Shown: positions 1 through 64,000 of the stretch, one piece after another
How positions within the stretch are numbered: position 1 is the first letter of the stretch
How the letters are laid out: every line of letters starts with the position of its first letter
Assembly: GCA_964392615.1 (NCBI GenBank)
Contig: CAYMRB010000002.1
Location: 4,243-68,242 of the forward strand
Length of the DNA stretch: 64,000 nucleotides
Source of the DNA: an uncultured Planctomycetia bacterium
Lineage (GTDB): Bacteria; Planctomycetota; UBA8108
Direction of reading: 5' to 3'
The notes under the pieces: generated by a model
The model's input: only the letters and a program-made list of their open reading frames with translations
Databases searched by the model: none
Told to the model about the DNA's origin: nothing
Made by a program: the position numbers and the translations under genes

Positions 1-2789
1 TCGATCCAGGCGACGATGGCGCGACGCTCGTCCGTCGTGAGTCGCACGTCGTAGTGACCGCGATCCAGCAACTCGACGAGTCGGCTGCGGTGTGAACCGA
101 CGGAGTACGGCGCGAGCGGCAGATTGCCGCCGCCATAGCCGCTGAGCTTCGTGAAGTCGACGAAGGGGATCAGGCGGGCGAAAGACGTCGTCACCAGATG
201 GGGGACGTTCGGCCATGGCGGGCCCGGCGATTGGTTGTCGGCGCCCTTCGCGGGCACGAGGTGCCGGCCCGTCAGGTCGAAGCTCTTGTCCTCTCCATCG
301 CTGCCGTCGTGACAGCCGATGCACCGGCGGTCGAGCACGGGCTGAACGACGTCGCGGAAGCTCATCGGGATCGCCCCCCACGGTGGCGGCGTGATCTGGA
401 CGGGCGAACGAGCCAGCGCGGCAGGCGGTTGATTCGCGGGTACGGAGTCGTAGTCCTCATGACAGCCGATGCAGCTGGCGGTCTCGCCCGGGCGCAGGCT
501 CGTGAAGCTGCGCATGCGGCGGATGTCCATGTAGTTCTCATCGAGCGCTTCGAAAAAGAGCGCCGTGTCGGCCGGCACCTCGAACATCGCCGAGCCGTCC
601 TCCGCGACCGGGACAGTCCCGAGAATGCGTCGCGGCTCCCAGCCCGATCCGATGCCGACATCGAGTCGTTGCGGGATCGAGTGCTCGCGCTTGACGATCG
701 TCTCCAACACGCGCAGGTGCTTGACCCGACCGCGCTCGACGCCCTCCAGCCCGTCGTAGACATCGAGGAGCACGAGGGTCCCCGTCTTCTCCTTGTCGAT
801 TGGGCGGGGAGCGCCGGCCAGGTCGTGCGGGCGCTTTCGAGGCGCGAGAGGAATCGGGCTGTAGACGGAGCGCTCGGGGTCGCGGTAGATCAACTCCTTA
901 TTGCCGTGGACGTCCATCAGATAGAGCCCGTAGCCGGCGGGGGCCGCGTCGTGTGGCTCGAAGGAGTAGCAGACGAGGAAGTGCTTCTCCGACAGAGGAT
1001 ACGGCGAGTTGTACCAGCCACCGGCGGACGGGCCCGTGCCGCGCATCTCGGATGTTTCCGGGTAGCGCACTTCCGGCGTGACGCGTGCGAGGCTGCCCGG
1101 GGTCGCTCGCGGGCGGTCGAGATCGACGATGACGATGGGGCCAGCGCCGCTGTTGTGGTGCGCGGCTCCGGTCGCGATGGCCCGCGACGTGCCCGGAATC
1201 TGCCGGGCCTCGATGAACGACAACGGGCCGGGGCTGAATGCGAAGTGGTCGCCGTAGGCGAGGGCGGCTCGCGTGCCGTCGGGGTTCACGGTCCACAGGT
1301 ACTGGATCGTGTTGAACGGCTTCATGACGTATTCCCAGCGCATGTAGAGGATGCGGCCGTCATCGAGGACGCTGGGAAACCACTCTCCCTCCTTGGCCAC
1401 GGTGATCGGCTGGACGTCGGAGCCGTCCGCGGTCATGGAGAAGAGCGAGAAGACGATCGCCCAATCGCCGCACTGCACGTACTTCTCGCAGCGCGATGAC
1501 GTGAAGGCGATGCGCCCGCTCGGCAGGTAGCACGGCTCGGTGTTCTCGCCCGGGCCATCGGTCAATCGACGCAGGCCGGTGCCGTCGACGCCGATCTCGC
1601 AGAGCTGATAGTCGAGACAGGCGCCGCCGACGCGGCCGGGCTTGCCGTAAGGGTATACCGTCGGCTCCGGGCGTGGAGCCGCGTACGGGAAGACCACGCG
1701 GCGCGCGTCGTACGACAGATCGGGGCGGCCGATCGCGCCGGTGGGTAGTCGGTCGCCGATGAGGCTCCGCACGTCGCCGTCGGGCCGCAGGCCGCGAAGG
1801 ACGCAAAGGTCGCCGCCGGGTATCTGCGCGGAGCCGACGTGGTGCGAGCACTGGTGCCCGATCGGCGGGGTGTGCCTCTTGACGAAGAGGATCTCGTCGA
1901 AGTCGAGTAGCGGATTCGCAAAGGCCGCTTCTCGCACGACGCGGCGAGCGTCGCGATAGAGCCGCGGCCAACCGTCTGCAGCCGACAGGCCTTCGCTCTC
2001 CTTCCTGCAGAGCTCGTCGAATCGGCGTCGACACACGGCGAGTTTCTCGTCGGTCACACGAGCCACGTTGCGGGCGCCGAGCTCGCGCAGATCCGTCGCC
2101 AACAGACGGCCGCGAGCGATGACGTCGTCGACCGCCTGCCGGCTTCCCGGCCGCCGCCTCTTCGCGCGTTCCTGACGGTGCCAGTCGTTCTCGATCTGCC
2201 AGTCGGGATCGTTCCAGTCCGGAACCGCTTCCGGCGCCAGTGCGTCGGGCATACCCTTCGGGACGAAATCGACGCGTGAGACCACGGCGTTTGCCCCCGC
2301 GAGGCGAACGATTCCGACATCGATCTTGCCGTTCGCCGTGTGCGCTTTCCGGATGTCGTACGCGCGCCACTTGCCGGCAGGCTCGAAGAACTTCTCGATG
2401 ACGTCGCGATATTCGCCGCAAACCGTCACCGACTGCCGGCGCTGGTTGTTGCTCAGATCGATGAAGTGGAGGTACAGCTTGCCCTCGACACCCTGCGGAC
2501 AGCGGATCGTGAAACCGCCGCGGTCGAAGTACCAGCAGTAGCCACCGGTCGGGCCGCCGCGGTAGCTGCGGCCGCGCACCGTGTAATCGTAGCCCGGCGC
2601 AGCGACGACCTCGTCGTGTTCCGGACGCCACGCGGGATTCGACGGGCTGTAGAAGCCGCAGTCGATGTGCAGCACGCGGCTCGTCCCGCCGGGGCCGCGA
2701 TCCTCTTGTGCGATGCCGCTCGTCGCCAACACGAGGACGAGAAGGAGCAGAGCCCAGCTCGGTCGGTGGTGGGAGCCGTTGCGCGTCAT
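1..2789 (-). CDS. Secreted TolB-like beta-propeller protein with two C-terminal CxxCH haem-c motifs (HzsA-like architecture); the 3' end runs off the window
   Basis: Absent from the ORF track because it is open at the window edge. Hand translation of the minus strand from the ATG at 2789 is uninterrupted to nt 1. It begins MTRNGSHHRPSWALLLLVLVLATSGIAQ (signal peptide). PD40/TolB-like blades follow (LSYDARRVVF, PCYLPSGRIAFTSSR, RWEYV). The motifs SCIGCHEDY (nt 459-473) and RRCIGCHDG (nt 309-323) come next. It is collinear with the protein at 17944-20910. Confidence 0.8.
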   Translation of the reverse strand, partial: MTRNGSHHRPSWALLLLVLVLATSGIAQEDRGPGGTSRVLHIDCGFYSPSNPAWRPEHDEVVAAPGYDYTVRGRSYRGGPTGGYCWYFDRGGFTIRCPQGVEGKLYLHFIDLSNNQRRQSVTVCGEYRDVIEKFFEPAGKWRAYDIRKAHTANGKIDVGIVRLAGANAVVSRVDFVPKGMPDALAPEAVPDWNDPDWQIENDWHRQERAKRRRPGSRQAVDDVIARGRLLATDLRELGARNVARVTDEKLAVCRRRFDELCRKESEGLSAADGWPRLYRDARRVVREAAFANPLLDFDEILFVKRHTPPIGHQCSHHVGSAQIPGGDLCVLRGLRPDGDVRSLIGDRLPTGAIGRPDLSYDARRVVFPYAAPRPEPTVYPYGKPGRVGGACLDYQLCEIGVDGTGLRRLTDGPGENTEPCYLPSGRIAFTSSRCEKYVQCGDWAIVFSLFSMTADGSDVQPITVAKEGEWFPSVLDDGRILYMRWEYVMKPFNTIQYLWTVNPDGTRAALAYGDHFAFSPGPLSFIEARQIPGTSRAIATGAAHHNSGAGPIVIVDLDRPRATPGSLARVTPEVRYPETSEMRGTGPSAGGWYNSPYPLSEKHFLVCYSFEPHDAAPAGYGLYLMDVHGNKELIYRDPERSVYSPIPLAPRKRPHDLAGAPRPIDKEKTGTLVLLDVYDGLEGVERGRVKHLRVLETIVKREHSIPQRLDVGIGSGWEPRRILGTVPVAEDGSAMFEVPADTALFFEALDENYMDIRRMRSFTSLRPGETASCIGCHEDYDSVPANQPPAALARSPVQITPPPWGAIPMSFRDVVQPVLDRRCIGCHDGSDGEDKSFDLTGRHLVPAKGADNQSPGPPWPNVPHLVTTSFARLIPFVDFTKLSGYGGGNLPLAPYSVGSHRSRLVELLDRGHYDVRLTTDERRAIVAWI

Positions 2790-3152
2790 GCCACCATTCC
2801 TCAACAGAATGGATCTGAGAGCAAGCGCGGAATCCCAGCGTCGGTTGCGACCCAGGTCACGGTCGCGTCTCGAAGTCCTCGGCAGGCGTCGCTGTTCTAT
2901 CGAAGTCGGGCGAGCTGATCGTCGCCACGCCCAGGGCGGATCTGCGCATTCGAGGTGCGAGCCGTGTCGCGGGTGAGAAGGGCAGTTTCCTGCGCGAGCG
3001 CTGGACGCAGGAGAAGCCTCTGCCTCTGCAGGAAGACGGCGAGGGCTGGACGATGACCGTCCGCGAACCGATGGTCGTGCGATTGCGCTACGCCACACTT
3101 CGCTCGAAGAGCGGCTGAGCCGAGGGATGCCAGGCGCACCCCGAAACCGGGA

Positions 3153-4619
3153 TCACGGGCGCGCCTTGATCGCGGCCGCCAGCTGTCGGCTCGTCTTGCC
3201 GTACCGCTGGACGATATCCCCGTCGGGGAACTCCCGGGCGATCTTCTCGAGGTTGGCGTGCGGCCGCGATGCGTCCTCGCCGCGCCGGGGATCGTGTATC
3301 GCCGCGAGGAAGAGCGCGTCGTCGGCCATCGAGCTTTGAGGGTGCTTGGTCGCAAACGTCTGGAAGCCGCGCGCCACCTCTTCGTCGAGCCGCGAGCCCA
3401 ACCTCACGTTCCAGGCGCGGCGCAGCCGCCACAGGCAGAGCGGGATCGAGTACTCGACCTCCTCGATGTGACTGTACGACGGATAGTCGCTCGCGATCCG
3501 CTGGAAGAACTCGGCGGCCTGGCGATAGTGGCTTCCGGCGCTCACGTGCCCGAGATCCAACGGGCCGGTCCGCGGCACGGAGGCGTCGCGGGGATAGTCG
3601 TAGTACAGCCGGTTCGTGAACACGTCGGCCGCCCGGAAGGCGCGCCGGCCGCACTCGTGGAGGATGGCTGCCTTTGTCTCGTCGTCGGACCCACGCTCTC
3701 TCGCCTCCTCCTGTGCGAGGAACCAGCGGCACGTTTCGATCTGATCGTCGATGGCCGCCACGAGGTCGCCTGTACTGGACGAGCGTCTCGAGCGACGCGG
3801 TGGCGTGCTGACGTCGGGCCAGCCGGGCCAAGTGCCTCGCATCTCGAGGCTGCGATCTTCGCGCGCTGCGACCGAACGCTCGAAGAGCTCCATTGCCCCG
3901 CCGAAGTCGTGGGCCCTCATCCTCTTGAGCCCCGCGACGTAGAACAGGTTGTCGGCCAGGTGGCGTGCCGGCTTCGTGTCGGCAAACGCGAGGACGTCCT
4001 CGATGGTCGCGAATCGTTCGAGCACGCGCTGGAAGTAGTTCGCGACGAGCTCGCGCTTGTCTCCGTCGGGTTCACCGAAACCCTGAACGAGCCAGCGCAG
4101 GGAGTCCTGGGGCGAAGTCTTCGCGTAGTGTTGCGCTACGACCAGGCACGCGTCGTCGCGTCCCGGATGCACGCGGTGCCTCTCGAGCCAGCCTTGCAGG
4201 CCTCGCGTCGTGTCGGCCGACGGCGTACGGTCTTCGTCGTGGCGCCACCAGCCGGACGGCCCGAAGTATCCTCTGCCGACGATGTCCTTCCACTCCGCGA
4301 TGCCGCGCGGAATGCGCGACTCGGGAAAGCAGGCATTGAGGAGCCGCACCGCCTGATTCCGTCGCAGCGACGGAAGCGGCTTCAGCGCGTACCGCTCGAG
4401 GACGCGGACGGCTGCGGGGTGATCGATGGCCGCGATCGCGTCGAGGTGGCCCTGGGGATTGCTATCCTGCTGGATGCGTCGCTCGTGACGCCAGACGCGG
4501 AGGTGGTACCAGCTCTCACGTCCGATCCACGCGACGATGACGAGGCTGATGAACCCACAGGCCAACGCGAGGCGACGGCCACGTCGCTTTCGCCCGACAC
4601 GGTCTTGCTGACGCGTCAT
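3153..4619 (-). CDS. Hypothetical protein with a single N-terminal membrane anchor
   Basis: 488-aa ORF with balanced composition (W, Y, K, F, H present), unlike the overlapping Arg/Val-rich + strand ORF 3258-4796. The N-terminus is a basic stretch followed by the hydrophobic helix LALACGFISLVIVAWIG. I recognise no family. Confidence 0.55.
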   Translation of the reverse strand: MTRQQDRVGRKRRGRRLALACGFISLVIVAWIGRESWYHLRVWRHERRIQQDSNPQGHLDAIAAIDHPAAVRVLERYALKPLPSLRRNQAVRLLNACFPESRIPRGIAEWKDIVGRGYFGPSGWWRHDEDRTPSADTTRGLQGWLERHRVHPGRDDACLVVAQHYAKTSPQDSLRWLVQGFGEPDGDKRELVANYFQRVLERFATIEDVLAFADTKPARHLADNLFYVAGLKRMRAHDFGGAMELFERSVAAREDRSLEMRGTWPGWPDVSTPPRRSRRSSSTGDLVAAIDDQIETCRWFLAQEEARERGSDDETKAAILHECGRRAFRAADVFTNRLYYDYPRDASVPRTGPLDLGHVSAGSHYRQAAEFFQRIASDYPSYSHIEEVEYSIPLCLWRLRRAWNVRLGSRLDEEVARGFQTFATKHPQSSMADDALFLAAIHDPRRGEDASRPHANLEKIAREFPDGDIVQRYGKTSRQLAAAIKARP

Positions 4620-4717
4620 GACGCACTCTCCGACTTCTTCTTCTGCGGAGCACGATACCCGAGCGGACGGCCTGAATCCACTGGCGTTCGGCGCCCGCTA
4701 ACAGCCTCATCGTCGGG

Positions 4718-6091
4718 TTACGGACACGCCGGCGGACGCGTCGCGCAGTCGAGCGTCACGTCCGCGTCGAGCTCCGCTATGTCGCACTCGGGGTAGGGAG
4801 CAGGTGGAGGCGGGGCGCCGAGGAAGAGGTGGTTCAACAGGTAGCTCGGATCGGCTACGTCGACGATGTCGTCATCGTTGGCGTCGACCGCCGCGAGACA
4901 GCCGGGCCCACGGCCGCCGAGAAACAGCCAGCTGAGGGCGAAGACGGCATCGGACAGGTCGACGATGCCGTCTTCGTTGCCGTCGCCGCGCAGGAAGACG
5001 GGCAGGTCGCGATGCTCCTCGAGCTCCTCCTGCACGGCGTAGTAGGCGGGCTTCGGACCGTACTGCTCGTCGAAGAGGGACGGGTACTCGTCTCGCCGCC
5101 AGCCGTGCGCGTCGGAAATGTGCCAGGTGTTCCAGCCGACCACGCCGCCGCTCCGCTTCTCCAGAAGCTCCTCGACGATGCGGCGATAGGTCCCGGCTTG
5201 GGCCTCGAGCTGATCGGTCGAGTCATCGTCGATGAAGACGCTCGCCTCGGTGACGTGGAACTCGAGATCGCGCTCGTGGGCCCAATCGATCAACAGGCGC
5301 AGCGCGCGGCGATTCGACGACGTGTTCCAGCCGACAGCGACATGAGCCTGCCACCCGATGCCGTCAACGCGCAGCCCGCGATCGCGCAAGTACTGAACGG
5401 TCTCCTTGATGAGATCCCAGGAAGCCGTGGTGCTCGGCGACTCGTGGTGGTTGTAGATCAGTTTGAGATCCGGAGCGTGCTCGGCGGCGATCTCGAAGGC
5501 GTATCGGATGTAGAGCGGTGTCCGCCGCGCGTCGGTGTCGCGGCCGATCTTGAACCACGGACACTCCCAGCTCGTACCGGCCCTGTCCCTGTGCCAGTCG
5601 CCGTTGCGAACGGTTTCGTTGACCACGTCGATGGATACGAACCCCGGGCGGTCATTGTAGCGTTGGCACAGGGCGGTGAAGTACTCGCGCAGGTTCAGCT
5701 CGAGCTCGGCAGCCGTGCGGGAGTCGTCGCGCGCCCAATCGGAGCATTGCGGACTGACGGGGCCATGGATGCGAAGGACCTGGTCGTTCTCGACGACGTG
5801 TTGCACCCACGCGTCGCTGCGCGACCAATTCCACCTGTCGGGACTCGGATGCACGATGCTCTGCTTGAAGTCGTTCTCCGGAGTCACGTAGGCGAACTCG
5901 CGATCCAGCACCGTGCCCTGGCTCGTGCCGAAGGCCCACGATCCGGTCGTCGCGCCGATGAGCACGCGGCCTTCTTCGAAGTGGCTCGCGACGATCTCGC
6001 GCAGCCGCCGGCCCGACGGAACGGGGGGATCGCCTCCGTAGACGTGTGCGGATGCGAGGAGCAGGAGCAGGGAAACTCGAAGCGACAGCAT
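4718..6091 (-). CDS. GH10 family endo-beta-1,4-xylanase-like glycoside hydrolase with a C-terminal dockerin-like module
   Basis: GH10 blocks are present: YVTPENDFKQ, IDVVNET (acid/base Glu), GIGWQAHV and FHVTEASV (nucleophile Glu). Signal peptide MLSLRVSLLLLLASAHVYG. The track ORF extends to 6661 with an Arg-rich junk N-terminus overlapping the upstream gene, so I moved the start to the ATG at 6091. Confidence 0.8.
   Translation of the reverse strand: MLSLRVSLLLLLASAHVYGGDPPVPSGRRLREIVASHFEEGRVLIGATTGSWAFGTSQGTVLDREFAYVTPENDFKQSIVHPSPDRWNWSRSDAWVQHVVENDQVLRIHGPVSPQCSDWARDDSRTAAELELNLREYFTALCQRYNDRPGFVSIDVVNETVRNGDWHRDRAGTSWECPWFKIGRDTDARRTPLYIRYAFEIAAEHAPDLKLIYNHHESPSTTASWDLIKETVQYLRDRGLRVDGIGWQAHVAVGWNTSSNRRALRLLIDWAHERDLEFHVTEASVFIDDDSTDQLEAQAGTYRRIVEELLEKRSGGVVGWNTWHISDAHGWRRDEYPSLFDEQYGPKPAYYAVQEELEEHRDLPVFLRGDGNEDGIVDLSDAVFALSWLFLGGRGPGCLAAVDANDDDIVDVADPSYLLNHLFLGAPPPPAPYPECDIAELDADVTLDCATRPPACP
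4721..4996 (-). other. Dockerin-like double EF-hand module with a Cys-rich tail (C-terminus of the GH10 protein)
   Basis: RGDGNEDGIVDLSDAVFALSWLFLGG...C...DANDDDIVDVADPSYLLNHLFLGAPPP...ECD...DCATRPPACP. Confidence 0.7.
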
Positions 6092-6150
6092 GACGTCGAT
6101 CCTACCCCCTGGAGCGGTCGTGGACACCCTCGGCGAGCGAGAACCGGGCG

Positions 6151-7068
6151 TCAGCCCCGCAATACCGCGAGGAGGTTCTCGACCGCTGCCGACATCGCCC
6201 GATCGACGCTCTCCTGTGTGAAGCCGCCGACATGCGCCGACGCGATGACCCGCGGGTGCTGGACGAGGCGCCAATCCTCGGGTGGCTCGGACTCGAACGC
6301 ATCGAGAGCGACGCCGGCGATCCGATCCGCCTCGAGCGCCGCCAGTGTCGCGTCGGCGTCGAGCAAGCCGCCGCGTGCCGTGTTGACGATCAGAACGCCG
6401 CGCTTCGTTGACGCGACGGCTTCGGCGTCGATGATGGGGCTGCCGTCGGGACTCGGGGGGCAGTGCAGCGTGATCACGTCGGCCTGTGCGAGGAGCTCGC
6501 CCATCGAGCAATACTCGAGATCGCCGCTCGGGAACGGGTCGTATGCGAGCACGCGCATGCCGAGGGCGCGCGCCAGTCCCGCGACCAGCTGGCCGATCTT
6601 GCCGCAGCCGACGATGCCGAGCGTTCGTCCCTCGAGCTCGATTCCCTTGCGCCGTTCCCACTTTCGGGTCTTCAGCGCGTTGTCGCCGAAGGGCAGCGAC
6701 CTGGCGAGCGCGAGGACATGTCCGATCGTCAGCTCGGCGACGCCGCGCGCATTGGCACCTTCGGCGCGGCAGATCCGGATGGCGTTCCTCTCGGCGGCGT
6801 CGAGGTCGATGCTGTCGACTCCGGTGCCGTTGCGGCTGATGACTCGCAAGTCCGACGCGGCGTCGAGCACGCGCGCGGAGATCGTCTCGACACCGGCGAG
6901 ATAGCCAACGCAGCCGGGCAGGAGGGCAAGGAGCTCTTCTTCCGTCGGCAACGTTCCCGGCGTCGAGAACACGACCTCGTAGCCGGCGGCCTCGATCACG
7001 TCGAGCGACGGATGCCCGCTACGAGTGATCGAACGCGGTGTGACGAGTACTTTCACTTCTCTTGCCAC
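6151..7068 (-). CDS. D-isomer-specific 2-hydroxyacid dehydrogenase (phosphoglycerate dehydrogenase-like)
   Basis: Rossmann motif LGIVGCGKIGQLVA. Family blocks VNTARGGLLD and DAFESEPP...HPRVIASAHVGG. Confidence 0.85.
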   Translation of the reverse strand: MAREVKVLVTPRSITRSGHPSLDVIEAAGYEVVFSTPGTLPTEEELLALLPGCVGYLAGVETISARVLDAASDLRVISRNGTGVDSIDLDAAERNAIRICRAEGANARGVAELTIGHVLALARSLPFGDNALKTRKWERRKGIELEGRTLGIVGCGKIGQLVAGLARALGMRVLAYDPFPSGDLEYCSMGELLAQADVITLHCPPSPDGSPIIDAEAVASTKRGVLIVNTARGGLLDADATLAALEADRIAGVALDAFESEPPEDWRLVQHPRVIASAHVGGFTQESVDRAMSAAVENLLAVLRG

Positions 7069-7637
7069 TTCGGACTGTCGACGATCGCTGGCTTGCCATC
7101 CCTCTCGACGATGAGCTTGCGGTAGCCGCGCGTCTCGATCGTCCCGTAGTCGTGGCCGGCGTCGCCCCGGAACGCGAAGAACGTGATCAGGGGCTCTTCG
7201 AGCGACACGTTGACGCTGCGGTGCGCGTACCGACCCGGCACGTAGACCGCGTCACCTGGCTCGAGCTCTCGCGCTTCCCAATCGCCCTCGGGGTTCTCCA
7301 TCAGCATGTAGCCGTGCCCGCTCAGGCAGTAGTAGACCTCGGCCGTATCGAGAACCGTGTGGAAGTGTCCCTTCGTCATGAAGTACTCGTCACCGACCTT
7401 GCCCGGGTACACGATGCTCGTCCCGAAGGCGATCTCCGTGTCCTTCTCCGGCCGCCCCATGTCGTAGAACTCGTAGTTCAGGACGTCGTTCTCGGCGACC
7501 ATCGCGGCGTGTTTCTCGTCGTCGAGATACATGCCCTTCATGGCCGAGAGCTTCCTCCGGATCGGTTCGACGTCAGGGGAAAGGCCGTTGGTCAGGCTGA
7601 AGTTGACGAGCAGCGAGTTCGGATTCTCCATCGACAT
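7053..7637 (-). CDS. Cupin-type (archaeal-type) glucose-6-phosphate isomerase family protein
   Basis: Cupin metal-binding block GDEYFMTKGHFH plus PGDAVYVPGRYAHRSVN. The size (194 aa) fits cupin PGIs. I trimmed the start to MSMENP (7637), because the track extension is Arg-rich and overlaps the upstream gene. Confidence 0.7.
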   Translation of the reverse strand: MSMENPNSLLVNFSLTNGLSPDVEPIRRKLSAMKGMYLDDEKHAAMVAENDVLNYEFYDMGRPEKDTEIAFGTSIVYPGKVGDEYFMTKGHFHTVLDTAEVYYCLSGHGYMLMENPEGDWEARELEPGDAVYVPGRYAHRSVNVSLEEPLITFFAFRGDAGHDYGTIETRGYRKLIVERDGKPAIVDSPKWQEK

Positions 7638-7645
7638 GGCGACTA

Positions 7646-8596
7646 TTATTTCCGGGTGGATGCGGCGATCTCGGACAGCCTGTCGAACTCCGGGCCGCTC
7701 GACGGGATGTCGAGATCGAAGACCTCGGCGACGACGGAGAGCCAACCGTGCAGGAAGTAGACCCAACCGTCCTCGACAAGCAGTCCCTTCGACTCTTCCT
7801 GGGCGCGGGCCTGGTCGAGGAAGACCAGTTCGCCGCGATAGTTGAACTCCCACGCGATGCCGCCCTGCGGAAACTCCGCCGCATTCGTCAGCGGCGAACC
7901 CGGCGCGTCCTTGCCGAGTCCCGTCGCGTTGACGACCATCGAGCCTTCCTTCAGCTGCGCGACGACGGCGTCATTCTCGGCCGCCGTCGGACAGAGCGTG
8001 TAGTCGACGGGAATCGGGCAGTCCATCGCGGCGTGCACCGCCTTCATGTCCTCGAGCCGGGGCGCGCTGCGATTCGTGACGTGGATCCGCGCCGGGCGTC
8101 GCTCCGCGGGCTGCTGCTGCAGGTAGATCGTCAGCGCCAGCGACGAGCCTCCGGCGCCGAGAAGGCACACTTCGGCGCCCGACTTGCCCCAATGGGTCGT
8201 GTCCCTGACAGCCTCGAAGGACAGGCCGGCCGTGATCGGGTCCTTGGCGTGTCCTCGAAGCTGGCCGTCGCGCTTCGAGATGCAGCTCACCTCGCCGAGC
8301 TGCTCCGCGTACGGATCGAGCCAATCGAACCGGTCGCGTGCCGCGGTGAGCAGGTCGAGCTTGTGCGTCGTGACGAGCGCGCCGAGCGACAGAGGATCCG
8401 CCTTGAGGAAATCGACGACTCGACGGTACACCTCGGGATTGTCGTGATGCTTGCAGTCGATGCCGCGGATGCGGTCGCTGATGCCGAGGTGCTCCGCCCA
8501 CTTCGGGAACACCTTCATGATCGACGACTGGCCGGTCGTCACGCCGACGAAGTAGAAGCTGGGCTTGGTGGCGGGGGTGAGCTCGGACGCGATCAT
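7646..8596 (-). CDS. Shikimate/quinate 5-dehydrogenase-like (AroE family) oxidoreductase
   Basis: Blocks LLGAGGSSLALTIYL (NAD(P) loop) and VNATGLG; the length is as in the AroE family. Its start overlaps the stop of the FGGY kinase by 4 nt (ATGA). Confidence 0.6.
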   Translation of the reverse strand: MIASELTPATKPSFYFVGVTTGQSSIMKVFPKWAEHLGISDRIRGIDCKHHDNPEVYRRVVDFLKADPLSLGALVTTHKLDLLTAARDRFDWLDPYAEQLGEVSCISKRDGQLRGHAKDPITAGLSFEAVRDTTHWGKSGAEVCLLGAGGSSLALTIYLQQQPAERRPARIHVTNRSAPRLEDMKAVHAAMDCPIPVDYTLCPTAAENDAVVAQLKEGSMVVNATGLGKDAPGSPLTNAAEFPQGGIAWEFNYRGELVFLDQARAQEESKGLLVEDGWVYFLHGWLSVVAEVFDLDIPSSGPEFDRLSEIAASTRK

Positions 8597-10074
8597 TTCC
8601 AGAATCCCAGCATGTGCTCGTAGACGCGGATGAACTCCGTCTGGACGGTTCGGTACGCGGCGACCGACTCGCGGTCCGGCTCGACGGTGGTGCTCGATTC
8701 CCTGCGCTCGACCGCCGTGGCGACCGGATCGTCGATCAGCCCGACGCCGGCTGCTGCGAGCAGAGCAGCGCCCTTGATGCCCGCTTCGGGCTCGTCGGAG
8801 AGCTCGAGTGGCACCTCCATCACATCGGCCTTGATCTGATTCCAGAGCTTGTTGCGAGTGCCGCCGCCGACGCTGAATATCCGCGTGATCTCGTGCCCGA
8901 GCTTCCTGAATTGGGCCGCGTCCTTGCCCAGCGCGAGCGCCACGCCCTCCAGCACGGAGCGGACGAAGTGGGGCGCAGAGTGGTTGAGCGACAGCCCGAA
9001 GTAGCCGCCGCGCGCGGTCGTGTTCTCGCTGCGGCGTTCACCAAGCATGTAGGGGTAGAAGAGAAGTCCATCGCTGCCGACGGGAGCCCGTGACGCCATC
9101 GCGACCAGCTCGTCGTACGGCACGTCGCGGCCCGCTATGCCGTCGACGAAGTCCTTGCACCACTTCACGCTCAGGCCGGCGCAGTCGATCAGTGTGAACG
9201 GGATCCAGCCGTCGACCACATGGCGCAGATTCTGGATCGCCGGATCGAGCAGCGGCCGCTCGCTGTGCGTCGCGAGAAGCGCGCTCGTTCCCGTGACGTC
9301 CGCCGTGACGCCGTCCCCGACGATGCCGAAGCCGAGCATCGAGACCGGGAAATCGCCGCCGCCAGCGACGACGGGAACGCCCGACGGCAGACCGGTGAGC
9401 GCTGCGGCCTCGGCCGCCACGTGGCCGATGACCGCGCAGGATGGGTGCACCGGCGCGAACTTGTCGATGCTCACGCCGACGGCGTCGGCGAGATCGCTCG
9501 AGTAGCGGTCCGCGTGGCAGTCCCAGAGAAACGACCCGGACGCCTCGCTGGGGTCCGCCGCCGCGACGCCGGTCAGTCGGTAGTTGATGAAGTCCTTCGG
9601 GACGAGAAAGACCTCGGCGCGGTCGTAGACCTCCGGCTGCTCATCGCGATGCCAGCGCACCTTGATGCCGACCCAGGCGGGGTTCGGATAGCTGCCGGCG
9701 ATCTTCGCGAGCCGCTCCGCGTCGTGGTTCTCGCAGATGGCGTCGACTTGCGCGTCGCAGCGCTTGTCGCACCAGAGTTGGACCCACTCCGTCGTCACCT
9801 TGCCATCGGCGTCGATCCCGACCGGTCCGTGCATCTGCCCGCACGAGGCGATCGCCGCGATAGAGGCAGGGGCGACGCCGGTCTCCGACAGCACCTGACG
9901 GATCGCGGCGCACGTCTCCCGCCACCAATCGTCCGGTCGCTGCTGCGCCCAGCCCGGTTGCGGGCTGTCGACGTCGTGGTGGATCTGCGCGATGCCCAGA
10001 ATGCTGCCGGCCTCGGAGACGACCGCGGCGCGGGCGCTCTGGGTGCCGACGTCCAGAGCCAGGAGGTTGTTCAC
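8593..10074 (-). CDS. FGGY-family carbohydrate kinase (xylulokinase-like)
   Basis: N-terminal LALDVGTQSARAAV, internal GGGDFPVSMLG and C-terminal SVGGGTRNKLWNQIKADV are typical FGGY signatures. Confidence 0.85.
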   Translation of the reverse strand: MNNLLALDVGTQSARAAVVSEAGSILGIAQIHHDVDSPQPGWAQQRPDDWWRETCAAIRQVLSETGVAPASIAAIASCGQMHGPVGIDADGKVTTEWVQLWCDKRCDAQVDAICENHDAERLAKIAGSYPNPAWVGIKVRWHRDEQPEVYDRAEVFLVPKDFINYRLTGVAAADPSEASGSFLWDCHADRYSSDLADAVGVSIDKFAPVHPSCAVIGHVAAEAAALTGLPSGVPVVAGGGDFPVSMLGFGIVGDGVTADVTGTSALLATHSERPLLDPAIQNLRHVVDGWIPFTLIDCAGLSVKWCKDFVDGIAGRDVPYDELVAMASRAPVGSDGLLFYPYMLGERRSENTTARGGYFGLSLNHSAPHFVRSVLEGVALALGKDAAQFRKLGHEITRIFSVGGGTRNKLWNQIKADVMEVPLELSDEPEAGIKGAALLAAAGVGLIDDPVATAVERRESSTTVEPDRESVAAYRTVQTEFIRVYEHMLGFWK

Positions 10075-10098
10075 AGCGCTATCTCGGGGTTGTCGGGA

Positions 10099-11136
10099 TC
10101 AGTATCGCAACAGAACCTTGATGACCTCGCCGCGCTGGATGGCCGCGAGCGCATCGTTGATCTGTTCGACCGGGAACTCATGCGTGATGAACTCGCCCGG
10201 GCTGAGCTTGCCCTGTCGAATCCAGTCGCAGAGCGGCGCTTGCGCGGCGCGCTCGCGCGCACGAGTCGGCCACTGGTGTACGAAGAGATTGAAGTTGTAG
10301 GGGCCGGTGTGCTTGTTGACGACGATCGATTCGGCTGACACCACGCCGTAGACGCAGATCGATCCACCCAGCTTCACGAGCGGCAGCGCCGCGTTGATGA
10401 TCTCCTCCTTGCCGACCGCGTCGACGACGGCGTCGAGGGGCTTGCCGCGTTTCTCGGTCAGCTTGCCGATCTCCGGGTCGCCGAGGTCGAACACCTGGTC
10501 GGCACCCATCGCGGTCGCTCGCTCGCGCTTGTGAGCGAGAGGCGCGACGAGCCCGACCCAGCCCAGCCCGAGCAGCTTGGCGAACTTCACGAAGCTCAGG
10601 CCGACGGGGCCGCCGCCGAACACGAGGATGTCGTCGCCTTCCTGGAAGTGGAAGTCGCCGAAGGCGCCGTAGACCTCGCGCCAGGTGCACAGCAGCCCGG
10701 CGGCCTCGAGGGGGATGTCGGCGTCGACCGCACGCTGGATCTCGTAGCACTCGAACCAGCCGTGTTCGGCGTCCGCGACGCCATCTTCGACCATCGCGTC
10801 GTGGTCGTTCGCGAGCGTGTACTCGCAGAAACCGCCCCAGCCGGTCGCGTACTTCGGATCGTCGAACTCGAACAGGAGGCCGCCGATGACGCGATCGCCG
10901 ACCTTGAAGTTGCGGACCTTGTCGCCGACGGCCTCGACGACGCCGGCCACCTCGTGACCGAGCATCAGCGGGTAGTCCTCGACGCCGGGGAACTTGCCGG
11001 CGACGAGCTTGCTGTCCGTCGAGTTGCAGACGAGCGCCGCCTCGGTGCGGACCTTGGCCTGATAGGGGCCGACCTCGGGCGCACCGATTTCCACGAGCTC
11101 GACGCGGTTCGGTTCGACGACTGCGACTGCTCTCAT
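10099..11136 (-). CDS. Zinc-dependent medium-chain dehydrogenase/reductase (polyol or sugar dehydrogenase-like)
   Basis: GHEVAGVVEAVGDKV zinc-ligand block and the GDRV motif. Rossmann VFGGGPVGL. Confidence 0.85.
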   Translation of the reverse strand: MRAVAVVEPNRVELVEIGAPEVGPYQAKVRTEAALVCNSTDSKLVAGKFPGVEDYPLMLGHEVAGVVEAVGDKVRNFKVGDRVIGGLLFEFDDPKYATGWGGFCEYTLANDHDAMVEDGVADAEHGWFECYEIQRAVDADIPLEAAGLLCTWREVYGAFGDFHFQEGDDILVFGGGPVGLSFVKFAKLLGLGWVGLVAPLAHKRERATAMGADQVFDLGDPEIGKLTEKRGKPLDAVVDAVGKEEIINAALPLVKLGGSICVYGVVSAESIVVNKHTGPYNFNLFVHQWPTRARERAAQAPLCDWIRQGKLSPGEFITHEFPVEQINDALAAIQRGEVIKVLLRY

Positions 11137-11196
11137 GTGTTTCTCTCCAGATCAGGCCGGCTCCGTGTCGACAGCAGCCGGGACGGTCCAATCAGC

Positions 11197-12309
11197 TCAC
11201 TTGATCTTGTCGAGGTGGATGACCGACATGGTGTAGGGCGCGTCGTGCGCCGTATTGACCTTGTCCGGTCCGGTCACCATGTCGAAGTTCGAGATGATGA
11301 GCTCGTTGCCGCGCAGAATGGGCTCGCCGGGCTGATCGAGACCGCCCTTCGATCCATCGCAGTCGGGGCTTCTGGCGAGCACGGTGACCTCGCCCGACGG
11401 GGTGACCTTGCAGACGGCGTTTTCCGAGAAGTCGGCGACGTAGATGTTGTCCTGCGCGTCCATGCAGATGCCGTCGATCGTGCGCATGTTCGGGCTCTTC
11501 GCGAAGACCTCGTTGGTCTTCACCGCGCCGTTCTCGTCGAACGTGACCTTGTGGAGCGTGCCGTCGCCGAAGTTGCCGACGAACAGGTTGCCCTGGCTGT
11601 CGAAGGACATGCCGTCGAGCCCGTACTGGCAGTCCATGTTGAGCGTCTTGAACTCGACCAGGAGATTCTTATCGCTGCGATCGTTCTTGAGCTGGACGTT
11701 CCTGTCCTTCTCGTCGAAACGGTAGACGGCACTGACGAGCTGCTCGGACTCGATGGCCGGCAGCATGCTCTGCGTGACCCAGATCTTGCCCTTGTAGTAC
11801 TTCACCGCGTTGGGATGGCTCATACCCGACGCGATGACCTCGGTCTGCTCGACCTTGCCGTTCGCGATCTTAAGCTTGAGGATGCGCCCCTCGTTCTGTC
11901 CCTCGGGCTTGCCCGGCCAGCCCTGGTTGTCCGCGACGTATAAGCTGCCGTCAGGGCCCATGTCGATGCCCATCGGGCACGAGCGCGCCGTCTTCTCGAG
12001 CTTCGGGCACTCGGCGTAGAGCGAGACCGTGTTGTCCTTGGCGATCTTCATGAACACGCCGGGCTTCGTCATGTCGCCGTAGTTCGGACACGCGAGGATG
12101 ATGTTGCCCTCCCCGTCCATCGTCATGCCATCCGGCGTCGGACAGATATCGGGCAGCGTCAGGAAGAGCTCCGACGTCGTGACCGGAACCGCCTCGGTCG
12201 TCTCGGCCGTGATCTCGGTGTCCGACTTCGAACCGATGCAACCCGACAGCCAGCCCGCTGCGCACGACGCCAGCAGGACCAGTCCGAGCCGCTTGATGCG
12301 CGCCGTCAT
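11197..12309 (-). CDS. SMP-30/gluconolactonase/LRE-like beta-propeller lipoprotein
   Basis: Lipobox WLSGC. Repeated blades with DGMxxDxxGN(I/L)(Y/F)V(A/G) (MTMDGEGNIIL, MGPDGSLYVADN, MSFDSQGNLFVGN, CMDAQDNIYVADF). Confidence 0.7.
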   Translation of the reverse strand: MTARIKRLGLVLLASCAAGWLSGCIGSKSDTEITAETTEAVPVTTSELFLTLPDICPTPDGMTMDGEGNIILACPNYGDMTKPGVFMKIAKDNTVSLYAECPKLEKTARSCPMGIDMGPDGSLYVADNQGWPGKPEGQNEGRILKLKIANGKVEQTEVIASGMSHPNAVKYYKGKIWVTQSMLPAIESEQLVSAVYRFDEKDRNVQLKNDRSDKNLLVEFKTLNMDCQYGLDGMSFDSQGNLFVGNFGDGTLHKVTFDENGAVKTNEVFAKSPNMRTIDGICMDAQDNIYVADFSENAVCKVTPSGEVTVLARSPDCDGSKGGLDQPGEPILRGNELIISNFDMVTGPDKVNTAHDAPYTMSVIHLDKIK

Positions 12310-12508
12310 GTTCGTTCCCCTCCCTACTGACTCCTGGTGTGATGAGAGATACGCAGAGATGCGGAATAGCAGGTCCGAGCTCTGGTTCGGGACTCGAGTG
12401 GGCGCGCATCCTATGGCAGATCCAGCAAAGCATCAACGGTCTGCGATGGGCCACACGGGAGTTGACTTTCCGTGCGTTCACGGAGATCGTGCCGCCAAGG
12501 AGGGCGTG

Positions 12509-13507
12509 ATGAAGACGACGCTGTCGAGAATCGTTTTCGTGACTTTGGTCGCAGGGTGGATGGCCGGCTGCGGCAACGAGTCCGGCGTCGACGAGCCGAC
12601 CGGTGCCGCCACAGCCAGCGGCCTGACGGTGGCGTACTCCTCCGTCGGCGATCCGAACCCGTGGTTCCTCGCGTTCTCCGCCGACCTGGAGAAGGAGGCG
12701 AAGAAGCGCGGCTACACGTTCCGGGTCACCCACGCTCAGGCTCGCATCGAGAAGCAGATCTCCGACGTCGAGGACATCGTCGTGCAGAAGCCCGACTATC
12801 TCGTCCTCGGCCCGATCGATCGCGAGGGATCGGCGGACGCGCTGCGCATCGCGAAGAAGGCTGGCGTGCCCGTCGTCGTCGTGAATCGCGATATCGTCGG
12901 CGTCGCCGGCGAGGACTACGTGACGAAGATCTACTCCGACTTCGAGTGGATCGGCGGGAAGATGGCGGAGCTGATCCGGGACGCCTTCCCGGCCGACACG
13001 GCCGAAATCCGCGTCGTCGAGCTTCACGGCACCCCGGGCGGTGGCAACACCATCGACATGCAAAAGGGGTTCCGGAGGAAGATGGCGGAGTCTCCGCGGA
13101 TGAAGATCGTGTCGTCCCAATTGGGCGATTTCAACCGCGCCACCGCGTTGAAGGCGATGGAGAACATCCTCCAGTCCGGCATCGAGTTCGATGCGGTCGT
13201 CGGACACTTCGATGAGGAGGCGATCGGCGCGATCCAGGCGATGATGGCCGCCGGCAAGAAGATCGGCAGCGAGCCGTCGAAGGGCGAGATCATCGTCGTC
13301 GGCAACGGCGGCACCAAGGATGGTCTGCGGGCGATCAAGGCCGGGCAGTATCACAAGATCGTCTCGGTGACGCCGTACTACGCCGGACAGGTATTCGATG
13401 CGATCGAGGCCCACCGCAGGGGCGAGGAGCTTCCGGAGTACATCCGCGTGGAGGATATCGTCATCGGCGCGGCCACCGTGGATGAGCACATGGACAGCGG
13501 CTTCTGA
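12509..13507 (+). CDS. ABC sugar transporter, periplasmic substrate-binding lipoprotein (RbsB-like, PBP type 1)
   Basis: AGGAGG lies 6 nt upstream of the ATG at 12509. Lipobox WMAGC. The fold pattern is ribose-binding-protein-like (VPVVVVNRD, GAIQAMMAAGK, VVGNGGTKDGLRAIKAG). The track ORF start at 12098 is a junk extension across the divergent promoter. Confidence 0.85.
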   Translation: MKTTLSRIVFVTLVAGWMAGCGNESGVDEPTGAATASGLTVAYSSVGDPNPWFLAFSADLEKEAKKRGYTFRVTHAQARIEKQISDVEDIVVQKPDYLVLGPIDREGSADALRIAKKAGVPVVVVNRDIVGVAGEDYVTKIYSDFEWIGGKMAELIRDAFPADTAEIRVVELHGTPGGGNTIDMQKGFRRKMAESPRMKIVSSQLGDFNRATALKAMENILQSGIEFDAVVGHFDEEAIGAIQAMMAAGKKIGSEPSKGEIIVVGNGGTKDGLRAIKAGQYHKIVSVTPYYAGQVFDAIEAHRRGEELPEYIRVEDIVIGAATVDEHMDSGF

Positions 13508-13523
13508 TCATCTGCGACAGGAG

Positions 13524-15053
13524 ATGACATCGTCGCCGCCCCAGATCGAACACCTGCTTCAGATGCGGGGGATCACGAAGTCGTTTCCCGGCGTCAACGC
13601 GCTGCAGGGCGTCGACTTTCTCGTCAAGCGGGGAGAGGCCCACGCGCTGATGGGCGAGAACGGGGCGGGGAAGTCGACCCTCATCAAGATCCTCACGGGC
13701 ATCCTGCGGTGCGACGCCGGCGACATCGTTTTCGATGGACGGGATCTCTCTCCGGCTACGGCAGCCGATGCCCAGCGAGCGGGGATCAGCTCCGTCTACC
13801 AGGAGCTCGACCTGATTCCGCACCTCAGCGTCGCCGAGAACCTCTTCGTCGGGCGCGAGCCTCTGAAGCGGGGGCTCATCGATTGGCGCACCGTCAGGCG
13901 ACGGGCGCATGAGATCCTGGGCAACCTGGGGCTCGGCGATGTCGATGTCGACGCGCCGTCTCATCGCCAGAGCGTCGCGGTGCAGCAGATGGTCGCCATC
14001 GCGCGGGCCGTATCGGTCGACGCCAGGCTCTTGGTGATGGATGAGCCGACCTCGTCGCTCAGTGAGAGCGAGGTGGAAGTGCTGTTCGAGGTCATTCGCG
14101 CTCTCAAGCGGCGTGGGATCTCGATCATCTTCATCAGCCACAAGCTCGACGAGGTGTTCGAGATCTGCGAACGCGCGACGGTTCTGCGCGATGGGCAGCT
14201 GGTTGGCGAGTACCGGCTCGTGGAACTGGACAAGCTGCAGCTGGTTTCGCTGATGATCGGACGAGCAGCGGAGACGGTCCTCGAGCGGAAAAGAACGGGC
14301 GCCGAGGTCGCGGACGAACAGCGGCCGCTTCTGAGGGCGACCGGTCTGTCCAGAGGTCGCAGGACGCGCGAGATCAGCATCGAAGTCCGCACGGGCGAGA
14401 TCGTCGGCGTGGCCGGGCTGCTCGGATCGGGGCGCACGGAGCTGGCCCGTATCCTCTTCGGCGATGAGAGACCGGAGGCGGGCGCGCTCGAGATTCGAGG
14501 AGGAAGAGCCGCGATCTGCAGCCCGCGAGATGCCGTTCGTCTACACGTCGGCTTCTGCTCGGAGGATCGCAAGGAAGAGGGTATCTTCCCCGGCATGTCC
14601 GTCCTGGACAACATGACCATGGCCATGTTGCCTCGTCTGAGCCGGTTGGGCGTTCTCTCTCGCAGGGCGCAGCTCGATGTCGTCGAAAGGTACATCGACA
14701 AGCTGCAGATCGCCGCCTCCGGGCCTCACCAGCTGGCTGGGCAGTTGAGCGGAGGGAACCAACAGAAGGTTCTGCTCGCGCGCTGGCTTTGCATGAACCC
14801 GGTGCTGATGATCCTCGACGAGCCGACCCGCGGCATCGACGTCGGCGGGAAGTCGGAGATCGAGGACATCATCTGCGAGCTGGCGGAGGATGGCGTCGCG
14901 ATCCTCATGATCTCGTCCGAGCTGGAGGAGCTGATCCGATCGTGCGATCGGGTCGTCGTGTTGTCCGCAGGAAGGAAGGTGGGGGAGCTCGGTGCGCGAG
15001 AGATCTCCGAGGGGAGCCTTCTGCACATGATGGCTCACGGGCGTGAGGCGTGA
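13524..15053 (+). CDS. ABC sugar transporter ATPase with duplicated ATP-binding cassettes (RbsA/MglA-like)
   Basis: Walker A GENGAGKST, signature SGGNQQKVLLAR, Walker B LLVMDEPT and MILDEPTRGIDV. I trimmed the start to MTSSPPQ (13524). Confidence 0.9.
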   Translation: MTSSPPQIEHLLQMRGITKSFPGVNALQGVDFLVKRGEAHALMGENGAGKSTLIKILTGILRCDAGDIVFDGRDLSPATAADAQRAGISSVYQELDLIPHLSVAENLFVGREPLKRGLIDWRTVRRRAHEILGNLGLGDVDVDAPSHRQSVAVQQMVAIARAVSVDARLLVMDEPTSSLSESEVEVLFEVIRALKRRGISIIFISHKLDEVFEICERATVLRDGQLVGEYRLVELDKLQLVSLMIGRAAETVLERKRTGAEVADEQRPLLRATGLSRGRRTREISIEVRTGEIVGVAGLLGSGRTELARILFGDERPEAGALEIRGGRAAICSPRDAVRLHVGFCSEDRKEEGIFPGMSVLDNMTMAMLPRLSRLGVLSRRAQLDVVERYIDKLQIAASGPHQLAGQLSGGNQQKVLLARWLCMNPVLMILDEPTRGIDVGGKSEIEDIICELAEDGVAILMISSELEELIRSCDRVVVLSAGRKVGELGAREISEGSLLHMMAHGREA

Positions 15054-15972
15054 TGGCGTGATGTTTCGCAAGTACGAGACAGCGATCGCGTTCGTGGCGT
15101 TGATCGTCCTGAACGCCTGCTTCACGCCGAACTTCCTCTCGCTCGGGACGCTCGAGAACACGTTGGTTCAGGCCTTTCCGATCGTACTCGTCGCTCTCGG
15201 CATGACGCTCGTGATCTCGTCAGGGGGAATCGACATCTCGGTCGGAGCGATCATGGCCGTCGCCGGTGCCGTCCTGGCGCGCGTCTACACTGCGGACGTC
15301 GGCTTGGCATTGCCGATCGCTTGCGCTCTCGTCGGGGGTGGACTGTGCGGCTTGCTGAACGGTGTCCTCGTCGCGGGCTTCAGGATCCAGCCGATCATCG
15401 TGACCCTGGTCGTGATGATCGCGGGGCGCGGCCTGGCGCAGATCGTTCTCGGCGAGCCGGCCACGTCGCTGCTGTTCACCCCATTCAGCGAGTTCGGTCG
15501 CTTGAAGGTCGCGGGCGTGGTTCCGGTGCAGATTCCGATCCTGCTCGCCGTCGTCGCCGCGATGTTCTTCGTCGCGAAGAAGACCGCCTTCGCGAAGCGC
15601 GTCGAGGCCATTGGCGACAATCCGCGCGCGGCGCGTCTGGTCGGCATCCGCGTCGTGTTCGTCACTGCGACGGTCTACGTTCTGTGCGGCATGCTCTGCG
15701 CGGTCGCTGGCGTCATGGAGGCCTGCCGCGTCACGCAAGTCAACGCGGGCCAATTGGGCGTGCTGATCGAGCTCGATGCGATCGCCGCGGTCGCCATCGG
15801 GGGGACGCCCTTCTCCGGCGGGCGCGCGCGGATTCTGGGCACGGTCGTCGGCGCGATCACCGTTCAATTGGTCACCGTCGTCGTCAACATGAACAACATC
15901 GCGTTTCACTACTCGCTGCCTTTGAAGGCGGTGATCGTGATCCTGGCGCTGTGGACACAGAGGAGGAGGTAG
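15043..15972 (+). CDS. ABC sugar transporter permease (RbsC-like)
   Basis: Polytopic hydrophobic protein with the family block VISSGGIDISVGAIMAV. An alternative start is MFRKYE at 15061. Confidence 0.85.
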   Translation: MRRDGVMFRKYETAIAFVALIVLNACFTPNFLSLGTLENTLVQAFPIVLVALGMTLVISSGGIDISVGAIMAVAGAVLARVYTADVGLALPIACALVGGGLCGLLNGVLVAGFRIQPIIVTLVVMIAGRGLAQIVLGEPATSLLFTPFSEFGRLKVAGVVPVQIPILLAVVAAMFFVAKKTAFAKRVEAIGDNPRAARLVGIRVVFVTATVYVLCGMLCAVAGVMEACRVTQVNAGQLGVLIELDAIAAVAIGGTPFSGGRARILGTVVGAITVQLVTVVVNMNNIAFHYSLPLKAVIVILALWTQRRR

Positions 15973-15978
15973 CAGCCC

Positions 15979-16923
15979 GTGGCGGGAGGGAGCGACATGT
16001 TGCGCGTGATCCGATCCCAGGGACCGCTCGTCGCCCTGCTCGTGCTGTGCGTCGCGGCGACCTGCTACCGCAGCTCGTTCATCGATCCGACGAACCTGGC
16101 CAACATCCTCCGGCAGGTCAGCATTCCGGGTCTCGTCGCGATCGGCATGGCCTTCGTCATCCTGTCCGGCGGCATCGACCTCTCCGTCGGGTCCATCGCG
16201 GCGGTCGCATCCGTATTGGCAGCCAGGTGGAGTGGGGACAGCGCGGTGGCCATCGTCGTGCCGACGATGGTCGGCGCGGGCATCGGCATGATGAACGGGA
16301 CGTTGATCACCCGCGCGGGGATTCAGCCCTTCATCGCGACGCTCGCGACGATGTTGGGAGCGCGAGGGCTGGCGTTCATCGTCGCAGGAGGCAAGCCGGT
16401 GGGTGCGGACAAGGCCGGAGTGCTGTCGCAGATCGCGAAGGCGGATCTACTCGGCATCCCGGCGATGGCGCTGATCTACTTGCTCACGTTTCTCCTCGCC
16501 GTCGTCGTGGCCGGTCGCACACGCTTCGGCCGCGCTCTCTACGCGATCGGCGGCAACGAGGAGGCGGCCATCACGATGGGGCTGGCCGTCAAGCGCAACA
16601 AGCTGTTCGCATACACCATCTCAGGAGCGCTCGCCGGGATTGCAGGAGTGCTACTGACGTCGCGCATCGGCTCCGGGCAGCCGACCGCTGCGGCCGGATG
16701 GGAGCTCACCGCCATCGCCGCCGTCGTCATCGGAGGCATTTCGCTGACAGGAGGCGTCGGCCGGATGAGTCACACGCTGTACGGCGTGCTGATTCTCGGC
16801 GTGATACCCAACGTGATCAACCTGCAGGGCACGCTGTCCTATTGGTACGTCAATCTGATCACGGGGCTGCTGCTGTTGGCGATCGTCCTGCTGCAGTCGC
16901 GGATCGCGTCACGAGTGCGTTGA
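15979..16923 (+). CDS. ABC sugar transporter permease (second RbsC-like subunit)
   Basis: Block ILSGGIDLSVGSIAAV and a polytopic profile; it is a paralogue of the preceding permease. Confidence 0.85.
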   Translation: MAGGSDMLRVIRSQGPLVALLVLCVAATCYRSSFIDPTNLANILRQVSIPGLVAIGMAFVILSGGIDLSVGSIAAVASVLAARWSGDSAVAIVVPTMVGAGIGMMNGTLITRAGIQPFIATLATMLGARGLAFIVAGGKPVGADKAGVLSQIAKADLLGIPAMALIYLLTFLLAVVVAGRTRFGRALYAIGGNEEAAITMGLAVKRNKLFAYTISGALAGIAGVLLTSRIGSGQPTAAAGWELTAIAAVVIGGISLTGGVGRMSHTLYGVLILGVIPNVINLQGTLSYWYVNLITGLLLLAIVLLQSRIASRVR

Positions 16924-16942
16924 GACGTCGAGATCGCAGACC

Positions 16943-17905
16943 TCACTCGATCAGCGCAAACGCCTTCTTCATCGCCTTCGCTGTCGTAGCGGCCGCTTCG
17001 TCGTCAGCCATCTCGTTGAGCGCGCGGTTGAACGGTTCGGCGCGGACGGGGCCGTCGTAGCCGATCTCGACGAGCGCTTTCAGAAAACCGGCGACGTCGA
17101 TGACTCCGGTGGCCATCGGCAGCTCGCGTCGGTTGTCGATCTGCTTGTCGATGTCGACCCCGGTCGGCGCGTCGTTGAGGTCGACCGCGACCACGTCCTT
17201 GTTCTTCAGCGTGCGGATGTCGTCCGGCGTCTCGCGGGCGGTGTACCAATGCCAGCTGTCGAGGATGAAGCCGACGTTGTCCTGACCGGCTTCGGCGAGG
17301 AGCTCCTTCGTCTCGGCCATCGTGTGCACGAAGCAGTGTCGCGAGCGCGTCCAGAGCGTCTTCGTGCCGATGTACTCGAGACCGAGGCGCAAGCCGTGGT
17401 CCTTCAGGATGGAACCGACCTCGCGCAGCCGCCTCGAGTAGCGCCTGAACTGCTGCAGGTAGGTCAGATCGTCCTGGAACGGGCGGATCCACGTGCCGAT
17501 GCGCGTGACGCCTGCGCGCTGCAGCACCTTCGCGGCAGCGGCGAGCTTCGCGAGCCCGTCGCGGTACCGCCCGTCGCCGGCGTCGAGGGCGACCGGCAGA
17601 TTGCCCGCGCTGAGAACGAGCTTCCTTTCCGTCAGATCGGCGAGGAATCTCTCGAGCTCGGCTGCGGAGAGCCTGCCGAGGTCGGCTGTTTTCGCCTCGA
17701 CCGACTCGAAGCCATGACGCGCGGCGAGCTCGACAGCGCGGCGCTGGTCGGCGCGCACACCGATGCTGCCGCAGCGCAGGTCGATCGTCATGCGGCGCTT
17801 GCCTTCTCCTGGCGGAGCCGCGGCCGCGAAGGCAGGAGCCATGCCGACCGCGGCGGTCGACACGAGAGCGGCACGACAAAACGATCTACGGCTGATGGCT
17901 TGCAT
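16943..17905 (-). CDS. Tat-exported sugar phosphate isomerase/epimerase (xylose isomerase-like TIM barrel)
   Basis: Twin-arginine signal MQAISRRSFCRAALVSTAAVGMAPAFA. TIM-barrel family blocks LGLEYIG and FILDSWHWY. I trimmed the start from 18055 to 17905. Confidence 0.75.
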   Translation of the reverse strand: MQAISRRSFCRAALVSTAAVGMAPAFAAAAPPGEGKRRMTIDLRCGSIGVRADQRRAVELAARHGFESVEAKTADLGRLSAAELERFLADLTERKLVLSAGNLPVALDAGDGRYRDGLAKLAAAAKVLQRAGVTRIGTWIRPFQDDLTYLQQFRRYSRRLREVGSILKDHGLRLGLEYIGTKTLWTRSRHCFVHTMAETKELLAEAGQDNVGFILDSWHWYTARETPDDIRTLKNKDVVAVDLNDAPTGVDIDKQIDNRRELPMATGVIDVAGFLKALVEIGYDGPVRAEPFNRALNEMADDEAAATTAKAMKKAFALIE

Positions 17906-17943
17906 CGATCGATCTCCTCGTTCGTACTCGGTGCCCGCTGGTG

Positions 17944-20910
17944 TCAGTTCTTCATCGCGGTCAACGGCAGCGGGCGGAAGTCCGGCTCGTCGCGCCACTG
18001 GAAGTTCTTCTTGCCGAGATGCGTGCCGTAATAGGGCACGTTGGCGTCGATCCACGTGACGATGCGGATGAACTCTTCGCGTGTGACGCCCTTGCCACAG
18101 GGGGCGCTGCGAATGCGCTCGACCAGCGTGCTGCGATGCGAGCCGAAGGTCATCGGCAGCTCCGGAGGCACGTTGGCGGAGCCGTAGCCGTCGTTCAGAT
18201 AGCTGACGAGCCCCTTCTCGATGAAGTTCTCGTAGGAGCGATCGAACAACCTAGTGAGCTCGCCGGAGAGGTCGAGGTCGCCGGCGGGCTTCTCGCCGTC
18301 GTGACAGCCGACGCAGCGCTCGTCGAGAAGCGGGCGGATGTCGACCGCGTAGTGCACGGTGCGCGGCCCGATGTCGCCCGGCTGCGGCTGGAGCGTCTGC
18401 ACCGGGCCGGCCAGCGCCAGCGGCGTGGCGGACCGAGCGTCCGGCGTCCACTCGCTTCCCTCGTGACAACCGATGCAGGAGCGGGTTTCTCCCGGCATGA
18501 GGTTGACGAAGGTCCGCATGCGCTGCAGCTCCATGTAGTCGTCATCGAGTACCTGGAAGAAGAGGTTCTTCCCGGCCGGCACGGCGAAGTGGGCCGAGCC
18601 ATCCGCGTGGATCTTCGTGACGCCCCAGATCTTCTTGATGTTGACGTCGCACCGCATGCTGACGGCCGACGCCTGCAAGCCGGCGCCGTCTCCGTTCTGC
18701 GCCGAGCGCCACCCCTCGTTCCACGAGATGCCGATCGCCTCCATGACGCGCAGGTACTTCGCGCGGCCACGTTCGACGCCGGTCAGGCCGTGATACACGT
18801 CTTGCAGCAGGAGCGTCGCCAGCTTCGGAGGCTCGAGATCGTGAGACGTCGTCGACGATGGCGTCGCGGGCTCGCCCGTATACTCCAAGGGCGCGATCGC
18901 CGGCGGCTTGCGGCGTGGGCGCAGCGGGAACGGCTGGAAGCAGGAGATGTCGGGATGGCGGTAGAGCTCGGCGCGATTGCCCCACGCGTCGAGCAGGTAG
19001 AGGCCGTAGGCCTTCGGCGCGCTGCAGTGTGCTCCGCCGGGATTGTGGGCGACCAGGAAGAGCTTCTCCGACAGCGGGTAGGGCTCCTTGAAGTAGCCGA
19101 AGGTCCTGCCGCTGCGGTGGTGGCTCATTCCGGGGTAGCCGAGCTCGGGCGTCAGGTTCGTCATGGCGGACACGGTGCGAGGGTCGACCGATCGATCGAC
19201 CAATACGACCGGGCCGACCGACAGGCCGCAGTGGGGCGCAGCGACCGTGACGACCTGCTGGCTTCCCGGAATGGCTCGCGCGTCGACCATTCCCGCGGGC
19301 AGGATCAGATCGTTCTTGTACACATGAGTCGAGTGGCTGCCGTCCGGGCGCATCGCCCACAGGCTCTGGACATTGCCGAAGCCCTTGTCGACGTATTCCC
19401 AGCGCGTGTAGATCACGCGGCCGTCGTGCATCACGGAGGGGGACAGCTCGTTGACCGGCCCGGACGAGATGCAGCGCGGGTCAGCGCCGCTCTCGTCCAT
19501 CAGGTAGAGCGAGGTGACCGTCGAGCCGAAGCAGAAGACACGGCGCTTCGACCTCGTCGATGCGAACAGGATGTTGCCGTCGGGAAGATAGCAAGGATCG
19601 ACGTCCTCGAAGCGAAAGCGATCACCGTAGCTCTCGCGCAGTCGACTCTCCTCGGGGTCGTCGAAGGTCAGCTGTCGCAGATCGCTGCCATCGATTCCGA
19701 CCTCGTAGATGCGATAGCCCTCGCCCGGTGCAGCCTTGTAGGCGAAGACGACGCGTTCGCTGTCGAAGGACAGGTCGAATCGACCGAAGAGACCGCCGGC
19801 GAATTCGGGGACGATCTCCGTGACGCGACCGTCCGGTGCCACCGGCGACAGCACGCAGAGGTTGCCGCCCATCCGGCCGCTGCCGTCCCAGTGGTCGCTG
19901 TAGATGTGGCTCGACGAGTATGTCTGTCGCTTGACGAACAGCAGTCGGTCGAAGTCGAGCAGAGGATGCTCGAGCATGGCCTCGCGTCGCAGGGCGACGA
20001 GATCGTCCTCGACGCGTGTCGCCTCCTCCGGGTGGTGAGCTCGGTCGTCGCGCAGCACGGACTGCGCCAGCTCGAGCGCGTCCAGTCTCTCGAGATAGCG
20101 CGGGCCGTTCGGATACTGCGAGCCGAAGGATGCGATCATGTCCTCGATCGCCAGCCGCAGCGTCGCGACGTTGACGCTGCCGGGCGGCAGGAACGCGTTG
20201 CGGTAGATCGGCGGCACTCGGGAGATCTTCGCGTCGGGATCGGCGCGCTCCCACCCGAGCTCGTGGCGCGACCTCTCTCCCCTCCAGCTCAGCGGAAGCT
20301 TCGTCGTCGGCCCGGTCGGCTTCCAGTCCTTCGGGAAGCCGACGGGAGACTCGAAACGCAACGCGATGACGTTGGGCGGCGCGCCTCGGCGCGTGAGCTT
20401 CAGCGTGTGCTTGCCGTGCGTGATCGGGATGTCGGCGGTCTCCTCCCACTCCGCACCGCGGCGTCTCGGAGCAGGGCTGTCATCGTGCAGCTTCGGGCGA
20501 CGGAACGGGTTCGGCGGCAGATCGCCGGTCACTCGTCCGCAGTACGTGCCTGCGCTATCGTCGTCGAGCCAGATCTCGATCGGACGCCGCTCGGACGACG
20601 CATACCGGACGTGAAGCGTGTAGGTCGCGTCGACCGGAAAGTCGATGTCGTACTCGACGAACCACGGCCGGGCGGCGCGCGCGTACGAGCCTGCGACGAG
20701 CTCGGGATAGGTGTCGCGATAGTCGGCGTACAGGTCCGGGTTCGCGTAGACGTCCGCGTTGCCCCGATCGAAGGCCCACGCCGGTATCTCGAACTTGCCG
20801 GCCGCTGCGGTTTCGGCTGGCTCGGCGGTACCGCGCAGCAGCAGCGCGACGACCGCGAGCGCCAGAACCACCGATCGTCCACAGCGTCGTACGTTCGACC
20901 CGCATCTCAT
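17944..20910 (-). CDS. Secreted TolB-like beta-propeller protein with two C-terminal CxxCH motifs (HzsA-like); paralogue of 1-2789
   Basis: Signal peptide, then an N-terminal jelly-roll-like region (YTLHVRYAS...IEIWLDD). PD40-like blades follow (FDSERVVFAY, PCYLPDGNILFASTR, RWEYVDK). Then come SCIGCHEGS (nt 18463-18477) and ERCVGCHDGEKPAGDLDLSG (nt 18301-18315); the latter resembles the Planctomycete cytochrome c (PSCyt1) motif. Confidence 0.8.
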   Translation of the reverse strand: MRCGSNVRRCGRSVVLALAVVALLLRGTAEPAETAAAGKFEIPAWAFDRGNADVYANPDLYADYRDTYPELVAGSYARAARPWFVEYDIDFPVDATYTLHVRYASSERRPIEIWLDDDSAGTYCGRVTGDLPPNPFRRPKLHDDSPAPRRRGAEWEETADIPITHGKHTLKLTRRGAPPNVIALRFESPVGFPKDWKPTGPTTKLPLSWRGERSRHELGWERADPDAKISRVPPIYRNAFLPPGSVNVATLRLAIEDMIASFGSQYPNGPRYLERLDALELAQSVLRDDRAHHPEEATRVEDDLVALRREAMLEHPLLDFDRLLFVKRQTYSSSHIYSDHWDGSGRMGGNLCVLSPVAPDGRVTEIVPEFAGGLFGRFDLSFDSERVVFAYKAAPGEGYRIYEVGIDGSDLRQLTFDDPEESRLRESYGDRFRFEDVDPCYLPDGNILFASTRSKRRVFCFGSTVTSLYLMDESGADPRCISSGPVNELSPSVMHDGRVIYTRWEYVDKGFGNVQSLWAMRPDGSHSTHVYKNDLILPAGMVDARAIPGSQQVVTVAAPHCGLSVGPVVLVDRSVDPRTVSAMTNLTPELGYPGMSHHRSGRTFGYFKEPYPLSEKLFLVAHNPGGAHCSAPKAYGLYLLDAWGNRAELYRHPDISCFQPFPLRPRRKPPAIAPLEYTGEPATPSSTTSHDLEPPKLATLLLQDVYHGLTGVERGRAKYLRVMEAIGISWNEGWRSAQNGDGAGLQASAVSMRCDVNIKKIWGVTKIHADGSAHFAVPAGKNLFFQVLDDDYMELQRMRTFVNLMPGETRSCIGCHEGSEWTPDARSATPLALAGPVQTLQPQPGDIGPRTVHYAVDIRPLLDERCVGCHDGEKPAGDLDLSGELTRLFDRSYENFIEKGLVSYLNDGYGSANVPPELPMTFGSHRSTLVERIRSAPCGKGVTREEFIRIVTWIDANVPYYGTHLGKKNFQWRDEPDFRPLPLTAMKN

Positions 20911-21058
20911 CGCCTACTCTCCCGCTGCAGGGACAAGGAAACGCGCGCGATTGACACTTCTTCTCGCGCGCATTGTAGCCGTGCCGCACGAGGGAAGCCA
21001 AGTGGAAGGGCGGGCTCGTATCGTCTTCGAGCCGGTCAACACGATCCGCGAACGCGAT

Positions 21059-22981
21059 TCATCTTCGGCGCACTGACGCAGGCGAGACGTTCTGATAGAA
21101 GGTCACGACGCCAGCCTTCCCGCCGATGCCGAAGACATCCGGTCGACCATCGCTGTCGACATCTGCTACCTGAAGATCGATGCACGGATAGCCGGCGCCG
21201 CTGACGTCCGTGCGCCGCCACTGCGGTGTCGACGACGCGCCTCGGTTCTCGAGGACGATCACGCGATGGACCTGCTGGTCGCATCGGGCCGGATCGAAGT
21301 CGCAGGTCACGACGTCGAGATCGCCGTCGCCATCGATGTCGACGACCTCGAGACCGCGCGGCGCGTTGATCGCGGTAGCGACCTCGTGCCGACGCCAGAT
21401 GCCGAGCGGGTCGTCGGCCGGACACTCGAACCACGCGACCGTGTCGCCGCCGTGGCCTGCGGCGACGACGAGGTCGAGGTCGCCGTCCCCGTCGAGATCG
21501 CGCAGCTCGGTGTGCGACACGCCCTGCAGGGGCGCGACCGAGTGCCACGCCCAGTTGCCGACCGGGTCGTCCGGCGCCTCGTACCAGCCGCTCGCGAACG
21601 CGATATCGACACGGCCATCGCGATCCACGTCGCCGACGTCGAGGCCCGACTTGCCGCCGAGCGACTTCAGGGGGTGTCCCTCGTCGATGGCGCGACGCTG
21701 CCAGGTGCCGTCCGGCGCCGGGTCGAACCAGCAGACGGTGACGCGTGGGGCGTCTTCGTCGCCATCGGTGAAGGCTGCGACGAGCTCGTCGGCCTTCCCG
21801 TCACCGTCGATGTCGGCCGCGGCGAGATCGCGCAGATCGAGCGTGCTCGTGGCGATCGCATGAAACGTCCACTTCGCTTCCGACCACGGCGACTCCGGGT
21901 TTTCCCACCAGCCGAGGGCGCCGCGCTTCTTCGCGCTGATCACGTCGAGGTCGCCGTCGCCGTCCACATCGCGCAGCACCGCGGCGTCCGCGCCGATCGA
22001 TCCGCTCGCGTCGAGATTGCCGAAGCGCTTCCACTCGGCGACGCGTCGACCCTTCGTCTGGTACGCGAAGAGCACGCCGTCGCCGCCTGCGATCAGATCG
22101 GGTGTTCCGTTGCCGTCGAGATCGCCGGAGCGGATGAAACGAATGCGCGCTGCCGGCGAGAAGTCGCGATCGAAGTAGAACCGCGCCAAGCGCATCGTCG
22201 CCGCGCGCCCCGTCGTCCGCAGGTCGTAGCGTCGATACCGCCACGCGCCGTCGCCACACGCCTCTTCGACCAGCGCGGCCAGCGGCGGATCGTACTCCTT
22301 GAGCTCCTCGCGCGTGTCGACGTGGTTGTGCAGCGAGTCGTTGGTGCGATTCGTGTTGAACCAGGACTGGACGCCTTCAGCGAAGTACTCGCCGGGGGTC
22401 GTGCCGGCGTAGGTGTTCTCCCACAGGCCCTTCTCACGGGCCGCAGCGAACGTCGCCCGCAAGCGACTTCTGAAGGTCTCGTCGAGACGCCGCATCGTGC
22501 CGTCGATGCAGTGGGCGAACTCGTGAACGAGGATGCTCTCGTTCGCGTAGCGGTCGCCCGGCAGGTTGAGGAGGTTCTCCTCGCCGCAGCTCACCGGTTG
22601 GCCGCCGAAGCCGCGGGCGCGCAGATTCCAGAACAGGTTCGGCTTCATGCGGCTGTGTTCGGGAATGTCCGTGACCGCTTCGTTCGAGTGGATCACGACG
22701 AAGCGGACGCCGACCTCGCCCATCGCCTCGAGGACCTTGGGGCGCTCCTCGAGCATCTTCGCGATGAGGTGCGCGACCTCGCGCAGCGCCTCGTCCGCGA
22801 CGCGTTCCGAGCTGACGATCGAGATGCCGTGGAAATCCACGTACTTCTTGTAGAACGGGTCGACCTGGATCCGCGCCGGCGGCGCCGTGATGGGAAGCGG
22901 CCGATCGTCGCAGAGAACGACGGCGGGCAGGAGGGAGAGCGCGGGCAACACGAGGAGGACCGCAGGGGTGGTCGTTCGCAT
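21059..22981 (-). CDS. Secreted HExxH zinc-metallopeptidase-like domain fused to an FG-GAP/VCBS repeat beta-propeller
   Basis: Signal peptide MRTTTPAVLLVLPALSLLPAVVLC. HExxH in ILVHEFAHCID, with the downstream block GEYFAEGVQSWF. The C-terminal half has about 6 repeats of DxDGDGxxD(L/V) (DVDGDGDLDV, DIDGDGKADE, DVDRDGRVDI, DLDGDGDLDL, DIDGDGDLDV, DVDSDGRPDV). I trimmed the start from 23326 to 22981. Confidence 0.7.
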   Translation of the reverse strand: MRTTTPAVLLVLPALSLLPAVVLCDDRPLPITAPPARIQVDPFYKKYVDFHGISIVSSERVADEALREVAHLIAKMLEERPKVLEAMGEVGVRFVVIHSNEAVTDIPEHSRMKPNLFWNLRARGFGGQPVSCGEENLLNLPGDRYANESILVHEFAHCIDGTMRRLDETFRSRLRATFAAAREKGLWENTYAGTTPGEYFAEGVQSWFNTNRTNDSLHNHVDTREELKEYDPPLAALVEEACGDGAWRYRRYDLRTTGRAATMRLARFYFDRDFSPAARIRFIRSGDLDGNGTPDLIAGGDGVLFAYQTKGRRVAEWKRFGNLDASGSIGADAAVLRDVDGDGDLDVISAKKRGALGWWENPESPWSEAKWTFHAIATSTLDLRDLAAADIDGDGKADELVAAFTDGDEDAPRVTVCWFDPAPDGTWQRRAIDEGHPLKSLGGKSGLDVGDVDRDGRVDIAFASGWYEAPDDPVGNWAWHSVAPLQGVSHTELRDLDGDGDLDLVVAAGHGGDTVAWFECPADDPLGIWRRHEVATAINAPRGLEVVDIDGDGDLDVVTCDFDPARCDQQVHRVIVLENRGASSTPQWRRTDVSGAGYPCIDLQVADVDSDGRPDVFGIGGKAGVVTFYQNVSPASVRRR

Positions 22982-23294
22982 GGTCTCGTCTTCGCTGCGG
23001 ACAGGGTGGTAGGGAATCCGACTCTCGACGATAGCAAATCTCGTCTCGCGAGGGAGCCTGCCAGGGGCGGCGTCCGGGGGCAGCGCGAGGTCGCGGCAGA
23101 TCTCCGGCGCGGCCGAGGGGAGGAAAGGGACTGGAAAAGTCCTTTTGGTCCTGCTTCGCCCGTGGCATCTTTGTGTGCTGTCGATACGGACAAAAGATTG
23201 GCCCTCGTCGTGCATTTCCGAGTTCTGGCAACGAAGAGCCCGGCTGGAATGGCCGCCATCGCCGAATCGCCCCTCCTCAACGGGCTGGTAAGCC

Positions 23295-24401
23295 ATGGAA
23301 ATCGAATCACCTGCGGGGACGAGCATCGCCAGGGTCGCGCGGCTGATCGAGGAGGATCTGCTGCGTCGGGATCTTCTGCCGGATCAGCGGTACTTGACCG
23401 CGCAGGAAGCCGGCGAGCGCTTCGGAGTCCACCCGCGCATGGCCAGCCGCGCGATGAACGTCCTCGCGGAACGCCAGCTGTTGGTGCGCCGCCGGGGTTC
23501 CGGCACGATCGTCGGGCCCGGACTGCGCGAGTATCGCAAGTTTCGACTGCGGTGTGTGCACGTGCTGGTCTCGGAGAGTCGCTACCATCGCGGGCTGTCC
23601 GGCATGCACCTGCTGGAGGCAGTGCAGCGCGAGCTGGTGGGCCACGGCGTTCAGTTCAACGTCCTCCCGGCCGCCGACGAGGAGTCGTACGTGGCCGAGC
23701 TGCTTCGCCGGGGCACGGAGGACGGATCGTTGGCCGGACTGATCGTCATCGGGTGTGGACGCGCGACGCAGGAGCTCGTCGACGCCCGCAGGGTGCCGGC
23801 GGTCGTCTTCGGCCACGTGTATCCGATGACGCGAGACCTGCCCTCGGTGGACCTGGACCAGGAGAGTGCGGGGAGACTGCTCGCGCGCTGTGTCCTGGAG
23901 CGGGGGCACCGGCGGCTCGCGGTGATGGCGAACGACGTCTGGCTTCCCGGGGACAACCTGTTCCTTGACGGTGTGCAGGCAGAAGCTGCAGGGCGCGCGA
24001 CGGTGCTCGTGCGAGGACTGCCTCTGGAGGAGAAAGTCCTGCGAAGCGAGTTGGGCGACCTGATGTCGTCACCCGAGCCGCCGACGGCGTTCATCTGCCG
24101 CATGCCGTCGCGGGCGCGAATCGTGCTGGACGCTATTCGAGCGCGTGGCGCCGCCGTGCCGGAGGAGTTCGACGTCGTGTTCGACCATCCGCACGAGAGC
24201 GAGCAGGATACCCAGCTAAGCGACGTCCTGCAGTGCCCTCACGTCTTCTGCGAGGAGACCGAGGAGAGCCAGGCGGCGATCGTGTCGCGCATGTTGCGAG
24301 CGCTCGTCGATGGGGAGCGAATCGACAGCTCCACGATCGAGCTGCCGGTGCGCCTTGTCGTCCCGGATCACCGAACGAATCCGCCTCCGGAGAGGAGATG
24401 A
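23295..24401 (+). CDS. Transcriptional regulator: GntR-type winged-helix N-terminus fused to a LacI/PBP1-like sugar-binding domain
   Basis: wHTH segment YLTAQEAGERFGVHPRMASRAMNVLAERQLLVRRRGSGTIV, followed by a periplasmic-binding-protein-like effector domain (GLIVIGCG, VPAVVFGH, RRLAVMAN). Its stop overlaps the next start (ATGA at 24398-24401). Confidence 0.7.
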   Translation: MEIESPAGTSIARVARLIEEDLLRRDLLPDQRYLTAQEAGERFGVHPRMASRAMNVLAERQLLVRRRGSGTIVGPGLREYRKFRLRCVHVLVSESRYHRGLSGMHLLEAVQRELVGHGVQFNVLPAADEESYVAELLRRGTEDGSLAGLIVIGCGRATQELVDARRVPAVVFGHVYPMTRDLPSVDLDQESAGRLLARCVLERGHRRLAVMANDVWLPGDNLFLDGVQAEAAGRATVLVRGLPLEEKVLRSELGDLMSSPEPPTAFICRMPSRARIVLDAIRARGAAVPEEFDVVFDHPHESEQDTQLSDVLQCPHVFCEETEESQAAIVSRMLRALVDGERIDSSTIELPVRLVVPDHRTNPPPERR

Positions 24402-26953
24402 CACGCAGGACCATGCGCAGCACTTCGTTTGCAACCCTATTGTGGATCGTCGCCGCGTCGGTCGAGGCGCAGCAGCCGCGGGAATCCGCGCCGAACGTCG
24501 TTCTGCTGATGGCGGACGATCTCGGCTACGGCGATGTCGGCTTCACGGGAAACGCGATCGTCCAGACGCCACACCTCGACCGGCTCGCGGCGCGTGGCGT
24601 CCGTCTCGATCGGTTCTACTCGGCCGCGCCGGTGTGCTCTCCGACACGCGCGAGCTGCGTGACGGGGCGCCATCCGTACCGCGTCGGCATTCCGTGGGCG
24701 TTCGCAGGCGCGCTACCCGCGCGCGAGACGACGATCGGCGAGGCGCTTGGCGCGCTCGGCTACCGCACCGCGCACTTCGGAAAGTGGCACCTCGGCCTCC
24801 TGAGCCCGTCGGTGAAGCAGGGCTACGCGCCGGGCGACCCGAGTCCGCAGGCCTACGCCCCGCCTTGGGAGCACGGCTTCGCGGAGTGCTTCAGCGTGCT
24901 CAACAGCATTCCGACCTTCGATCCGTACTACATGCACTCCGGCGAGTTCGGCACCGAGGGCTATCGATTCGTCCTGGACCGTGCCATTCGCGGCGGCGAG
25001 CGCCAGGGCGGATTCGTCTGGCGCGACCGCTTCTGGACCGGACCGGGGACCTTGGTCGACGAGTGGTTGACGGGGCCTGTTCCGGACCTGCTCGTCGATC
25101 GCACGCTCGAGTTGGCGCGCGAGTCGAAGGCCGCCAACCGGCCGTTTCTCGCGTTGGTGTGGTTCTCCACGCCGCACACCCCGGTCGTCGCCGGTCCGAA
25201 GCACCGAGCGCTCTACCCGGATCGATCGATCGAGGAGCAGCACTGGTACGGCTCGATCTCGGCGATGGACGAGGCGATCGGTCGACTCGCGGCGGGGCTC
25301 GAAAAGCTCGACGTCGTGGACGACACGCTTCTATGGTTCTGCAGCGACAACGGACCGACCTGGGTCCACGAGCACGGCACGACCGGTGGTCTGCGCGCCC
25401 GCAAGGGAAGCCTCTACGAAGGTGGGATCCGCGTGCCGGCCCTCGTGCACTGGCCCGCAGGGCTCGAGGGAGGACGGAGCGTCGACGTGCCGATCGTGAC
25501 GAGCGATCTGCTGCCGACCGCCTTGGCCGCCGCCGGATCCGGTCCGCCGCGTCACGTCGAGCTCGACGGAGAGGACGTGCTGCCGATCCTCGCGGGGAAG
25601 AGAAAACAGCGCACGCGGCCGATCGGATTCCAGTCGCCTCGGCTCGAAAGCAAGGCGCGCGACACGAAGGCGTGGATGCAGATCGGCGGCCTGCAGCTGG
25701 CCTGGATCGACGGCGACGAGAAGCTCGTCAGCATGGACGGCGGGAAGAGCTGGCAGCTCTACGATCTTCGCTTCGACCGCGCCGAGCAGAACGATGTGTC
25801 CGCGGAGCGACCGGAGCGCGTGACCGCGATGCGTCAGGCTCTCGAGAGCTGGCGCCGGCGGTGCGCCACGAGCGCGCGGGGCGAGGACGCGGTTCCCGTG
25901 CTCGTCGCGCGCGAGACGGCCGTTGTCGGCGTCGAACGCTCGCCTTCGTGCTACGCGCAGTTTCGTGAGGGCTGCGTCTCCGTGACGAACGCGGGACGCC
26001 TGGTCGTCGTCGCGCAGGGGCGCGAGAAGAGCGCGTGGAGCGATCGATCGGGCCAGGACCTCGTCTGCCGCTTCAGTGACGACGGGGGCGACACGTGGGA
26101 GCCGACCGTGCTCGTGGCCGAGACGGGCGATCACTCGATCTGCCCGAACGCGACCGTCTACGATCGCGAGACCGACACGATTCACGTGCTGTACAACGTG
26201 TTTCTCTGGGACTTCCGGAAGCCCGACTCGCGGCGTCCGATGAAGGGGCGCGAGTGTCGGCAGTTCCAGGTTCGCAGCTCCGACGGGGGCGAGACGTGGT
26301 CGAAGCCTCGCGACATCACCGCGATGCTCGGCAGCGGAGGCTACACGACGGTGTTCGGATCCGGCGAGGGCATTCAGCTGCGTCGCGGATCGCACGCGGG
26401 CCGGCTCGTCGTGCCCGGCGGATTCCAGAATCGATGGGGCAACCGCTCATTCTACAGCGACGATCACGGCGTGACGTGGCGGGTCGGAGAGATCGCGCCC
26501 CGCGATCGCGTCAAGGGTCTCAACGTGCGTCTCGAGAACAAGGTCGCCGAGCTCGCGGACGGCACGCTCGTCCAGAACGTTCGACACACGCCCGAGCGCG
26601 TGCGCGCGTTCTCGAAGGACGGAGGGCAGACGTGGACGCCGCAGGAGGTCGACCGTGGCCTGCCCGCGGTCAGCTGCAACGGCAGCCTGCTGTGCGTTCA
26701 GGACGAGGCGGGGCGCGACGTACTCCTGTGCTCGGTTCCAGCCGGCCCGAGACGCACGCACGGTACGGTCTACGCGAGCACCGATGGTGGGCGCACTTGG
26801 CCGCGACGCGCGATGCTCGTCGAGAGCGAGTTCGCGTACTCGAGCCTCGTCGAGCTGCAGGACGGACGCATCGCGCTCGTCTACGAGGCGCGCAACCACC
26901 GCGATCTGTACGTCCGACGCTTCCGGCCGGACGACGTCTTTGCTGGAGAGTGA
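24398..26953 (+). CDS. Bifunctional fusion: Cys-type sulfatase (N-terminal, about nt 24488-25867) plus BNR/Asp-box sialidase-like beta-propeller (C-terminal, about nt 25898-26950)
   Basis: Signal peptide, then sulfatase blocks NVVLLMADDLGYGD and CSPTRASCVTGRHP (the C-x-P-x-R formylglycine motif), GKWHLG and SDNGP. The C-terminal half has five Asp-boxes (SDDGGDTW, SSDGGETW, SDDHGVTW, SKDGGQTW, STDGGRTW). FREG stands where GH33 enzymes have FRIP. I trimmed the start from 24233 to 24398 (RBS GGAGAGGAG). Confidence 0.8.
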   Translation: MTRRTMRSTSFATLLWIVAASVEAQQPRESAPNVVLLMADDLGYGDVGFTGNAIVQTPHLDRLAARGVRLDRFYSAAPVCSPTRASCVTGRHPYRVGIPWAFAGALPARETTIGEALGALGYRTAHFGKWHLGLLSPSVKQGYAPGDPSPQAYAPPWEHGFAECFSVLNSIPTFDPYYMHSGEFGTEGYRFVLDRAIRGGERQGGFVWRDRFWTGPGTLVDEWLTGPVPDLLVDRTLELARESKAANRPFLALVWFSTPHTPVVAGPKHRALYPDRSIEEQHWYGSISAMDEAIGRLAAGLEKLDVVDDTLLWFCSDNGPTWVHEHGTTGGLRARKGSLYEGGIRVPALVHWPAGLEGGRSVDVPIVTSDLLPTALAAAGSGPPRHVELDGEDVLPILAGKRKQRTRPIGFQSPRLESKARDTKAWMQIGGLQLAWIDGDEKLVSMDGGKSWQLYDLRFDRAEQNDVSAERPERVTAMRQALESWRRRCATSARGEDAVPVLVARETAVVGVERSPSCYAQFREGCVSVTNAGRLVVVAQGREKSAWSDRSGQDLVCRFSDDGGDTWEPTVLVAETGDHSICPNATVYDRETDTIHVLYNVFLWDFRKPDSRRPMKGRECRQFQVRSSDGGETWSKPRDITAMLGSGGYTTVFGSGEGIQLRRGSHAGRLVVPGGFQNRWGNRSFYSDDHGVTWRVGEIAPRDRVKGLNVRLENKVAELADGTLVQNVRHTPERVRAFSKDGGQTWTPQEVDRGLPAVSCNGSLLCVQDEAGRDVLLCSVPAGPRRTHGTVYASTDGGRTWPRRAMLVESEFAYSSLVELQDGRIALVYEARNHRDLYVRRFRPDDVFAGE

Positions 26954-26955
26954 CC

Positions 26956-29853
26956 ATGAATGCGGCCGTTTCTCAGCGGGGGCTCGGATCGCGTCTCCCG
27001 ATCCTCGTAGTCGTCATGGCGCTCCTGACGTGTGGGCTCGGCTGCGAGCGGAGCGGCGTGACCGCGTACGGTCACGGGCTGCTCTGGGATGAGCTGCCGC
27101 CGCTTCCCGACGCGCACGGCTTCGCCGGTCCGTTCGCGGGCGTGGTCGATAGCGATCTGCTGGTCGCGGGCGGGGCGAACTTTCCGGACGGTGTTCCGTG
27201 GCATCTTACCGGCGAGGGCTGGACGTCGCCGAAGCGCTACCACGAACGGATCTTCGTGCTGGAGCAGGAGCGGGCTGCAGCCGGGGGGCCTCCTGCCTGG
27301 CGTGAGTCGACGATTCGACTGCCGCGACCAATCGCGTACGGTGTCAGCGTCGCGGTCCCGGGCGGCCTGCTGCTGATCGGCGGGGAGCGGCAAGATCACC
27401 GCCGTGACGACGAGAAGAGGGAGTACGCGTCGGAGCGGGTGCTATCGGACGAGGTCCTCCTCGTGCGTCGACGACCTGGCGGTAGCGACATCGAGATCGA
27501 GCCGGGATTCCCGCGCCTCCCCTCGCCGATCGCGTTTGCCGGTGGAGCACGGATCGGGAATCACGTCTACATCGTCGGAGGTGATGACGGCGACGGGGCG
27601 ACGCGCAGCTTCTGGAGGCTCGATCTGTCGCAGCGTCCCCTGTCCTCCGCGAAGAACGGAACGAAGAGCGACGACTCGTGGCGATGGGAGTCTCTGCCCG
27701 CATGGCCCGGCCGTCCTCGCGTGCTGCCGGTCGTCGCGGCTCAGAGCGATGGACGCGAGACGTGCCTGTACGTCGTCAGCGGTCGCGAGGTCGTCGACGG
27801 CGAGTTTCGCTTGCACACGGACGCCTACCGATTCGAGCCGAGCCGCGAGCGCTGGAATCGCCTCGCCGACGTGCGCGTAGCGGACGACACGGCACCACGC
27901 TGCGTCATGGGCGGGGCGGCAGCGGCGGTCGGCACGCACGAGATCCTCGTCGTCGGCGGGGCGCGCGGCGATGTTCTCCTGCGACACGCGAACGAGTTGC
28001 CGCGCGAGATCGCGACGGCGGAGAAGGCTGGAGACACGGCCCTCGCTGATCGCCTGCGCGCTGAACGACTCGCGCTCTACGATCGCCACGTCGGCTTCAG
28101 CCGGGATGTCCTGAGCTACAACGCCGTCACCGACCGGTGGAGCCGCGTCGGCCAATTCCCGGCTGGTGAGCGCGTGCCGTCAGGGCCGGCGGTCGACCCT
28201 GGCGAGCGAGTCGCTACGGGCGCGCCGGTGACGACCGTAGCGGTGCATTGGGAAGGCGCCGTCGTCGTGCCGAGCGGCGAGATCAGTCCCGGCGTCCGCA
28301 CGCCGAGGGTCTTCTCCGTCGCCGTCGATCGCGGCGCGGTCTCTTTTGGCGTCGCGAACTGGACCGTGCTGGCGTTGTATCTCGCGGTCCTCGTCTGGAT
28401 GGGCTTCTACTTCTCGAGACGCGAACGCTCGACTGAGGACTTCTTCACCGCCGGAGGACGCATACCGTGGTGGGCGGCCGGACTGAGCATCTTCGGGACG
28501 ATGCTCTCTGCGATCACCTACTTGTCGATTCCCGCGCGGGCGTACGGAACGAACTGGAGCTGGCTGATCCAGAACTTCGGCATCCTGGCCGTCGCGCCAA
28601 TCGTCGCTTTTCTGTTCTTGCCGTTCTTCCGCAAGCTGCGCGTTACGAGTGCCTACGAGTACCTCGAAGCGCGATTCAACGTCTCCGTGAGGCTGTTCGG
28701 GAGCGCGTCGTTCATCCTCTTCCAGTTCGGTCGCATGGGCATCGTCGTCCTGCTGCCAGCCCTGGCACTCGCGGCGGTCACCGGCATCGACATCCTGTTC
28801 TGCATCGTCGTGATGGGAGTCCTCAGCACGCTCTACACCGTCCTCGGAGGCATCGAGGCCGTCGTATGGACCGACGTGTTGCAGGTCGTCGTGCTCATCG
28901 GCGGTGCGATCGCGGCAGTCGTCATGATCCTCGTCAACGTAGGCGACGGTCTGCCGGAGCTGTTGGCCGCGGCGTGGGAGGCGGGAAAGGTCGATCTCGT
29001 CACGGAGTTCCACTCGCACGACCTGAGCTGGGCGAGGGACGGCGTGCTCGTCATCCTGCTCGGCGCGGTGTTCAACTCGATCTTGCCCTATATCAGCGAT
29101 CAGGCGGTGATTCAGCGCTACATGACGGTGGCCGACGAGCGACAGGCACGTCGCGCGATCTGGACCAACGGCATTCTCGCCGTGCCGGCGTCTCTCCTGT
29201 TCTTCGGCGTCGGAACCGCGCTCTGGGTGTTCTACCGCGCACGTCCGGAAGCGTTGATGCCGCTGGAGAAGCCCGATCAGATCTTTCCGTGGTTCATCGC
29301 CCTCGAGATGCCCGCCGGCGTCGCCGGTCTGGTGATCGCGGGCGTCTTCGCCGCGTCGATGTCCAGTCTCGACTCCAGCCTGCATTCGATCGCGACGGCG
29401 GTGACCACCGACTTCTATCGTCGCTTCCGACCCGATAGCTCCGAGGCGGCGCGACTCCGCTTCGCGCGCGTGCTGACGGTCTTCCTGGGTGTCATCGGGA
29501 CGCTGTCGGCCATCTTGATGGCGACGATGGAGATCAAGTACCTGTGGGACGTGTTCCTGTCCATCACCGGCTTGTTGCTCGGGACGCTGGGGGGCTTGTT
29601 CACCGTGGGGATCCTGTTACGTCGCTGCAGCTCGATCCACGCCTGGTTCGGTATCGTCGCGAGTGTCGCCGTTCTGTACCTGGCGCGGCATCACAGCGAC
29701 CTGCACTTCCTGCTCAACGGAGTGCTGTCGCTCGGAACCTGTTTCATCGTGGCGCTTCTGTCGAGCTACGCGCTGCCGACGCGCGGTGGAGACGCCGAGC
29801 TGACGGTCCGCTCGTTGGTACCGGGCCGCGATGAGACGAGAGAGTCCGGGTAG
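26956..29853 (+). CDS. Fusion of a NanM-like sialic acid mutarotase (Kelch beta-propeller, about nt 27067-28323) with a sodium:solute symporter (SSS family, about nt 28339-29850)
   Basis: The N-terminal half matches E. coli NanM/YjhT blocks as I recall them: GFAGPFAGVVDSDLLVAGGANF, IAYGVSVAVPGGLLLIGGE and PSGEISPGVRTPRV. The C-terminal half has about 13 TM helices, opening with the SSS block TEDFFTAGGRIPWWAAGLSIFGTMLSAITYLSIPA. I trimmed the start from 26095 to 26956. Confidence 0.8.
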   Translation: MNAAVSQRGLGSRLPILVVVMALLTCGLGCERSGVTAYGHGLLWDELPPLPDAHGFAGPFAGVVDSDLLVAGGANFPDGVPWHLTGEGWTSPKRYHERIFVLEQERAAAGGPPAWRESTIRLPRPIAYGVSVAVPGGLLLIGGERQDHRRDDEKREYASERVLSDEVLLVRRRPGGSDIEIEPGFPRLPSPIAFAGGARIGNHVYIVGGDDGDGATRSFWRLDLSQRPLSSAKNGTKSDDSWRWESLPAWPGRPRVLPVVAAQSDGRETCLYVVSGREVVDGEFRLHTDAYRFEPSRERWNRLADVRVADDTAPRCVMGGAAAAVGTHEILVVGGARGDVLLRHANELPREIATAEKAGDTALADRLRAERLALYDRHVGFSRDVLSYNAVTDRWSRVGQFPAGERVPSGPAVDPGERVATGAPVTTVAVHWEGAVVVPSGEISPGVRTPRVFSVAVDRGAVSFGVANWTVLALYLAVLVWMGFYFSRRERSTEDFFTAGGRIPWWAAGLSIFGTMLSAITYLSIPARAYGTNWSWLIQNFGILAVAPIVAFLFLPFFRKLRVTSAYEYLEARFNVSVRLFGSASFILFQFGRMGIVVLLPALALAAVTGIDILFCIVVMGVLSTLYTVLGGIEAVVWTDVLQVVVLIGGAIAAVVMILVNVGDGLPELLAAAWEAGKVDLVTEFHSHDLSWARDGVLVILLGAVFNSILPYISDQAVIQRYMTVADERQARRAIWTNGILAVPASLLFFGVGTALWVFYRARPEALMPLEKPDQIFPWFIALEMPAGVAGLVIAGVFAASMSSLDSSLHSIATAVTTDFYRRFRPDSSEAARLRFARVLTVFLGVIGTLSAILMATMEIKYLWDVFLSITGLLLGTLGGLFTVGILLRRCSSIHAWFGIVASVAVLYLARHHSDLHFLLNGVLSLGTCFIVALLSSYALPTRGGDAELTVRSLVPGRDETRESG

Positions 29854-29866
29854 AGGGGGGAGCACC

Positions 29867-32824
29867 ATGCTCAGAATCGGAACGGTCGTCGCGGCTCTCG
29901 TACTTCTTTGCGGGCCGACTTTGCCGGTTGCGGCGGGCCCGCCGAATGTCCTGCTGATCGTCTCGGAGGACAACGGCCCGGAGCTCGGCTGCTACGGCGA
30001 TCCCTACGCGCGTACGCCGATCCTCGACCAGCTCGCCGCCGAGGGCTGTCGCTTCGAACGGGCGTTCGTGCCGTACTCGGTGTGCAGTCCGTCGCGCGCG
30101 TGCTTCCTGACCGGGCTCTATCCGCATCAGAACGGGCACCTGGGGCTGGCGACGCATCGCTTCGCGATGTACCGAGCGTTCGCGTCGATGCCGAGCTTGC
30201 TGAAGAAGGCCGGCTATCGCACGGGGCTCATCGGCAAGCTCCACGTCAACCCGGAGTCGGCGTTTCCATTCGACTTCCGAGCCATCCGGTCCGCGAACTT
30301 CAACAAGCGCAACGTCGTCGAGTATGCGAAGGCGGCGTCCGAGTTCTTCCGCGCCTCGGACGCGCCGTTCTTCCTGTCGATCAACTATCCCGACGCGCAC
30401 TTTCCGCTCTTGCGCCAGCAGTTCGGCGTGCCGGCGACTCCGATCCGCGCCGAGAGCGTGCGGCCGCTGCCCTGGGTCGGCGCCGACTCCGAACGGCTGA
30501 GGAGGTTCACCGCCGACTACTACAACTGTCTGGCGCGTCTCGACGTCGGCGTCGGACTCTTGCTCGACGAGCTCGAGCGATGCGGCAAGGCGGCCGACAC
30601 CCTCGTCATCTACATCGGCGATCACGGCGCGCAGTTCTCGCGTGGCAAGTGCTCTGTCTACGAGGCGGGGTTGCGCATTCCGATGATCGTGCGCTGGCCG
30701 GGACGCGCGCTGCCCGGTCGCGTGCGACGGGAGCTCGTCTCGACAGTCGACCTGCTGCCGACCGTGCTCGAGGCGACGGACCGTCCGGTCCCTGAGACGT
30801 TGTCCGGTCGCTCTCTCGTTCCCCTCCTGCGTGGAGAGATGCCGAGCTGGCGCGAGCACATCTTCGCGGTGACGACCGGGGCAGCGCCCTCGATCTCGTT
30901 CGTGCAGCTCTCCGTGCGTGACGATCGCTACAAACTGATCTCGTCGCCCCAGGCCGGCCGGGAGAGCCTGTTCGCCGCGGCGTACGCGAGCCGCTTCAAC
31001 GTCCACTTCGCGGCCGGAACGTCGGCCGAGGAGATTCGCGCCGCGTCGCCGGTCGTTCAGGACGCGTATCGACGATTTCTCCATCCGCCGCGGTACGAGC
31101 TCTACGACCTGCACGACGATCCGCACGAGTTCCTCGACCTCGCGCCCGACTCGAAGCATGCGGCCGTGAAGAAGCGTCTGATCGCGACGCTCGAACGCTG
31201 GCAGAACGAGACCCGCGACCCGTTCGGTGACCCCGAGATGCTCGAGCTCTTCGTGCGCGAACAGGACGCTGCGCGGTCGACCGACTATCGACGAAAGAAG
31301 GGCTTCCGCTGGCAGCACATCGATCGATTCGCCGCGTGGCGCGACGGGCGGTCCGACACTTCCACGCTGCGGCTCGGCCGTCCGTTCGGCAGCCATATGG
31401 TCGTGCAACGCGACAAGCCGATTGTCATTTGGGGGACGGCGGACGCCGGTCGCGAGTTGAGAGTACGGTTCGGCGTTCACGCCGCCCGCACGACCGCGGG
31501 CGCCGACGGAAGCTGGCGTGTCAAGCTCGACGCGCTGCCGGCGAGCTCGACGCCGCGTGAGCTCGTCGTCAGGTCTGGTGCCGAGGTCATGCGTCTCGAG
31601 GACGTTCTCGTCGGTGACGTCTGGCTCTGCGCGGGCCAGTCGAACATGCGTTTCACCGTGCGGCAGTCCGCAGGTGCCGCCGAGGCGATCGCTGCAGCGG
31701 CCGATCCCGAACTCCGCCTGCTGGACTATGCGGGGAGCATCTACCCGTCGCGACGCAAGTACCCGTTGGACGTCCTGCGACGCGTGACCGCGGAGAGCTA
31801 CTACTCGACCCGCGGGTGGCAGCGTTGCTCACCCGACACGGTTCCGACGTTCTCGGCCGTCGCGTACACCTTCGGCGCGGCGCTGCGCCGCGAGCTCGGC
31901 GTGCCGATCGGGCTCGTGCACAATGCGGTCGGCGGCGTGCCGATGGAGGCGTACATTCCGGCCGAGTTCCTCGCGGGCGATCCACAGCTCGCGCCGCTCC
32001 TCGTGCACTGGTACGAGAACCCCGAGTATCCCGCGTGGTGTCGACAGCGCGGTGCCTTCAATCTGAGCGCGTGGCTCGCCGCGCCGGAGCCCCCCGCACC
32101 GCATCACCCGTTCGAGCCCGGATTCCTGTTCGATGCCGGCATGCGGCCGTTCGCGGCCTTTCCGCTGCGCGGCTTCACGTGGTATCAGGGCGAGTCGAAC
32201 GCGACGGAAGACGGCGCTCGCGGCGCACCGGTGGCTGCCGCGGTGAACCGCCGCAAGTTGACGGCGCTCATCGAGAGCTGGCGTCGTGCGTGGGACGATC
32301 CGGAACTGCCGTTCCTGTTCGCTCAGCTGCCGGGGCTCGACCGTCCGTGGACGGTCTTCCGGGAGGTGCAGGCGCAGGTCGCGCGCGACACGAAGAACGT
32401 CCACATGGCGGTGACCATCGACGTCGGCCATCCGACGAACGTGCATCCGCGTCGCAAGAAGCCGGTGGGGGAGCGCCTCGCGCGTCTTGCCCTCGCCCAT
32501 GTTCACGGCAAGGACATCGTCGCCGGCGGACCCGTGCTTCGGGCGCACGAAACCGTCGGCGCAGAGATCCGGGTGTCGTTCGACCAGGTCGGAGGAGGCC
32601 TGGCGTCACGGGACGGCCAGGCGTTGCGCGAGTTCACGATCGCGGGTGACGATCGAGTCTTCCACCCAGCGACCGCGGCGATTCGCGGCGACCGCGTCGT
32701 GGTGTCGAGCGCGAAGGTGCAGCGCCCCGTCGCGGTGCGCTACGCGTGGTGCAGCGATCCGGACGTCAACCTCGTCAATGCCGAGCAGCTGCCGGCCGCA
32801 CCGTTTCGGACGGACCCGTGGTAG
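29867..32824 (+). CDS. Bifunctional fusion: Cys-type sulfatase (SGSH-like, about nt 29939-31240) plus sialate O-acetylesterase (SASA/DUF303, about nt 31364-32821)
   Basis: Sulfatase blocks NVLLIVSEDNGPELGCYG, CSPSRACFLTGLYPHQNG and YIGDHG. Esterase blocks FGSHMVVQRDKPIVIWG, VWLCAGQSNM, HNAVGGVPMEAYIP and FTWYQGESNA. The start is taken at MLRIGT (29867, preceded by GAGGGGGGA); the track start at 29831 is also possible. Confidence 0.8.
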   Translation: MLRIGTVVAALVLLCGPTLPVAAGPPNVLLIVSEDNGPELGCYGDPYARTPILDQLAAEGCRFERAFVPYSVCSPSRACFLTGLYPHQNGHLGLATHRFAMYRAFASMPSLLKKAGYRTGLIGKLHVNPESAFPFDFRAIRSANFNKRNVVEYAKAASEFFRASDAPFFLSINYPDAHFPLLRQQFGVPATPIRAESVRPLPWVGADSERLRRFTADYYNCLARLDVGVGLLLDELERCGKAADTLVIYIGDHGAQFSRGKCSVYEAGLRIPMIVRWPGRALPGRVRRELVSTVDLLPTVLEATDRPVPETLSGRSLVPLLRGEMPSWREHIFAVTTGAAPSISFVQLSVRDDRYKLISSPQAGRESLFAAAYASRFNVHFAAGTSAEEIRAASPVVQDAYRRFLHPPRYELYDLHDDPHEFLDLAPDSKHAAVKKRLIATLERWQNETRDPFGDPEMLELFVREQDAARSTDYRRKKGFRWQHIDRFAAWRDGRSDTSTLRLGRPFGSHMVVQRDKPIVIWGTADAGRELRVRFGVHAARTTAGADGSWRVKLDALPASSTPRELVVRSGAEVMRLEDVLVGDVWLCAGQSNMRFTVRQSAGAAEAIAAAADPELRLLDYAGSIYPSRRKYPLDVLRRVTAESYYSTRGWQRCSPDTVPTFSAVAYTFGAALRRELGVPIGLVHNAVGGVPMEAYIPAEFLAGDPQLAPLLVHWYENPEYPAWCRQRGAFNLSAWLAAPEPPAPHHPFEPGFLFDAGMRPFAAFPLRGFTWYQGESNATEDGARGAPVAAAVNRRKLTALIESWRRAWDDPELPFLFAQLPGLDRPWTVFREVQAQVARDTKNVHMAVTIDVGHPTNVHPRRKKPVGERLARLALAHVHGKDIVAGGPVLRAHETVGAEIRVSFDQVGGGLASRDGQALREFTIAGDDRVFHPATAAIRGDRVVVSSAKVQRPVAVRYAWCSDPDVNLVNAEQLPAAPFRTDPW

Positions 32825-32884
32825 CGAGCCAAGGCGATGGAGACACGTCTCTGCTTCCAAAGGACACCAACGAGGAAACCTGAC

Positions 32885-34150
32885 ATGATCCGCATCGTCC
32901 GACACCGTAATCTGTTGATCGCCGCTCTGATGTTCGGTCTCAACGCACCTGTCTCCAGCCAGGCGGATGCTCCGGCTGGATTCGACTTGCCGATTGTCGA
33001 TCTGGACGCTCGTGAAGACCTTCGCACCGTCGTGGATCGTGAGAAAGGCCAGTACCTTGGCCATCCGACCACGCTGCTGCTACGAGACGGGCGTACGATA
33101 CTGTGCGTCTACCCGAAGGGCCACGGCAGCGGCGCCGTCGTCTACAAGCGTTCGAAAGACGGTGGCAAGACATGGTCCGAGCGCCTGCCGACCCCCAAGA
33201 GCTGGGCGACCAGCAAGGAGGTGCCCACGCTCTACGAGACGGTCGATGCGACAGGCTCGCGCCGCGTGTTGATGTTCAGCGGACACCAGAACCGCTACCG
33301 CCCGGGCCCGCCCAACCGCATGGCTGTCAGCGACGACGGCGGGCTGACTTGGGGCGAGCTCGAGCCTATCCCCAACCAGATCGGCAGATCTGTGGTCATG
33401 AGCGACCTGATCGCCGTGAAGGACACGCCGGGTCACTATATGGCCAGCTACCACATGGACTGGCCTATCGACAGCGTGCGAACCTACCTTCTGTACACCT
33501 GCTTCACGGAAGACGGAGGCCTGACCTGGAGCGACCCGGTCACCATCCACTCCTCGCAGGACGACGACCTGGCCCTGTGCGAAGGCGGTTTCGTACGCGA
33601 TGGCTCGACCATCGCCGTGCTGCTGCGGGAGAACAGTCGCACCGCCCCGTCACAGATCATGTTCACCCGGGACGAGGGCCGCACTTGGACGAAGCCGCGT
33701 CCGTTGCCTCGCGCGTTGTGGGGTGATCGGCATCAGGTCGTAACGCTCAGAGATGGTCGGCTGCTGATCCAGTTCCGTGACTTCACGCCGAGGAGACGAA
33801 AGGGCAACCGGTCCAGCCCGACCGAGGGGGACTGGGCTGGCTGGGTGGGCACCTTCGAGGACTTGGTTCATGGACGGAAGGGGCAGTACCGGATCCGCGT
33901 GCGGGACAATCATCACGACTGGGATTGCGCATACCCGGCCATCGAGCAATTGCCCGATGGGACTCTGGTCAGCACCACCTACGGCTCTTGGGACGCTGGC
34001 GAGTCTCCCTACATCCTGAGTTACCGCTTCACCATCGATCAGCTGGACGCATTGGCAAAGCGGATCAACACCAAGGGGCAGCCTGCCGTACGCAATTACT
34101 TTCGTGGCAAGATGAATCTCTACACAGGCCACGCCCGACCGGGGCGGTAG
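32885..34150 (+). CDS. BNR/Asp-box repeat beta-propeller protein (sialidase-like; catalytic status uncertain)
   Basis: Asp-boxes SKDGGKTW, SDDGGLTW, TEDGGLTW and TRDEGRTW, plus a signal peptide. No clear RIP motif is visible. An alternative start is at 32837. Confidence 0.65.
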   Translation: MIRIVRHRNLLIAALMFGLNAPVSSQADAPAGFDLPIVDLDAREDLRTVVDREKGQYLGHPTTLLLRDGRTILCVYPKGHGSGAVVYKRSKDGGKTWSERLPTPKSWATSKEVPTLYETVDATGSRRVLMFSGHQNRYRPGPPNRMAVSDDGGLTWGELEPIPNQIGRSVVMSDLIAVKDTPGHYMASYHMDWPIDSVRTYLLYTCFTEDGGLTWSDPVTIHSSQDDDLALCEGGFVRDGSTIAVLLRENSRTAPSQIMFTRDEGRTWTKPRPLPRALWGDRHQVVTLRDGRLLIQFRDFTPRRRKGNRSSPTEGDWAGWVGTFEDLVHGRKGQYRIRVRDNHHDWDCAYPAIEQLPDGTLVSTTYGSWDAGESPYILSYRFTIDQLDALAKRINTKGQPAVRNYFRGKMNLYTGHARPGR

Positions 34151-34332
34151 CAAGGCGGGACCGCCGCGACGGTTTCCCACGGCGATCAGCCGTTCAAAAG
34201 GCAATTCGGCGCGATGGCGGCGCGACCGGCATCGAGTGCCTACGCGTTCGAGCGAGCTTGAAACTCTGGCGACGTCGGGGTAGCGTCGTTGGCGTGATCA
34301 CGAAGCCTGCGGAGCTTCCGCGGGGGGCTATC

Positions 34333-35838
34333 ATGCGGAGACGGTGCGTCATGTCGAAGTGGCTGTGGATTCCCCTCTGTCTCGCGATGACGGCTGCGAC
34401 GTGCTCGCCGGCGCCGGTGGCTGCACAGGAGGAGCGCGGGGAGGCGACCTATCGCCGCTTCACGAATCGCGAGGGACGCACGTTGCGGGCGCGTATCGTG
34501 AGTGTCGACGGCGACCGCGTGACCGTCGAACGGCGATCCGGGCGGCGATCGACGTATCGCATCGCGGTCTTCTCCGCGGCCGACCAGGCCTACATTCGCG
34601 AGTTTGCCGGTCGGGGCAAGCCCGCGTCGAAGACCTCGAAGTCTGCCGGGTGGTCTCGGTTCCGCGGCCCCGAGGGCATGGGGGTCTCCGGCGCGACCGA
34701 CCTTCCTCTCGAGTGGGACGCGGAGACCAACATCGCATGGCAGACTCCGCTTCCCGGCGCCGGCGCGTCGAGTCCGATCACGTACGGCGATCGCGTCTAC
34801 ATCACGTGCTACACCGGGTTCTTCGTTCCCGGTCAATCGGGAGGGAGCCAGGAGGATCTGAAGAGACACCTTCTCGCTGTGCGCCTCGCCGACGGCGAGA
34901 TCATCTGGAACAAGGCGGTGCCGGCCAAGCTGCCCGAGGAGGAGCGCATTCGCGACCACGGCTTCGCGGCCAGCTCGGTCATGGTGGACGCCAATCGCGT
35001 GTATGCGTTCTTCGGCAAGTCGGGAGTCATCGCGTTCGACCACGAAGGCGAGCAGCTCTGGCTCGCCGATGTGGGCTCGAGCACGAGCGGCTGGGGCTCG
35101 GCCGCGTCTCCGATCTTGCACGGCGGTTTGCTGTTCGTCAACGCGAGTGTCGAGAGCCAGTCGCTGGTGGCACTCGACCCCCGCACGGGCGACGAGAAGT
35201 GGCGGGCCGAGGGCATCCGCGAATCGTGGAACACGCCGCTCGTGGTCGACGCCAAGTCGGGACGCGAAGAGCTCATTATCGCCAGGGCGGGCCACGTGTT
35301 GGCCTTCGCACCGCAGACCGGCGAACAGCTGTGGTCGTGCAAGACGGACATCAAATGGTACATGGTTCCCAGTGCGGTCGCCTCTGACGGAATCGTGTAC
35401 TGCATCGGCGGTCGCTCGGGAACGGCCGCGCTCGCGGTGCGCACCGGCGGCAGCGGCGACGTGACCGACACGCATCGACTCTGGACGAGCAATAAGGGCT
35501 CGAATGTCTCGTCGCCGGTCTTCCTCGACGGGCACCTCTACTGGGCGCACGAGCAGCAAGGTATCGCGTACTGCGCCAAGGCGGATTCGGGCGAGATCGT
35601 GTACCAGGAGCGGCTGCCCCGCATCGGCCAGGTCTATACTTCGACCTTGCTCGCAGCCGGCCGGCTGTACTATGTCGGCCGCCGCGGCAGGACGGTCGTC
35701 CTGGCCGCCAAGCCCGAGTACGAGGAGCTCGCGGTCAACGACCTGTCCGACCGCAGCCTCTTCAACGGCAGCCCCGCGGTCGCGGGCAAGCACTTGCTGC
35801 TGCGATCCGACAAGTATCTGTACTGCATCGGCGAGTAG
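34333..35838 (+). CDS. Secreted PQQ-like (BamB-like) beta-propeller repeat protein with an N-terminal SHD1-like domain
   Basis: Signal peptide MSKWLWIPLCLAMTAATCSPAPVAAQ. SHD1-like segment FTNREGRTLRARIVSVDGDRVTVERRSGRRSTYRIAVFSAADQAYI. Propeller blades follow with AWQTPLPGAGASSPITYGDRVYI, W....G.. patterns and SSPVFLDGHLYW. I trimmed the start from 33925. Confidence 0.7.
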   Translation: MRRRCVMSKWLWIPLCLAMTAATCSPAPVAAQEERGEATYRRFTNREGRTLRARIVSVDGDRVTVERRSGRRSTYRIAVFSAADQAYIREFAGRGKPASKTSKSAGWSRFRGPEGMGVSGATDLPLEWDAETNIAWQTPLPGAGASSPITYGDRVYITCYTGFFVPGQSGGSQEDLKRHLLAVRLADGEIIWNKAVPAKLPEEERIRDHGFAASSVMVDANRVYAFFGKSGVIAFDHEGEQLWLADVGSSTSGWGSAASPILHGGLLFVNASVESQSLVALDPRTGDEKWRAEGIRESWNTPLVVDAKSGREELIIARAGHVLAFAPQTGEQLWSCKTDIKWYMVPSAVASDGIVYCIGGRSGTAALAVRTGGSGDVTDTHRLWTSNKGSNVSSPVFLDGHLYWAHEQQGIAYCAKADSGEIVYQERLPRIGQVYTSTLLAAGRLYYVGRRGRTVVLAAKPEYEELAVNDLSDRSLFNGSPAVAGKHLLLRSDKYLYCIGE

Positions 35839-35839
35839 G

Positions 35840-38326
35840 TCAGCAGTCAGCGTTGGTCGGCGTCGGCGGAGGACCGCCCATGAAGAGGAAGCCGAGCAGC
35901 GCGATCGCGTCGCTCACGTCGAGCGCTCCGTCGTGATTCGTGTCGGCGGCGTCGGCGCAGGCGATCGGTTCGCCGCCGTCGAAGAGCGCGAGAAGCACGA
36001 AGACCGCGTCGGAGATGTCGACCGCTCCGTCGCCGTTCCCGTCCCCGCGCAGGGCCGTCGCGACGGGCGGTGACCACGCTCCGGTCGTGTCGTACCGCAC
36101 GTGGCGGATGTCGACTCGATAACCGTCTCCGAACGATCCTCGTGTGTAGTCGCCGAAGAGCAGGCGAGGGTCGTCTCGCGTCGAGTTGTAGCCCGCTCCA
36201 GCGGAGGGAGTCAGTCGAATGCCGTCGCGCCAGACGTGGTAGGCGCCAGCGGCTCTGACGTGGGCGACGCGATAGTCGTGGAACGCACCGTCCTCGTTGT
36301 CGCCATGCTCGGCCTCGAACGTCGTCGAGCGAGTCGCTCGAGCGTGGATCTCGACGAGGATCAGATCGTCACCCGTTCCGAGCCATAGAGCGAAGCCCGC
36401 GGCGATGTCGTCGAAGCGCAGGCGGATCTCGACGGTCCAATCGCCGCCGTTCGCCGTGTTCCACGTCGTCGCGCCACCATCCGCTGTCGACGCCGTGCCG
36501 TTGAGCACCGCGTTGCCGGTGTCGGTCGTGTTGACGAGGCGCAGCGAGCCGTCGGCGTTCCGCGATAGCTCCACTCCGCCGTCGTCGGACCAGCCGTTCC
36601 GGTAGCTCGTGCCGTCCCAGATCGCGCCGGCGTCGAACTGACGTGTGAACGTCGCCGAGTCCCTCAGGGCGAGCATCGTGCCGTCACCGCGTGCCTCGAC
36701 GTCCATGCCCAGCGCACGCGCGATCTCGCGAGCGATGTGACGCTCGCCGGCACCGTTCGGGTGGACGTCGTCGTAGGTCAACAAGTCGGCGTCGGTGCCG
36801 TCCGTCACCTCGACGTGCAGGACGGCCGAAGTCGCCGTCGACCACTCGGCGACAGCAGTCGCGAGGAGCGCGTTGTACGCATCGATTCTGTCGTTGAGCG
36901 CCGGAAAGGCGCGGTGGCCCGAGCCGACGTACGGCAGCGATGTCAGGTAGATCGTGCAGTGCGGGTTCGCGTCTTGGAGCTGCGACGTCATTGTTCGGAC
37001 GTCCGCGAGCACCTGGTTCGGGAGGACCTCGACGATGTCGTTCGTGCCGATCATCACGACGGCCGTGTCCGGCGTGTACGTCGTGCCGATGTTGCCCGTG
37101 TCGCTCGCGGAGGGGTCGGGGTAGGGGACCCAATTCCCCGCCGTGTCGACCTCGTACTGCGCGGTCTGGCCGGTCCAGTTCCGCAACGTTCCCTCGCCGC
37201 GGTTGTTGCCGCGCCGGCCGGATGGCAGTGGCAGCCGGCCCGATTCCCAGTAGGCGCGCCAGCCCCAGTGACCATCGTGGACGTTCGAGAACGCCCGCCC
37301 GCGGTAGTCGGGAGTCGACACGGCTCCGCGCGCATACGCGCCGGTCACCGAGCCGACGAACGTCCACGCAGCGCCATGATCCGCGAGGTGCTTGAAGAGC
37401 TCGTACCGATAGCTCGGGTGCCCGGCGCCTCCCTGCGTGATCGAATCGCCGATCACGACGAGGTCGCCGTAATCGCGATCGACGACGCCGGCATCGATCA
37501 ATGCCCATGCGAATCGCTGTCCGACGACCCGCTTCGCTTCCTTGTCGAAGTGGAGGTCGTCGTGCAGTCGCGACCGGAGATCGAGATTGTCGACATAGGT
37601 GATGGTCGGATCGGTTGCGGCCAGGGCCGATTGGCGGGAGCGGACGAGGTCCCGCGTCGCGCCGGCGGCGGCGATGCCCCCGATGACGACGTGCATGCCC
37701 GTCGCTCGCGGTAGATCGGCTCGCAGGTTCGCCGCCAGCGCGGCAAGACGGTCGCCGGCGAGAGAGGCTTCGGAGGCGCTATCGCTCTCGCCCTGAAGAT
37801 ACAGGCAGCCGACGATCTCGAACGTGTGTCCGTCCGCGATCAACGCGGCCGTCGCGCGCTCTACCGTCGCGATGATCTCGTCGTACATGTGGCCGCCCGT
37901 CGACCGCGACCAGTGTGCGTTGCCGCCGCCGCCGCGACTGACCTTGATGATGCCGAAGTCGCGCACTCCGGACCGGTACAGCGTGCGCGCACAGCCGAAC
38001 TCGGGGCCCCAATGCGTCGCGCTGCCGGGATAGAAACCTCCCTGCTGCTCGCGCAACGTCGTGAACGCGCCGCCAGAGTCACCGATCGTCGTCGACGCGT
38101 TCGCGACGTTGCGCCAGAAGAACCAGACCTTGGCGTCCACCGGATCGACTCCGGGTGACGGATCGGGCTGGTTCGGCTCGTTTGTCGTCCCGAGGGAGTT
38201 CGACTGTCCGGTCAGGAGGAACAGGCGGTAGTGCTCGGCGCGGGCGAGCCGGACAGGCGTCGCAACGAGCGCGAGGGCAGCGAGGACGACGCCGACGGCG
38301 CGAGTGGTGCAGCGCGAAGCGTTCAT
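35840..38326 (-). CDS. Four-part secreted protein: SASA/DUF303-like esterase, SGNH/GDSL hydrolase, a divergent copy of the repeat module, and a dockerin-like tail
   Basis: aa 33-280: LLTGQSNSLG ... YLQGESDS (sialate O-acetylesterase-like). aa 286-540: VVIGDSITQGG ... MIGTNDI ... DDVHPN (SGNH blocks I, III and V). aa 556-754: WTVEIRLRF, ALWLGTGDDLILVEI, EHGDNEDGAFHDYRVAH, YHVWRDGIRL, VRYDTTGAWSPP. aa 759-828: dockerin-like tail. Confidence 0.75.
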   Translation of the reverse strand: MNASRCTTRAVGVVLAALALVATPVRLARAEHYRLFLLTGQSNSLGTTNEPNQPDPSPGVDPVDAKVWFFWRNVANASTTIGDSGGAFTTLREQQGGFYPGSATHWGPEFGCARTLYRSGVRDFGIIKVSRGGGGNAHWSRSTGGHMYDEIIATVERATAALIADGHTFEIVGCLYLQGESDSASEASLAGDRLAALAANLRADLPRATGMHVVIGGIAAAGATRDLVRSRQSALAATDPTITYVDNLDLRSRLHDDLHFDKEAKRVVGQRFAWALIDAGVVDRDYGDLVVIGDSITQGGAGHPSYRYELFKHLADHGAAWTFVGSVTGAYARGAVSTPDYRGRAFSNVHDGHWGWRAYWESGRLPLPSGRRGNNRGEGTLRNWTGQTAQYEVDTAGNWVPYPDPSASDTGNIGTTYTPDTAVVMIGTNDIVEVLPNQVLADVRTMTSQLQDANPHCTIYLTSLPYVGSGHRAFPALNDRIDAYNALLATAVAEWSTATSAVLHVEVTDGTDADLLTYDDVHPNGAGERHIAREIARALGMDVEARGDGTMLALRDSATFTRQFDAGAIWDGTSYRNGWSDDGGVELSRNADGSLRLVNTTDTGNAVLNGTASTADGGATTWNTANGGDWTVEIRLRFDDIAAGFALWLGTGDDLILVEIHARATRSTTFEAEHGDNEDGAFHDYRVAHVRAAGAYHVWRDGIRLTPSAGAGYNSTRDDPRLLFGDYTRGSFGDGYRVDIRHVRYDTTGAWSPPVATALRGDGNGDGAVDISDAVFVLLALFDGGEPIACADAADTNHDGALDVSDAIALLGFLFMGGPPPTPTNADC
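35843..36052 (-). other. Dockerin-like double EF-hand module (C-terminus of the multi-esterase)
   Basis: RGDGNGDGAVDISDAVFVLLALFDGGEPIACADAADTNHDGALDVSDAIALLGFLFMGGPPPTPTNADC. Confidence 0.75.
36065..36661 (-). repeat. Divergent tenth copy of the ~200-aa repeat module (lacks the CC pair)
   Basis: It has the same block order as the copies at 46.6-55.8 kb (see the finding), but with lower identity. Confidence 0.55.
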
Positions 38327-38345
38327 GGTCGTCTGTGGCTTCGAG

Positions 38346-41300
38346 TCAGCGTGTGGATTGAGTCGGGAGAAGGTCGCTGAAGGGCAGCTTGATCAAGGTC
38401 ATCGACCTGTACCCACTGCTCTCGTAGAGACACAGCAGGCTCTTCTCGTCTGCCGACACTTGCAGCGCGGAGTAGGCGAACGGGCCGTGAATGACTCTCA
38501 CGACGTGCCATGTCTTGCCGTTGTCCCTCGACACCGCGATCTGTCCGTTCTTGCGGCCGGCATTGGACGGGAACGACGCCCACAAGCCCCACCTGCCGTC
38601 CGGCTGGATCGGCCCCTTGATGACGCTGCCCATGCAGGCCACAGAGGGCAGGCCACGGTCGACGTCGAACGCGCTCCACGTCTCCCCGCCGTCGTGGCTG
38701 ATCGCCTTCTTGCGGAACAGGTCGCCGCCCTGGTTTCGAGCGATGAGCACGAGATCGCCGTTCGACGCCTCGACCACCTGGCATTCGTTGGGAAAGCCCT
38801 TACCACTCGCATCGGCAAGCGGCTCGGTTCGCTTCCAGGTGCTCCCGTCGTCATCGCTGTGTGCCACGACGACTTGCCACTGGCGCGAGCGCTTGCCGTT
38901 CTTGATGACCGGCAGCGTTCCCCACAGTCCCGTGACGATGCGGCCTTCGTGTGGGCCTCTCGTCAACTGGATCATCGCGCCCGGCGTGTTGGCATTCAGG
39001 AGATGAGGCGGCTTGACCTGGCGGCTGATGTCGACTGGCTTCGACCACGTCTTGCCGTCGTCGTCGCTGTGACAGACGAATGTCAGGACGTTGGCCTTTG
39101 GATCGTCGTAACCGAGGTTGGCCATCTTGATCCAGCCGGCGTCGCGAGCGTGCCGACCGTACGGGAAGCGAGCAAACATCAGCAGGATGCGCCCGCACCG
39201 TAGCTGGACGGTCAACGGGTCGTTGATCGAATTCATGCCGTCTTCGTGGGCTACGATCTCGTCGCTCCACGACTTGCCGCCATTCGTGCTGCGCTTGAGA
39301 ACGATGTCGTTTTGCGCGTGATCGTGAAGACCCAGTCGCCGCTCCGCGAATGCGAGGATGGTGCCTTTCTTCGTCACGAGCAGCGACGGGATGCGGTAGC
39401 CGTATTTCGTCGCGTTTCTCGCATGGCCTTCGCGAGGAGCGCTTTCAGGGAGGTTCCGTTGCTCGAAGATGATTCGGGCGTCGTTCGGCGCCACGAGGTC
39501 GCGCAACGGAATGCGTTGGAATACGAGGTGCGCCTGGCTGCCTTCGTAGAGGATGCCGACCGTGTCCTCGTCGACCATCGTCATGCAGGAGTACCCGGCG
39601 CCGAGGCCCTCATCCATTAGCAGTTGATGAGTCTCCGGCCACGTCATGCCGCGATCGCGCGATGCCTTGATCGTGATGTGATGGCGTCCGCGGACGCTGT
39701 TCGGATTCGAGAAGAGGAGCCAGCCGCCCGCCTCCTTGCGGAGTTCGCCATCGACGTCGATCAAGCTCGCCATGCACGCGCGGGGTTCGATGAGAGCGCG
39801 TTCGGACGTCGCGTGCTTCTGCCATGTCGTTCCCATATCGCGGGTCGTCATCACGACGCGCGCGGACTTGCGATTGTAGCGGCAGTTGAGCATCAGCACG
39901 CCCGGCTCGATCTCCACGACCTGCGACTCCGTCGTGTCATCGAACGCACCCGTCCCGACGCGCCACGTCTCGCCGTGATCCTTCGAGTAGATGATCGTCG
40001 AATGGGGCAGGCGCTTCTTTGCGGGCGGATCCTGATACTGAGCGGGGAAGACGATCGTGCCGTCGCGCATCGTGATCCCCTTGCCGGGGCCCTGGAGGAT
40101 GAAGCACCACGCGGGGTCCTTGATCTGCCGGGTGATGTTGATCGGCTTCGACCAGGTGATGCCGTCGTCGTCGCTGCGCACCAGCATCAGCTGACCCGTC
40201 TCCTCCGGCTTCAAGCCCGGGCCGGAGCCGCGCCAGGAGCGGTTGCCGTGGCTCCACGTCGCCGCCACCCAGATCGTGCCCGTGCCGCGGTCCACGAGCA
40301 CGGCCGGGTCGCCGATGCCGTCGTAGTGCCACTTCCGGTCGCCACCCATGTCCATGACGACTCGCATCGGCTCCCAGGTTCGCCCTCCATCCGTCGATCG
40401 CGACATGCCGACGTCGATGTCTCCTGGCAGATCGCCGCCGCCGCGCCTGCGGCAGTCGTAGACCGCGATCAGCGTCCCGGCGTTCGTCGTCGCGAGGCCC
40501 GGAATGCGATACGTGTGGACACCCTGATCACCGCCGTTGCGGAGCGCGACGCCCAGTCGGTTCGCGGGGCCGGATGCTGCGACCGGTCGGATCGTCTTGC
40601 CGTTCGAGAGTCCGACCGACACGACGGCTGCATCGACGACGTGATCGATGTTCGCACCGGCACGCAGCCGGAACCCGACCCAGAACCGATTCGCGCCGCT
40701 GCGCAGTTCCTGCTCGCCGCGAAAGGCGAGCGATCCCTTCGGCGCCTGGGGCTTGCCGAAAACCGTCGCGCCGGCGAACACGTTCGCGGTACGCGTGCGC
40801 CAGGAGCCGGAGCCCGTGAAGTACACCGTGACCGACTCGACGTCGGCCAAGTCGGTCGTGCCGCGCGTCGAGACCTCGATCGACGTGACCTTCAACGGAT
40901 CGAGGGCACCCGCGGCCTCGATCGTCAAGCCCGTGACCGGGTTCCCCGGCAGGCCGATGAGAACCGGTGTGACCGACCGAGCGGCCGTCGCCGAGACGAC
41001 CTTCATCGGCACCGGCCTCTCGAGGCGCACATCGTCGATCAGGAGGCCGGATTTCTGCGGGCTGGTGCAGAGGAAGCGCAGCTTTTCGATTCCTGCGTCG
41101 ACGGGTACGGCCACCTCGGTCAGGAAGCCGCCGACGCGAATCGTGCGGCTGCCGTCGTATAGTGTCCTCCACTCATCGTGACGCAGCCCCTCGATGCGGA
41201 ATGCGAACGGCTTGCGGGCCGTCCAGCGCTCGGCCCAGAAGGAGAGGCGATACGAGACGCCGGGCTTGACGGACGGCACGAGCTCGACCGAGCGATCGGC

Positions 41301-41549
41301 GCCGCCGAAGATGTGCAAGCACTGGCGCCCGCCGTGTCGGTGATGCGGATCGATCTCGGCGTGCCCCGATTCGGCCGACCAGCGTCCGACGGCAGTGGTC
41401 AACGTTTCGAACGGTCCCGACTTCGCCGCCTCGAAGCCCTCTGCGGCGATCAGCGCGGGATCGGCGCGATCTTCGCGAGCGCGGTCTTGCGCGGGGACGG
41501 TGGCCACGAGCGCGGCAAGGCCGAATGCGATCAGCATCTTCTCAACCAT
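38346..41549 (-). CDS. Secreted tandem double GH33 sialidase with N-terminal CBM-like and sialidase-associated N-terminal domains
   Basis: Catalytic domain 1 (about nt 39501-40559) has the RIP motif HTYRIPGLATTNAGTLIAVYD and five Asp-boxes (STDGGRTW, SDDDGITW, SKDHGETW, TRDMGTTW, SRDRGMTW). Catalytic domain 2 (about nt 38376-39458) has YGYRIPSLLVTKKGTILAFAE and five Asp-boxes (STNGGKSW, SDDDGKTW, SDDDGSTW, SHDGGETW, SRDNGKTW). The start is at MVEKMLIAFGLAALVATVPAQ (41549), or at MLIAFG (41537). Confidence 0.85.
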   Translation of the reverse strand: MVEKMLIAFGLAALVATVPAQDRAREDRADPALIAAEGFEAAKSGPFETLTTAVGRWSAESGHAEIDPHHRHGGRQCLHIFGGADRSVELVPSVKPGVSYRLSFWAERWTARKPFAFRIEGLRHDEWRTLYDGSRTIRVGGFLTEVAVPVDAGIEKLRFLCTSPQKSGLLIDDVRLERPVPMKVVSATAARSVTPVLIGLPGNPVTGLTIEAAGALDPLKVTSIEVSTRGTTDLADVESVTVYFTGSGSWRTRTANVFAGATVFGKPQAPKGSLAFRGEQELRSGANRFWVGFRLRAGANIDHVVDAAVVSVGLSNGKTIRPVAASGPANRLGVALRNGGDQGVHTYRIPGLATTNAGTLIAVYDCRRRGGGDLPGDIDVGMSRSTDGGRTWEPMRVVMDMGGDRKWHYDGIGDPAVLVDRGTGTIWVAATWSHGNRSWRGSGPGLKPEETGQLMLVRSDDDGITWSKPINITRQIKDPAWCFILQGPGKGITMRDGTIVFPAQYQDPPAKKRLPHSTIIYSKDHGETWRVGTGAFDDTTESQVVEIEPGVLMLNCRYNRKSARVVMTTRDMGTTWQKHATSERALIEPRACMASLIDVDGELRKEAGGWLLFSNPNSVRGRHHITIKASRDRGMTWPETHQLLMDEGLGAGYSCMTMVDEDTVGILYEGSQAHLVFQRIPLRDLVAPNDARIIFEQRNLPESAPREGHARNATKYGYRIPSLLVTKKGTILAFAERRLGLHDHAQNDIVLKRSTNGGKSWSDEIVAHEDGMNSINDPLTVQLRCGRILLMFARFPYGRHARDAGWIKMANLGYDDPKANVLTFVCHSDDDGKTWSKPVDISRQVKPPHLLNANTPGAMIQLTRGPHEGRIVTGLWGTLPVIKNGKRSRQWQVVVAHSDDDGSTWKRTEPLADASGKGFPNECQVVEASNGDLVLIARNQGGDLFRKKAISHDGGETWSAFDVDRGLPSVACMGSVIKGPIQPDGRWGLWASFPSNAGRKNGQIAVSRDNGKTWHVVRVIHGPFAYSALQVSADEKSLLCLYESSGYRSMTLIKLPFSDLLPTQSTR

Positions 41550-42762
41550 CGATCGACGGACTCCCGGGAGTGTCGTCGGTCGCACGACCGAGCAGCTCCT
41601 CGACGATGCGCCAGCAGACGAGCTGCATGCGCGGAAGGTGAAACGGCCCCTTCCAGAGATTCCCCTTGAGGGGGACCGATACGCGGCCATCCCGGTGCAG
41701 ATAGCCGTACCACTCGCCGTGCTCCCGATCGGGGAAACGCTCGTAGGACCAATCGTGTACCGCCTGGTGCCAGCGCGCGTACTTCTCGTCGCCGGTCAGC
41801 GCGAAGGACAGCAGCGTCGCGATGATCGTCTCGTTGTGCGGCCACCAGAACTTCATGTCGTGCCAGTACTCCTGCACCGGCTTGTCCCACAGGTCGCGGA
41901 AGTACAGTATGCCGCCGTACTCCTGATCCCAACCGCGGCGCCACATCCAGTCGAGCATTGTCGTGCCGAGCTCGACCAGATCGCTGTCGCCACCGCGGTG
42001 GCGCGCTTCGTCGAGGATGAACCACGCGGCCTCGATCGCGTGACCGGGATTCAGCGTGCGGCCGTCGAAGTGGTCGATGACCTCGCCGTTCGGACCGACC
42101 GCTTCCATCACGACCTCGAGGTCGGTCTTGACGAAGTCGCGACGAATCTCGTCGATCGACTTCTCGATCTGTTCATCGGCGAGAGGATCGTCGATCGTCT
42201 CGCGCAGCACCTGCGCGACGCCGAGCAGGATCATCGGCGCGCCGATCGCTTTGGCCGGACGCGTCTGCGGATCGACCTTCGGCGGAATCAGCCCGGGCGT
42301 CGCGAAGTAGCGAATGACCAGTCGGAACAGGTCTCGCGCCTGCTGAGCCGCCTCGTCGTCGCCGCTTGCGCGCGCGTAGGCGGCCAGCGCGATCGCCGCG
42401 AACGCTTCGGTGAACACGTAGCGGCGCTTGCGCAGCGGTCGGCCATCGCGCGTCACGTGAAAGAACATGCGGCCATCGTCGTCGAAGCCGTGCTCGCGGA
42501 TGAAGCGCACGCCGTGCGCGGCGAGCTCGAGCCACTCGGGACGCTTCTCGACCGTGTTATAGAGCGTGCCGAGGAGCCACGTGAACCGACCGTGCTGCCA
42601 CATGCCCTTGTCGTCATCGAGGACGCTGCCGTCGCGATCGAGCGCGAACCGAAAGCCGCCGTGCTCGCGGTCGACGCAGTGGTCGATCCAGAATGGCAGC
42701 GTGTCGCCGAGGAGGCCATCGCGATAGACGGCGAGCAGCTCCCGGAGGCGTGGCTCGTTCAT
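41542..42762 (-). CDS. N-acylglucosamine 2-epimerase (AGE/renin-binding-protein family; ManNAc to GlcNAc step of sialic acid catabolism)
   Basis: The alpha6/alpha6-barrel AGE family pattern runs throughout: LPFWIDHCVDREHGGF, MWQHGRFTWLL, NPGHAIEAAWFIL, KFWWPHNETI and GEWYGYLHRDG. Confidence 0.85.
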   Translation of the reverse strand: MNEPRLRELLAVYRDGLLGDTLPFWIDHCVDREHGGFRFALDRDGSVLDDDKGMWQHGRFTWLLGTLYNTVEKRPEWLELAAHGVRFIREHGFDDDGRMFFHVTRDGRPLRKRRYVFTEAFAAIALAAYARASGDDEAAQQARDLFRLVIRYFATPGLIPPKVDPQTRPAKAIGAPMILLGVAQVLRETIDDPLADEQIEKSIDEIRRDFVKTDLEVVMEAVGPNGEVIDHFDGRTLNPGHAIEAAWFILDEARHRGGDSDLVELGTTMLDWMWRRGWDQEYGGILYFRDLWDKPVQEYWHDMKFWWPHNETIIATLLSFALTGDEKYARWHQAVHDWSYERFPDREHGEWYGYLHRDGRVSVPLKGNLWKGPFHLPRMQLVCWRIVEELLGRATDDTPGSPSIDG

Positions 42763-44480
42763 GGCGATTCTCCAGGTTCGTCGATGGGCATGTTCACGTG
42801 GCGCGAGCTGGCGGGGTTCGCCTGGATCCAGGCGCGAATGCGCGCGATCACCTCGGGGTGATCAGCCGACACGTCGTCGTGCTCGGACACTCCGAACGTC
42901 GCGCGGATGTCGAACAGCTGCACAGAGCCGTCTGCCAGAAACACGCACTTCCACTTGCCGTGACGTGCGAAGCGGGCGAATCGGCGGTCGACCGGGATCG
43001 TCGCGGCGAGTCGCCGCTTGACCGCAGCGTGCCGTGGATCGGCAGCGACGTTGAACCACTCCTCGGGATCGACCTCCAGATCGTAGAGCTCCTCGCTGCC
43101 GTCGAAGTAGCGGATGTAGCGCCACCGCTCGGTGAACACGCTGTGCGTGCCGCGACCGACCGACGCGACGACGTGCCGCGTCCACTCGCGACGTGGATCT
43201 CCGACGAGAGGGAGCAGGCTCCTGCCCTCCAGCTCGGAGCGCATGGGAAGGCCACACGCGTCGATCAGCGTGGGGTAGAGGTCGAGAAGGCTGACGGGTG
43301 CGTCACAGCGTGAACCGGGCGCGAAGCCCCTCGGTGGGGCACCGCGCGGCGGCACGATGACGAGCGGCACGCGCAGCGAGCCGCGCCACGGGTCGTGCTT
43401 GCCCCAGTGCTCCTTCTCGCCGAGCGACCAGCCGTGGTCGGACCACAGGACGATCCACGTGTTGTCCGCCTGCTCGCTGCGGTCGAGCGCGTCGACGACT
43501 TTGCCGACCTGCGCGTCGGCGAATGCGATGGTCGCGAGGTACGCAGCGACCCCGGCGCGCCATTGGCCCTCGCGAGCGACCGTGGCGTGTGTTCCCGCCG
43601 ACCAGGCCGCACCGGCAAGGTCTCTGCCGGCTCGCGGTACATCGTGGAGGTCGCCGGCGATCGTCGGCGGTAGCGCGACGCGCTGAGGGTCGAACAGCTC
43701 GAAGTACTTGCGCGGCACGATGAACGGTTGGTGTGGCTTGTAGAAGCCGACCGCCAGAAAGAACGGAGCGTCTCGACGCCTCTCGAGCTTCTCGACGGCC
43801 CAGCGCGCGATCCTGCCGTCCGGAAACGCGTCGTCGTCGACGTCCAGCGGTCCCCATTCGAACGTGTCGTACGTCATCGTGGGCCGATCGATGAGCGACA
43901 GGCCGCCGTTCATCGGCAGCGTGCAGCGAATGCCGTCTCGATCGATGCGTCGCGACTCGCCGCCTTCGAGTCCCGCGGCGAGGAACTCGTCGTGGGTGAA
44001 CGGAGTGCCGACGATGCCGCAGTCCGGTCCGTACTCGTGCCAGAGCTCGGGAAGCCGCTGACCGAGGCCGTGGTTGACCTTGCCCGCGCCGAGCACGCGA
44101 TAGCCGTGCCGCTTGAAGTGCAGAGGAAGGCCGACAGCGTTCGGGACGCGATCGGCGTACGTTCCGAGGTTCGTGTAGACGCCGGTCGTCTCCGGACGCA
44201 TTCCGGTCAGCACGGCGGCGCGCGAGGGCCCGCAGATCGGGGACACGCAGTGTGCGTTCGTGAACAGCACGCCGCGGTGAGCGAGGCGGTCGATGTTCGG
44301 AGTCCGCGCGTCCGGATGCCCATCGAGGCAGCCGACCCAATCGGCGAGGTCGTCGACCGCGATGAAGAGGACGTTCGGGCGCTTCGGCGCGGCAGCGGCG
44401 GCGGTATCGAACGACGCCGCACACCACGAGCCGACCACGAGCACGAGAGCGACTCGTTGCAGCCTCTCAGGGACCGTCAT
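42759..44480 (-). CDS. Cys-type sulfatase (iduronate-2-sulfatase-like)
   Basis: Signal peptide, then NVLFIAVDDLADWVGCLDG, TPNIDRLA and CGPSRAAVLTGMRPETTG (C-x-P-x-R), plus WSDHGWSLGEKEHWGK. I trimmed the start from 44933 to 44480. Its stop overlaps the AGE start by 4 nt. Confidence 0.85.
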   Translation of the reverse strand: MTVPERLQRVALVLVVGSWCAASFDTAAAAAPKRPNVLFIAVDDLADWVGCLDGHPDARTPNIDRLAHRGVLFTNAHCVSPICGPSRAAVLTGMRPETTGVYTNLGTYADRVPNAVGLPLHFKRHGYRVLGAGKVNHGLGQRLPELWHEYGPDCGIVGTPFTHDEFLAAGLEGGESRRIDRDGIRCTLPMNGGLSLIDRPTMTYDTFEWGPLDVDDDAFPDGRIARWAVEKLERRRDAPFFLAVGFYKPHQPFIVPRKYFELFDPQRVALPPTIAGDLHDVPRAGRDLAGAAWSAGTHATVAREGQWRAGVAAYLATIAFADAQVGKVVDALDRSEQADNTWIVLWSDHGWSLGEKEHWGKHDPWRGSLRVPLVIVPPRGAPPRGFAPGSRCDAPVSLLDLYPTLIDACGLPMRSELEGRSLLPLVGDPRREWTRHVVASVGRGTHSVFTERWRYIRYFDGSEELYDLEVDPEEWFNVAADPRHAAVKRRLAATIPVDRRFARFARHGKWKCVFLADGSVQLFDIRATFGVSEHDDVSADHPEVIARIRAWIQANPASSRHVNMPIDEPGESP

Positions 44481-45585
44481 CGAAGATCCTCCTCGCCTTG
44501 TCGAGTATCCACTGATAGCGTTCGAGGCTGACGTCCGGCGGGCAGGAGTGGTCGGAGTGGAAGATGTAGCCGCCGTCCCACGCGAGTGGCACCTTGCGCT
44601 CGAGCTCGGCCAGAAGGGCGTCTCGACCGCCGGCCATCTTCGTCGCGTCGATATTGCCGTAGAACGCCAGCTCGCGGCCGTAGCGTTCACGGAGCGCGAC
44701 TCCGTCCATGCCTGCCTTGACCTCGAGCGGATTGAGCACCTGGACGCCGGCGTCGATGATGTCGTCGAGGAGCGGCTCGACTTGACCGTCGGTGTGCATC
44801 CAGAACGCGATGTCCTCGGAGCGCAGGAACTCGCCGAGACGCGCGACGTGCGGCTTGAAGATGCTCCGCCACATCTGCGGCGACAGCATCGGTCCTGTCG
44901 AGGAGCCGAGATCGTCCGCGGCGAGAATGCCATCGGGCTTCATGCCGAGCTCGGCGCACCGCCTGAGCGTGGCGATGACGAGATCCTGAAACGTCCCCGC
45001 CATCTCGCTGACCCAATCGGGCTCGAGCGCGAGGTCCATCAGGAGGTTCTCCATGCCGCGGTGCCGCCACGTCGCCTCCATCGGTCCGTAGACCATGAAG
45101 AGGATGTAGCGGTCCGTGGCGCGCAGACGCTCGTACTTCGCGACCGCCTCGCTCCAGGTGGGATACGGGTCGAAGTGGCCGAAGTACTGCACGTCGTCGA
45201 CGCGCGATGGCTCGCGAGGATCGTCCGAGAGACGGAAGCGCTCCTTGATGGCGGTCCACGCGTCCTGGTCCGTCGTCACGTGACGGACGAAGTGCATCGT
45301 CGACGAGAGACCTTCCTGCTTCGTGATCGTGTAGCCGTAGCGATCCTCGTAGGTGATGTTGCCGTCGCGGCGCTCGAGCACCTTCATCTCGAAGCGCGGT
45401 GACGCGTCGACGAACATCATCTCGATGTCGAAGTCGAAGTAGTCCGCGAGGGAGGCGTCGCGCGGAATTCCCTCGTCATACCAGGCCGCCGCGGTCTGCA
45501 TCCACGGCGACTCGTGAACGGGGAGACGGTCCGGCCGCTCGAAGCGCAGCGCCGTCTGAACGCGGTCTCGGGACGTCGGGCTCAC
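44467..45585 (-). CDS. Uroporphyrinogen decarboxylase (URO-D/MtaA-like) family protein, function unknown in this context
   Basis: The 372-aa TIM-barrel-like protein has length and C-terminal blocks (HTDGQVEPLLDDIIDAGVQVLNPLE, YIFHSDHS) reminiscent of the URO-D/methylcobamide methyltransferase superfamily. It is the first gene of the minus-strand operon. Confidence 0.55.
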   Translation of the reverse strand: MSPTSRDRVQTALRFERPDRLPVHESPWMQTAAAWYDEGIPRDASLADYFDFDIEMMFVDASPRFEMKVLERRDGNITYEDRYGYTITKQEGLSSTMHFVRHVTTDQDAWTAIKERFRLSDDPREPSRVDDVQYFGHFDPYPTWSEAVAKYERLRATDRYILFMVYGPMEATWRHRGMENLLMDLALEPDWVSEMAGTFQDLVIATLRRCAELGMKPDGILAADDLGSSTGPMLSPQMWRSIFKPHVARLGEFLRSEDIAFWMHTDGQVEPLLDDIIDAGVQVLNPLEVKAGMDGVALRERYGRELAFYGNIDATKMAGGRDALLAELERKVPLAWDGGYIFHSDHSCPPDVSLERYQWILDKARRIFDDGP

Positions 45586-45734
45586 CGGGGCACTCCCATC
45601 GTGTTCGCAGCGCGCGGATGTCGTCGTAAAGCGCTCGTAGGGGACATCTTAGGACAGTTTCGGTGATCCTGCGAGTGCCGTCCCAGAGTCTTCTCACCGT
45701 CATGAGCAAGATCTCCGGGCGACATTCCCGGAAA

Positions 45735-45765
45735 ATGTTATTGACAGCTGTGGCATGTTATAACA
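45735..45765. promoter_or_regulatory. Candidate GntR-type operator: direct ATGTTAT repeat 20 bp apart, with the second copy inside a perfect palindrome TGTTATAACA
   Basis: ATGTTAT occurs at 45735-45741 and 45755-45761. TGTTATAACA at 45756-45765 is self-complementary and fits the generic GntR-family GT-N(x)-AC operator pattern. It is the most AT-rich spot of the 224-bp divergent intergenic region, 45 nt upstream of the GntR/FCD gene start. Confidence 0.35.
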
Positions 45766-45809
45766 CGCTTGATGTCCACGAGGAAGTGAAAAGCGAACGC
45801 TGAGTTGCC

Positions 45810-46511
45810 ATGAAAGAAACCCTCGCTCGACGCGCCTACGAACAGCTCCGGCTCAAGCTCTCGCGGGGCGAATTCCCGCCGGGGACGCGCCTCGTCAACC
45901 GCACCCTCGCGAAGGAGCTCGGCGTCAGCTTCACGCCGGTGCGCGAGGCGATCAACCAGCTCGCGAGCGAGGGTCTGGTCGAGTACGTGCGCGGCGGTGG
46001 CGCGTTCGTGCGGCACATCGACCGGCGTGATGTCGCGCAGCTCTACGACCTGCGCTCGGTCATCGAGCCGTTCGCGGTCGCTGAAGCGGCGAAGCACATC
46101 TCCGAGCACGAGATCGAGGAGCTGCAGGAAATCTGCGATGACTGGCTCGAGCTGGCGGACGCTATTCGCACCAGCGACAGCCAGGTGGCGACGCAGGAGC
46201 AGGCGTTCCTGTGGGCCGCCGCCGAGGAGCGGTTTCACCACGTGCTGATCGACGCGGCGCGGAACCGGTGGCTCGCGAAGGTCGCGAAGGATCTGCTACT
46301 CGCGTCGCAGGCATTCGCGCCGCTGCGGTCCGCCAGTGAGCTCCTGACGCCGGGCGTGGCAGCCATCACTTGTGAGGATCACGCGAACCTCGTGGGCATT
46401 CTGCGTCGCCGAGACGCGGAGGCCGCGAGCGCATGGATGGTCGAGCACATCCGCGTCGGGCGGCAATACGTGCTCGACTTCCTGCGTCAATCGAACCAAC
46501 GGTCGGATTGA
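45810..46511 (+). CDS. GntR-family transcriptional regulator, FadR/FCD subfamily (NanR-like)
   Basis: wHTH segment LVNRTLAKELGVSFTPVREAINQLASEGLVEYVRGGGAFV, followed by an all-helical FCD-type effector domain (LYDLRSVIEPFAV...FHHVLIDAARN). Confidence 0.8.
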   Translation: MKETLARRAYEQLRLKLSRGEFPPGTRLVNRTLAKELGVSFTPVREAINQLASEGLVEYVRGGGAFVRHIDRRDVAQLYDLRSVIEPFAVAEAAKHISEHEIEELQEICDDWLELADAIRTSDSQVATQEQAFLWAAAEERFHHVLIDAARNRWLAKVAKDLLLASQAFAPLRSASELLTPGVAAITCEDHANLVGILRRRDAEAASAWMVEHIRVGRQYVLDFLRQSNQRSD

Positions 46512-46563
46512 ACGAACGATGTCGGCGCGCAGCGCCACTCGACGGATTGAAGGGTCTGAGAGG

Positions 46564-49500
46564 ATGAGCGACATGTCACGGAGAAGGCTCGTACTGCTTC
46601 TAACAGTGTGCGCTTCGTGCGCGTGGGCGACGACGGCTTCGGCTCTCGACGGCATGAAGGACTCGACGCAGTTTCCCCATGCGCTCGAGTTCGAGACCGA
46701 CGGTGAGATTCCGTCAGTCGAGGGCGCTGCCGATGGCTGGCAGGAAACCGTGTGGACCATCGACGGCGCCTCCGCGCCGAGTCTCAGCGTCGCCGGCGGC
46801 GTGATGACGGTCGATACCGTCGGCGTCGGCGGCGGGCACGACCTGCGTCTGCCCGTCGGCACATCGGCGTGGGCTGCGGAGGTCGGTCCGGATACGTCGT
46901 ACACGTTCGAGGCGCGATTGAAGGTCACCGCGCAGGGCGGTAGCGATCCGGGCTTCACGTTCTGGCTCGGCAACGGTGTCGCGGCCGAGACGGCGGTCGT
47001 GCAAGTGCGCACCGACGAGGTCATGTACGGGCGCACGACGCAGGTCCTTCATGAGGGCGACAACGCGGCGGAGTTCGTCACGGTTCGCATCGCCCACGAC
47101 GGCGAGACCGGGCTGCACACGATCTACCGCAACGGCGTAGCGATCGGTAGCGACCTCGGCCCGTCCGATCTCCAGCACGGGAACAACTGGGTCATCCTCG
47201 TCGACTTCGGCGGTGCCAACGAGGTGGCGGCCGTCGTCGATTACGTCCGCTGGGACGCGACGGGCGCGTACGAGCCGGACGACGGTACCCGCGACGCGAG
47301 CGAGCTCGCGCACAAGCTGCTCTTCGAGACCGACGGCGAGCTGCCGTCCGTCGAAGGCGCGGCCGACGGTTGGGGCGAGCGCGCCTGGCATACGCTGGCC
47401 GGCGTCTCGGCCTCGGGTCGACCGACGCTCGAGGTCTCGGGCGGCTGGCTGCGGTACGACTCGTTCACCGGTGACGGAACGAGCTCGTCCGGTGGCGAGT
47501 GGATTCAGAACGGACGGGGCTCCAGTGCGTGGGCGGGCGAGGTCGTCGCTGCCGGGGCGTCGTACACCCTCGAGGTCAGCATCCGCGTGACGAGCGCGGC
47601 TGGCGGCGGCACGATCCTTTGGGTCGGCAACGGATCGAACCTCTTGAACCTCAAGGTGAGCACCGACGCGCTCGCCGCCGGTGGCGGTTTCGGCGTGGAG
47701 GGGCTGGACAACTCGTCGGCTCCGGTGACGCTTCGCCTGGCATACGACGCGTCGGCAGGAACCTACGACATCTGGCACGACGAGGCGCTCGTCGGCGACG
47801 ACGTGACCCCGGCGGATGGCAACGACGACCGGATGATCCTGATCGACTGCTGCTCGAGCCTCGCGTCCGCTGGCGAGATCGACTACGTGCGCTGGACGGC
47901 CGCGGGAGCCCTCGATCCGTCGACGGCCTCCTCGACGTTCGCTCACGCGCTGGAGTTCGAAACCGACGGTGAGCTGCCGCAGTTCGAGGGCGCCGCGGAC
48001 GGATGGACGATGACCGGCGGCTGGAAGGTCGACGGTGCGCCGCCGAGCCTCGACGTGGTCGACGGCTTGCTGCAGTTCGATACGTTCACGGTCAACGGCG
48101 GCACGGGAGGAGCTCCCGATATCCACATGGAAGGCGGATCGGCGTGGGAGGCCGAGGTCGTGACGCCCGGAGCGTCGTTCACGCTCGAGGTCGGACTTCG
48201 GGTCCTCGATGCGTCGTCGAGCGGTGTCGCGCTGTTTCTCGGCAGCGGCAGTCGACGTCTGATCCTCAACGTCTCTCCGAGCGCCGTGCTCACCAACTCG
48301 GGCGAGGGCACGCTGCACGAGGGGGACAACGCGTCGGAGCTCGTGGCGATTCGCGTCGGCTTCGACAGCGCGACGGCGCGGCACTACGTGTGGCGCAACG
48401 GCATCCTGATTGGCGACGGTCTCGAGGCCCAGGCGCATGGTGACGCGCGCTGCATCCTGCTCGACACGTCGAGCGGCTTCGCGATCCGCGGCGAGCTCGA
48501 CTATGTGTGCTGGGAGGCGGGGCTGTACCCGCCGCCGGACTCCGGTGAGGACAATGAGGCCCCAGCCCCGCCGACCGGTCTCGTCGCCGAAGCGGGCGTC
48601 TCGACCGTGAGTCTCGACTGGGACTCGAACTCGGAAGACGACGTCGCCGGCTACAACGTCTATCGCTCCGAGACGAGCGGCGGTCCCCACGCTCTCCTCG
48701 CCGACGGCGTCGGGCAGAGCGCGTTCGTCGACGACACGGTGGCGAACGGAACGGAATACTTCTACGTCGTGACCGCCGTCGACGCTTCCGAGAACGAGTC
48801 GGACGCGTCGGACGAGGCGAGCGCGACGCCGGGCTTCGGCGGGGAAGCTGAGGCGGACGCGTTCGGTCACTGTCTGCACTTCGAGGTCGACGGCGAGCTG
48901 CCGAACGTCGAGGGAGTCGCGGACGGCGTGATGCTCGACGCGAGCTGGAACGCGACGCCGGATGTGCCGCCGACGATGACGGTCTCCGACGGACTGGTGC
49001 ACTTCGAGTCCGCCCTGCCCGGTCAGCACGCGATCACGATGACGGCCGGCTCCGCGTGGAACACCGAGGTCGGCGCCAGCGGCACGTACACGATCGAGGC
49101 GAGCCTGAGCGTGACGTCCGCTACGCAGGGTTTCGTGTTCTGGGTCGAGGGCGGTGGACGTCGATTGATCCTGCGCGTCGACACGAACGGCATCTTCACG
49201 TGGGACGGCGCGCAGCTCCACGAGGGCGACAACGCGTCGCGACTGGTGCTCGTCCGCGTCGGATACGAGCCGATCGGCGGCCTCTACTACGTGTGGCGCA
49301 ACGGCATCCTGATCGGCGACGGCGTCGCGCCCAGCGCGTCGACCGGCGACGCCCGCGTCTTCCTGATCGATTGCTGCTCGAGCACTCAGGCGACCGGCGC
49401 GATGGACTATCTCTGCTGGGACGCGACCGGCATCTATCCGCCGGCGTCGATCGTCGACGAGGTGCCGCCCGCGGCGCCGACGGGCCTCGCGGCCACGGGC

Positions 49501-51231
49501 GGGATCGGCGCGGTGATGCTCGACTGGGACTCCAACGCCGAGGACGACCTCGCGAGCTACAACGCATACCGCTCCGAGTCGCCCGGCGGCCCGTACGAGC
49601 TCATCGCCGAAGGCGTCGGCTCGAGCGACTATGTCGATACGACGGCCATCAACGGCACGACGTACCATTACGTCGTCACTGCCGTCGACGGTTCGGACAA
49701 CGAGTCCGACGCATCGGACGAGGCGAGCGCGGCGCCGAGCGCGCCCGACGAGCTCGGCGCCTCGACCTTCGCGCACTGCCTGCTGTTCGAGACCAACGGC
49801 GAGCTGCCGTCGGTCGAGGGCGCCGGCGATGGGTGGGCAGAGGACGCGTCGTGGAACCAGAACGATCCGGATCCGCCGACGCTCGCCGTCTTCGGCGGTC
49901 GGCTGATCTTCGACTCCGCGCTCGCGGGGCAGCACGCAATCACGATGTGGGAAGGCTCGGCATGGGAAGCGGAGATCGACGCGAGCGTGTCGTACACCAT
50001 GGAGCTCGACGTCAAGGTGAACGCGAGCGCCGGCGACGCTTCGGGCGTGACCGTGTGGCTCGCCAACGGCAGCACGCGATTGATCCTGCGCGTCGACACG
50101 AACGGTGTCTACACGTGGGCGGGCGATGAGCTCGACGCGAGCGACAACTCGGCCGAGTTCGCGACGATCCGCGTCGGCTACGATGCGCTCGGCGGTCTGT
50201 ACTACGTGTGGCGCAACGGCGTGCTGATCGGGGATGGCGTGCCGCCCAGCGGCAGTACTGCGCGCACGGCCGTGTTCCTGATCGACTGCTGCACGTCGGT
50301 GCAGGTCACCGGCGAGTTCGACTCGGTGTGCTGGACGGCCGACGGCATCTACGGGCCGGACCTCACGGCGCCGGATGCGCCGACCGGTCTCGGTGCCACT
50401 GGCGGTGAAGGCGAGGTTGCGCTCGACTGGGACGACAACGCCGACGCGGACCTCGCGGCCTACGATGTGCTGCGATCCGAGATGGCCGGTGGGCCGTACG
50501 ACGTGATCGCAAGCGATGTCGCGACGAGCTCGTACGTCGATACGGACGTCGTCAACGGCACGACGTACCACTACGTCGTCGTCGCCGTCGACACGAGCGG
50601 CAATCTCTCCGGCGCTTCGAACGAGGCGTCGGCGACTCCGGAGGACGTCACCGCGCCGAGCGCGCCTACGGGGCTCATGGCGGTCGGCGGTGACGCGGAG
50701 GTCATTCTCGACTGGGACGACAACGCCGAGGCTGACCTCGCGAGCTACAGCGTGCTGCGCTCGGAGACGACCGGCGGGCCGTACACCGAGGTCGCGAGCG
50801 GCCTCGCGACGAGCGATTGGGTCGATACCGCCGTCGTGAACGGTACGACGTACTACTACGTGGTGACGGCTACAGACACGGCGGACAACGAGTCCGACGA
50901 GTCGGTCGAAGCCGAAGCGACGCCGCTCGAGCCTGGCGGCCTCCAGCTGCCCGGCGACTGCAACCAGGACGGCGAGGTCGATGTGTCGGACGCTCTCTGC
51001 CTGTTCGGCTTCCTGTTCACCGGCGTGACTCCGGAGCTGCCCTGCGGCGATGGCTCGATTGACGATCCTGCGAACCTCACTCTGTTGAACTACAACGCTG
51101 GCACGGACCAGCAGCTCGACATCTCCGACGGCATCGCCGCGCTGGGCTACCTGTTCCTCGGCGGCCCGCCGCACGCCCTCGGTGAGGAGTGCATCCGCAT
51201 CGTCGACTGTGCGGACGTCTGTACCCCTTGA
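46564..51231 (+). CDS. Giant secreted repeat protein A: 5 copies of an uncharacterised ~200-aa module, 4 FN3 domains and a dockerin-like tail
   Basis: GAGAGG precedes the ATG at 46564. Signal peptide MSDMSRRRLVLLLTVCASCAWATTASA. The modules and FN3 domains are as listed in the repeat features. The antisense 1534-aa ORF is Arg-rich junk. Confidence 0.8.
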   Translation: MSDMSRRRLVLLLTVCASCAWATTASALDGMKDSTQFPHALEFETDGEIPSVEGAADGWQETVWTIDGASAPSLSVAGGVMTVDTVGVGGGHDLRLPVGTSAWAAEVGPDTSYTFEARLKVTAQGGSDPGFTFWLGNGVAAETAVVQVRTDEVMYGRTTQVLHEGDNAAEFVTVRIAHDGETGLHTIYRNGVAIGSDLGPSDLQHGNNWVILVDFGGANEVAAVVDYVRWDATGAYEPDDGTRDASELAHKLLFETDGELPSVEGAADGWGERAWHTLAGVSASGRPTLEVSGGWLRYDSFTGDGTSSSGGEWIQNGRGSSAWAGEVVAAGASYTLEVSIRVTSAAGGGTILWVGNGSNLLNLKVSTDALAAGGGFGVEGLDNSSAPVTLRLAYDASAGTYDIWHDEALVGDDVTPADGNDDRMILIDCCSSLASAGEIDYVRWTAAGALDPSTASSTFAHALEFETDGELPQFEGAADGWTMTGGWKVDGAPPSLDVVDGLLQFDTFTVNGGTGGAPDIHMEGGSAWEAEVVTPGASFTLEVGLRVLDASSSGVALFLGSGSRRLILNVSPSAVLTNSGEGTLHEGDNASELVAIRVGFDSATARHYVWRNGILIGDGLEAQAHGDARCILLDTSSGFAIRGELDYVCWEAGLYPPPDSGEDNEAPAPPTGLVAEAGVSTVSLDWDSNSEDDVAGYNVYRSETSGGPHALLADGVGQSAFVDDTVANGTEYFYVVTAVDASENESDASDEASATPGFGGEAEADAFGHCLHFEVDGELPNVEGVADGVMLDASWNATPDVPPTMTVSDGLVHFESALPGQHAITMTAGSAWNTEVGASGTYTIEASLSVTSATQGFVFWVEGGGRRLILRVDTNGIFTWDGAQLHEGDNASRLVLVRVGYEPIGGLYYVWRNGILIGDGVAPSASTGDARVFLIDCCSSTQATGAMDYLCWDATGIYPPASIVDEVPPAAPTGLAATGGIGAVMLDWDSNAEDDLASYNAYRSESPGGPYELIAEGVGSSDYVDTTAINGTTYHYVVTAVDGSDNESDASDEASAAPSAPDELGASTFAHCLLFETNGELPSVEGAGDGWAEDASWNQNDPDPPTLAVFGGRLIFDSALAGQHAITMWEGSAWEAEIDASVSYTMELDVKVNASAGDASGVTVWLANGSTRLILRVDTNGVYTWAGDELDASDNSAEFATIRVGYDALGGLYYVWRNGVLIGDGVPPSGSTARTAVFLIDCCTSVQVTGEFDSVCWTADGIYGPDLTAPDAPTGLGATGGEGEVALDWDDNADADLAAYDVLRSEMAGGPYDVIASDVATSSYVDTDVVNGTTYHYVVVAVDTSGNLSGASNEASATPEDVTAPSAPTGLMAVGGDAEVILDWDDNAEADLASYSVLRSETTGGPYTEVASGLATSDWVDTAVVNGTTYYYVVTATDTADNESDESVEAEATPLEPGGLQLPGDCNQDGEVDVSDALCLFGFLFTGVTPELPCGDGSIDDPANLTLLNYNAGTDQQLDISDGIAALGYLFLGGPPHALGEECIRIVDCADVCTP
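46672..47277 (+). repeat. Repeat module copy A1 (divergent, no CC pair)
   Basis: FPHALEFETDGEIPSVEGAADGW ... TSAWAAEV ... SYTFEA ... LHEGDNAAEFVTVRIAHD ... IYRNGVAIG ... VVDYVRWDATGAYEP. Confidence 0.8.
47305..47919 (+). repeat. Repeat module copy A2
   Basis: LAHKLLFETDGELPSVEGAADGW ... SSAWAGEV ... SYTLEV ... YDIWHDEALVGD ... ILIDCCSS ... EIDYVRWTAAGALDP. Confidence 0.8.
47938..48534 (+). repeat. Repeat module copy A3 (no CC pair)
   Basis: FAHALEFETDGELPQFEGAADGW ... GSAWEAEV ... LHEGDNASELVAIRVGFD ... HYVWRNGILIGDG ... ELDYVCWEAGLYPP. Confidence 0.8.
48862..49443 (+). repeat. Repeat module copy A4
   Basis: FGHCLHFEVDGELPNVEGVADG ... GSAWNTEV ... RRLILRVDTNG ... LHEGDNASRLVLVRVGYE ... YYVWRNGILIGDG ... 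FLIDCCSS ... MDYLCWDATGIYPP. Confidence 0.85.
49768..50358 (+). repeat. Repeat module copy A5
   Basis: FAHCLLFETNGELPSVEGAGDGW ... GSAWEAEI ... SYTMEL ... TRLILRVDTNG ... YYVWRNGVLIGDG ... FLIDCCTSVQ ... EFDSVCWTADGIYGP. Confidence 0.85.
50941..51228 (+). other. Dockerin-like double EF-hand module with a Cys-rich tail (C-terminus of giant protein A)
   Basis: PGDCNQDGEVDVSDALCLFGFLFTG...LPCGDGSIDDPANLTLLNYNAGTDQQLDISDGIAALGYLFLGGPPHALGEECIRIVDCADVCTP. Confidence 0.75.
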
Positions 51232-51316
51232 CGAACGAGGAGAACGAGCCGCGGCGCCTTCTTCCAGCGGGCGCCCGGCTCGCAATCCCTTCCGAATGAT
51301 CCCGAAAGGAAACGAC

Positions 51317-54300
51317 ATGTCGATCCCACGACGACTCCTGGCGGTATCGATCGGCTTCGTGCTGACGATGCCGTGCTATGCGGGCTTCGAGCGGGCCGAG
51401 TCGATCGACTTCGAGCACTTTCTCGAGTTCGAAGACGATGGCGTCTTGCCGTCGGCCGAGGGCCTCGCGGATGGTTGGCTCGAGGATGCGGTCTGGAACA
51501 TCGACGGCGACACGCCTCCGATGCTGAGCGTCGCTGACGGTTTGCTACGCTTCCAGTCCGTCCCGGCGGGCCAGCAGTCCATCACCATGTGGGGCGGCTC
51601 GGCGTGGGAGACGGAGGTGACTCCGGAGACGTCGTACACGATGGAGGTACGCGTCCGCGTGCTCGCGGCTGGCGGCGCGCAGCCGGGCGTGGTTCTGTGG
51701 CTCGCGAACGGTCAGAGACGATTGATTCTCCGCGTCGGCGTCGACGGGCTCTTCACGTGGGGGGGCGAGCAGCTCGACGCAGGCGACAACTCGACCGACT
51801 TCGTCACGATTCGCGTCGCCTATCATGCTGCCAGCGCCACGTATTGGGTTTGGCGTAACGACGTCCTGGTTGGCAATCGCGTGCCGGACAGCGGCGCAGC
51901 CGCCCAGGGGCGGACGGCGGTCTTTCTGATCGACTGCTGCACGTCGGTCGAGGTCGAAGGCGAGCTCGACTGGGTGCGCTGGGACGCGACCGAGGCCTTC
52001 GCGCCTCCCGCCGATCCGGACGACGAAACCGCACCTCCGGCGCCGACGGGCCTCGCCGCGGTCGGCGAGGACGGTCGCGTGCTGCTCGACTGGGACGACA
52101 ACACCGACGACGAGTTCGTGTGTTATGCCCTCTACCGTTCCGAAGACGCGGGCGGCCCGTTCGACCTCGTCGACGACGCTCTCTTCACGAGCGAGGCGAT
52201 CGACACGGATGTCGCGAATGGCACGACGTACCACTACGTCGTCCGCGCGGTCGACGCGAACGACAACGAGTCGGACGAGTCGAACGAGGCGAACGCGACG
52301 CCGTCGTCGGGCGTCGACGTGACGGCTCCGGAGATGCCGGTCGGCCTCATCGCGACGTCGCGCGGCGGCGCGATCTTCCTCGACTGGAACGACAACCTCG
52401 AGGGCGACCTCGCCGGCTACATCGTCAGTCGCTCGGAGGTCGCCGGCGGCCCGTACGCCGTCCTCGCGGACGACGTGACGATCAGCGAGTTCGAGGATGA
52501 CGCCGTCGCGGCGCAGACGCGTTACTACTACATCGTCGCGGCGTACGACGATGCGGACAATGCGTCCGACCCGACGCCGGAGGTCAGCTCCATCGTCACG
52601 ATCGGTATCGACGACGAGATCGAGAAGGAGGCGGAGGACTTCCCGCACAAGCTGCTCTTCGACGTCGACGGGCTTCTGCCGACCGAGGAGGGAGCCGATG
52701 ACGGCTGGACGATGGAGGCGTTCAACATCGGCGAGGGTGCGGCGCCGCCGAGCGTCGACGTGGTCGACGGACACCTCGCCTTCGAGACGGTTCTCGCCGG
52801 CCAATGGTCGCTGACGAACAACGGCGGCGCGTGGACGGCGGAGATCGACCCCACCGTGTCGTACACGTTCGAGGTCGCCATTCGGGTCACCGCTGCCAGC
52901 GGCGGAGTCCCGGGCGCGGTGATGTGGCTCGCCAACGGTCAGGAGCGTCTGGTCCTCGTCATCGGCACGGACAGCGTTTCGACGTGGTCCGGCACCCAAC
53001 TTCACGAAGGGGACAACTCCACGGAGTTCGTGTCGTTTCGCATCGCGTACGATGCCGCGAGCGGGCTGTACTTCGTCTGGCGGGACGGAGCCCTGATCGG
53101 CACGGAGATCCCCGCCGACGCCGCGGACGGTCGCACGGCCCTCTTCCTGCTCGACTGCTGTTCGACCGTGCAAGCGGCCGGCGAGGTCGACTACGTGTGC
53201 TGGGACGCCTCGGGTGCGTACTGGCCGCCGGTCGACGAAGGCGACGTGACAGCTCCCGACGCACCGACGGGTCTCGCCGCGGTGGCCGAGGAGTCGCGCG
53301 TCACGTTGAGCTGGGAGGAGAATTCGGAGCCGGATCTCGGCTCGTACCAGGTGGGACGCAGCGAGGACTCCGGCGGCCCGTACGAGATCATCGCCGAGAC
53401 GGGAGCGACGTCGTACGACGACGAGGCCGTCGTCAACGGGACGACGTACTTCTATGTCGTCTACGCCGTCGACGTGAACCGCAACGTTTCGGATCCGTCC
53501 GACGAGGTCGAGGCCACGCCGGAGGAAGGTGTCGACCTCACGGCGCCGGCGGCACCGACGGGCCTGCGCGCCGTGGTGACGCAGTTTGCCGAGGTCGCGC
53601 TGAGCTGGAATCTCGGCCCGGAGTTCGACCTCGACACGTACAACGTGTACCGATCCGAAACGGCCGGTGGGCCGTACGATATCATCGCCGAGGCGCTTTC
53701 GTTCTTCGAGGCCTCGTACACCGACGATGCCGTCGACCTGGGGACCACGTACTACTACGTCGTCACGGCGGTCGATGTGTCAGGCAACGAGTCCGAGTAC
53801 TCGGCAGAAGAGAGCGCCACACCGGAGGAGTTCGAGGGCTTCCCGGAGCGCGACGCGATGACCTTTGCGCACAAGCTCCTCTTCGAGGACGACGGCGTGC
53901 TACCGTCGGTCGAAGGAGCGGACGACGGCTGGGCCGAGGACGCCGCGTGGAACATCGGCGGTGACGTGGCCCCGTCGCTCGACGTGGTCGACGGGCTGCT
54001 GCAGTTCGAGTCGGTCCTGCCCGGACAGCAGTCGATCAAGCTGGAGGCCGGTTCGGCCTGGGCGGCCGAGGTCGATCCGGAGACGTCGTACACGTTCGAG
54101 GTGGGCCTGCGCATGATTGCGACGGATGCTCCGAATCCGGGCGCCTCCCTGTGGTTCGCCAACGGCGGGACACGGTTGATTCTGCGCGTTGATCTGAACG
54201 GTCTGTACACGTGGTCCGGTCAGCAGCTCAGTGACGAGGACAACACGGCGGACTTCGTGGCCCTCCGCGTCGCGTACGACGCCGCCCGCGGCGTGTACTT

Positions 54301-54772
54301 CGTCTGGCGCAACGAGGTCCTGGTCGGCGACGCGTTGCCCGAGGATGCCGCGGCAGCGGGTGGCCGGACGGCGGTCTTCCTGATCGACTGCTGCACGAGC
54401 GTCCAGGCGCAAGGCGAGTTCGACTACGTGTGCTGGGACGCGACCGGCGCCTACGCCCCCGGTGACGGCGGCGAGGAGCGGCCGCAGTTCCGTCGCGGCG
54501 ATGCCGACGCGAGCGGTCTCCTTCAGCTCAACGATGCGATCTTCGTGTTCAACTTCCTGTTCCTCGGCGGCCCGGACACGACGTGTCAGGAGGCCGCCGA
54601 CGCGGACAATAACAACCGGGTCGAGCTGACCGACGGTATCCGCGTGCTGAACTTCCTGTTCACCGGCGGACCGCCGCCTGTCGATCCCGGCCCGACCGAC
54701 TGCGGCACCGATTCCGACGCGCCGGGCTCGCCGGGTGATCTCGGCTGCGTCGAGTACGAAGCCTGTCCCTGA
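51317..54772 (+). CDS. Giant secreted repeat protein B: 3 copies of the module, 4 FN3 domains and a dockerin-like tail
   Basis: AAAGGAAA precedes the ATG at 51317. Signal peptide MSIPRRLLAVSIGFVLTMPCYAG. FN3 pairs lie between the modules (for example LDWDDNTDDEFVCYALYRSEDAGGP...GTTYHYVVRAVDANDNESD). Confidence 0.8.
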   Translation: MSIPRRLLAVSIGFVLTMPCYAGFERAESIDFEHFLEFEDDGVLPSAEGLADGWLEDAVWNIDGDTPPMLSVADGLLRFQSVPAGQQSITMWGGSAWETEVTPETSYTMEVRVRVLAAGGAQPGVVLWLANGQRRLILRVGVDGLFTWGGEQLDAGDNSTDFVTIRVAYHAASATYWVWRNDVLVGNRVPDSGAAAQGRTAVFLIDCCTSVEVEGELDWVRWDATEAFAPPADPDDETAPPAPTGLAAVGEDGRVLLDWDDNTDDEFVCYALYRSEDAGGPFDLVDDALFTSEAIDTDVANGTTYHYVVRAVDANDNESDESNEANATPSSGVDVTAPEMPVGLIATSRGGAIFLDWNDNLEGDLAGYIVSRSEVAGGPYAVLADDVTISEFEDDAVAAQTRYYYIVAAYDDADNASDPTPEVSSIVTIGIDDEIEKEAEDFPHKLLFDVDGLLPTEEGADDGWTMEAFNIGEGAAPPSVDVVDGHLAFETVLAGQWSLTNNGGAWTAEIDPTVSYTFEVAIRVTAASGGVPGAVMWLANGQERLVLVIGTDSVSTWSGTQLHEGDNSTEFVSFRIAYDAASGLYFVWRDGALIGTEIPADAADGRTALFLLDCCSTVQAAGEVDYVCWDASGAYWPPVDEGDVTAPDAPTGLAAVAEESRVTLSWEENSEPDLGSYQVGRSEDSGGPYEIIAETGATSYDDEAVVNGTTYFYVVYAVDVNRNVSDPSDEVEATPEEGVDLTAPAAPTGLRAVVTQFAEVALSWNLGPEFDLDTYNVYRSETAGGPYDIIAEALSFFEASYTDDAVDLGTTYYYVVTAVDVSGNESEYSAEESATPEEFEGFPERDAMTFAHKLLFEDDGVLPSVEGADDGWAEDAAWNIGGDVAPSLDVVDGLLQFESVLPGQQSIKLEAGSAWAAEVDPETSYTFEVGLRMIATDAPNPGASLWFANGGTRLILRVDLNGLYTWSGQQLSDEDNTADFVALRVAYDAARGVYFVWRNEVLVGDALPEDAAAAGGRTAVFLIDCCTSVQAQGEFDYVCWDATGAYAPGDGGEERPQFRRGDADASGLLQLNDAIFVFNFLFLGGPDTTCQEAADADNNNRVELTDGIRVLNFLFTGGPPPVDPGPTDCGTDSDAPGSPGDLGCVEYEACP
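51410..52009 (+). repeat. Repeat module copy B1
   Basis: FEHFLEFEDDGVLPSAEGLADGW ... GSAWETEV ... SYTMEV ... RRLILRVGVDG ... YWVWRNDVLVGN ... FLIDCCTSVE ... ELDWVRWDATEAFAPP. Confidence 0.85.
52640..53230 (+). repeat. Repeat module copy B2
   Basis: FPHKLLFDVDGLLPTEEGADDGW ... GGAWTAEI ... SYTFEV ... LHEGDNSTEFVSFRIAYD ... YFVWRDGALIG ... FLLDCCSTVQ ... EVDYVCWDASGAYWPP. Confidence 0.85.
53864..54460 (+). repeat. Repeat module copy B3
   Basis: FAHKLLFEDDGVLPSVEGADDGW ... GSAWAAEV ... SYTFEV ... TRLILRVDLNG ... YFVWRNEVLVGD ... FLIDCCTSVQ ... EFDYVCWDATGAYAP. Confidence 0.85.
54488..54769 (+). other. Dockerin-like double EF-hand module with a Cys-rich tail (C-terminus of giant protein B)
   Basis: RRGDADASGLLQLNDAIFVFNFLFLGGPDTTCQEAADADNNNRVELTDGIRVLNFLFTGGPPPVDPGPTDCGTDSDAPGSPGDLGCVEYEACP. 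Confidence 0.7.
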
Positions 54773-54799
54773 TTCGGCCGCCGTTGCAGAGCGATCGCG

Positions 54800-57700
54800 A
54801 TGGCCGTGATCGATCCTACGAGAATCGATAGCGACATGAACAGCCCCCACGAGAACCTCCTGATCTCGACCGGTCCGAGCCGGATCGTCGCGGCTGTCGT
54901 GACCGCTCTGCTTCTTCCATGCGTGCCGTCACTGGCCGACGACCCGGTTATCACCGAGTTCCTCGCCGCCAACTCGAGCTCGCTTCGCGACAGCGACGGG
55001 GACACGTCTGACTGGATCGAGATCCACAATCCCGGCGCCGAGAGCGTTGAGCTCGGCGGGTGGCGCCTGACGGATGACAGCCTGCTCCTGAAGTGGGCGT
55101 TCCCCGATCTCGAGCTGCCCGCCGACGCACGCCTCGTGGTCTTCGCCTCTGGGAAAGACCGGACGGATACGGGAGACGGTGGGGCGGTCGTCGACAGCGG
55201 TCGCGATTCGTCGACCTTCGCCCACCGCCTCGAGTTCGACGATGACGGCGTGCTGCCATCGGTCGAGGGGGGCGACGATGGTTGGCGTGAGGACGCTGCG
55301 TGGAACGTCGGCGGGCCTCCGCCGAGTCTCGACGTTGCCGATGGCCTCCTGGCATTCGAGTCGGTCCTCTCCGGCCAACAGGCGATCACGATGCCGGGCG
55401 GGTCGGCATGGGAGGCGGGAATCGACGCGGGGACGTCGTACACGTTCGAGGTGCGGCTGCGAGTCGTCTCGTCCGGCGGCGCGAACCCCGGCGCGATCAT
55501 CTGGTTGGCCAACGGCGAGGAGCGGCTGATTCTCCGCGTCGAGGAGAACGGCGTCAGCACGTGGTCGGGAATCGACCTCGATCCCGACGGACGCGACAAC
55601 GCCACCGAACTCGTCGCGTTTCGAGTCGCCTATGACGCGACCGACGGCCTGTACACCGTCTGGCGCGACGGCGTGCTCCTCGGCGATGATGTTCCGTCTG
55701 ACGGCGCAGCGAGCGGCGGCCGCACGGCGGTCTACCTGATCGATTGCTGCTCGAGCGTGCAAGTCGCGGGCGAGCTCGACTGGGTGCGCTGGGACGCGAC
55801 GGGGGCCTATCCCCCTCCCGGTGCCGGCGGCGGAGTCGACCTGCCGGAGCTGCACACGAACTTCTCTCTGTCGTCGAGCGGCGAGTACCTCGCGCTCGTC
55901 TCGCCCGACGGGACGCGCGTGTCGACGGAGTTCGCACCGTCATTTCCACTGCAGCGACGTGACGTGTCCTACGGTCCGGATGGTTACTACCTGACGCCCA
56001 CACCGGGCGCGCCGAACGGTACGGCCGTCGCCGGTTTCACGGCGGACCCCGAGTTCAGCCGGGCGCGCGGCTTCTACGACGCGTCGTTCGACCTCGCGTT
56101 GTCGACCGCGACGCCGGGAGCCTCGATTCGCTACACGGTCGACGGCAGCAAGCCGAGCGCCGACGACGGGCTGCTCTACTCGGGCCCGATCGAGGTGACG
56201 ACGACGACCTGCGTCCGCGCGATCGCATTCGCCGAGGGGTTCGCATCGTCGAAAGCGATCACCCACAGCTACCTGTTTCTCGAGGACGTGCTGCGGCAGA
56301 CCGGCGCCGGGTTTCCGGTCGATCCGGATTGGGACTACGACATGGACCCGAACGTCGTCGACGACCCGCGATACGCCGACGGCATGATCGGCGCGTTGCG
56401 CTCGCTGCCGACGCTGTCCCTGGCGCTACCGGTCGAGGACATGTTCGGGCCGAGCGGCATCCACGCGAACCCGACGCAGGGAGGCTTCGCGTGGGAGCGT
56501 GAGACTTCTGCGGAGTGGATTCTACCGGACGGCACGACCGCGTTTCAGGTCGACTGCGGCGTGCGGATCCAGGGCGCGGGCAGTCGTTTCCGGTCTCTCG
56601 GCAAGAAGTCATTCCGTCTGGCGTTCCGCAGCCGATACGGTCCCGGCAAGCTCGAGTATCCGATCTTCGGCTTCGACGCTGCCGATGAGTTCGACACGCT
56701 GGTCGTGCGCGGCAACTACTTCGACACGTGGAGCGTGCATACGTCAGGCGACGGCGAGACGATCGGCTGGGAGGCCGCGCTGCTGTTCCGCGATCCGTTC
56801 GGTTACATCAGCCAAGCGGACAGCGGCCACACCACGCTGCACGGCACCTGGGTGCATCTGTACATCGACGGGCTGTACTGGGGGGTGTACAACGTCACGG
56901 AGCGTCCCGACGAGGAGTTCGCCGCGTCCTATTTCGGCGGTGATCCGGAAGACTACGACGTCCTCAAGCAGCGCCCGCGCGGCGCCGGAAACGGCAGCCC
57001 CCCCGATCTCGTCAGCGGCGATCGGGCCGGGTGGAACGAGCTTCGCGATCTGGTCCTGGACGACATCGCGTCGTCGGAGGTCTATGCGGAGGTCGGTGAG
57101 CGCCTCGATCTCGGCGCGTTTGCAGACTACCTGATCCTGAACCTGTGGGGCGGCAATCAGGACTGGCCGCACAACAATTGGTACGCGATCCGCGACGCCG
57201 AAGACGGCACGCCTTTTCGTTTCATCGCGTGGGACACGGAGAACTTCATCTTCCGGCTCAATGAGTCCGGCAAGCTCAATACGAGCGTCGACCACTCTCC
57301 GGGCATCCTGTACAGCCGGCTGCGGACGAACGAGGAATTCCGCGTGCTGTTCGGCGACCACGCGCACCGCTTGCTGTTTCACGGTGGAGCGTTCACGCCC
57401 GAGAGCGCGAGCGAGCGCTTTTCCGCCATCGCCGACGAGATACGCGACGCGATGGACGGCGAAGCCGCGCGCTGGGGCGATACGCGCATCGAACCCCCGC
57501 GCAACCGACTCGACACATGGGAGGTCGTGATCGCCGACAAGCTGGGACGGTACTTCCCGCGGCGAACGGACATCGCGCTGGGGCAGTTCCGATCGATCGG
57601 TCTCTATCCGGACGTCGACGCGCCCGTATACAATCGGCACGGTGGGGCGATCGACCCAGGGTTCGCGTTGCGGGTCTCGGCGCCTGCGGGGACCGTTTGG

Positions 57701-59239
57701 CTCACGCTGGATGGAAGCGATCCACGTCTGCCCGGCGGCTCGGTGTCCCCGAGTGCCACTGAGGTCGGTACGGAAGGCGCGGCGCTCCTGAACGCCGGTG
57801 CGCCGGCGCGGGCTCTCGTACCCACGGACGGCGCGCTCGGAGTCGAATGGACCCACCTAGCGTTCGACGACGCGACATGGCTCTCGGGAGCTACCGGCGT
57901 CGGCTTCGAGCGCTCGAGCGGCTTCGAGGACCTCATCGGACTCGACGTCGAAACGCAGGCGTGGAACGTCAACGAGACGGTGTACGTCCGCGTGCCTTTC
58001 GAGCTCGATGGCGATCCGGCGGCCGTCGGCCTCCTGACCCTGCGGATGCAGTACGACGACGGATTCGTCGCCTACCTGAACGGCACCGAGATCGCGTCGC
58101 GCAACGCGCCCGACGACCTGACGTGGAATTCGGGAGCGACGCGTGGTCACACGGACAGCGCCGCAACCGTGTTCGAGAGCATCGACGTCAGCGAGCACGT
58201 GGACGCGCTGCGACGAGGAACGAACGTCTTGGCGATCCACGGTCTCAATTCCGGCGTCAACTCGAGCGATCTCCTGTTCGTGCCGGAGATCAACGCGGTT
58301 CGCTTGGGCGGTGTCGGTCTGGTCTTGGACCGTACGACGATCGCGCGATCCCGTGCGCGTGCCGGCGACGAGTGGAGCGCGCTGCACGAAGCGACCTTCG
58401 TCGTCGATTCCTCGGTGCTCCGAATCACGGAGATCATGTACCACCCGCGGCCTGCGCCGGTGCTCCCTGACGATCCGCCCGGCGGGAGTCCGTTCTCCGA
58501 CGACGATTTCGAGTTCATCGAGCTTCGCAACGTCGGGGACGTGCCGATCAATCTCGTCGGCATGCGGTTCGTCTCCGGGATCGAGTTCACGTTCCCGGCG
58601 GGCAGTCAGGACCCGGCCGATGACTTGCAGCCGGGCGAGTTCGTGCTCGTCGTCGAGAATCTGGAGGCGTTCCGTTCGCGTTACGACGTGACGGACCTCT
58701 ACATCGCCGGGCAGTATCGCGGCAACCTCGACAACGACGGCGAGTCCATCGTCCTCGTCGACGCCCTCGGACGGTTGACCCTCGACTTCGTCTACAGCGA
58801 CAACTGGCATCGCATCACGGATGGTCTCGGGCGCTCGCTCGAGATCATCGATGCCACCGCACCGCCCGAGACGTGGGGGCTGCGCACGTCCTGGAGCGCG
58901 AGCGAGGTCGACGACGGCACTCCGGGTACCGGGCCGGATCTCATCGACGGTGGCCTGCAACGTCCGGGCGACATCAACCAGGACGGAAACGTCGACATCT
59001 CAGACGGGGTCGGCCTCCTGGGCCACCTGTTCGGCGGCGCGTTGCCGGTCCTGCCGTGTGGCGACGGTACGGTACGAGACGCGGCGAACCGCGCGCTTCT
59101 CGATGGCTCCGGCGACGGTTCCGTCGATCTGTCGGATGCCGTCTATCTCCTCAACTACTTGTTCCAGGGCGGTCCGCCTCACGCGGGCGGCGTCGAATGC
59201 GTTTCGGTTTCCGGTTGCCCGCGCGGTTGCGATTCGTAA
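54800..59239 (+). CDS. CotH-family protein with N- and C-terminal lamin-tail domains (LTD), one inserted repeat module, a chitobiase/hexosaminidase-C-like domain and a dockerin-like tail
   Basis: LTD 1: VITEFLAANSSSLRDSDGDTSDWIEIHNPGAESVELGGWRLTDD ... LVVFASGKDR [module] ELHTNFSLSSSGEYLALVSPDG. CotH core: ETSAEWILPDGTTAFQVDCGVRIQGAGSRFRSLGKKSFRLAFRSRYG ... LVVRGNYFD ... VHLYIDGLYWGVYNVTERPDEEF. LTD 2: LRITEIMYHP...FEFIELRNVGDVPINLVGMRF...GEFVLVV...NLDNDGESIVLVDALG. An alternative start is MNSPHE at 54836. Confidence 0.8.
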   Translation: MAVIDPTRIDSDMNSPHENLLISTGPSRIVAAVVTALLLPCVPSLADDPVITEFLAANSSSLRDSDGDTSDWIEIHNPGAESVELGGWRLTDDSLLLKWAFPDLELPADARLVVFASGKDRTDTGDGGAVVDSGRDSSTFAHRLEFDDDGVLPSVEGGDDGWREDAAWNVGGPPPSLDVADGLLAFESVLSGQQAITMPGGSAWEAGIDAGTSYTFEVRLRVVSSGGANPGAIIWLANGEERLILRVEENGVSTWSGIDLDPDGRDNATELVAFRVAYDATDGLYTVWRDGVLLGDDVPSDGAASGGRTAVYLIDCCSSVQVAGELDWVRWDATGAYPPPGAGGGVDLPELHTNFSLSSSGEYLALVSPDGTRVSTEFAPSFPLQRRDVSYGPDGYYLTPTPGAPNGTAVAGFTADPEFSRARGFYDASFDLALSTATPGASIRYTVDGSKPSADDGLLYSGPIEVTTTTCVRAIAFAEGFASSKAITHSYLFLEDVLRQTGAGFPVDPDWDYDMDPNVVDDPRYADGMIGALRSLPTLSLALPVEDMFGPSGIHANPTQGGFAWERETSAEWILPDGTTAFQVDCGVRIQGAGSRFRSLGKKSFRLAFRSRYGPGKLEYPIFGFDAADEFDTLVVRGNYFDTWSVHTSGDGETIGWEAALLFRDPFGYISQADSGHTTLHGTWVHLYIDGLYWGVYNVTERPDEEFAASYFGGDPEDYDVLKQRPRGAGNGSPPDLVSGDRAGWNELRDLVLDDIASSEVYAEVGERLDLGAFADYLILNLWGGNQDWPHNNWYAIRDAEDGTPFRFIAWDTENFIFRLNESGKLNTSVDHSPGILYSRLRTNEEFRVLFGDHAHRLLFHGGAFTPESASERFSAIADEIRDAMDGEAARWGDTRIEPPRNRLDTWEVVIADKLGRYFPRRTDIALGQFRSIGLYPDVDAPVYNRHGGAIDPGFALRVSAPAGTVWLTLDGSDPRLPGGSVSPSATEVGTEGAALLNAGAPARALVPTDGALGVEWTHLAFDDATWLSGATGVGFERSSGFEDLIGLDVETQAWNVNETVYVRVPFELDGDPAAVGLLTLRMQYDDGFVAYLNGTEIASRNAPDDLTWNSGATRGHTDSAATVFESIDVSEHVDALRRGTNVLAIHGLNSGVNSSDLLFVPEINAVRLGGVGLVLDRTTIARSRARAGDEWSALHEATFVVDSSVLRITEIMYHPRPAPVLPDDPPGGSPFSDDDFEFIELRNVGDVPINLVGMRFVSGIEFTFPAGSQDPADDLQPGEFVLVVENLEAFRSRYDVTDLYIAGQYRGNLDNDGESIVLVDALGRLTLDFVYSDNWHRITDGLGRSLEIIDATAPPETWGLRTSWSASEVDDGTPGTGPDLIDGGLQRPGDINQDGNVDISDGVGLLGHLFGGALPVLPCGDGTVRDAANRALLDGSGDGSVDLSDAVYLLNYLFQGGPPHAGGVECVSVSGCPRGCDS
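55217..55816 (+). repeat. Repeat module copy C1 (inserted within the N-terminal LTD of the CotH-family protein)
   Basis: FAHRLEFDDDGVLPSVEGGDDGW ... GSAWEAGI ... SYTFEV ... ERLILRVEENG ... YTVWRDGVLLGDD ... YLIDCCSSVQ ... ELDWVRWDATGAYPP. Confidence 0.85.
58955..59236 (+). other. Dockerin-like double EF-hand module with a Cys-rich tail (C-terminus of the CotH-family protein)
   Basis: PGDINQDGNVDISDGVGLLGHLFGGALPVLPCGDGTVRDAANRALLDGSGDGSVDLSDAVYLLNYLFQGGPPHAGGVECVSVSGCPRGCDS. Confidence 0.75.
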
Positions 59240-59324
59240 ACTCGTAGCTCGCCTCCTGCCGCGAGATGCCGGGCCCGAGCCATCGGGTCGAACGTTGCGC
59301 TGCCCTGACCTGCCGAGAATCGAC

Positions 59325-60263
59325 ATGCCGAAGCTGACTGGACTGATCGCAGCCACGTACACACCGATGCACGCCGACGGCCGCTTGGCGCTGGACAAGG
59401 TCGACGAGCTGGCCGAGCGGCTTATCGCAGACGGCGTGTCAGGCGCGTTCCTGTGCGGAACGACCGGCGAGTTCGCGTCGTTGACCGCGGTGGAGCGCGC
59501 GGCGGTCTGCGAGCGCTGGGTCGCGGCTACCGCTGGGCGCATCGCAGTGATCGCGCACGTCGGCGGCACCTGTGCGCAGCAATCCAAGGCGCTGGCGTCT
59601 CGAGCGCAGATGGCCGGTGTGGACGCGATCGCGTGCATCGCGCCGTACTTCTTCAAGCCGAGGACCGTCGAGGATCTCGTCGCGTACTGTGCCGAGGTCG
59701 CCGCCGCGGCACCGGAAGTGCCGTTCTACTATTACCACCTGCCGGCCTTGACCGACGTCGACCTGCCGATGGTCGAGTTCCTCCGCATCGGTGCGGATCG
59801 TATCCCGATGCTCGCAGGCGTGAAGTTCAGCCATAACAACCTGATGGATCTCGCGCAGTGTGTCGCGCTCGACGACGGGCGCTATGATTTGCTGTTCGGC
59901 TGCGATGAGACTCTGCTGAGCGGTCTGGCCTTCGGCTGTGAGGGCGCGGTCGGCACGACGTACGGCTTCGCGGCACCGCTCTACCATCGGATCATCGACG
60001 CGTTCGCGGCGGGCGACGTCGCGACGGCGCAGCGGCTCCAACTTCGCTCGATCGAGTGGGTGAGCATCTTCGTCCGCTTCGGCGGCCATCGCGCGATGAA
60101 GGCTGTCATGAAGCTGAGCGGCATCGATTGCGGACCGGTCCGGCCGCCGCTCGCTCCCCTGTCCGACGAGGAGTACGAAGAGCTCACGAACGAGCTGACG
60201 GCCGCCGGATTCGACGAGGCTCGGGCGAGCGCGCCCGCATGCCCGCGCAGCGAGGCGGTCTGA
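59325..60263 (+). CDS. nanA: N-acetylneuraminate lyase (DHDPS/NAL family)
   Basis: GTTGEFASLT, the Tyr block YYYHLPALTDV (NAL-type IPAL/LPAL rather than the DHDPS-type NVPxRT) and the Schiff-base Lys in LAGVKFSHNNL. I trimmed the start from 58821 to MPKLTGLIAATYTP (59325). The call is supported by the sialic-acid locus context. Confidence 0.75.
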   Translation: MPKLTGLIAATYTPMHADGRLALDKVDELAERLIADGVSGAFLCGTTGEFASLTAVERAAVCERWVAATAGRIAVIAHVGGTCAQQSKALASRAQMAGVDAIACIAPYFFKPRTVEDLVAYCAEVAAAAPEVPFYYYHLPALTDVDLPMVEFLRIGADRIPMLAGVKFSHNNLMDLAQCVALDDGRYDLLFGCDETLLSGLAFGCEGAVGTTYGFAAPLYHRIIDAFAAGDVATAQRLQLRSIEWVSIFVRFGGHRAMKAVMKLSGIDCGPVRPPLAPLSDEEYEELTNELTAAGFDEARASAPACPRSEAV

Positions 60264-60268
60264 CGGGG

Positions 60269-60296
60269 CCGCAAATCAGCACTATCCGTGCTGCGG
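60269..60296. terminator. Candidate bidirectional stem-loop between convergent genes
   Basis: In CCGCAaatcAGCACtatccGTGCTGCGG, AGCAC/GTGCT forms a perfect 5-bp stem, extended by GCGG/CCGC across a bulge. There is no U-tract. Confidence 0.3.
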
Positions 60297-60304
60297 ACGG
60301 CGGT

Positions 60305-61042
60305 TCAATCGCCCACCAGCGGCGCGGTCTGCTCCTGGCTCGTGATGCCCGGCGGCAGCTCGAGGATGCGGATGTTGCGGAAGTGGATCTCGGCGCCTTC
60401 GGACTCGAGGCACAGATAGCCCTTCTTGACCGACGCGTTGCGTACTCCGTTGACGAACTTGCCGTTGACGGACAGCTTGACGACTCCGTCGACGCAGACG
60501 ACGTCGTACACGTTCCACTCGCCCCGGCCCTTGCAGCGGTTCTCGATCGACTTGCTGCGGCTGCCGCGCGGGTTGTCCGGGGTCGCCTTCAGGCCGCCGG
60601 CGCCGAAGAGCTCGCCGTGCACGTAGGCGATCGGCGGCAGCGAGCCGTCCTTGCGCTTGTGGCGGTTGACCCAGTCGAGCTCGAGCATCTGGACCTCGAG
60701 TCCCTTCGGTAGCCGGCGACCTTTCGGTACCGTGCCGGTGCTCCACGCGAAGACGCCGGAGTTGCCGCCCGGCTCCATGTGGCGCCACTCGATGTGCAGG
60801 ATGAAGTTCTCGTACTGCTTCTCGGATCGCATCACGCCGATCGGGCGCCCCTTGCAGACGAGCAGGCCGTCGCGAACGGACCACGTGTCTTCCGCCGTGT
60901 TGACGTTGACCCAGCCCGTCAGGTCCTTGCCGTTGAACAGGCTGCGGAACTGCGGGACATCGGGCTCGGCAGGCGCGCGATCGCCGCCGAGCAGGAAGAT
61001 CACGCCGCCGATCAGCACTGCCGCGATCGCGAGGATTCTCAT
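60305..61042 (-). CDS. DUF1080 (3-keto-disaccharide hydrolase-like) family secreted protein
   Basis: Signal anchor [19 protein letters not shown], then the family blocks [25 protein letters not shown] and [12 protein letters not shown] trimmed the start from 61144. Confidence 0.75.
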
Positions 61043-61187
61043 CGTGTCGTCTCCGTTCCTGTCATGACGTTCGGTCGACGCGGTTCGAGGCGTACCGATC
61101 GAGTCCCCAGGGGGGCGACCGCTCCGTCCTGGTCCGGCGCTCATCGTCCGGACCGGGACGGAGTGATCGATCGGCCGCGCGAGGCGA

Positions 61188-62645
61188 TCAGTCGAAGAGC
61201 TCGCGCACCTCGATGTTGCGGTACTCGACGCGCGTGCCCTTGTGGTGCAGCTGGTACGCGAAGAGGCCTGCGTCGCTTCGGCCGCCGCTCGCCTCGCGAA
61301 TTCGATCGCGGATGACCTTGCCGTTGAGCTTGATCACGATGTGATCGCCGACCGCGATCACGTGCTGCGTGATCCAGATCGGCTCCTTCGCCGTGTCGAC
61401 GCCGAGGAACTCGTTGAGCTCCTTCTCGTTCACAGCGGGATCACCCGGGTAGAGCGTGCCGGTCTTCTTGCCGTCGCCCGGGCCGACCTTGACCTGCGCC
61501 TCATCGCCGTTCGGCCAGTTCTTCCACTCCTTGCGGTCGCCTCGCGGAAGCAGGTTCTTCTCGCGAGCGCAGCGGAAGTACATGCCGCTGTTGCCGCCGG
61601 GATTGAGGCGCACGTCGGCGCGGTACTCGAAGTTCTTGTACGGGCGTTTGATGTGGTAGATGTGGCTCGAGCCGGGGCCGGGCTTCCCCTTCGGCCAGTA
61701 GCCCTGCAGGATGCCGCCGGGTTGCACGGTCCAGTGCTGGCGCGTCTGTTCGGGGTTGTCGGTCGTCTCCCACTCCTCGCCCCATTTGAGCGTCTTGCCG
61801 TCGAAGATGCGCTGCCACGGCCCGGCCTTCTTCGCGTGGCCGTGTTGCACGTAGGCCTTCGCCTTGCCGAGCGCCCAGCGGATGCCGCCGAGGAGGTGCG
61901 TCTGGTAGACCGGGTTGGTCCAGACGTCGGGACGGTGCCCGAGCGACGTGAAGAACACTCGTCCCTTGCCGTGCATCTTGCACCACGCGATCGCGACGTC
62001 GGTGTCCGGGGGAAGATTCTTCGCCTTCAGTGACACCTCGTTCAGGCTGAGGATCACGTGGATGCGATCGCGCGAGTAGTTCTTGTACCAGTAGATCTCG
62101 TCCTGGATCTTCCACTGCGTGTCGAGGTGGACGGCCGACGGGTGGGACGGGTCTTCCACGTCGATCGTCACCGGAGGGCTGCCGGCGCCCCACGGGTGGC
62201 CCTTGAACGAGCCGCCGATCATCTTCCAGTAGGGTTCCCAGTTCTTGTACGTGTCGGTCGCGGCATGGGTGCCAATGAAGGCGCCACCCTTCTCGACGAA
62301 CTCGATCAGCGCGGCGCGGCCCGCCTCGTCGAGCGGGAACTTGCCGAGATCGCCGGTCGTGTTGTTGAAGAAGATCGCGTCGTAGGCGGCGAGCCCCTCG
62401 CGCGTGACCTTCTCGGTGGTCTCGGTGATGTCGATGTCGAAGAGACCGGACTCCGCGGCCATCTTCGGCAGCACCTTCTTCGACGCGTTGATCCCGCCGC
62501 CGTGGCGGAATCCGGCCGTCGTGGTGAGGCAGAGGATACGCGGTTTCTTGTCCCCGTCCGCGGCGACGATCGCTCGCGACGCGAGGCCGGCGACGATGCA
62601 GACGACAGTGACGAGCAGGGCACGACGACTCGTGATGGGCATCAT
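61188..62645 (-). CDS. ThuA-like (class I glutamine-amidotransferase-like) domain fused to a DUF1080 domain
   Basis: N-terminal half: [13 protein letters not shown] ... FKGHPWG ... DEIYWYKNY ... FFTSLGHR (ThuA pattern). C-terminal half: [13 protein letters not shown] ... [12 protein letters not shown] ... [11 protein letters not shown] (DUF1080 pattern). Confidence 0.75.
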
Positions 62646-62925
62646 TCTCTCCCGCTGAGCTTCAAGGTGGGACCCCGCTCATGCTGTCACGCCGACGGTG
62701 CCGCGACAGGAGCGGATCCGAGGCCCCTCATCGTAGCCGAGCCGAAGCGCGTTCTCCGCGCCGTTTTGCCCGGTCGCGGAGACCTCGCTCCGTCCCTTTC
62801 ACCCCGCGGTGGCAAGAACCTGTTGGCGAAGCCGCCGGTCGTGCCGTCATCTCTTGCGAGTAGTGATCCGTTCGATGGCGAGCGGATGCGGACTCTCTGC
62901 AAGGACCCTGACGGCGCACGCAGGA

Positions 62926-64000
62926 ATGGCTTCCGATACGAGCCTTCTCGATCGCTGGATCGAACGGCGGGACGCGCACGCTTTTCGCGAGATCGTCGTG
63001 CGCTACGCCGCGCTCGTTCACGGGGCGTGTCTGCGCGTCCTGCGCAACGACGCCGATGCCCAGGACGCGGCGCAGATCTGCTTCATCAAGCTCGCGCGCG
63101 CCGACGAGGCTCCCACGCGATCTCTGGGCGGTTGGCTGCACGCGATGGCCGTGCGCGCGTCGATCGACCTGAAGCGCGCACGGGAGCGGCGGTCGGAGCG
63201 CGAACGACGGTATGCGACGGCACGCCGGTCCGCGGGTGACGAGCCGAGCTGGGACGAGGTTCAGTCCGATGTCGACGTGGCGATCGCCGAGCTGCCCGAG
63301 TCGCTGCGGCGGCCGATCGTCGACCACTTCCTCCGCGGTCGCACGCACGACGCGATCGCCGCCGAGCTCGGCGTGTCGCGCCAGACCGTCACGCACCGCA
63401 TCGGCAAGGGGGTCGAGCAGATCCGTCGCCTCTTGCGCCGTCGCGGCTGGCGCGCGGGCATACCGCTTCTGGTGGCGTCGCTGCCGTCCCTCGCGGAGGC
63501 CGCAGCACCGCCCCAGCTGACCGCCGCGTTGGGGCGCCTCGCGTTGTCGGGTGTCGCTCCGGCCGCGTCCGCCTCGGCCGCCCCGGGCGCCGCGCATCTG
63601 TCCGCGAAGATCGGAGTGTTCCTGATGACGAAGAAGCTCGTCGTGAGCGCCGGGATCGCCGTCCTGGTCGTGCTCGGCATCTGGTTCGGTTTGGGGAAGG
63701 GGCTCTTCGTCGATGAGCCTCACGGTCCGGGCGAGCGCGAGACAGCCAGCGTCCACGGCGAGCGCGACGAAGTTCCCGCCGCAACGCGCACGGCAACGGA
63801 GCACCGCGCGGCGACGTCGAAGGACGGCGCAGACGTCGGCGAAGGGACGACGACCGGCACGGCCGCCGTCGCAGACAGCGTGCGTGGGCTCGTCGTCGAC
63901 GCGAGCGGGTCTCCAGCTGCGCGGTGCCGCGTCGCGTGGGCTCGTATTCGCGGCAAGGAACGCGGGGTCGAGATCGTCGAGGAGACGAGGGCCGACGAGA
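62926..64000 (+). CDS. ECF (sigma-70 family) sigma factor fused to a transmembrane segment and an extracytoplasmic extension; the 3' end runs off the window
   Basis: Absent from the ORF track because it is open at the window edge. Hand translation from the ATG at 62926 gives region 2 (LLDRWIERRDAHAFREIVVRYAALVHGACLRVLRNDADAQDAAQICFIKL) and region 4 (LPESLRRPIVDHFLRGRTHDAIAAELGVSRQTVTHRIGKGVEQIRRLL). A TM helix follows (LVVSAGIAVLVVLGIWFGLG), then an extension containing VRGLVVDASGSPAA. There is no stop codon before nt 64000. Confidence 0.75.
   Translation, partial: MASDTSLLDRWIERRDAHAFREIVVRYAALVHGACLRVLRNDADAQDAAQICFIKLARADEAPTRSLGGWLHAMAVRASIDLKRARERRSERERRYATARRSAGDEPSWDEVQSDVDVAIAELPESLRRPIVDHFLRGRTHDAIAAELGVSRQTVTHRIGKGVEQIRRLLRRRGWRAGIPLLVASLPSLAEAAAPPQLTAALGRLALSGVAPAASASAAPGAAHLSAKIGVFLMTKKLVVSAGIAVLVVLGIWFGLGKGLFVDEPHGPGERETASVHGERDEVPAATRTATEHRAATSKDGADVGEGTTTGTAAVADSVRGLVVDASGSPAARCRVAWARIRGKERGVEIVEETRADE

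Follow-up and report, generated by a model that had tools for sequence, protein, structure and literature searches.

Whether commensals, pathogens and marine degraders can reach sialylated glycans is controlled by sialidases, and the characterised bacterial sialidases all have, to our knowledge, a single catalytic domain. A gene in a 64,000-nucleotide stretch of DNA from an uncultured Planctomycetia bacterium (hereafter the window) raises the question of whether one secreted polypeptide may carry two such domains, both of them working, and, if so, how they came together and whether they serve the same substrates. We consider it probable that the gene product is a genuine secreted exo-alpha-sialidase, that its two working heads arose by fusion of a Bacteroides-type module, ending in GH33 domain D1, with a second GH33 domain, D2, and that D2 likely acts on substrates that D1 handles poorly.

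A single reading frame with two GH33 domains

The gene forms one continuous open reading frame on the minus strand (38346..41549; all features located below lie on this strand), with 1067 codons and a stop at 38346-38348. Its 1067-aa product is counted from an ATG, within ATGGTTGA, with GGAG 11 nt upstream; the preceding GlcNAc 2-epimerase gene runs 8 nt into the frame before it ends at its stop. The order along the protein is signal peptide, CBM-like beta-sandwich, BNR_assoc_N domain, GH33 D1, 5-residue linker and GH33 D2. Pfam detects BNR_2 twice (full protein E 5e-55). Together with the uninterrupted frame and the catalytic residues described below, this confirms the claim of a first-pass annotation that two full GH33 domains stand in tandem in one protein; the positions it proposed (39501-40559 and 38376-39458) agree within about 30 nt with our D1 at 39492..40559 and D2 at 38349..39476.

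Residues 1-21 (MVEKMLIAFGLAALVATVPAQ; 41487..41549), in which we read by eye a hydrophobic core followed by VPAQ and then D, look like a signal peptide, and the protein would be secreted. The next domain (residues 22-185; 40995..41486) carries an invariant FWAERWT motif and was modelled by AlphaFold2 at a pLDDT of 92.8. Its best Foldseek matches are CBM16, CBM4, CBM22 and CBM61 folds (E 1e-6, TM 0.5-0.6, 14-20% identity), in support of the 'CBM-like jelly-roll' proposed earlier, with Pfam CBM_4_9 scoring 19.7 bits, under the 25.9 cut-off. Hundreds of D1-type proteins and some D2-type ones carry the same domain N-terminally, at 40-50% identity. The sialidase-associated N-terminal domain of the first-pass annotation is likewise present: residues 186-330 (40560..40994) contain BNR_assoc_N (PF14873, E 4e-19 at residues 188-316) and align with the N-terminal domain in the structures of Hz136 and T. 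forsythia NanH. In Bacteroides-type sialidases, BNR_assoc_N forms the N-terminal domain. It and the CBM-like domain would keep the enzyme attached to the glycan.

D1 (residues 331-686) is matched by Pfam BNR_2 and BNR_3 and aligns with Sialidase26 (PDB 6MYV/6MRV) over residues 266-686 at E 1.4e-140 and with BT0455 (4BBW) at E 1.4e-131. This full-length alignment to solved GH33 structures indicates a six-bladed beta-propeller sialidase fold. The BNR_assoc_N plus GH33 layout is shared with Sialidase26, Hz136 (6MNJ), BT0455/BTSA of B. thetaiotaomicron, BDI_2946 of P. distasonis (4FJ6) and NanH of T. forsythia (7QY9), with which the protein can be aligned over the full length of residues 186-686 (E 1e-131 to 1e-140), the catalytic residues being in common. 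By sequence, D1 is a Bacteroides-type sialidase of the Sialidase26/BT0455 kind, effectively an orthologue-level relative of the Bacteroidales-type enzymes. Compared with the solved members of this group, the window protein has an extra CBM-like sandwich before the shared part and an entire second GH33 propeller after it; a second catalytic domain is absent from every solved relative.

D2 (residues 692-1067) is recognised by Pfam BNR_2 on its own (E 2.7e-25). Its AlphaFold2 model (pLDDT 93.8, pTM 0.92) predicts a six-bladed beta-propeller sialidase: Foldseek places NanI, NanA and the M. viridifaciens sialidase (NedA) first (E 1e-24, TM 0.77), and each of the best 50 PDB matches contains a sialidase domain. 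The D2-clade profile aligns with NanI at E 6e-67, every catalytic residue included. C. perfringens NanI and NanJ, S. pneumoniae NanA (2BF6, 2VK5, 8URL and 2YA4) and the M. viridifaciens sialidase (1EUR) are the best profile or fold matches of D2 and share its Arg triad, Asp, Glu and Tyr, yet their identity to D2 is only 25-28% and D2 has no counterpart of the beta-barrel domain that is inserted in NanI and NanA. Where NanI has GGADAPNND, D2 has the clade motif GLHDHAQND; it also has an Asn at the position of NanI Ile327 in the N-acetyl pocket, as mapped by a sequence alignment that is uncertain in loops.

Two divergent propellers with full catalytic sets

D1 and D2 are 31% identical over 323 aligned columns (30% by BLASTP) and fall in distinct clades of a tree of GH33 domains, each with 100% SH-aLRT support and with long branches between them. 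The earlier statement that the domains are divergent and not a recent duplication therefore stands, and a recent tandem duplication is ruled out.

Each propeller has its RIP motif where the first-pass annotation had placed it (YRIPGLATT in D1, with YRIPGL at residue 347; YRIPSLLVT in D2, with YRIPSL at 718), and the five Asp-boxes counted for each domain, of the S-x-D-x-G-x-T-W type, were found in both, one of them relaxed in each case: 385, 459, 522, 569 (TRDMGTTW, relaxed) and 630 in D1; 754 (STNGGKSW, relaxed, with N for D), 828, 898, 951 and 1007 in D2. The comparison of active sites had been set beforehand as the test that could refute the proposal of two enzymes in one. Seven catalytic residues are kept in both domains (R348, D373, E541, R557, R622, Y653 and E669 in D1; R719, D743, E922, R938, R999, Y1026 and E1043 in D2), and these positions are invariant among 243 aligned homologous domains, including 117 of the D1 clade, 35 of the D2 clade and 84 D2-like ones. 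They correspond to R266/D291/E539/R555/R615/Y655 of NanI and to E260/R276/R342/Y370 of the M. viridifaciens sialidase; the nucleophile Tyr of D2 aligns with Y370 of the latter, and the Y370F mutant structure 1WCQ has F in this column. The Tyr/Glu/Asp/Arg set is complete in both copies, and a degenerate or lectin-like second copy is ruled out by residues that are present and clade-invariant.

Both thus read as complete GH33 catalytic domains, and both heads are probably active. Going by the roles described for sialidase catalytic residues (PMC11525138), they would follow the standard retaining GH33 mechanism, in which the Arg triad, made up of the RIP-motif Arg and two others, would hold the carboxylate, the Tyr/Glu pair would provide the nucleophile and the Asp would serve as acid/base. 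E669 in D1 and E1043 in D2 correspond to the Glu that stabilises the first Arg.

The sites differ around this common core. In D2, H742 and H744 flank the acid/base Asp, where the D1 clade has G and L; N776 stands in for G413 of D1; and a loop ARFPYGRHAR takes the place of T-WSHGN. A conserved Arg/His-rich pocket loop is seen across the D2 clade.

D2-clade genes and sulfatases

Among 16 reference-genome loci with a D2-clade gene, a sulfatase is fused to it in three and flanks it directly in nine (12/16 together). An initial impression that the D2 clade is nearly always sulfatase-fused had to be corrected: it was partly an artefact of the length filter of a search that admitted only proteins of 587-1867 aa, and 11 of the 16 D2-clade genes in reference genomes stand alone, usually at about 400 aa. 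Tight sulfatase synteny is a property of the D2 clade only, not of D1, and in several phyla a single locus can contain both D1-type and D2-type genes.

A sulfatase is also part of the operon in the window, in which the upstream genes (41542..45585) encode, by Pfam, a URO-D-like protein (URO-D, 44467-45585), a sulfatase (Sulfatase/SGSH_C, 42759-44933) and an N-acylglucosamine 2-epimerase (GlcNAc_2-epim, 41542-42762), with overlapping gene ends. A Draconibacterium locus shows the same neighbourhood of URO-D, D2-type and sulfatase genes.

Possible specificities of the two heads

Different substrate specificities of D1 and D2 are plausible on three grounds: the two domains come from separate clades, each with its own fixed residues in the sugar pocket and next to the catalytic Asp; D1-type and D2-type genes occur together in loci of several phyla; and the D2 clade, unlike D1, almost always adjoins a sulfatase gene. 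D1 would most likely be a general-purpose sialidase, like its near relatives BT0455, Sialidase26 and TfNanH. The most likely role of D2 would be to remove sialic acids on which D1 does poorly, such as modified ones or those on sulfated glycans, as suggested by sulfatase adjacency or fusion and by the clade-fixed His, Asn and Arg beside the Asp or in the pocket loops. The link of D2 to sulfated substrates is drawn from this context, and the sulfatases may instead act on the underlying glycan, on nothing that D2 sees. There is no specific indication of activity on Kdn or Neu5Gc, or of trans- or anhydro-sialidase chemistry.

A bolder version of this reading, which we think rather unlikely, is that the D2 clade represents an undescribed sialidase subfamily specialised for sialic acids that are sulfated or that sit on sulfated glycans. 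According to a 2023 review (PMC10017367), enzymes that act on sulfated sialic acid have not been reported from microbes. Should the bolder version be true, the window protein would be a natural enzyme whose two heads remove, in a single pass, both ordinary and sulfate-associated sialic acid caps. The D2 clade and its conserved sulfatase partner offer a well-defined target in the search for enzymes acting on sulfate-associated or otherwise modified sialic acids; we know of no microbial enzymes of this kind.

The two heads may also be active but redundant, doubling local catalytic density or avidity on densely sialylated polymers, with the fusion a neutral compaction of the operon. Ordinary hydrolytic exo-sialidases are indeed the best matches of both domains, and in these phyla GH33, sulfatase, esterase and CBM modules fuse in many orders, suggesting frequent and perhaps unselective shuffling. 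We nevertheless hold redundancy to be unlikely: the heads share only 31% identity and differ at clade-fixed positions beside the catalytic Asp and in the pocket loops, tight sulfatase synteny is confined to one of the two clades, and distant phyla keep D1-type and D2-type genes side by side, which argues for non-redundant roles.

Alternatively, one head, more likely D2, may be no simple hydrolase, acting as an intramolecular trans-sialidase (IT-sialidase) or anhydro-sialidase, as a trans-sialidase or mainly as a binding module. IT-sialidases (NanB, RgNanH and sialidase L type) release 2,7-anhydro-Neu5Ac, are specific for alpha2-3 linkages and carry an inserted domain. They keep the same catalytic residues, so that our residue comparison cannot separate them from hydrolases, and both the R. 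gnavus anhydrosialidase (E 1e-42) and leech sialidase L (E 2e-38) remain among the matches of the D2 profile. However, the top sequence and fold matches are hydrolytic: NanI (229 bits), NanJ (205), NanA (188) and NedA (184) all outscore the IT-sialidases (135-150), and a Kdnase reaches 97. D2 also shows a gap (profile positions 90-108) in place of the inserted domain of NanI, NanA, NanB and RgNanH, and a glance over the annotated genes of the locus showed no oxidoreductase of the 2,7-anhydro-Neu5Ac pathway. We give this alternative little credence and consider a hydrolytic D2, acting on substrates poorly handled by D1, more likely.

Origin by fusion of neighbouring genes

The two propellers are joined by a linker, APNDA (residues 687-691; 39477..39491). 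D1 ends in FQRIPLRDLV, the very point at which the sister-genus orthologue terminates (FQRIKIREVFGR followed by a stop). D2 begins with RIIFEQRNLPE, a segment that in other D2-clade proteins comes after a signal peptide or a CBM; in one 785-aa protein (P0121), the first conserved D2 residues follow a signal peptide. In two other loci (L017 and L003) a D1-type gene is followed, 15-19 nt on, by a separate GH33 gene. Because such closely spaced gene pairs exist and the sister-genus D1 module ends in a stop, we regard the window protein as a lineage-specific fusion and not a duplication. In this event, a Bacteroides-type module (CBM-like, BNR_assoc_N and D1) would have fused with a GH33 gene of a separate clade, one that normally sits in the same operon as a D1-type gene, and a stop codon, an intergenic spacer and the signal peptide of D2 would have been lost to leave a 5-residue tether.

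The 20 further genomes of the order contain no D2-clade gene above 44% identity. For a recent horizontal acquisition of D2, composition gives no support: GC3 is usual for window genes (whole gene 0.84; window mean 0.85, sd 0.04) and even across both propellers, with D1 at 0.87 and D2, at 0.82, within the window range.

This exact architecture comes from one contig of a metagenome-assembled genome (MAG): a search of 5.8 billion proteins gave no second one with the order CBM-BNR_assoc_N-D1-D2 (1 member, 1 contig), and a codon-degenerate pattern search of JGI metagenomes found the junction on no independent contig. An artefact, whether a chimeric contig or adjacent genes merged by an assembly or sequencing error, is nonetheless extremely improbable, as no single-base error can delete a stop, a spacer, a start codon and a signal peptide while keeping the frame across a 5-residue junction, the junction falls exactly on both domain boundaries, composition shows no break, no D1/D2 repeat at the DNA level (31% protein identity) is there to mislead an assembler, and similar fusions arose independently elsewhere.

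Double-GH33 proteins in related bacteria

Tandem GH33 domains are less unusual than the first-pass annotation had implied: two GH33 domains, in several domain orders and clade combinations, occur in 21 or more of 373 related protein clusters, and the architecture is therefore recurrent. Such proteins, uncharacterised and with two propellers per polypeptide, occur in Planctomycetota, Lentisphaerota, Verrucomicrobiota and Bacteroidota. Besides P0121, they include proteins of 1028 (P0005), 1466 (P0043) and 735 aa (P0345), and one of 1062 aa (P0013) annotated as 'exo-alpha-sialidase [Phycisphaerae bacterium]'. Both propellers are catalytically complete where checked, and the same CBM-like and BNR_assoc_N modules are often present. 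However, most have the reverse order (second GH33, CBM, BNR_assoc_N, D1) or other clade pairs, and none joins a D1 module to a D2-clade domain in the order of the window. The nearest architectures are the separate adjacent genes of L017 and L003, and two proteins (P0345 and P0154) that combine a GH33 with a D2-like domain and lack the CBM module. The tree indicates several independent GH33-GH33 fusions.

Among 8.4 million full texts, no report of a natural tandem GH33 protein was found; the hits were engineered fusions or used the phrases in an unrelated sense. Tandem glycoside hydrolase domains of one family exist in chitinases and xylanases, and multi-catalytic CAZymes, common in principle, likewise bring two catalytic domains and binding modules to one complex substrate in one secreted polypeptide. 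As similar double sialidases recur in relatives, the window protein is an uncharacterised variant of a known enzyme type and no new kind of system. Its impact is limited: double-GH33 proteins have been sitting unremarked in databases, and our claims are based on sequences and models. Its interest is rather that of a 'Rosetta stone': a two-headed protein, read beside unfused gene pairs in other phyla, suggests that the two sialidase types work on a shared substrate without being interchangeable.

Other sialic-acid genes of the locus

A double esterase of the sialate O-acetylesterase type (35840..38326), with SASA (E 2e-22) and Lipase_GDSL_2 (E 1e-16) domains, starts 19 nt past the sialidase stop. 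The surrounding locus has O-acetylesterases, sulfatases, a NanM-SSS transporter fusion and the GlcNAc 2-epimerase, which would process or import the released sialic acid.

Two GH33 domains in one protein

The tandem sialidase gene occupies one long open reading frame on the minus strand (window 38346-41690), with a likely ATG start at 41549, within ATGGTTGA. This start overlaps the stop codon of the N-acylglucosamine 2-epimerase gene that precedes it, has a GGAG motif 11 nt upstream and yields a protein of 1067 amino acids (P0001), whose N-terminus, judged by eye, is a plausible signal peptide. Pfam identifies BNR_assoc_N at residues 188-316 (E = 4e-19) plus two BNR_2 stretches; when the C-terminal 379 residues are taken alone, BNR_2 is detected at E = 2.7e-25. 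The first-pass annotation had proposed two tandem GH33 domains in one protein, and the reading frame, Pfam matches and motif positions confirm this. The domains, hereafter D1 (residues 331-686) and D2 (692-1067), carry their RIP motifs at residues 347 (YRIPGL) and 718 (YRIPSL) and five Asp-boxes per propeller, one of them relaxed in each; the two sets of domain coordinates agree within about 30 nt. The CBM-like jelly-roll also finds support: in the predicted structure, residues 22-185 form a beta-sandwich fold whose nearest relatives are CBM16, CBM4, CBM22 and CBM61. A CBM-like module of this kind is also found N-terminal to some D2-clade domains.

We aligned 243 GH33 domains excised from homologues. 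Both domains retain the canonical catalytic set (7/7) in the same columns: R348, D373, E541, R557, R622, Y653 and E669 in D1, and R719, D743, E922, R938, R999, Y1026 and E1043 in D2. None of the seven columns varies within the D1 clade (n = 117), the D2 clade (n = 35) or the wider D2-like group (n = 84). HMMER aligns D2 residues with R266, D291, E539, R555, R615 and Y655 of Clostridium perfringens NanI, among which we take Y655 and E539 to be catalytic, and with E260, R276, R342 and Y370 of M. viridifaciens; in 1WCQ, the structure of a Y370F mutant, the Phe falls exactly in the Y1026 column. Roles of the NanI arginine triad and D291 are as described in PMC11525138. An AlphaFold2 model of D2 built from 37 aligned homologues (pLDDT 93.8, pTM 0.92) has as its best PDB matches the hydrolytic exo-sialidases NanI, NanA and NedA (E ~1e-24, TM 0.77), and D1 can be aligned over its full length with Sialidase26, Hz136, BT0455, BDI_2946 and T. 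forsythia NanH (E = 1e-131 to 1e-140). Complete catalytic sets in both domains and these structural matches to sialidases therefore exclude a degenerate lectin-like copy, the alternative that the annotation had set against its own proposal.

A proposed origin by fusion of two sialidase lineages

D1 and D2 are 31% identical. A maximum-likelihood tree of 75 domains places each in its own clade (100% SH-aLRT), with long branches between them. The earlier view of two divergent domains with no recent duplication thus holds, and identity and clade membership together rule out an origin by duplication. The D1 module (CBM-like domain, BNR_assoc_N and D1) is found very frequently in Planctomycetota and Verrucomicrobiota, where its catalytic part is 70-85% identical. 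The sister genus has it at 60% identity, in a reading frame that stops directly after D1 (…FQRIKIREVFGR, then the stop codon). Members of the D2 clade (63-80% identity) occur in Pirellulales, Planctomycetaceae, Verrucomicrobiota, Kiritimatiellales, Victivallales and marine Bacteroidota; no D2-clade gene was found in the 20 remaining genomes from the order to which the window belongs, the highest identity there being 44%.

The first conserved residues of D2, RIIFEQRNLPE, follow a signal peptide in the homologue P0121 and a CBM in P0128 and P0043; in the window protein they are preceded by D1, with only APNDA between. In two MAGs, one of Sedimentisphaerales (L017) and another (L003), a separate GH33 gene begins 15-19 nt after a D1-type gene; these pairs represent the gene order of the window in unfused form. 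Codon composition is uniform across the D1-D2 junction. We propose a lineage-specific in-frame fusion, which would have deleted a stop codon, a spacer and the signal peptide of D2. A putative two-headed sialidase, derived from two co-operating sialidase lineages, is well supported.

Double GH33 proteins are uncommon, but not rare. Two full domains were present in 15 of 231 protein clusters from two homology searches, and in six more proteins among 142 further representatives. The D1 module is joined to partners from at least three GH33 clades, in N- or C-terminal position and on different D1 sub-lineages; because of this variety, several independent fusions are indicated. The second domains checked (n = 7) keep the catalytic set, save for an Asp-to-Glu change in two. 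A further 61 clusters, Bacteroidota proteins of about 785 amino acids, combine a D2-like GH33 domain with a second BNR propeller devoid of sialidase residues. The exact domain order of the window protein was not found elsewhere in the searched proteins or metagenome contigs; this architecture is a singleton from one MAG contig, and no account of a natural tandem-GH33 protein turned up in a full-text literature search.

The D2 clade and neighbouring sulfatase genes

The main lead is the D2 clade and its partnership with sulfatases. D2-clade genes were compared at 16 reference-genome loci: the gene is fused to a sulfatase in three and directly adjacent to a sulfatase gene in nine more, the ends of adjacent genes often overlapping. 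A stronger bias towards sulfatase fusion in the D2 protein homology search is partly a length-filter artefact. In the window operon a sulfatase lies two genes upstream of the tandem sialidase, and a Draconibacterium locus repeats the set: D1-type gene, URO-D-like gene, D2-type gene and sulfatase.

Around its acid/base Asp, D2 carries the motif GLHDHAQND (residues 740-748; window ~39306-39332), unchanged across 37 D2 and D2-like sequences whose identity falls as low as 34%, whereas NanI has GGADAPNND and the D1 clade GGGDLPGD at this place. His742 and His744, which flank the Asp, correspond to Gly/Leu in the D1 clade and Ala/Ala in NanI. We regard the motif as a candidate specificity determinant. 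With the caveat that loop alignments are uncertain, Asn776 occupies the place of NanI Ile327 in the N-acetyl pocket, and a conserved ARFPYGRHAR loop stands where D1 has T-WSHGN. Scores of the D2 profile favour a hydrolase (NanI 229 bits, NanA 188, NedA 184) over an IT-sialidase (135-150) or a Kdnase (97).

For the sulfatases, Gal or GlcNAc sulfate underneath the sialic acid is an equally possible substrate. Our best reading of this indirect evidence is that D1 would be a generalist, and that D2 may handle sialic acids whose context is sulfate-associated or modified in some other way.

The surrounding locus and related modules

The window comes from a MAG of 10.4 Mb, which encodes about 20 BNR_2 proteins. 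Neighbours of the tandem sialidase include a NanM-SSS transporter fusion, a sulfatase-SASA esterase fusion, a SASA+GDSL esterase and a sulfatase-GH33 fusion (24233-26953, plus strand). The GH33 part of the latter reads FRE instead of YRIP and clusters with the second GH33 domains of the tandem proteins P0009, P0011, P0012 and P0013 rather than with D1 or D2; the window therefore holds three GH33 clades plus BNR-X, a secreted BNR propeller of 437 amino acids (32837-34150, plus strand). In BNR-X, GQYLGHPTT replaces YRIP, and the Arg triad and Asp of sialidases are missing. At 50% identity (E = 3e-124) it matches the C-terminal half of the ~785-residue Bacteroidota proteins, in which a D2-like GH33 domain makes up the N-terminal half. 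D2-type sialidase and BNR-X, fused in other genomes and 4 kb apart in the window, therefore form a Rosetta-stone pair.

The first gene of the window operon encodes a URO-D-like protein (44467-45585, minus strand). Its homologue in a Draconibacterium MAG (L021, 1507-2580) lies between D1-type and D2-clade sialidase genes, which suggests a conserved member of the sialidase gene set.

In the sister genus (L056, G008:C77, 4-7793, minus strand), the nearest relative carries its D1 module joined to a GDSL/SGNH esterase at the N-terminus (953 amino acids). Next come a sulfatase gene and a three-part fusion in which an unknown N-terminal domain is combined with BNR-X and a sulfatase; the sister genus thus recombines these modules in another way. 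An Akkermansiaceae MAG carries a D2-clade homologue (L009, 111-1214; 69% identity) with two in-frame stop codons (table 11), which may reflect a pseudogene or a sequencing error. In the representative library, 24 separate stretches of P0295, a protein of 6052 amino acids, match the query; the highest score belongs to a stretch in the BNR_assoc_N region (residues 193-321).

Follow-up and report, generated by a model that had tools for sequence, protein, structure and literature searches.

Tandem modules related to the Vibrio sialidase lectin domain build candidate sialoglycan-binding proteins in a planctomycete sialic-acid locus

Engineered multivalent constructs of VcCBM40, the N-terminal domain through which Vibrio cholerae sialidase binds sialic acid, were reportedly described by Connaris et al. 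in 2009 as high-avidity sialic-acid binders, and a design already known is that of non-catalytic proteins in which FN3 or Ig spacers set repeated binding modules apart. The isolated VcCBM40 domain binds 3'SL with a KD of 1.8 uM (PMC4546082), and the title of PDB entry 2W68 states that the receptor affinity of VcCBM40 is enhanced through multivalency. Its ligand contacts are named in PMC12355970 (citing Moustafa 2004) as R74, R118, Q188, G196, S197 and S198. For the clostridial/streptococcal type of CBM40, an Arg binds the carboxylate (PMC4546082).

Here we describe nine full-length copies of a ~200-residue module within three giant proteins encoded in the window, that is, the whole 64,000-nucleotide stretch of planctomycete DNA analyzed (Table 1). 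The initial annotation had placed nine repeats here, and a profile of the nine units recovers exactly nine full-length matches at those positions, each covering profile positions 1-197, with five copies in gene 1, three in gene 2 and one in gene 3. Pairwise identity between copies is 38-66% over ~200 residues, which greatly exceeds what chance would give; other genomes carry orthologous copies as well. The same nine-copy profile reveals a tenth, divergent copy (E=1.2e-12) that had previously gone unrecorded, located in an esterase with SASA and GDSL domains. Counting of the Cys-Cys pair agrees with the earlier figure of seven in nine copies, where the pair is missing from copy 1 (FGG) and copy 3 (TSS).

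Table 1. Positions of module copies, host genes and neighboring genes in the window.
Feature	Position (nt)	Strand	Comment
ORF with NanM-type sialate mutarotase and SSF sodium:solute symporter	26095..29853	+	NANM 1.1e-33, SSF 5.2e-44
Esterase, 828 aa	35840..38326	-	signal peptide, SASA, GDSL, module copy 10, dockerin-like tail (35843-36052)
Module copy 10	36068..36649	-	in SASA+GDSL esterase
BNR sialidase	38346..41690	-	BNR_2 6.1e-55, BNR_assoc_N 4.3e-19
N-acylglucosamine 2-epimerase	41542..42762	-	
GntR-type regulator with FCD ligand domain	45810..46511	+	Pfam GntR 1.2e-18, FCD 4.7e-21
Gene 1, 1555 aa	46564..51231	+	ORF
Module copy 1, subtype B	46672..47277	+	GGH / T104 / N168 / D-F-G-G
Module copy 2	47305..47919	+	Cys-Cys pair yes, Arg118-equivalent no
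Module copy 3	47938..48534	+	Arg118-equivalent yes, TSS replaces CCS
FN3 spacer	48535..48861	+	PDB 3mpc, Fn3-like protein, E=1.6e-11
Module copy 4, subtype A	48862..49443	+	
Module copy 5, subtype A	49768..50358	+	
Two FN3 domains	50359..50955	+	Pfam fn3 1.6e-5, 25.5 bits vs 25-bit cut-off
Dockerin-like C-terminal tail, gene 1	50944..51213	+	Pfam Dockerin_1 match weak
Gene 2, 1151 aa	51317..54772	+	ORF; 1158 aa with start at 51296
Module copy 6, subtype A	51410..52009	+	
Module copy 7, subtype A	52640..53230	+	
Module copy 8, subtype A	53864..54460	+	copy used for AF2 model
Residue R104, copy 8	54173-54175	+	
Residues C176-C177, copy 8	54389-54394	+	
Dockerin-like C-terminal tail, gene 2	54488..54769	+	
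Gene 3, 1479 aa	54800..59239	+	ORF
LTD, gene 3	54941-55207	+	Pfam 7e-21
Module copy 9, subtype A	55217..55816	+	in CotH protein
CHB_HEX_C/Fn3_assoc, gene 3	56066-56272	+	Pfam CHB_HEX_C_1 8.4e-18
CotH, gene 3	56561-57487	+	Pfam 7.5e-23
Second LTD, gene 3	58415-58660	+	
Dockerin-like tail, gene 3	58958-59221	+	Pfam Dockerin_1 0.0017
DHDPS-family gene, probably N-acetylneuraminate lyase (nanA)	59325..60263	+	Pfam DHDPS 3.5e-55

In gene 1, a signal peptide is followed by three tandem modules (1-3), FN3, module 4, FN3, module 5, two FN3 domains and a dockerin-like tail; the JGI call for this gene begins at 46654, such that the signal peptide is lost from it. Gene 2 runs from a signal peptide through module 6, two FN3 domains, module 7, two FN3 domains and module 8 to a dockerin-like tail. 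Gene 3 comprises, in order, a signal peptide, an LTD, module 9, CHB_HEX_C/Fn3_assoc, CotH, a second LTD and a dockerin-like tail, where Pfam assigns the protein to CotH kinase family PF08757 (82 bits against a 23.8-bit gathering cut-off). All three N-termini look like signal peptides, and we read the proteins as Sec-secreted. FN3 domains had been said to separate the copies; matches to 3mpc and Pfam fn3 confirm FN3 spacers, but copies 1-3 abut without them.

One tail of ~90 residues, absent from the initial annotation, is common to the three giant proteins and the SASA+GDSL esterase. Its best score against PF00404 is 19 bits (E=0.0017), which is below the 22.9-bit gathering cut-off, and matches to PDB dockerins are weak (E=0.1-0.7). 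The duplicated pattern D-x-N-x-D-G-x-V-D-x-S-D ... L-F-x-G-G is present in all four tails. No cohesin partner for the tail was found here. A GH10 protein carries the tail as well, which indicates that the tail is generic and not particular to the module system.

Scans of whole proteins and of single modules with Pfam and NCBIfam return no model that matches the module. Single modules have no match to Pfam PF09264 (Sial-lect-inser) even at E<=1, and a profile built solely from the nine window copies has no match in the PDB at E<=10. A broader family profile (A2), searched against 177,635 distinct PDB sequences, matches V. cholerae sialidase chains only, with E=9.5e-8 to 4e-7 and alignments that span the whole N-terminal lectin domain (CBM40). 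Alignment of the family with this domain using hhalign gives 95.8% probability and E=8e-9. Identity to VcCBM40 is only about 10-12%. Profile comparison and structure prediction point to distant homology between the module and the N-terminal domain with which V. cholerae sialidase binds sialic acid (Vibrio-type CBM40). The earlier statement that the module could not be placed in any named family holds for Pfam and NCBIfam, but not for its relationship to the V. cholerae lectin domain as detected with A2 and hhalign. Under the refuting condition set initially, kinship with a lectin domain of known sialic-acid specificity lowers the novelty of the module, and it strengthens the case for sialoglycans; the module is best read as a new offshoot, far diverged, within a lectin kind that is already known. 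Laminin_G_3 (PF13385) membership was rejected, as there is no match at E<=1 and one family member, P0120, holds both as separate domains (Laminin_G_3 at 839-986, module at 1749-1884, with Sial-lect-inser as a further separate region). Kinship with DUF1080 (3keto-disac_hyd) was likewise rejected; it occurs in two neighboring genes and never among the sequence matches of the module.

Structure prediction for a single module, proposed earlier as a check, returned a lectin-type beta-sandwich. The AF2 model of copy 8 is all-beta (pLDDT 92.1, pTM 0.90), and its five best Foldseek matches in the PDB are the VcCBM40/V. cholerae sialidase entries 2w68, 6eku and 1kit. An independent AF2 model of P0048, a distant PEP-CTERM member of the family (pLDDT 78.9), also has 2w68 as its top match, and both models align to 2w68 with TM 0.67-0.71 over about 193 columns. 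Weaker matches to PL7 alginate lyases and a GH16 glucanase have a TM of about 0.5. The initial suggestion of a LamG/concanavalin-type beta-sandwich is therefore borne out with regard to an all-beta model with jelly-roll lectin-type neighbors, but not with regard to Laminin_G_3 membership.

Inspection of the aligned contact positions indicates which parts of the V. cholerae site are retained. The contacts named in PMC12355970 map as R74 to G54/Q55, R118 to R104, Q188 to R168 and G196-S197-S198 to C176-C177-S/T178. The Arg118-equivalent is kept in seven of the nine copies, and the other five named contacts are replaced. Arg74 is not conserved, where G54/Q55 occupies its place in an alignment that is uncertain around this residue, and the position of Q188 holds R or D in the window copies (N168 in copy 1). 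Across 40 copies from four genomes, residues at the named contact positions change together to give two subtypes, Q/R/R/CC(S/T) and G/T/N/FGG, while the scaffold residues T77, E79, N127, R135 and D175 are invariant and R149 differs in one copy. The putative binding site would combine the Arg118-equivalent with a further Arg, placed where V. cholerae has Gln188, and with the loop lying between the final two strands. This loop holds the Cys-Cys pair in most copies, and the pair may form a vicinal disulfide serving as a platform for a sugar, a role described for vicinal disulfides beneath sugar rings in PMC12102755 (citing Richardson 2017). The coexistence of at least two putative binding-site subtypes within the arrays suggests more than one ligand.

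The module family extends well beyond this locus. An exhaustive representative search of 1.84 billion proteins gave 482 cluster representatives, mostly metagenomic, unnamed and unannotated; a word-indexed protein search gave one and then seven relatives and missed most query members, and a search for related loci with the nine-copy alignment gave orthologues only. Half of the representatives are small PEP-CTERM surface proteins, and most members of the wider family are small PEP-CTERM proteins that adjoin genes for GDSL esterases or LacI-like regulators, where genes for sialic acid are not evident, such that the family as a whole may bind other glycans. The module is fused to BNR sialidase-like domains (P0093, P0096, P0105), to SASA+GDSL (P0019, P0044, P0063, P0078, P0145) and to a GH95-like enzyme, with GDSL present in 10 of 45 multidomain members. 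P0048 adjoins a sialidase and sulfatases.

The surrounding genes were found to include the sialidases, SASA esterases and sulfatases in which the locus had been described as rich, along with NanM/SSF, an epimerase and NanA. As judged by predicted gene content, the locus appears to form a complete cluster for the use of sialic acid and sulfo-glycans. Intergenic gaps of 52, 85, 27 and 85 nt agree with those given initially, with the regulator 52 nt upstream of gene 1 and nanA beginning 85 nt past gene 3. GntR+FCD and DHDPS genes do occupy the flanks that had been labeled NanR-like and nanA, but both fall under the cut-offs of the NanR and NanA models: the regulator reaches 49 bits against 260, and the DHDPS-family gene, whose top NCBIfam match is N-acetylneuraminate lyase (4.3e-44), reaches 151 bits against 281. 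The cassette of GntR/FCD regulator, three genes and nanA is kept in three Planctomycete genomes with differing upstream flanks. A regulator at the equivalent position is kept in loci L003, L005/L009 and L010; the position of nanA is kept in L009 and L010, each of which has an adjoining sialidase or epimerase. Linkage to nanA in these two other genomes upholds the proposed association with glycan degradation. Promoter and terminator scans of positions 45500-60500 gave sites no more numerous than in shuffled sequence.

We propose, with a probability of about 0.55, that the proteins are multivalent and sialoglycan-binding, with the module a CBM40-related lectin and the arrays serving the sialic-acid-degrading locus. 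Since the module is distantly related to a sialic-acid-binding lectin domain, the probable role of the proteins is to retain sialylated glycans at the cell. The arrays would use avidity to bind sialylated, and possibly also O-acetylated or sulfated, glycans on or close to the cell surface, and captured substrate would be kept within reach of the sialidases, esterases and sulfatases encoded by the locus. Freed sialic acid could then be taken up via NanM/SSF and cleaved by NanA, with expression probably under the control of the GntR/FCD regulator encoded upstream. A more specific version, which we advance only tentatively, is that of a new CBM family arising from the Vibrio-type sialidase lectin, its site rebuilt on two Arg residues and a vicinal disulfide, that forms a hetero-multivalent capture scaffold. 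Such a scaffold would consist of natural arrays with at least two putative subtypes and 9-10 copies per cassette, co-regulated with nanA and perhaps co-displayed with the module-bearing sialate esterase through the common dockerin-like tail.

The modules might instead be lectins or CBMs of the same fold with another ligand, be it a sulfated glycan, an O-acetyl group, another nonulosonic or uronic acid or a neutral sugar, in which case that feature of mucin-like or algal glycans, and not sialic acid itself, would be what the arrays recognise. We regard this as possible but doubtful. Replacement of five of the six contacts named for the V. cholerae domain, the two putative site subtypes, the predominance of GDSL/SGNH esterases over sialidases as fusion and neighbor partners family-wide, and sulfatases as plentiful as sialidases in the locus would all fit such a ligand. 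Yet the only significant sequence relative in the PDB, and the best structural match, is a sialic-acid-binding domain, the carboxylate-binding Arg118-equivalent persists in seven of nine copies, the conserved linkage is tight and specifically to nanA, and fusions to BNR and SASA domains occur.

A structural or protein-binding beta-sandwich, belonging to envelope or matrix proteins such as adhesins, S-layer-like proteins or CotH-kinase substrates or partners and only incidentally placed in the nan locus, appears unlikely. The abundance of small PEP-CTERM surface proteins among family representatives is consistent with this role, as are the CotH kinase-like and LTD domains of gene 3; the order of regulator, three genes and nanA is nevertheless kept in three genomes despite differing upstream flanks, fusion to carbohydrate esterases, sialidase-like domains and a GH95-like enzyme recurs, and the positions that co-vary are those homologous to a sugar-binding site. 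Catalysis by a jelly-roll enzyme, either a PL7-like lyase or a GH16-like hydrolase, is very improbable. An active site could be assembled from invariant E79, N127 and R135 with near-invariant R149, and PL7 and GH16 enzymes are among the Foldseek matches, but far more weakly than VcCBM40 (TM 0.5 versus 0.7). No enzyme family matches by sequence profile in Pfam, NCBIfam or the PDB, the module acts as an accessory domain appended to real enzymes, and nine tandem catalytic copies would be without known precedent; PL7/GH16-like catalysis was rejected because the structural matches are weak and sequence support is absent.

To our knowledge, Planctomycetes are without Bacteroidetes-type SusC/D systems. 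If the modules bind sialoglycans, they would be candidates for a new CBM family that is related to CBM40 but has a changed recognition loop (Cys-Cys), and the arrays would illustrate how Planctomycetes without SusC/D could retain glycans bearing sialic acid or sulfate at the cell. Because the family is large and mostly unannotated, assigning it a function would provide annotation for many proteins of the PEP-CTERM and esterase-linked types.

Comparison with described systems places VcCBM40 of V. cholerae NanH (2W68, 1W0O, 1KIT; PF09264) closest to the module. The two are alike in length (~190-200 residues), superposable fold, the homology detected over the full length with the family profile, the Arg118-equivalent and the placing of the ligand loop ahead of the final strand, and both are tied to sialidases and sialic-acid catabolism. 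In contrast, the contacts named as Arg74, Gln188 and Gly196-Ser197-Ser198 are G/Q, Arg and Cys-Cys-Ser/Thr in the module, and the hosts of the window modules are not GH33 sialidases: two are non-catalytic, the third is a CotH protein and the fourth an esterase. In P0120, a true Sial-lect-inser domain of the VcCBM40 type and the module stand side by side as separate domains. The clostridial/streptococcal CBM40 of C. perfringens NanJ and S. pneumoniae NanA (PF02973) is also a beta-sandwich sialic-acid module on sialidases, but it represents the other CBM40 subfamily and is not among the sequence or top structural matches of the module.

With regard to whole proteins, gene 3 joins LTD, CotH and a dockerin-like tail as do CotH-dockerin cellulosome components, including those of anaerobic fungi (PMC6083626); unlike cellulosomal systems, dockerin scores here are sub-threshold, no cohesin was found and the context is sialoglycan as opposed to plant cell wall. 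Streptococcal AsaA and SRRPs (PMC7846122) are likewise surface proteins with repeated sialic-acid-binding units and no enzyme activity, features predicted for the present proteins. They differ in having a Siglec-like Ig fold in place of a jelly-roll, in belonging to host-associated Gram-positives and in having two repeats only. Engineered multivalent VcCBM40 shares with the giant proteins the presence of several sialidase-type lectin modules per polypeptide, which implies a gain of affinity by avidity. That is to say, if our proposal is correct, these proteins would be the natural counterpart of engineered multivalent CBM40 binders, where the artificial constructs contrast with natural arrays that are FN3-spaced, contain at least two putative subtypes and end in a dockerin-like tail.

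Inspection of the window's translated sequence supports the initial annotation of nine copies of the ~200-aa module, since a nine-unit profile run against the six-frame translation returned exactly nine full-length matches, coinciding in position with the copies first described (1-5 in gene 1, 6-8 in gene 2, 9 in gene 3). The same search also recovered a tenth, divergent copy that had been overlooked (E=1.2e-12), which forms residues ~582-775 of a SASA+GDSL esterase (Table). Alignment of the nine units reveals 29 invariant columns, a mean column identity of 60% and pairwise identities of 38-66%, and the Cys-Cys pair reported earlier is indeed present in seven of them. Window G+C is 64-69%. One or two FN3 domains (PDB 3mpc, E=1.6e-11; Pfam fn3) separate most copies as proposed, but copies 1-3 are directly tandem.

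Table. Features of the window
Feature	Position	Strand	Details
HZS_alpha protein	3-3152	-	~1000 aa; E=1e-28
GH10-family glycoside hydrolase	4721-7018	-	
Dockerin-like tail, GH10	4784-4996	-	E=1.4e-18
HZS_alpha protein	17944-20913	-	~1000 aa; E=6e-24
Sulfatase + BNR	23969-26953	+	sialidase-like BNR
NanM + SSF symporter	26095-29853	+	single ORF
Sulfatase + SASA	29804-32824	+	
SASA+GDSL esterase	35840-38326	-	with module 10
Dockerin-like tail, esterase	35843-36052	-	
Module 10	36068-36649	-	
BNR sialidase	38346-41690	-	
GlcNAc 2-epimerase	41542-42762	-	
Sulfatase	42759-44933	-	
URO-D / MtaA-like gene	44467-45585	-	methyltransferase-fold
GntR/FCD regulator	45810-46511	+	
Three giant genes	46564-59239	+	
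Gene 1	46564-51231	+	1555 aa, ORF
Gene 2	51317-54772	+	1151 aa, ORF
Gene 3	54800-59239	+	1479 aa, ORF
Gene 3, CotH to second LTD	~57490-58410	+	~300 residues
NanA-like DHDPS-family gene	59325-60263	+	

The module had been thought unplaceable in any named family. Single modules indeed matched no Pfam or NCBIfam model, with the threshold relaxed to E<=1, and the nine-copy profile found nothing in the PDB; a broader family profile, however, matches a characterised lectin. When 1.84 billion cluster representatives were searched exhaustively with HMMER, 482 relatives passed E<=1e-3, of which 163 also passed E<=1e-10. Every PDB match to profile A2, built from 48 sequences, was a Vibrio cholerae sialidase chain (1KIT, 1W0O or, as isolated lectin domain, 2W68; E=9.5e-8 to 4e-7), and spanned the whole N-terminal lectin domain (profile 4-188 versus residues 28-215) and, more weakly, the second lectin wing. 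Comparison of the family with the N-terminal domain by hhalign gave a probability of 95.8% (E=8e-9). Structure prediction led independently to the same relative. AlphaFold2 models copy 8 as an all-beta domain (pLDDT 92.1, pTM 0.90), and the five best Foldseek PDB matches to this model are to 2W68 or to full-length V. cholerae neuraminidase (TM 0.64-0.71, ~193 columns), with generic jelly-roll lectin-like domains (NTNHA, botulinum Hc, Emp46p, PL7 and the trans-sialidase lectin domain) ranking lower at TM ~0.5. Modelling of P0048, a distant member with PEP-CTERM (pLDDT 78.9), again gave 2W68 as best match. Together, the profile, hhalign and Foldseek results point to the module being a diverged homologue of Vibrio-type CBM40 (Sial-lect-inser) lectins.

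The earlier suggestion of a LamG/concanavalin-type beta-sandwich agrees with the all-beta model and lectin-like structural matches but does not extend to Laminin_G_3 membership, as metagenomic protein P0120 has three separate regions, one for the module, one for Laminin_G_3 and one for a true Sial-lect-inser domain. P0120 (2013 aa) and P0060 (2536 aa) are giant, cadherin/Big_9-rich proteins combining Laminin_G_3, a closer Vibrio-type lectin region and the module, where the lectin region matches Pfam Sial-lect-inser in P0120 and, in P0060, only the V. cholerae lectin sequence directly by phmmer. These bridging sequences are useful for setting family boundaries.

Genes 1-3 are co-directional, and their proteins share signal-peptide-like N-termini, as read from the sequence, and a ~90-aa dockerin-like C-terminal tail that dockerin models score sub-threshold only. 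The tail recurs on the SASA+GDSL esterase and, by a profile of four tails, on an unrelated GH10 protein, which argues for a role in display or secretion that is general to this organism. JGI metagenome contigs match the window; the public gene 1 call on one (L001) begins at an internal Met (46654) and leaves out 46564-46653 with the signal peptide, so any localisation predicted automatically from that call would be wrong. Gene 3 encodes two lamin-tail domains (LTD), a CotH kinase-like domain, CHB_HEX_C/Fn3_assoc and the tail, a set resembling cellulosomal CotH-dockerin proteins; the stretch between CotH and the second LTD has no family match.

The predicted domains mark the window as a locus for the use of sialo- and sulfo-glycans, and the richness in sialidases, sialate esterases and sulfatases described initially is borne out across 23969-44933. 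Two other genomes keep the cassette in order: regulator, ~1570-aa six-module protein, ~1160-aa protein, ~1450-aa CotH protein and DHDPS gene. Downstream of it lie an epimerase and a BNR+sulfatase+SASA fusion in L009 (a 7.87-Mb Planctomycetota MAG contig) and a co-directional sialidase in L010 (an 84-kb contig); upstream flanks vary. All genome-collection relatives are Planctomycetia or Planctomycetota MAGs. One ORF of the window joins a NanM-type sialate mutarotase (Kelch, aa 472-748) directly to an SSF sodium:solute symporter (aa 783-1185) and could be a mutarotase-transporter fusion, its start being uncertain because it overlaps the preceding gene. The window's sulfatase+BNR and sulfatase+SASA enzyme fusions are unusual, as is a 1523-aa BNR+sulfatase+SASA triple fusion in L009 (16543-21114, -). 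The URO-D / MtaA-like gene between sulfatase and regulator is also present in L001, and two proteins have HZS_alpha ("hydrazine synthase alpha subunit middle domain") as sole annotated domain.

Among the best 150 relatives, orthologues of genes 1-3 aside, about half are small proteins (~250 aa) or two-module proteins (~450 aa) that carry a signal peptide and PEP-CTERM anchor, the remainder being multidomain. Fusion partners of the module include SASA+GDSL esterases (P0019, P0044, P0063, P0078, P0145), BNR sialidase-like domains (P0093, P0096, P0105), GDSL esterases (10 of 45 multidomain members), a DUF5703/GH95-like enzyme (P0030) and dockerins. The first four of the SASA+GDSL esterases, unrelated metagenomic proteins, repeat the SASA+GDSL+module architecture of the window. 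Single-module homologue P0048 lies with a sialidase and three sulfatases, P0001 and P0163 adjoin GDSL esterases, and P0137 and P0163 adjoin LacI-like regulators.

In the Vibrio lectin, Arg74 and Arg118 contact the sialic acid carboxylate, and Gln188, Gly196, Ser197 and Ser198 are further contacts, according to a review (PMC12355970) that draws on Moustafa et al. 2004. By HMMER, hhalign and hmmalign alike, Arg118 maps to module R104 (copy 8 numbering), the Arg of NG..RLILRV kept in seven of nine copies, Gln188 to R168, and Asn195-Gly196-Ser197-Ser198 to D175-C176-C177-S/T178, in the loop joining the model's last two strands. Arg74 falls at or adjoining G54/Q55, where Arg is not conserved and the local alignment is uncertain. 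In a comparison of 40 copies, drawn from the window and from L003, L009 and L010 as related genomes, these positions switch together between at least two binding-site subtypes, A (Q55, R104, R168, C-C-S/T) and B (G55, T104, N168, F-G-G), and a third pattern (T-P, R, N, C-C-G). Scaffold residues T77, E79, N127, R135 and D175 are unchanged, and R149 is altered in one copy. Such coordinated change, limited to sugar-site-homologous positions, fits one functional pocket that has been diversified; because the copies share common descent, no statistic is attached to the switching. At the N-terminus of gene 1, most of the tandem copies belong to subtype B, alternating with the third pattern in L003 and L010, and gene 1 has five modules in the window versus six in relatives. 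C176-C177 is a candidate vicinal disulfide, a structure that PMC12102755, where it cites Richardson 2017, describes as a platform touching the undecorated face of sugar rings.

We assign a probability of roughly 55% to the proteins of genes 1-3 being secreted, probably surface-retained, multivalent lectins that serve sialoglycan use, with the cassette under GntR/FCD control. CBM40-like modules would hold sialylated glycans through avidity and present them to the locus sialidases, esterases and sulfatases; freed sialic acid would be imported and then cleaved by NanA. The repeats, their homology and fold, the protein architecture, the synteny and the domain fusions are shown by the analysis; ligand, avidity, disulfide, anchoring and regulation are inferred. 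A single VcCBM40 domain binds 3'SL at 1.8 uM (PMC4546082), and the title of PDB entry 2W68 refers to raising VcCBM40 affinity through multivalency. Replacement of the Vibrio contact residues, together with the bias of the wider family towards GDSL esterases, lends some weight to the same fold serving a different ligand, a tentative alternative. A structural or adhesive, non-glycan role is unlikely for a module fused to esterases and sialidase-like domains, and a catalytic jelly-roll is very improbable.

The predicted models share the CBM40 fold. As sequence resemblance appears at the family-profile level only, most contact residues are not conserved and binding is predicted, we stop short of assigning the module to CBM40 and regard it instead as a new, divergent family of the CBM40-type lectin lineage. 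A limited literature search found no description of its architecture, in which 5-6, 3 and 1 copies form non-catalytic arrays that are spaced by FN3 domains, end in a dockerin-like tail and adjoin a probable nanA. By analogy, the arrays may be likened to sialidase-borne CBM40 and to engineered tandem CBM40s.
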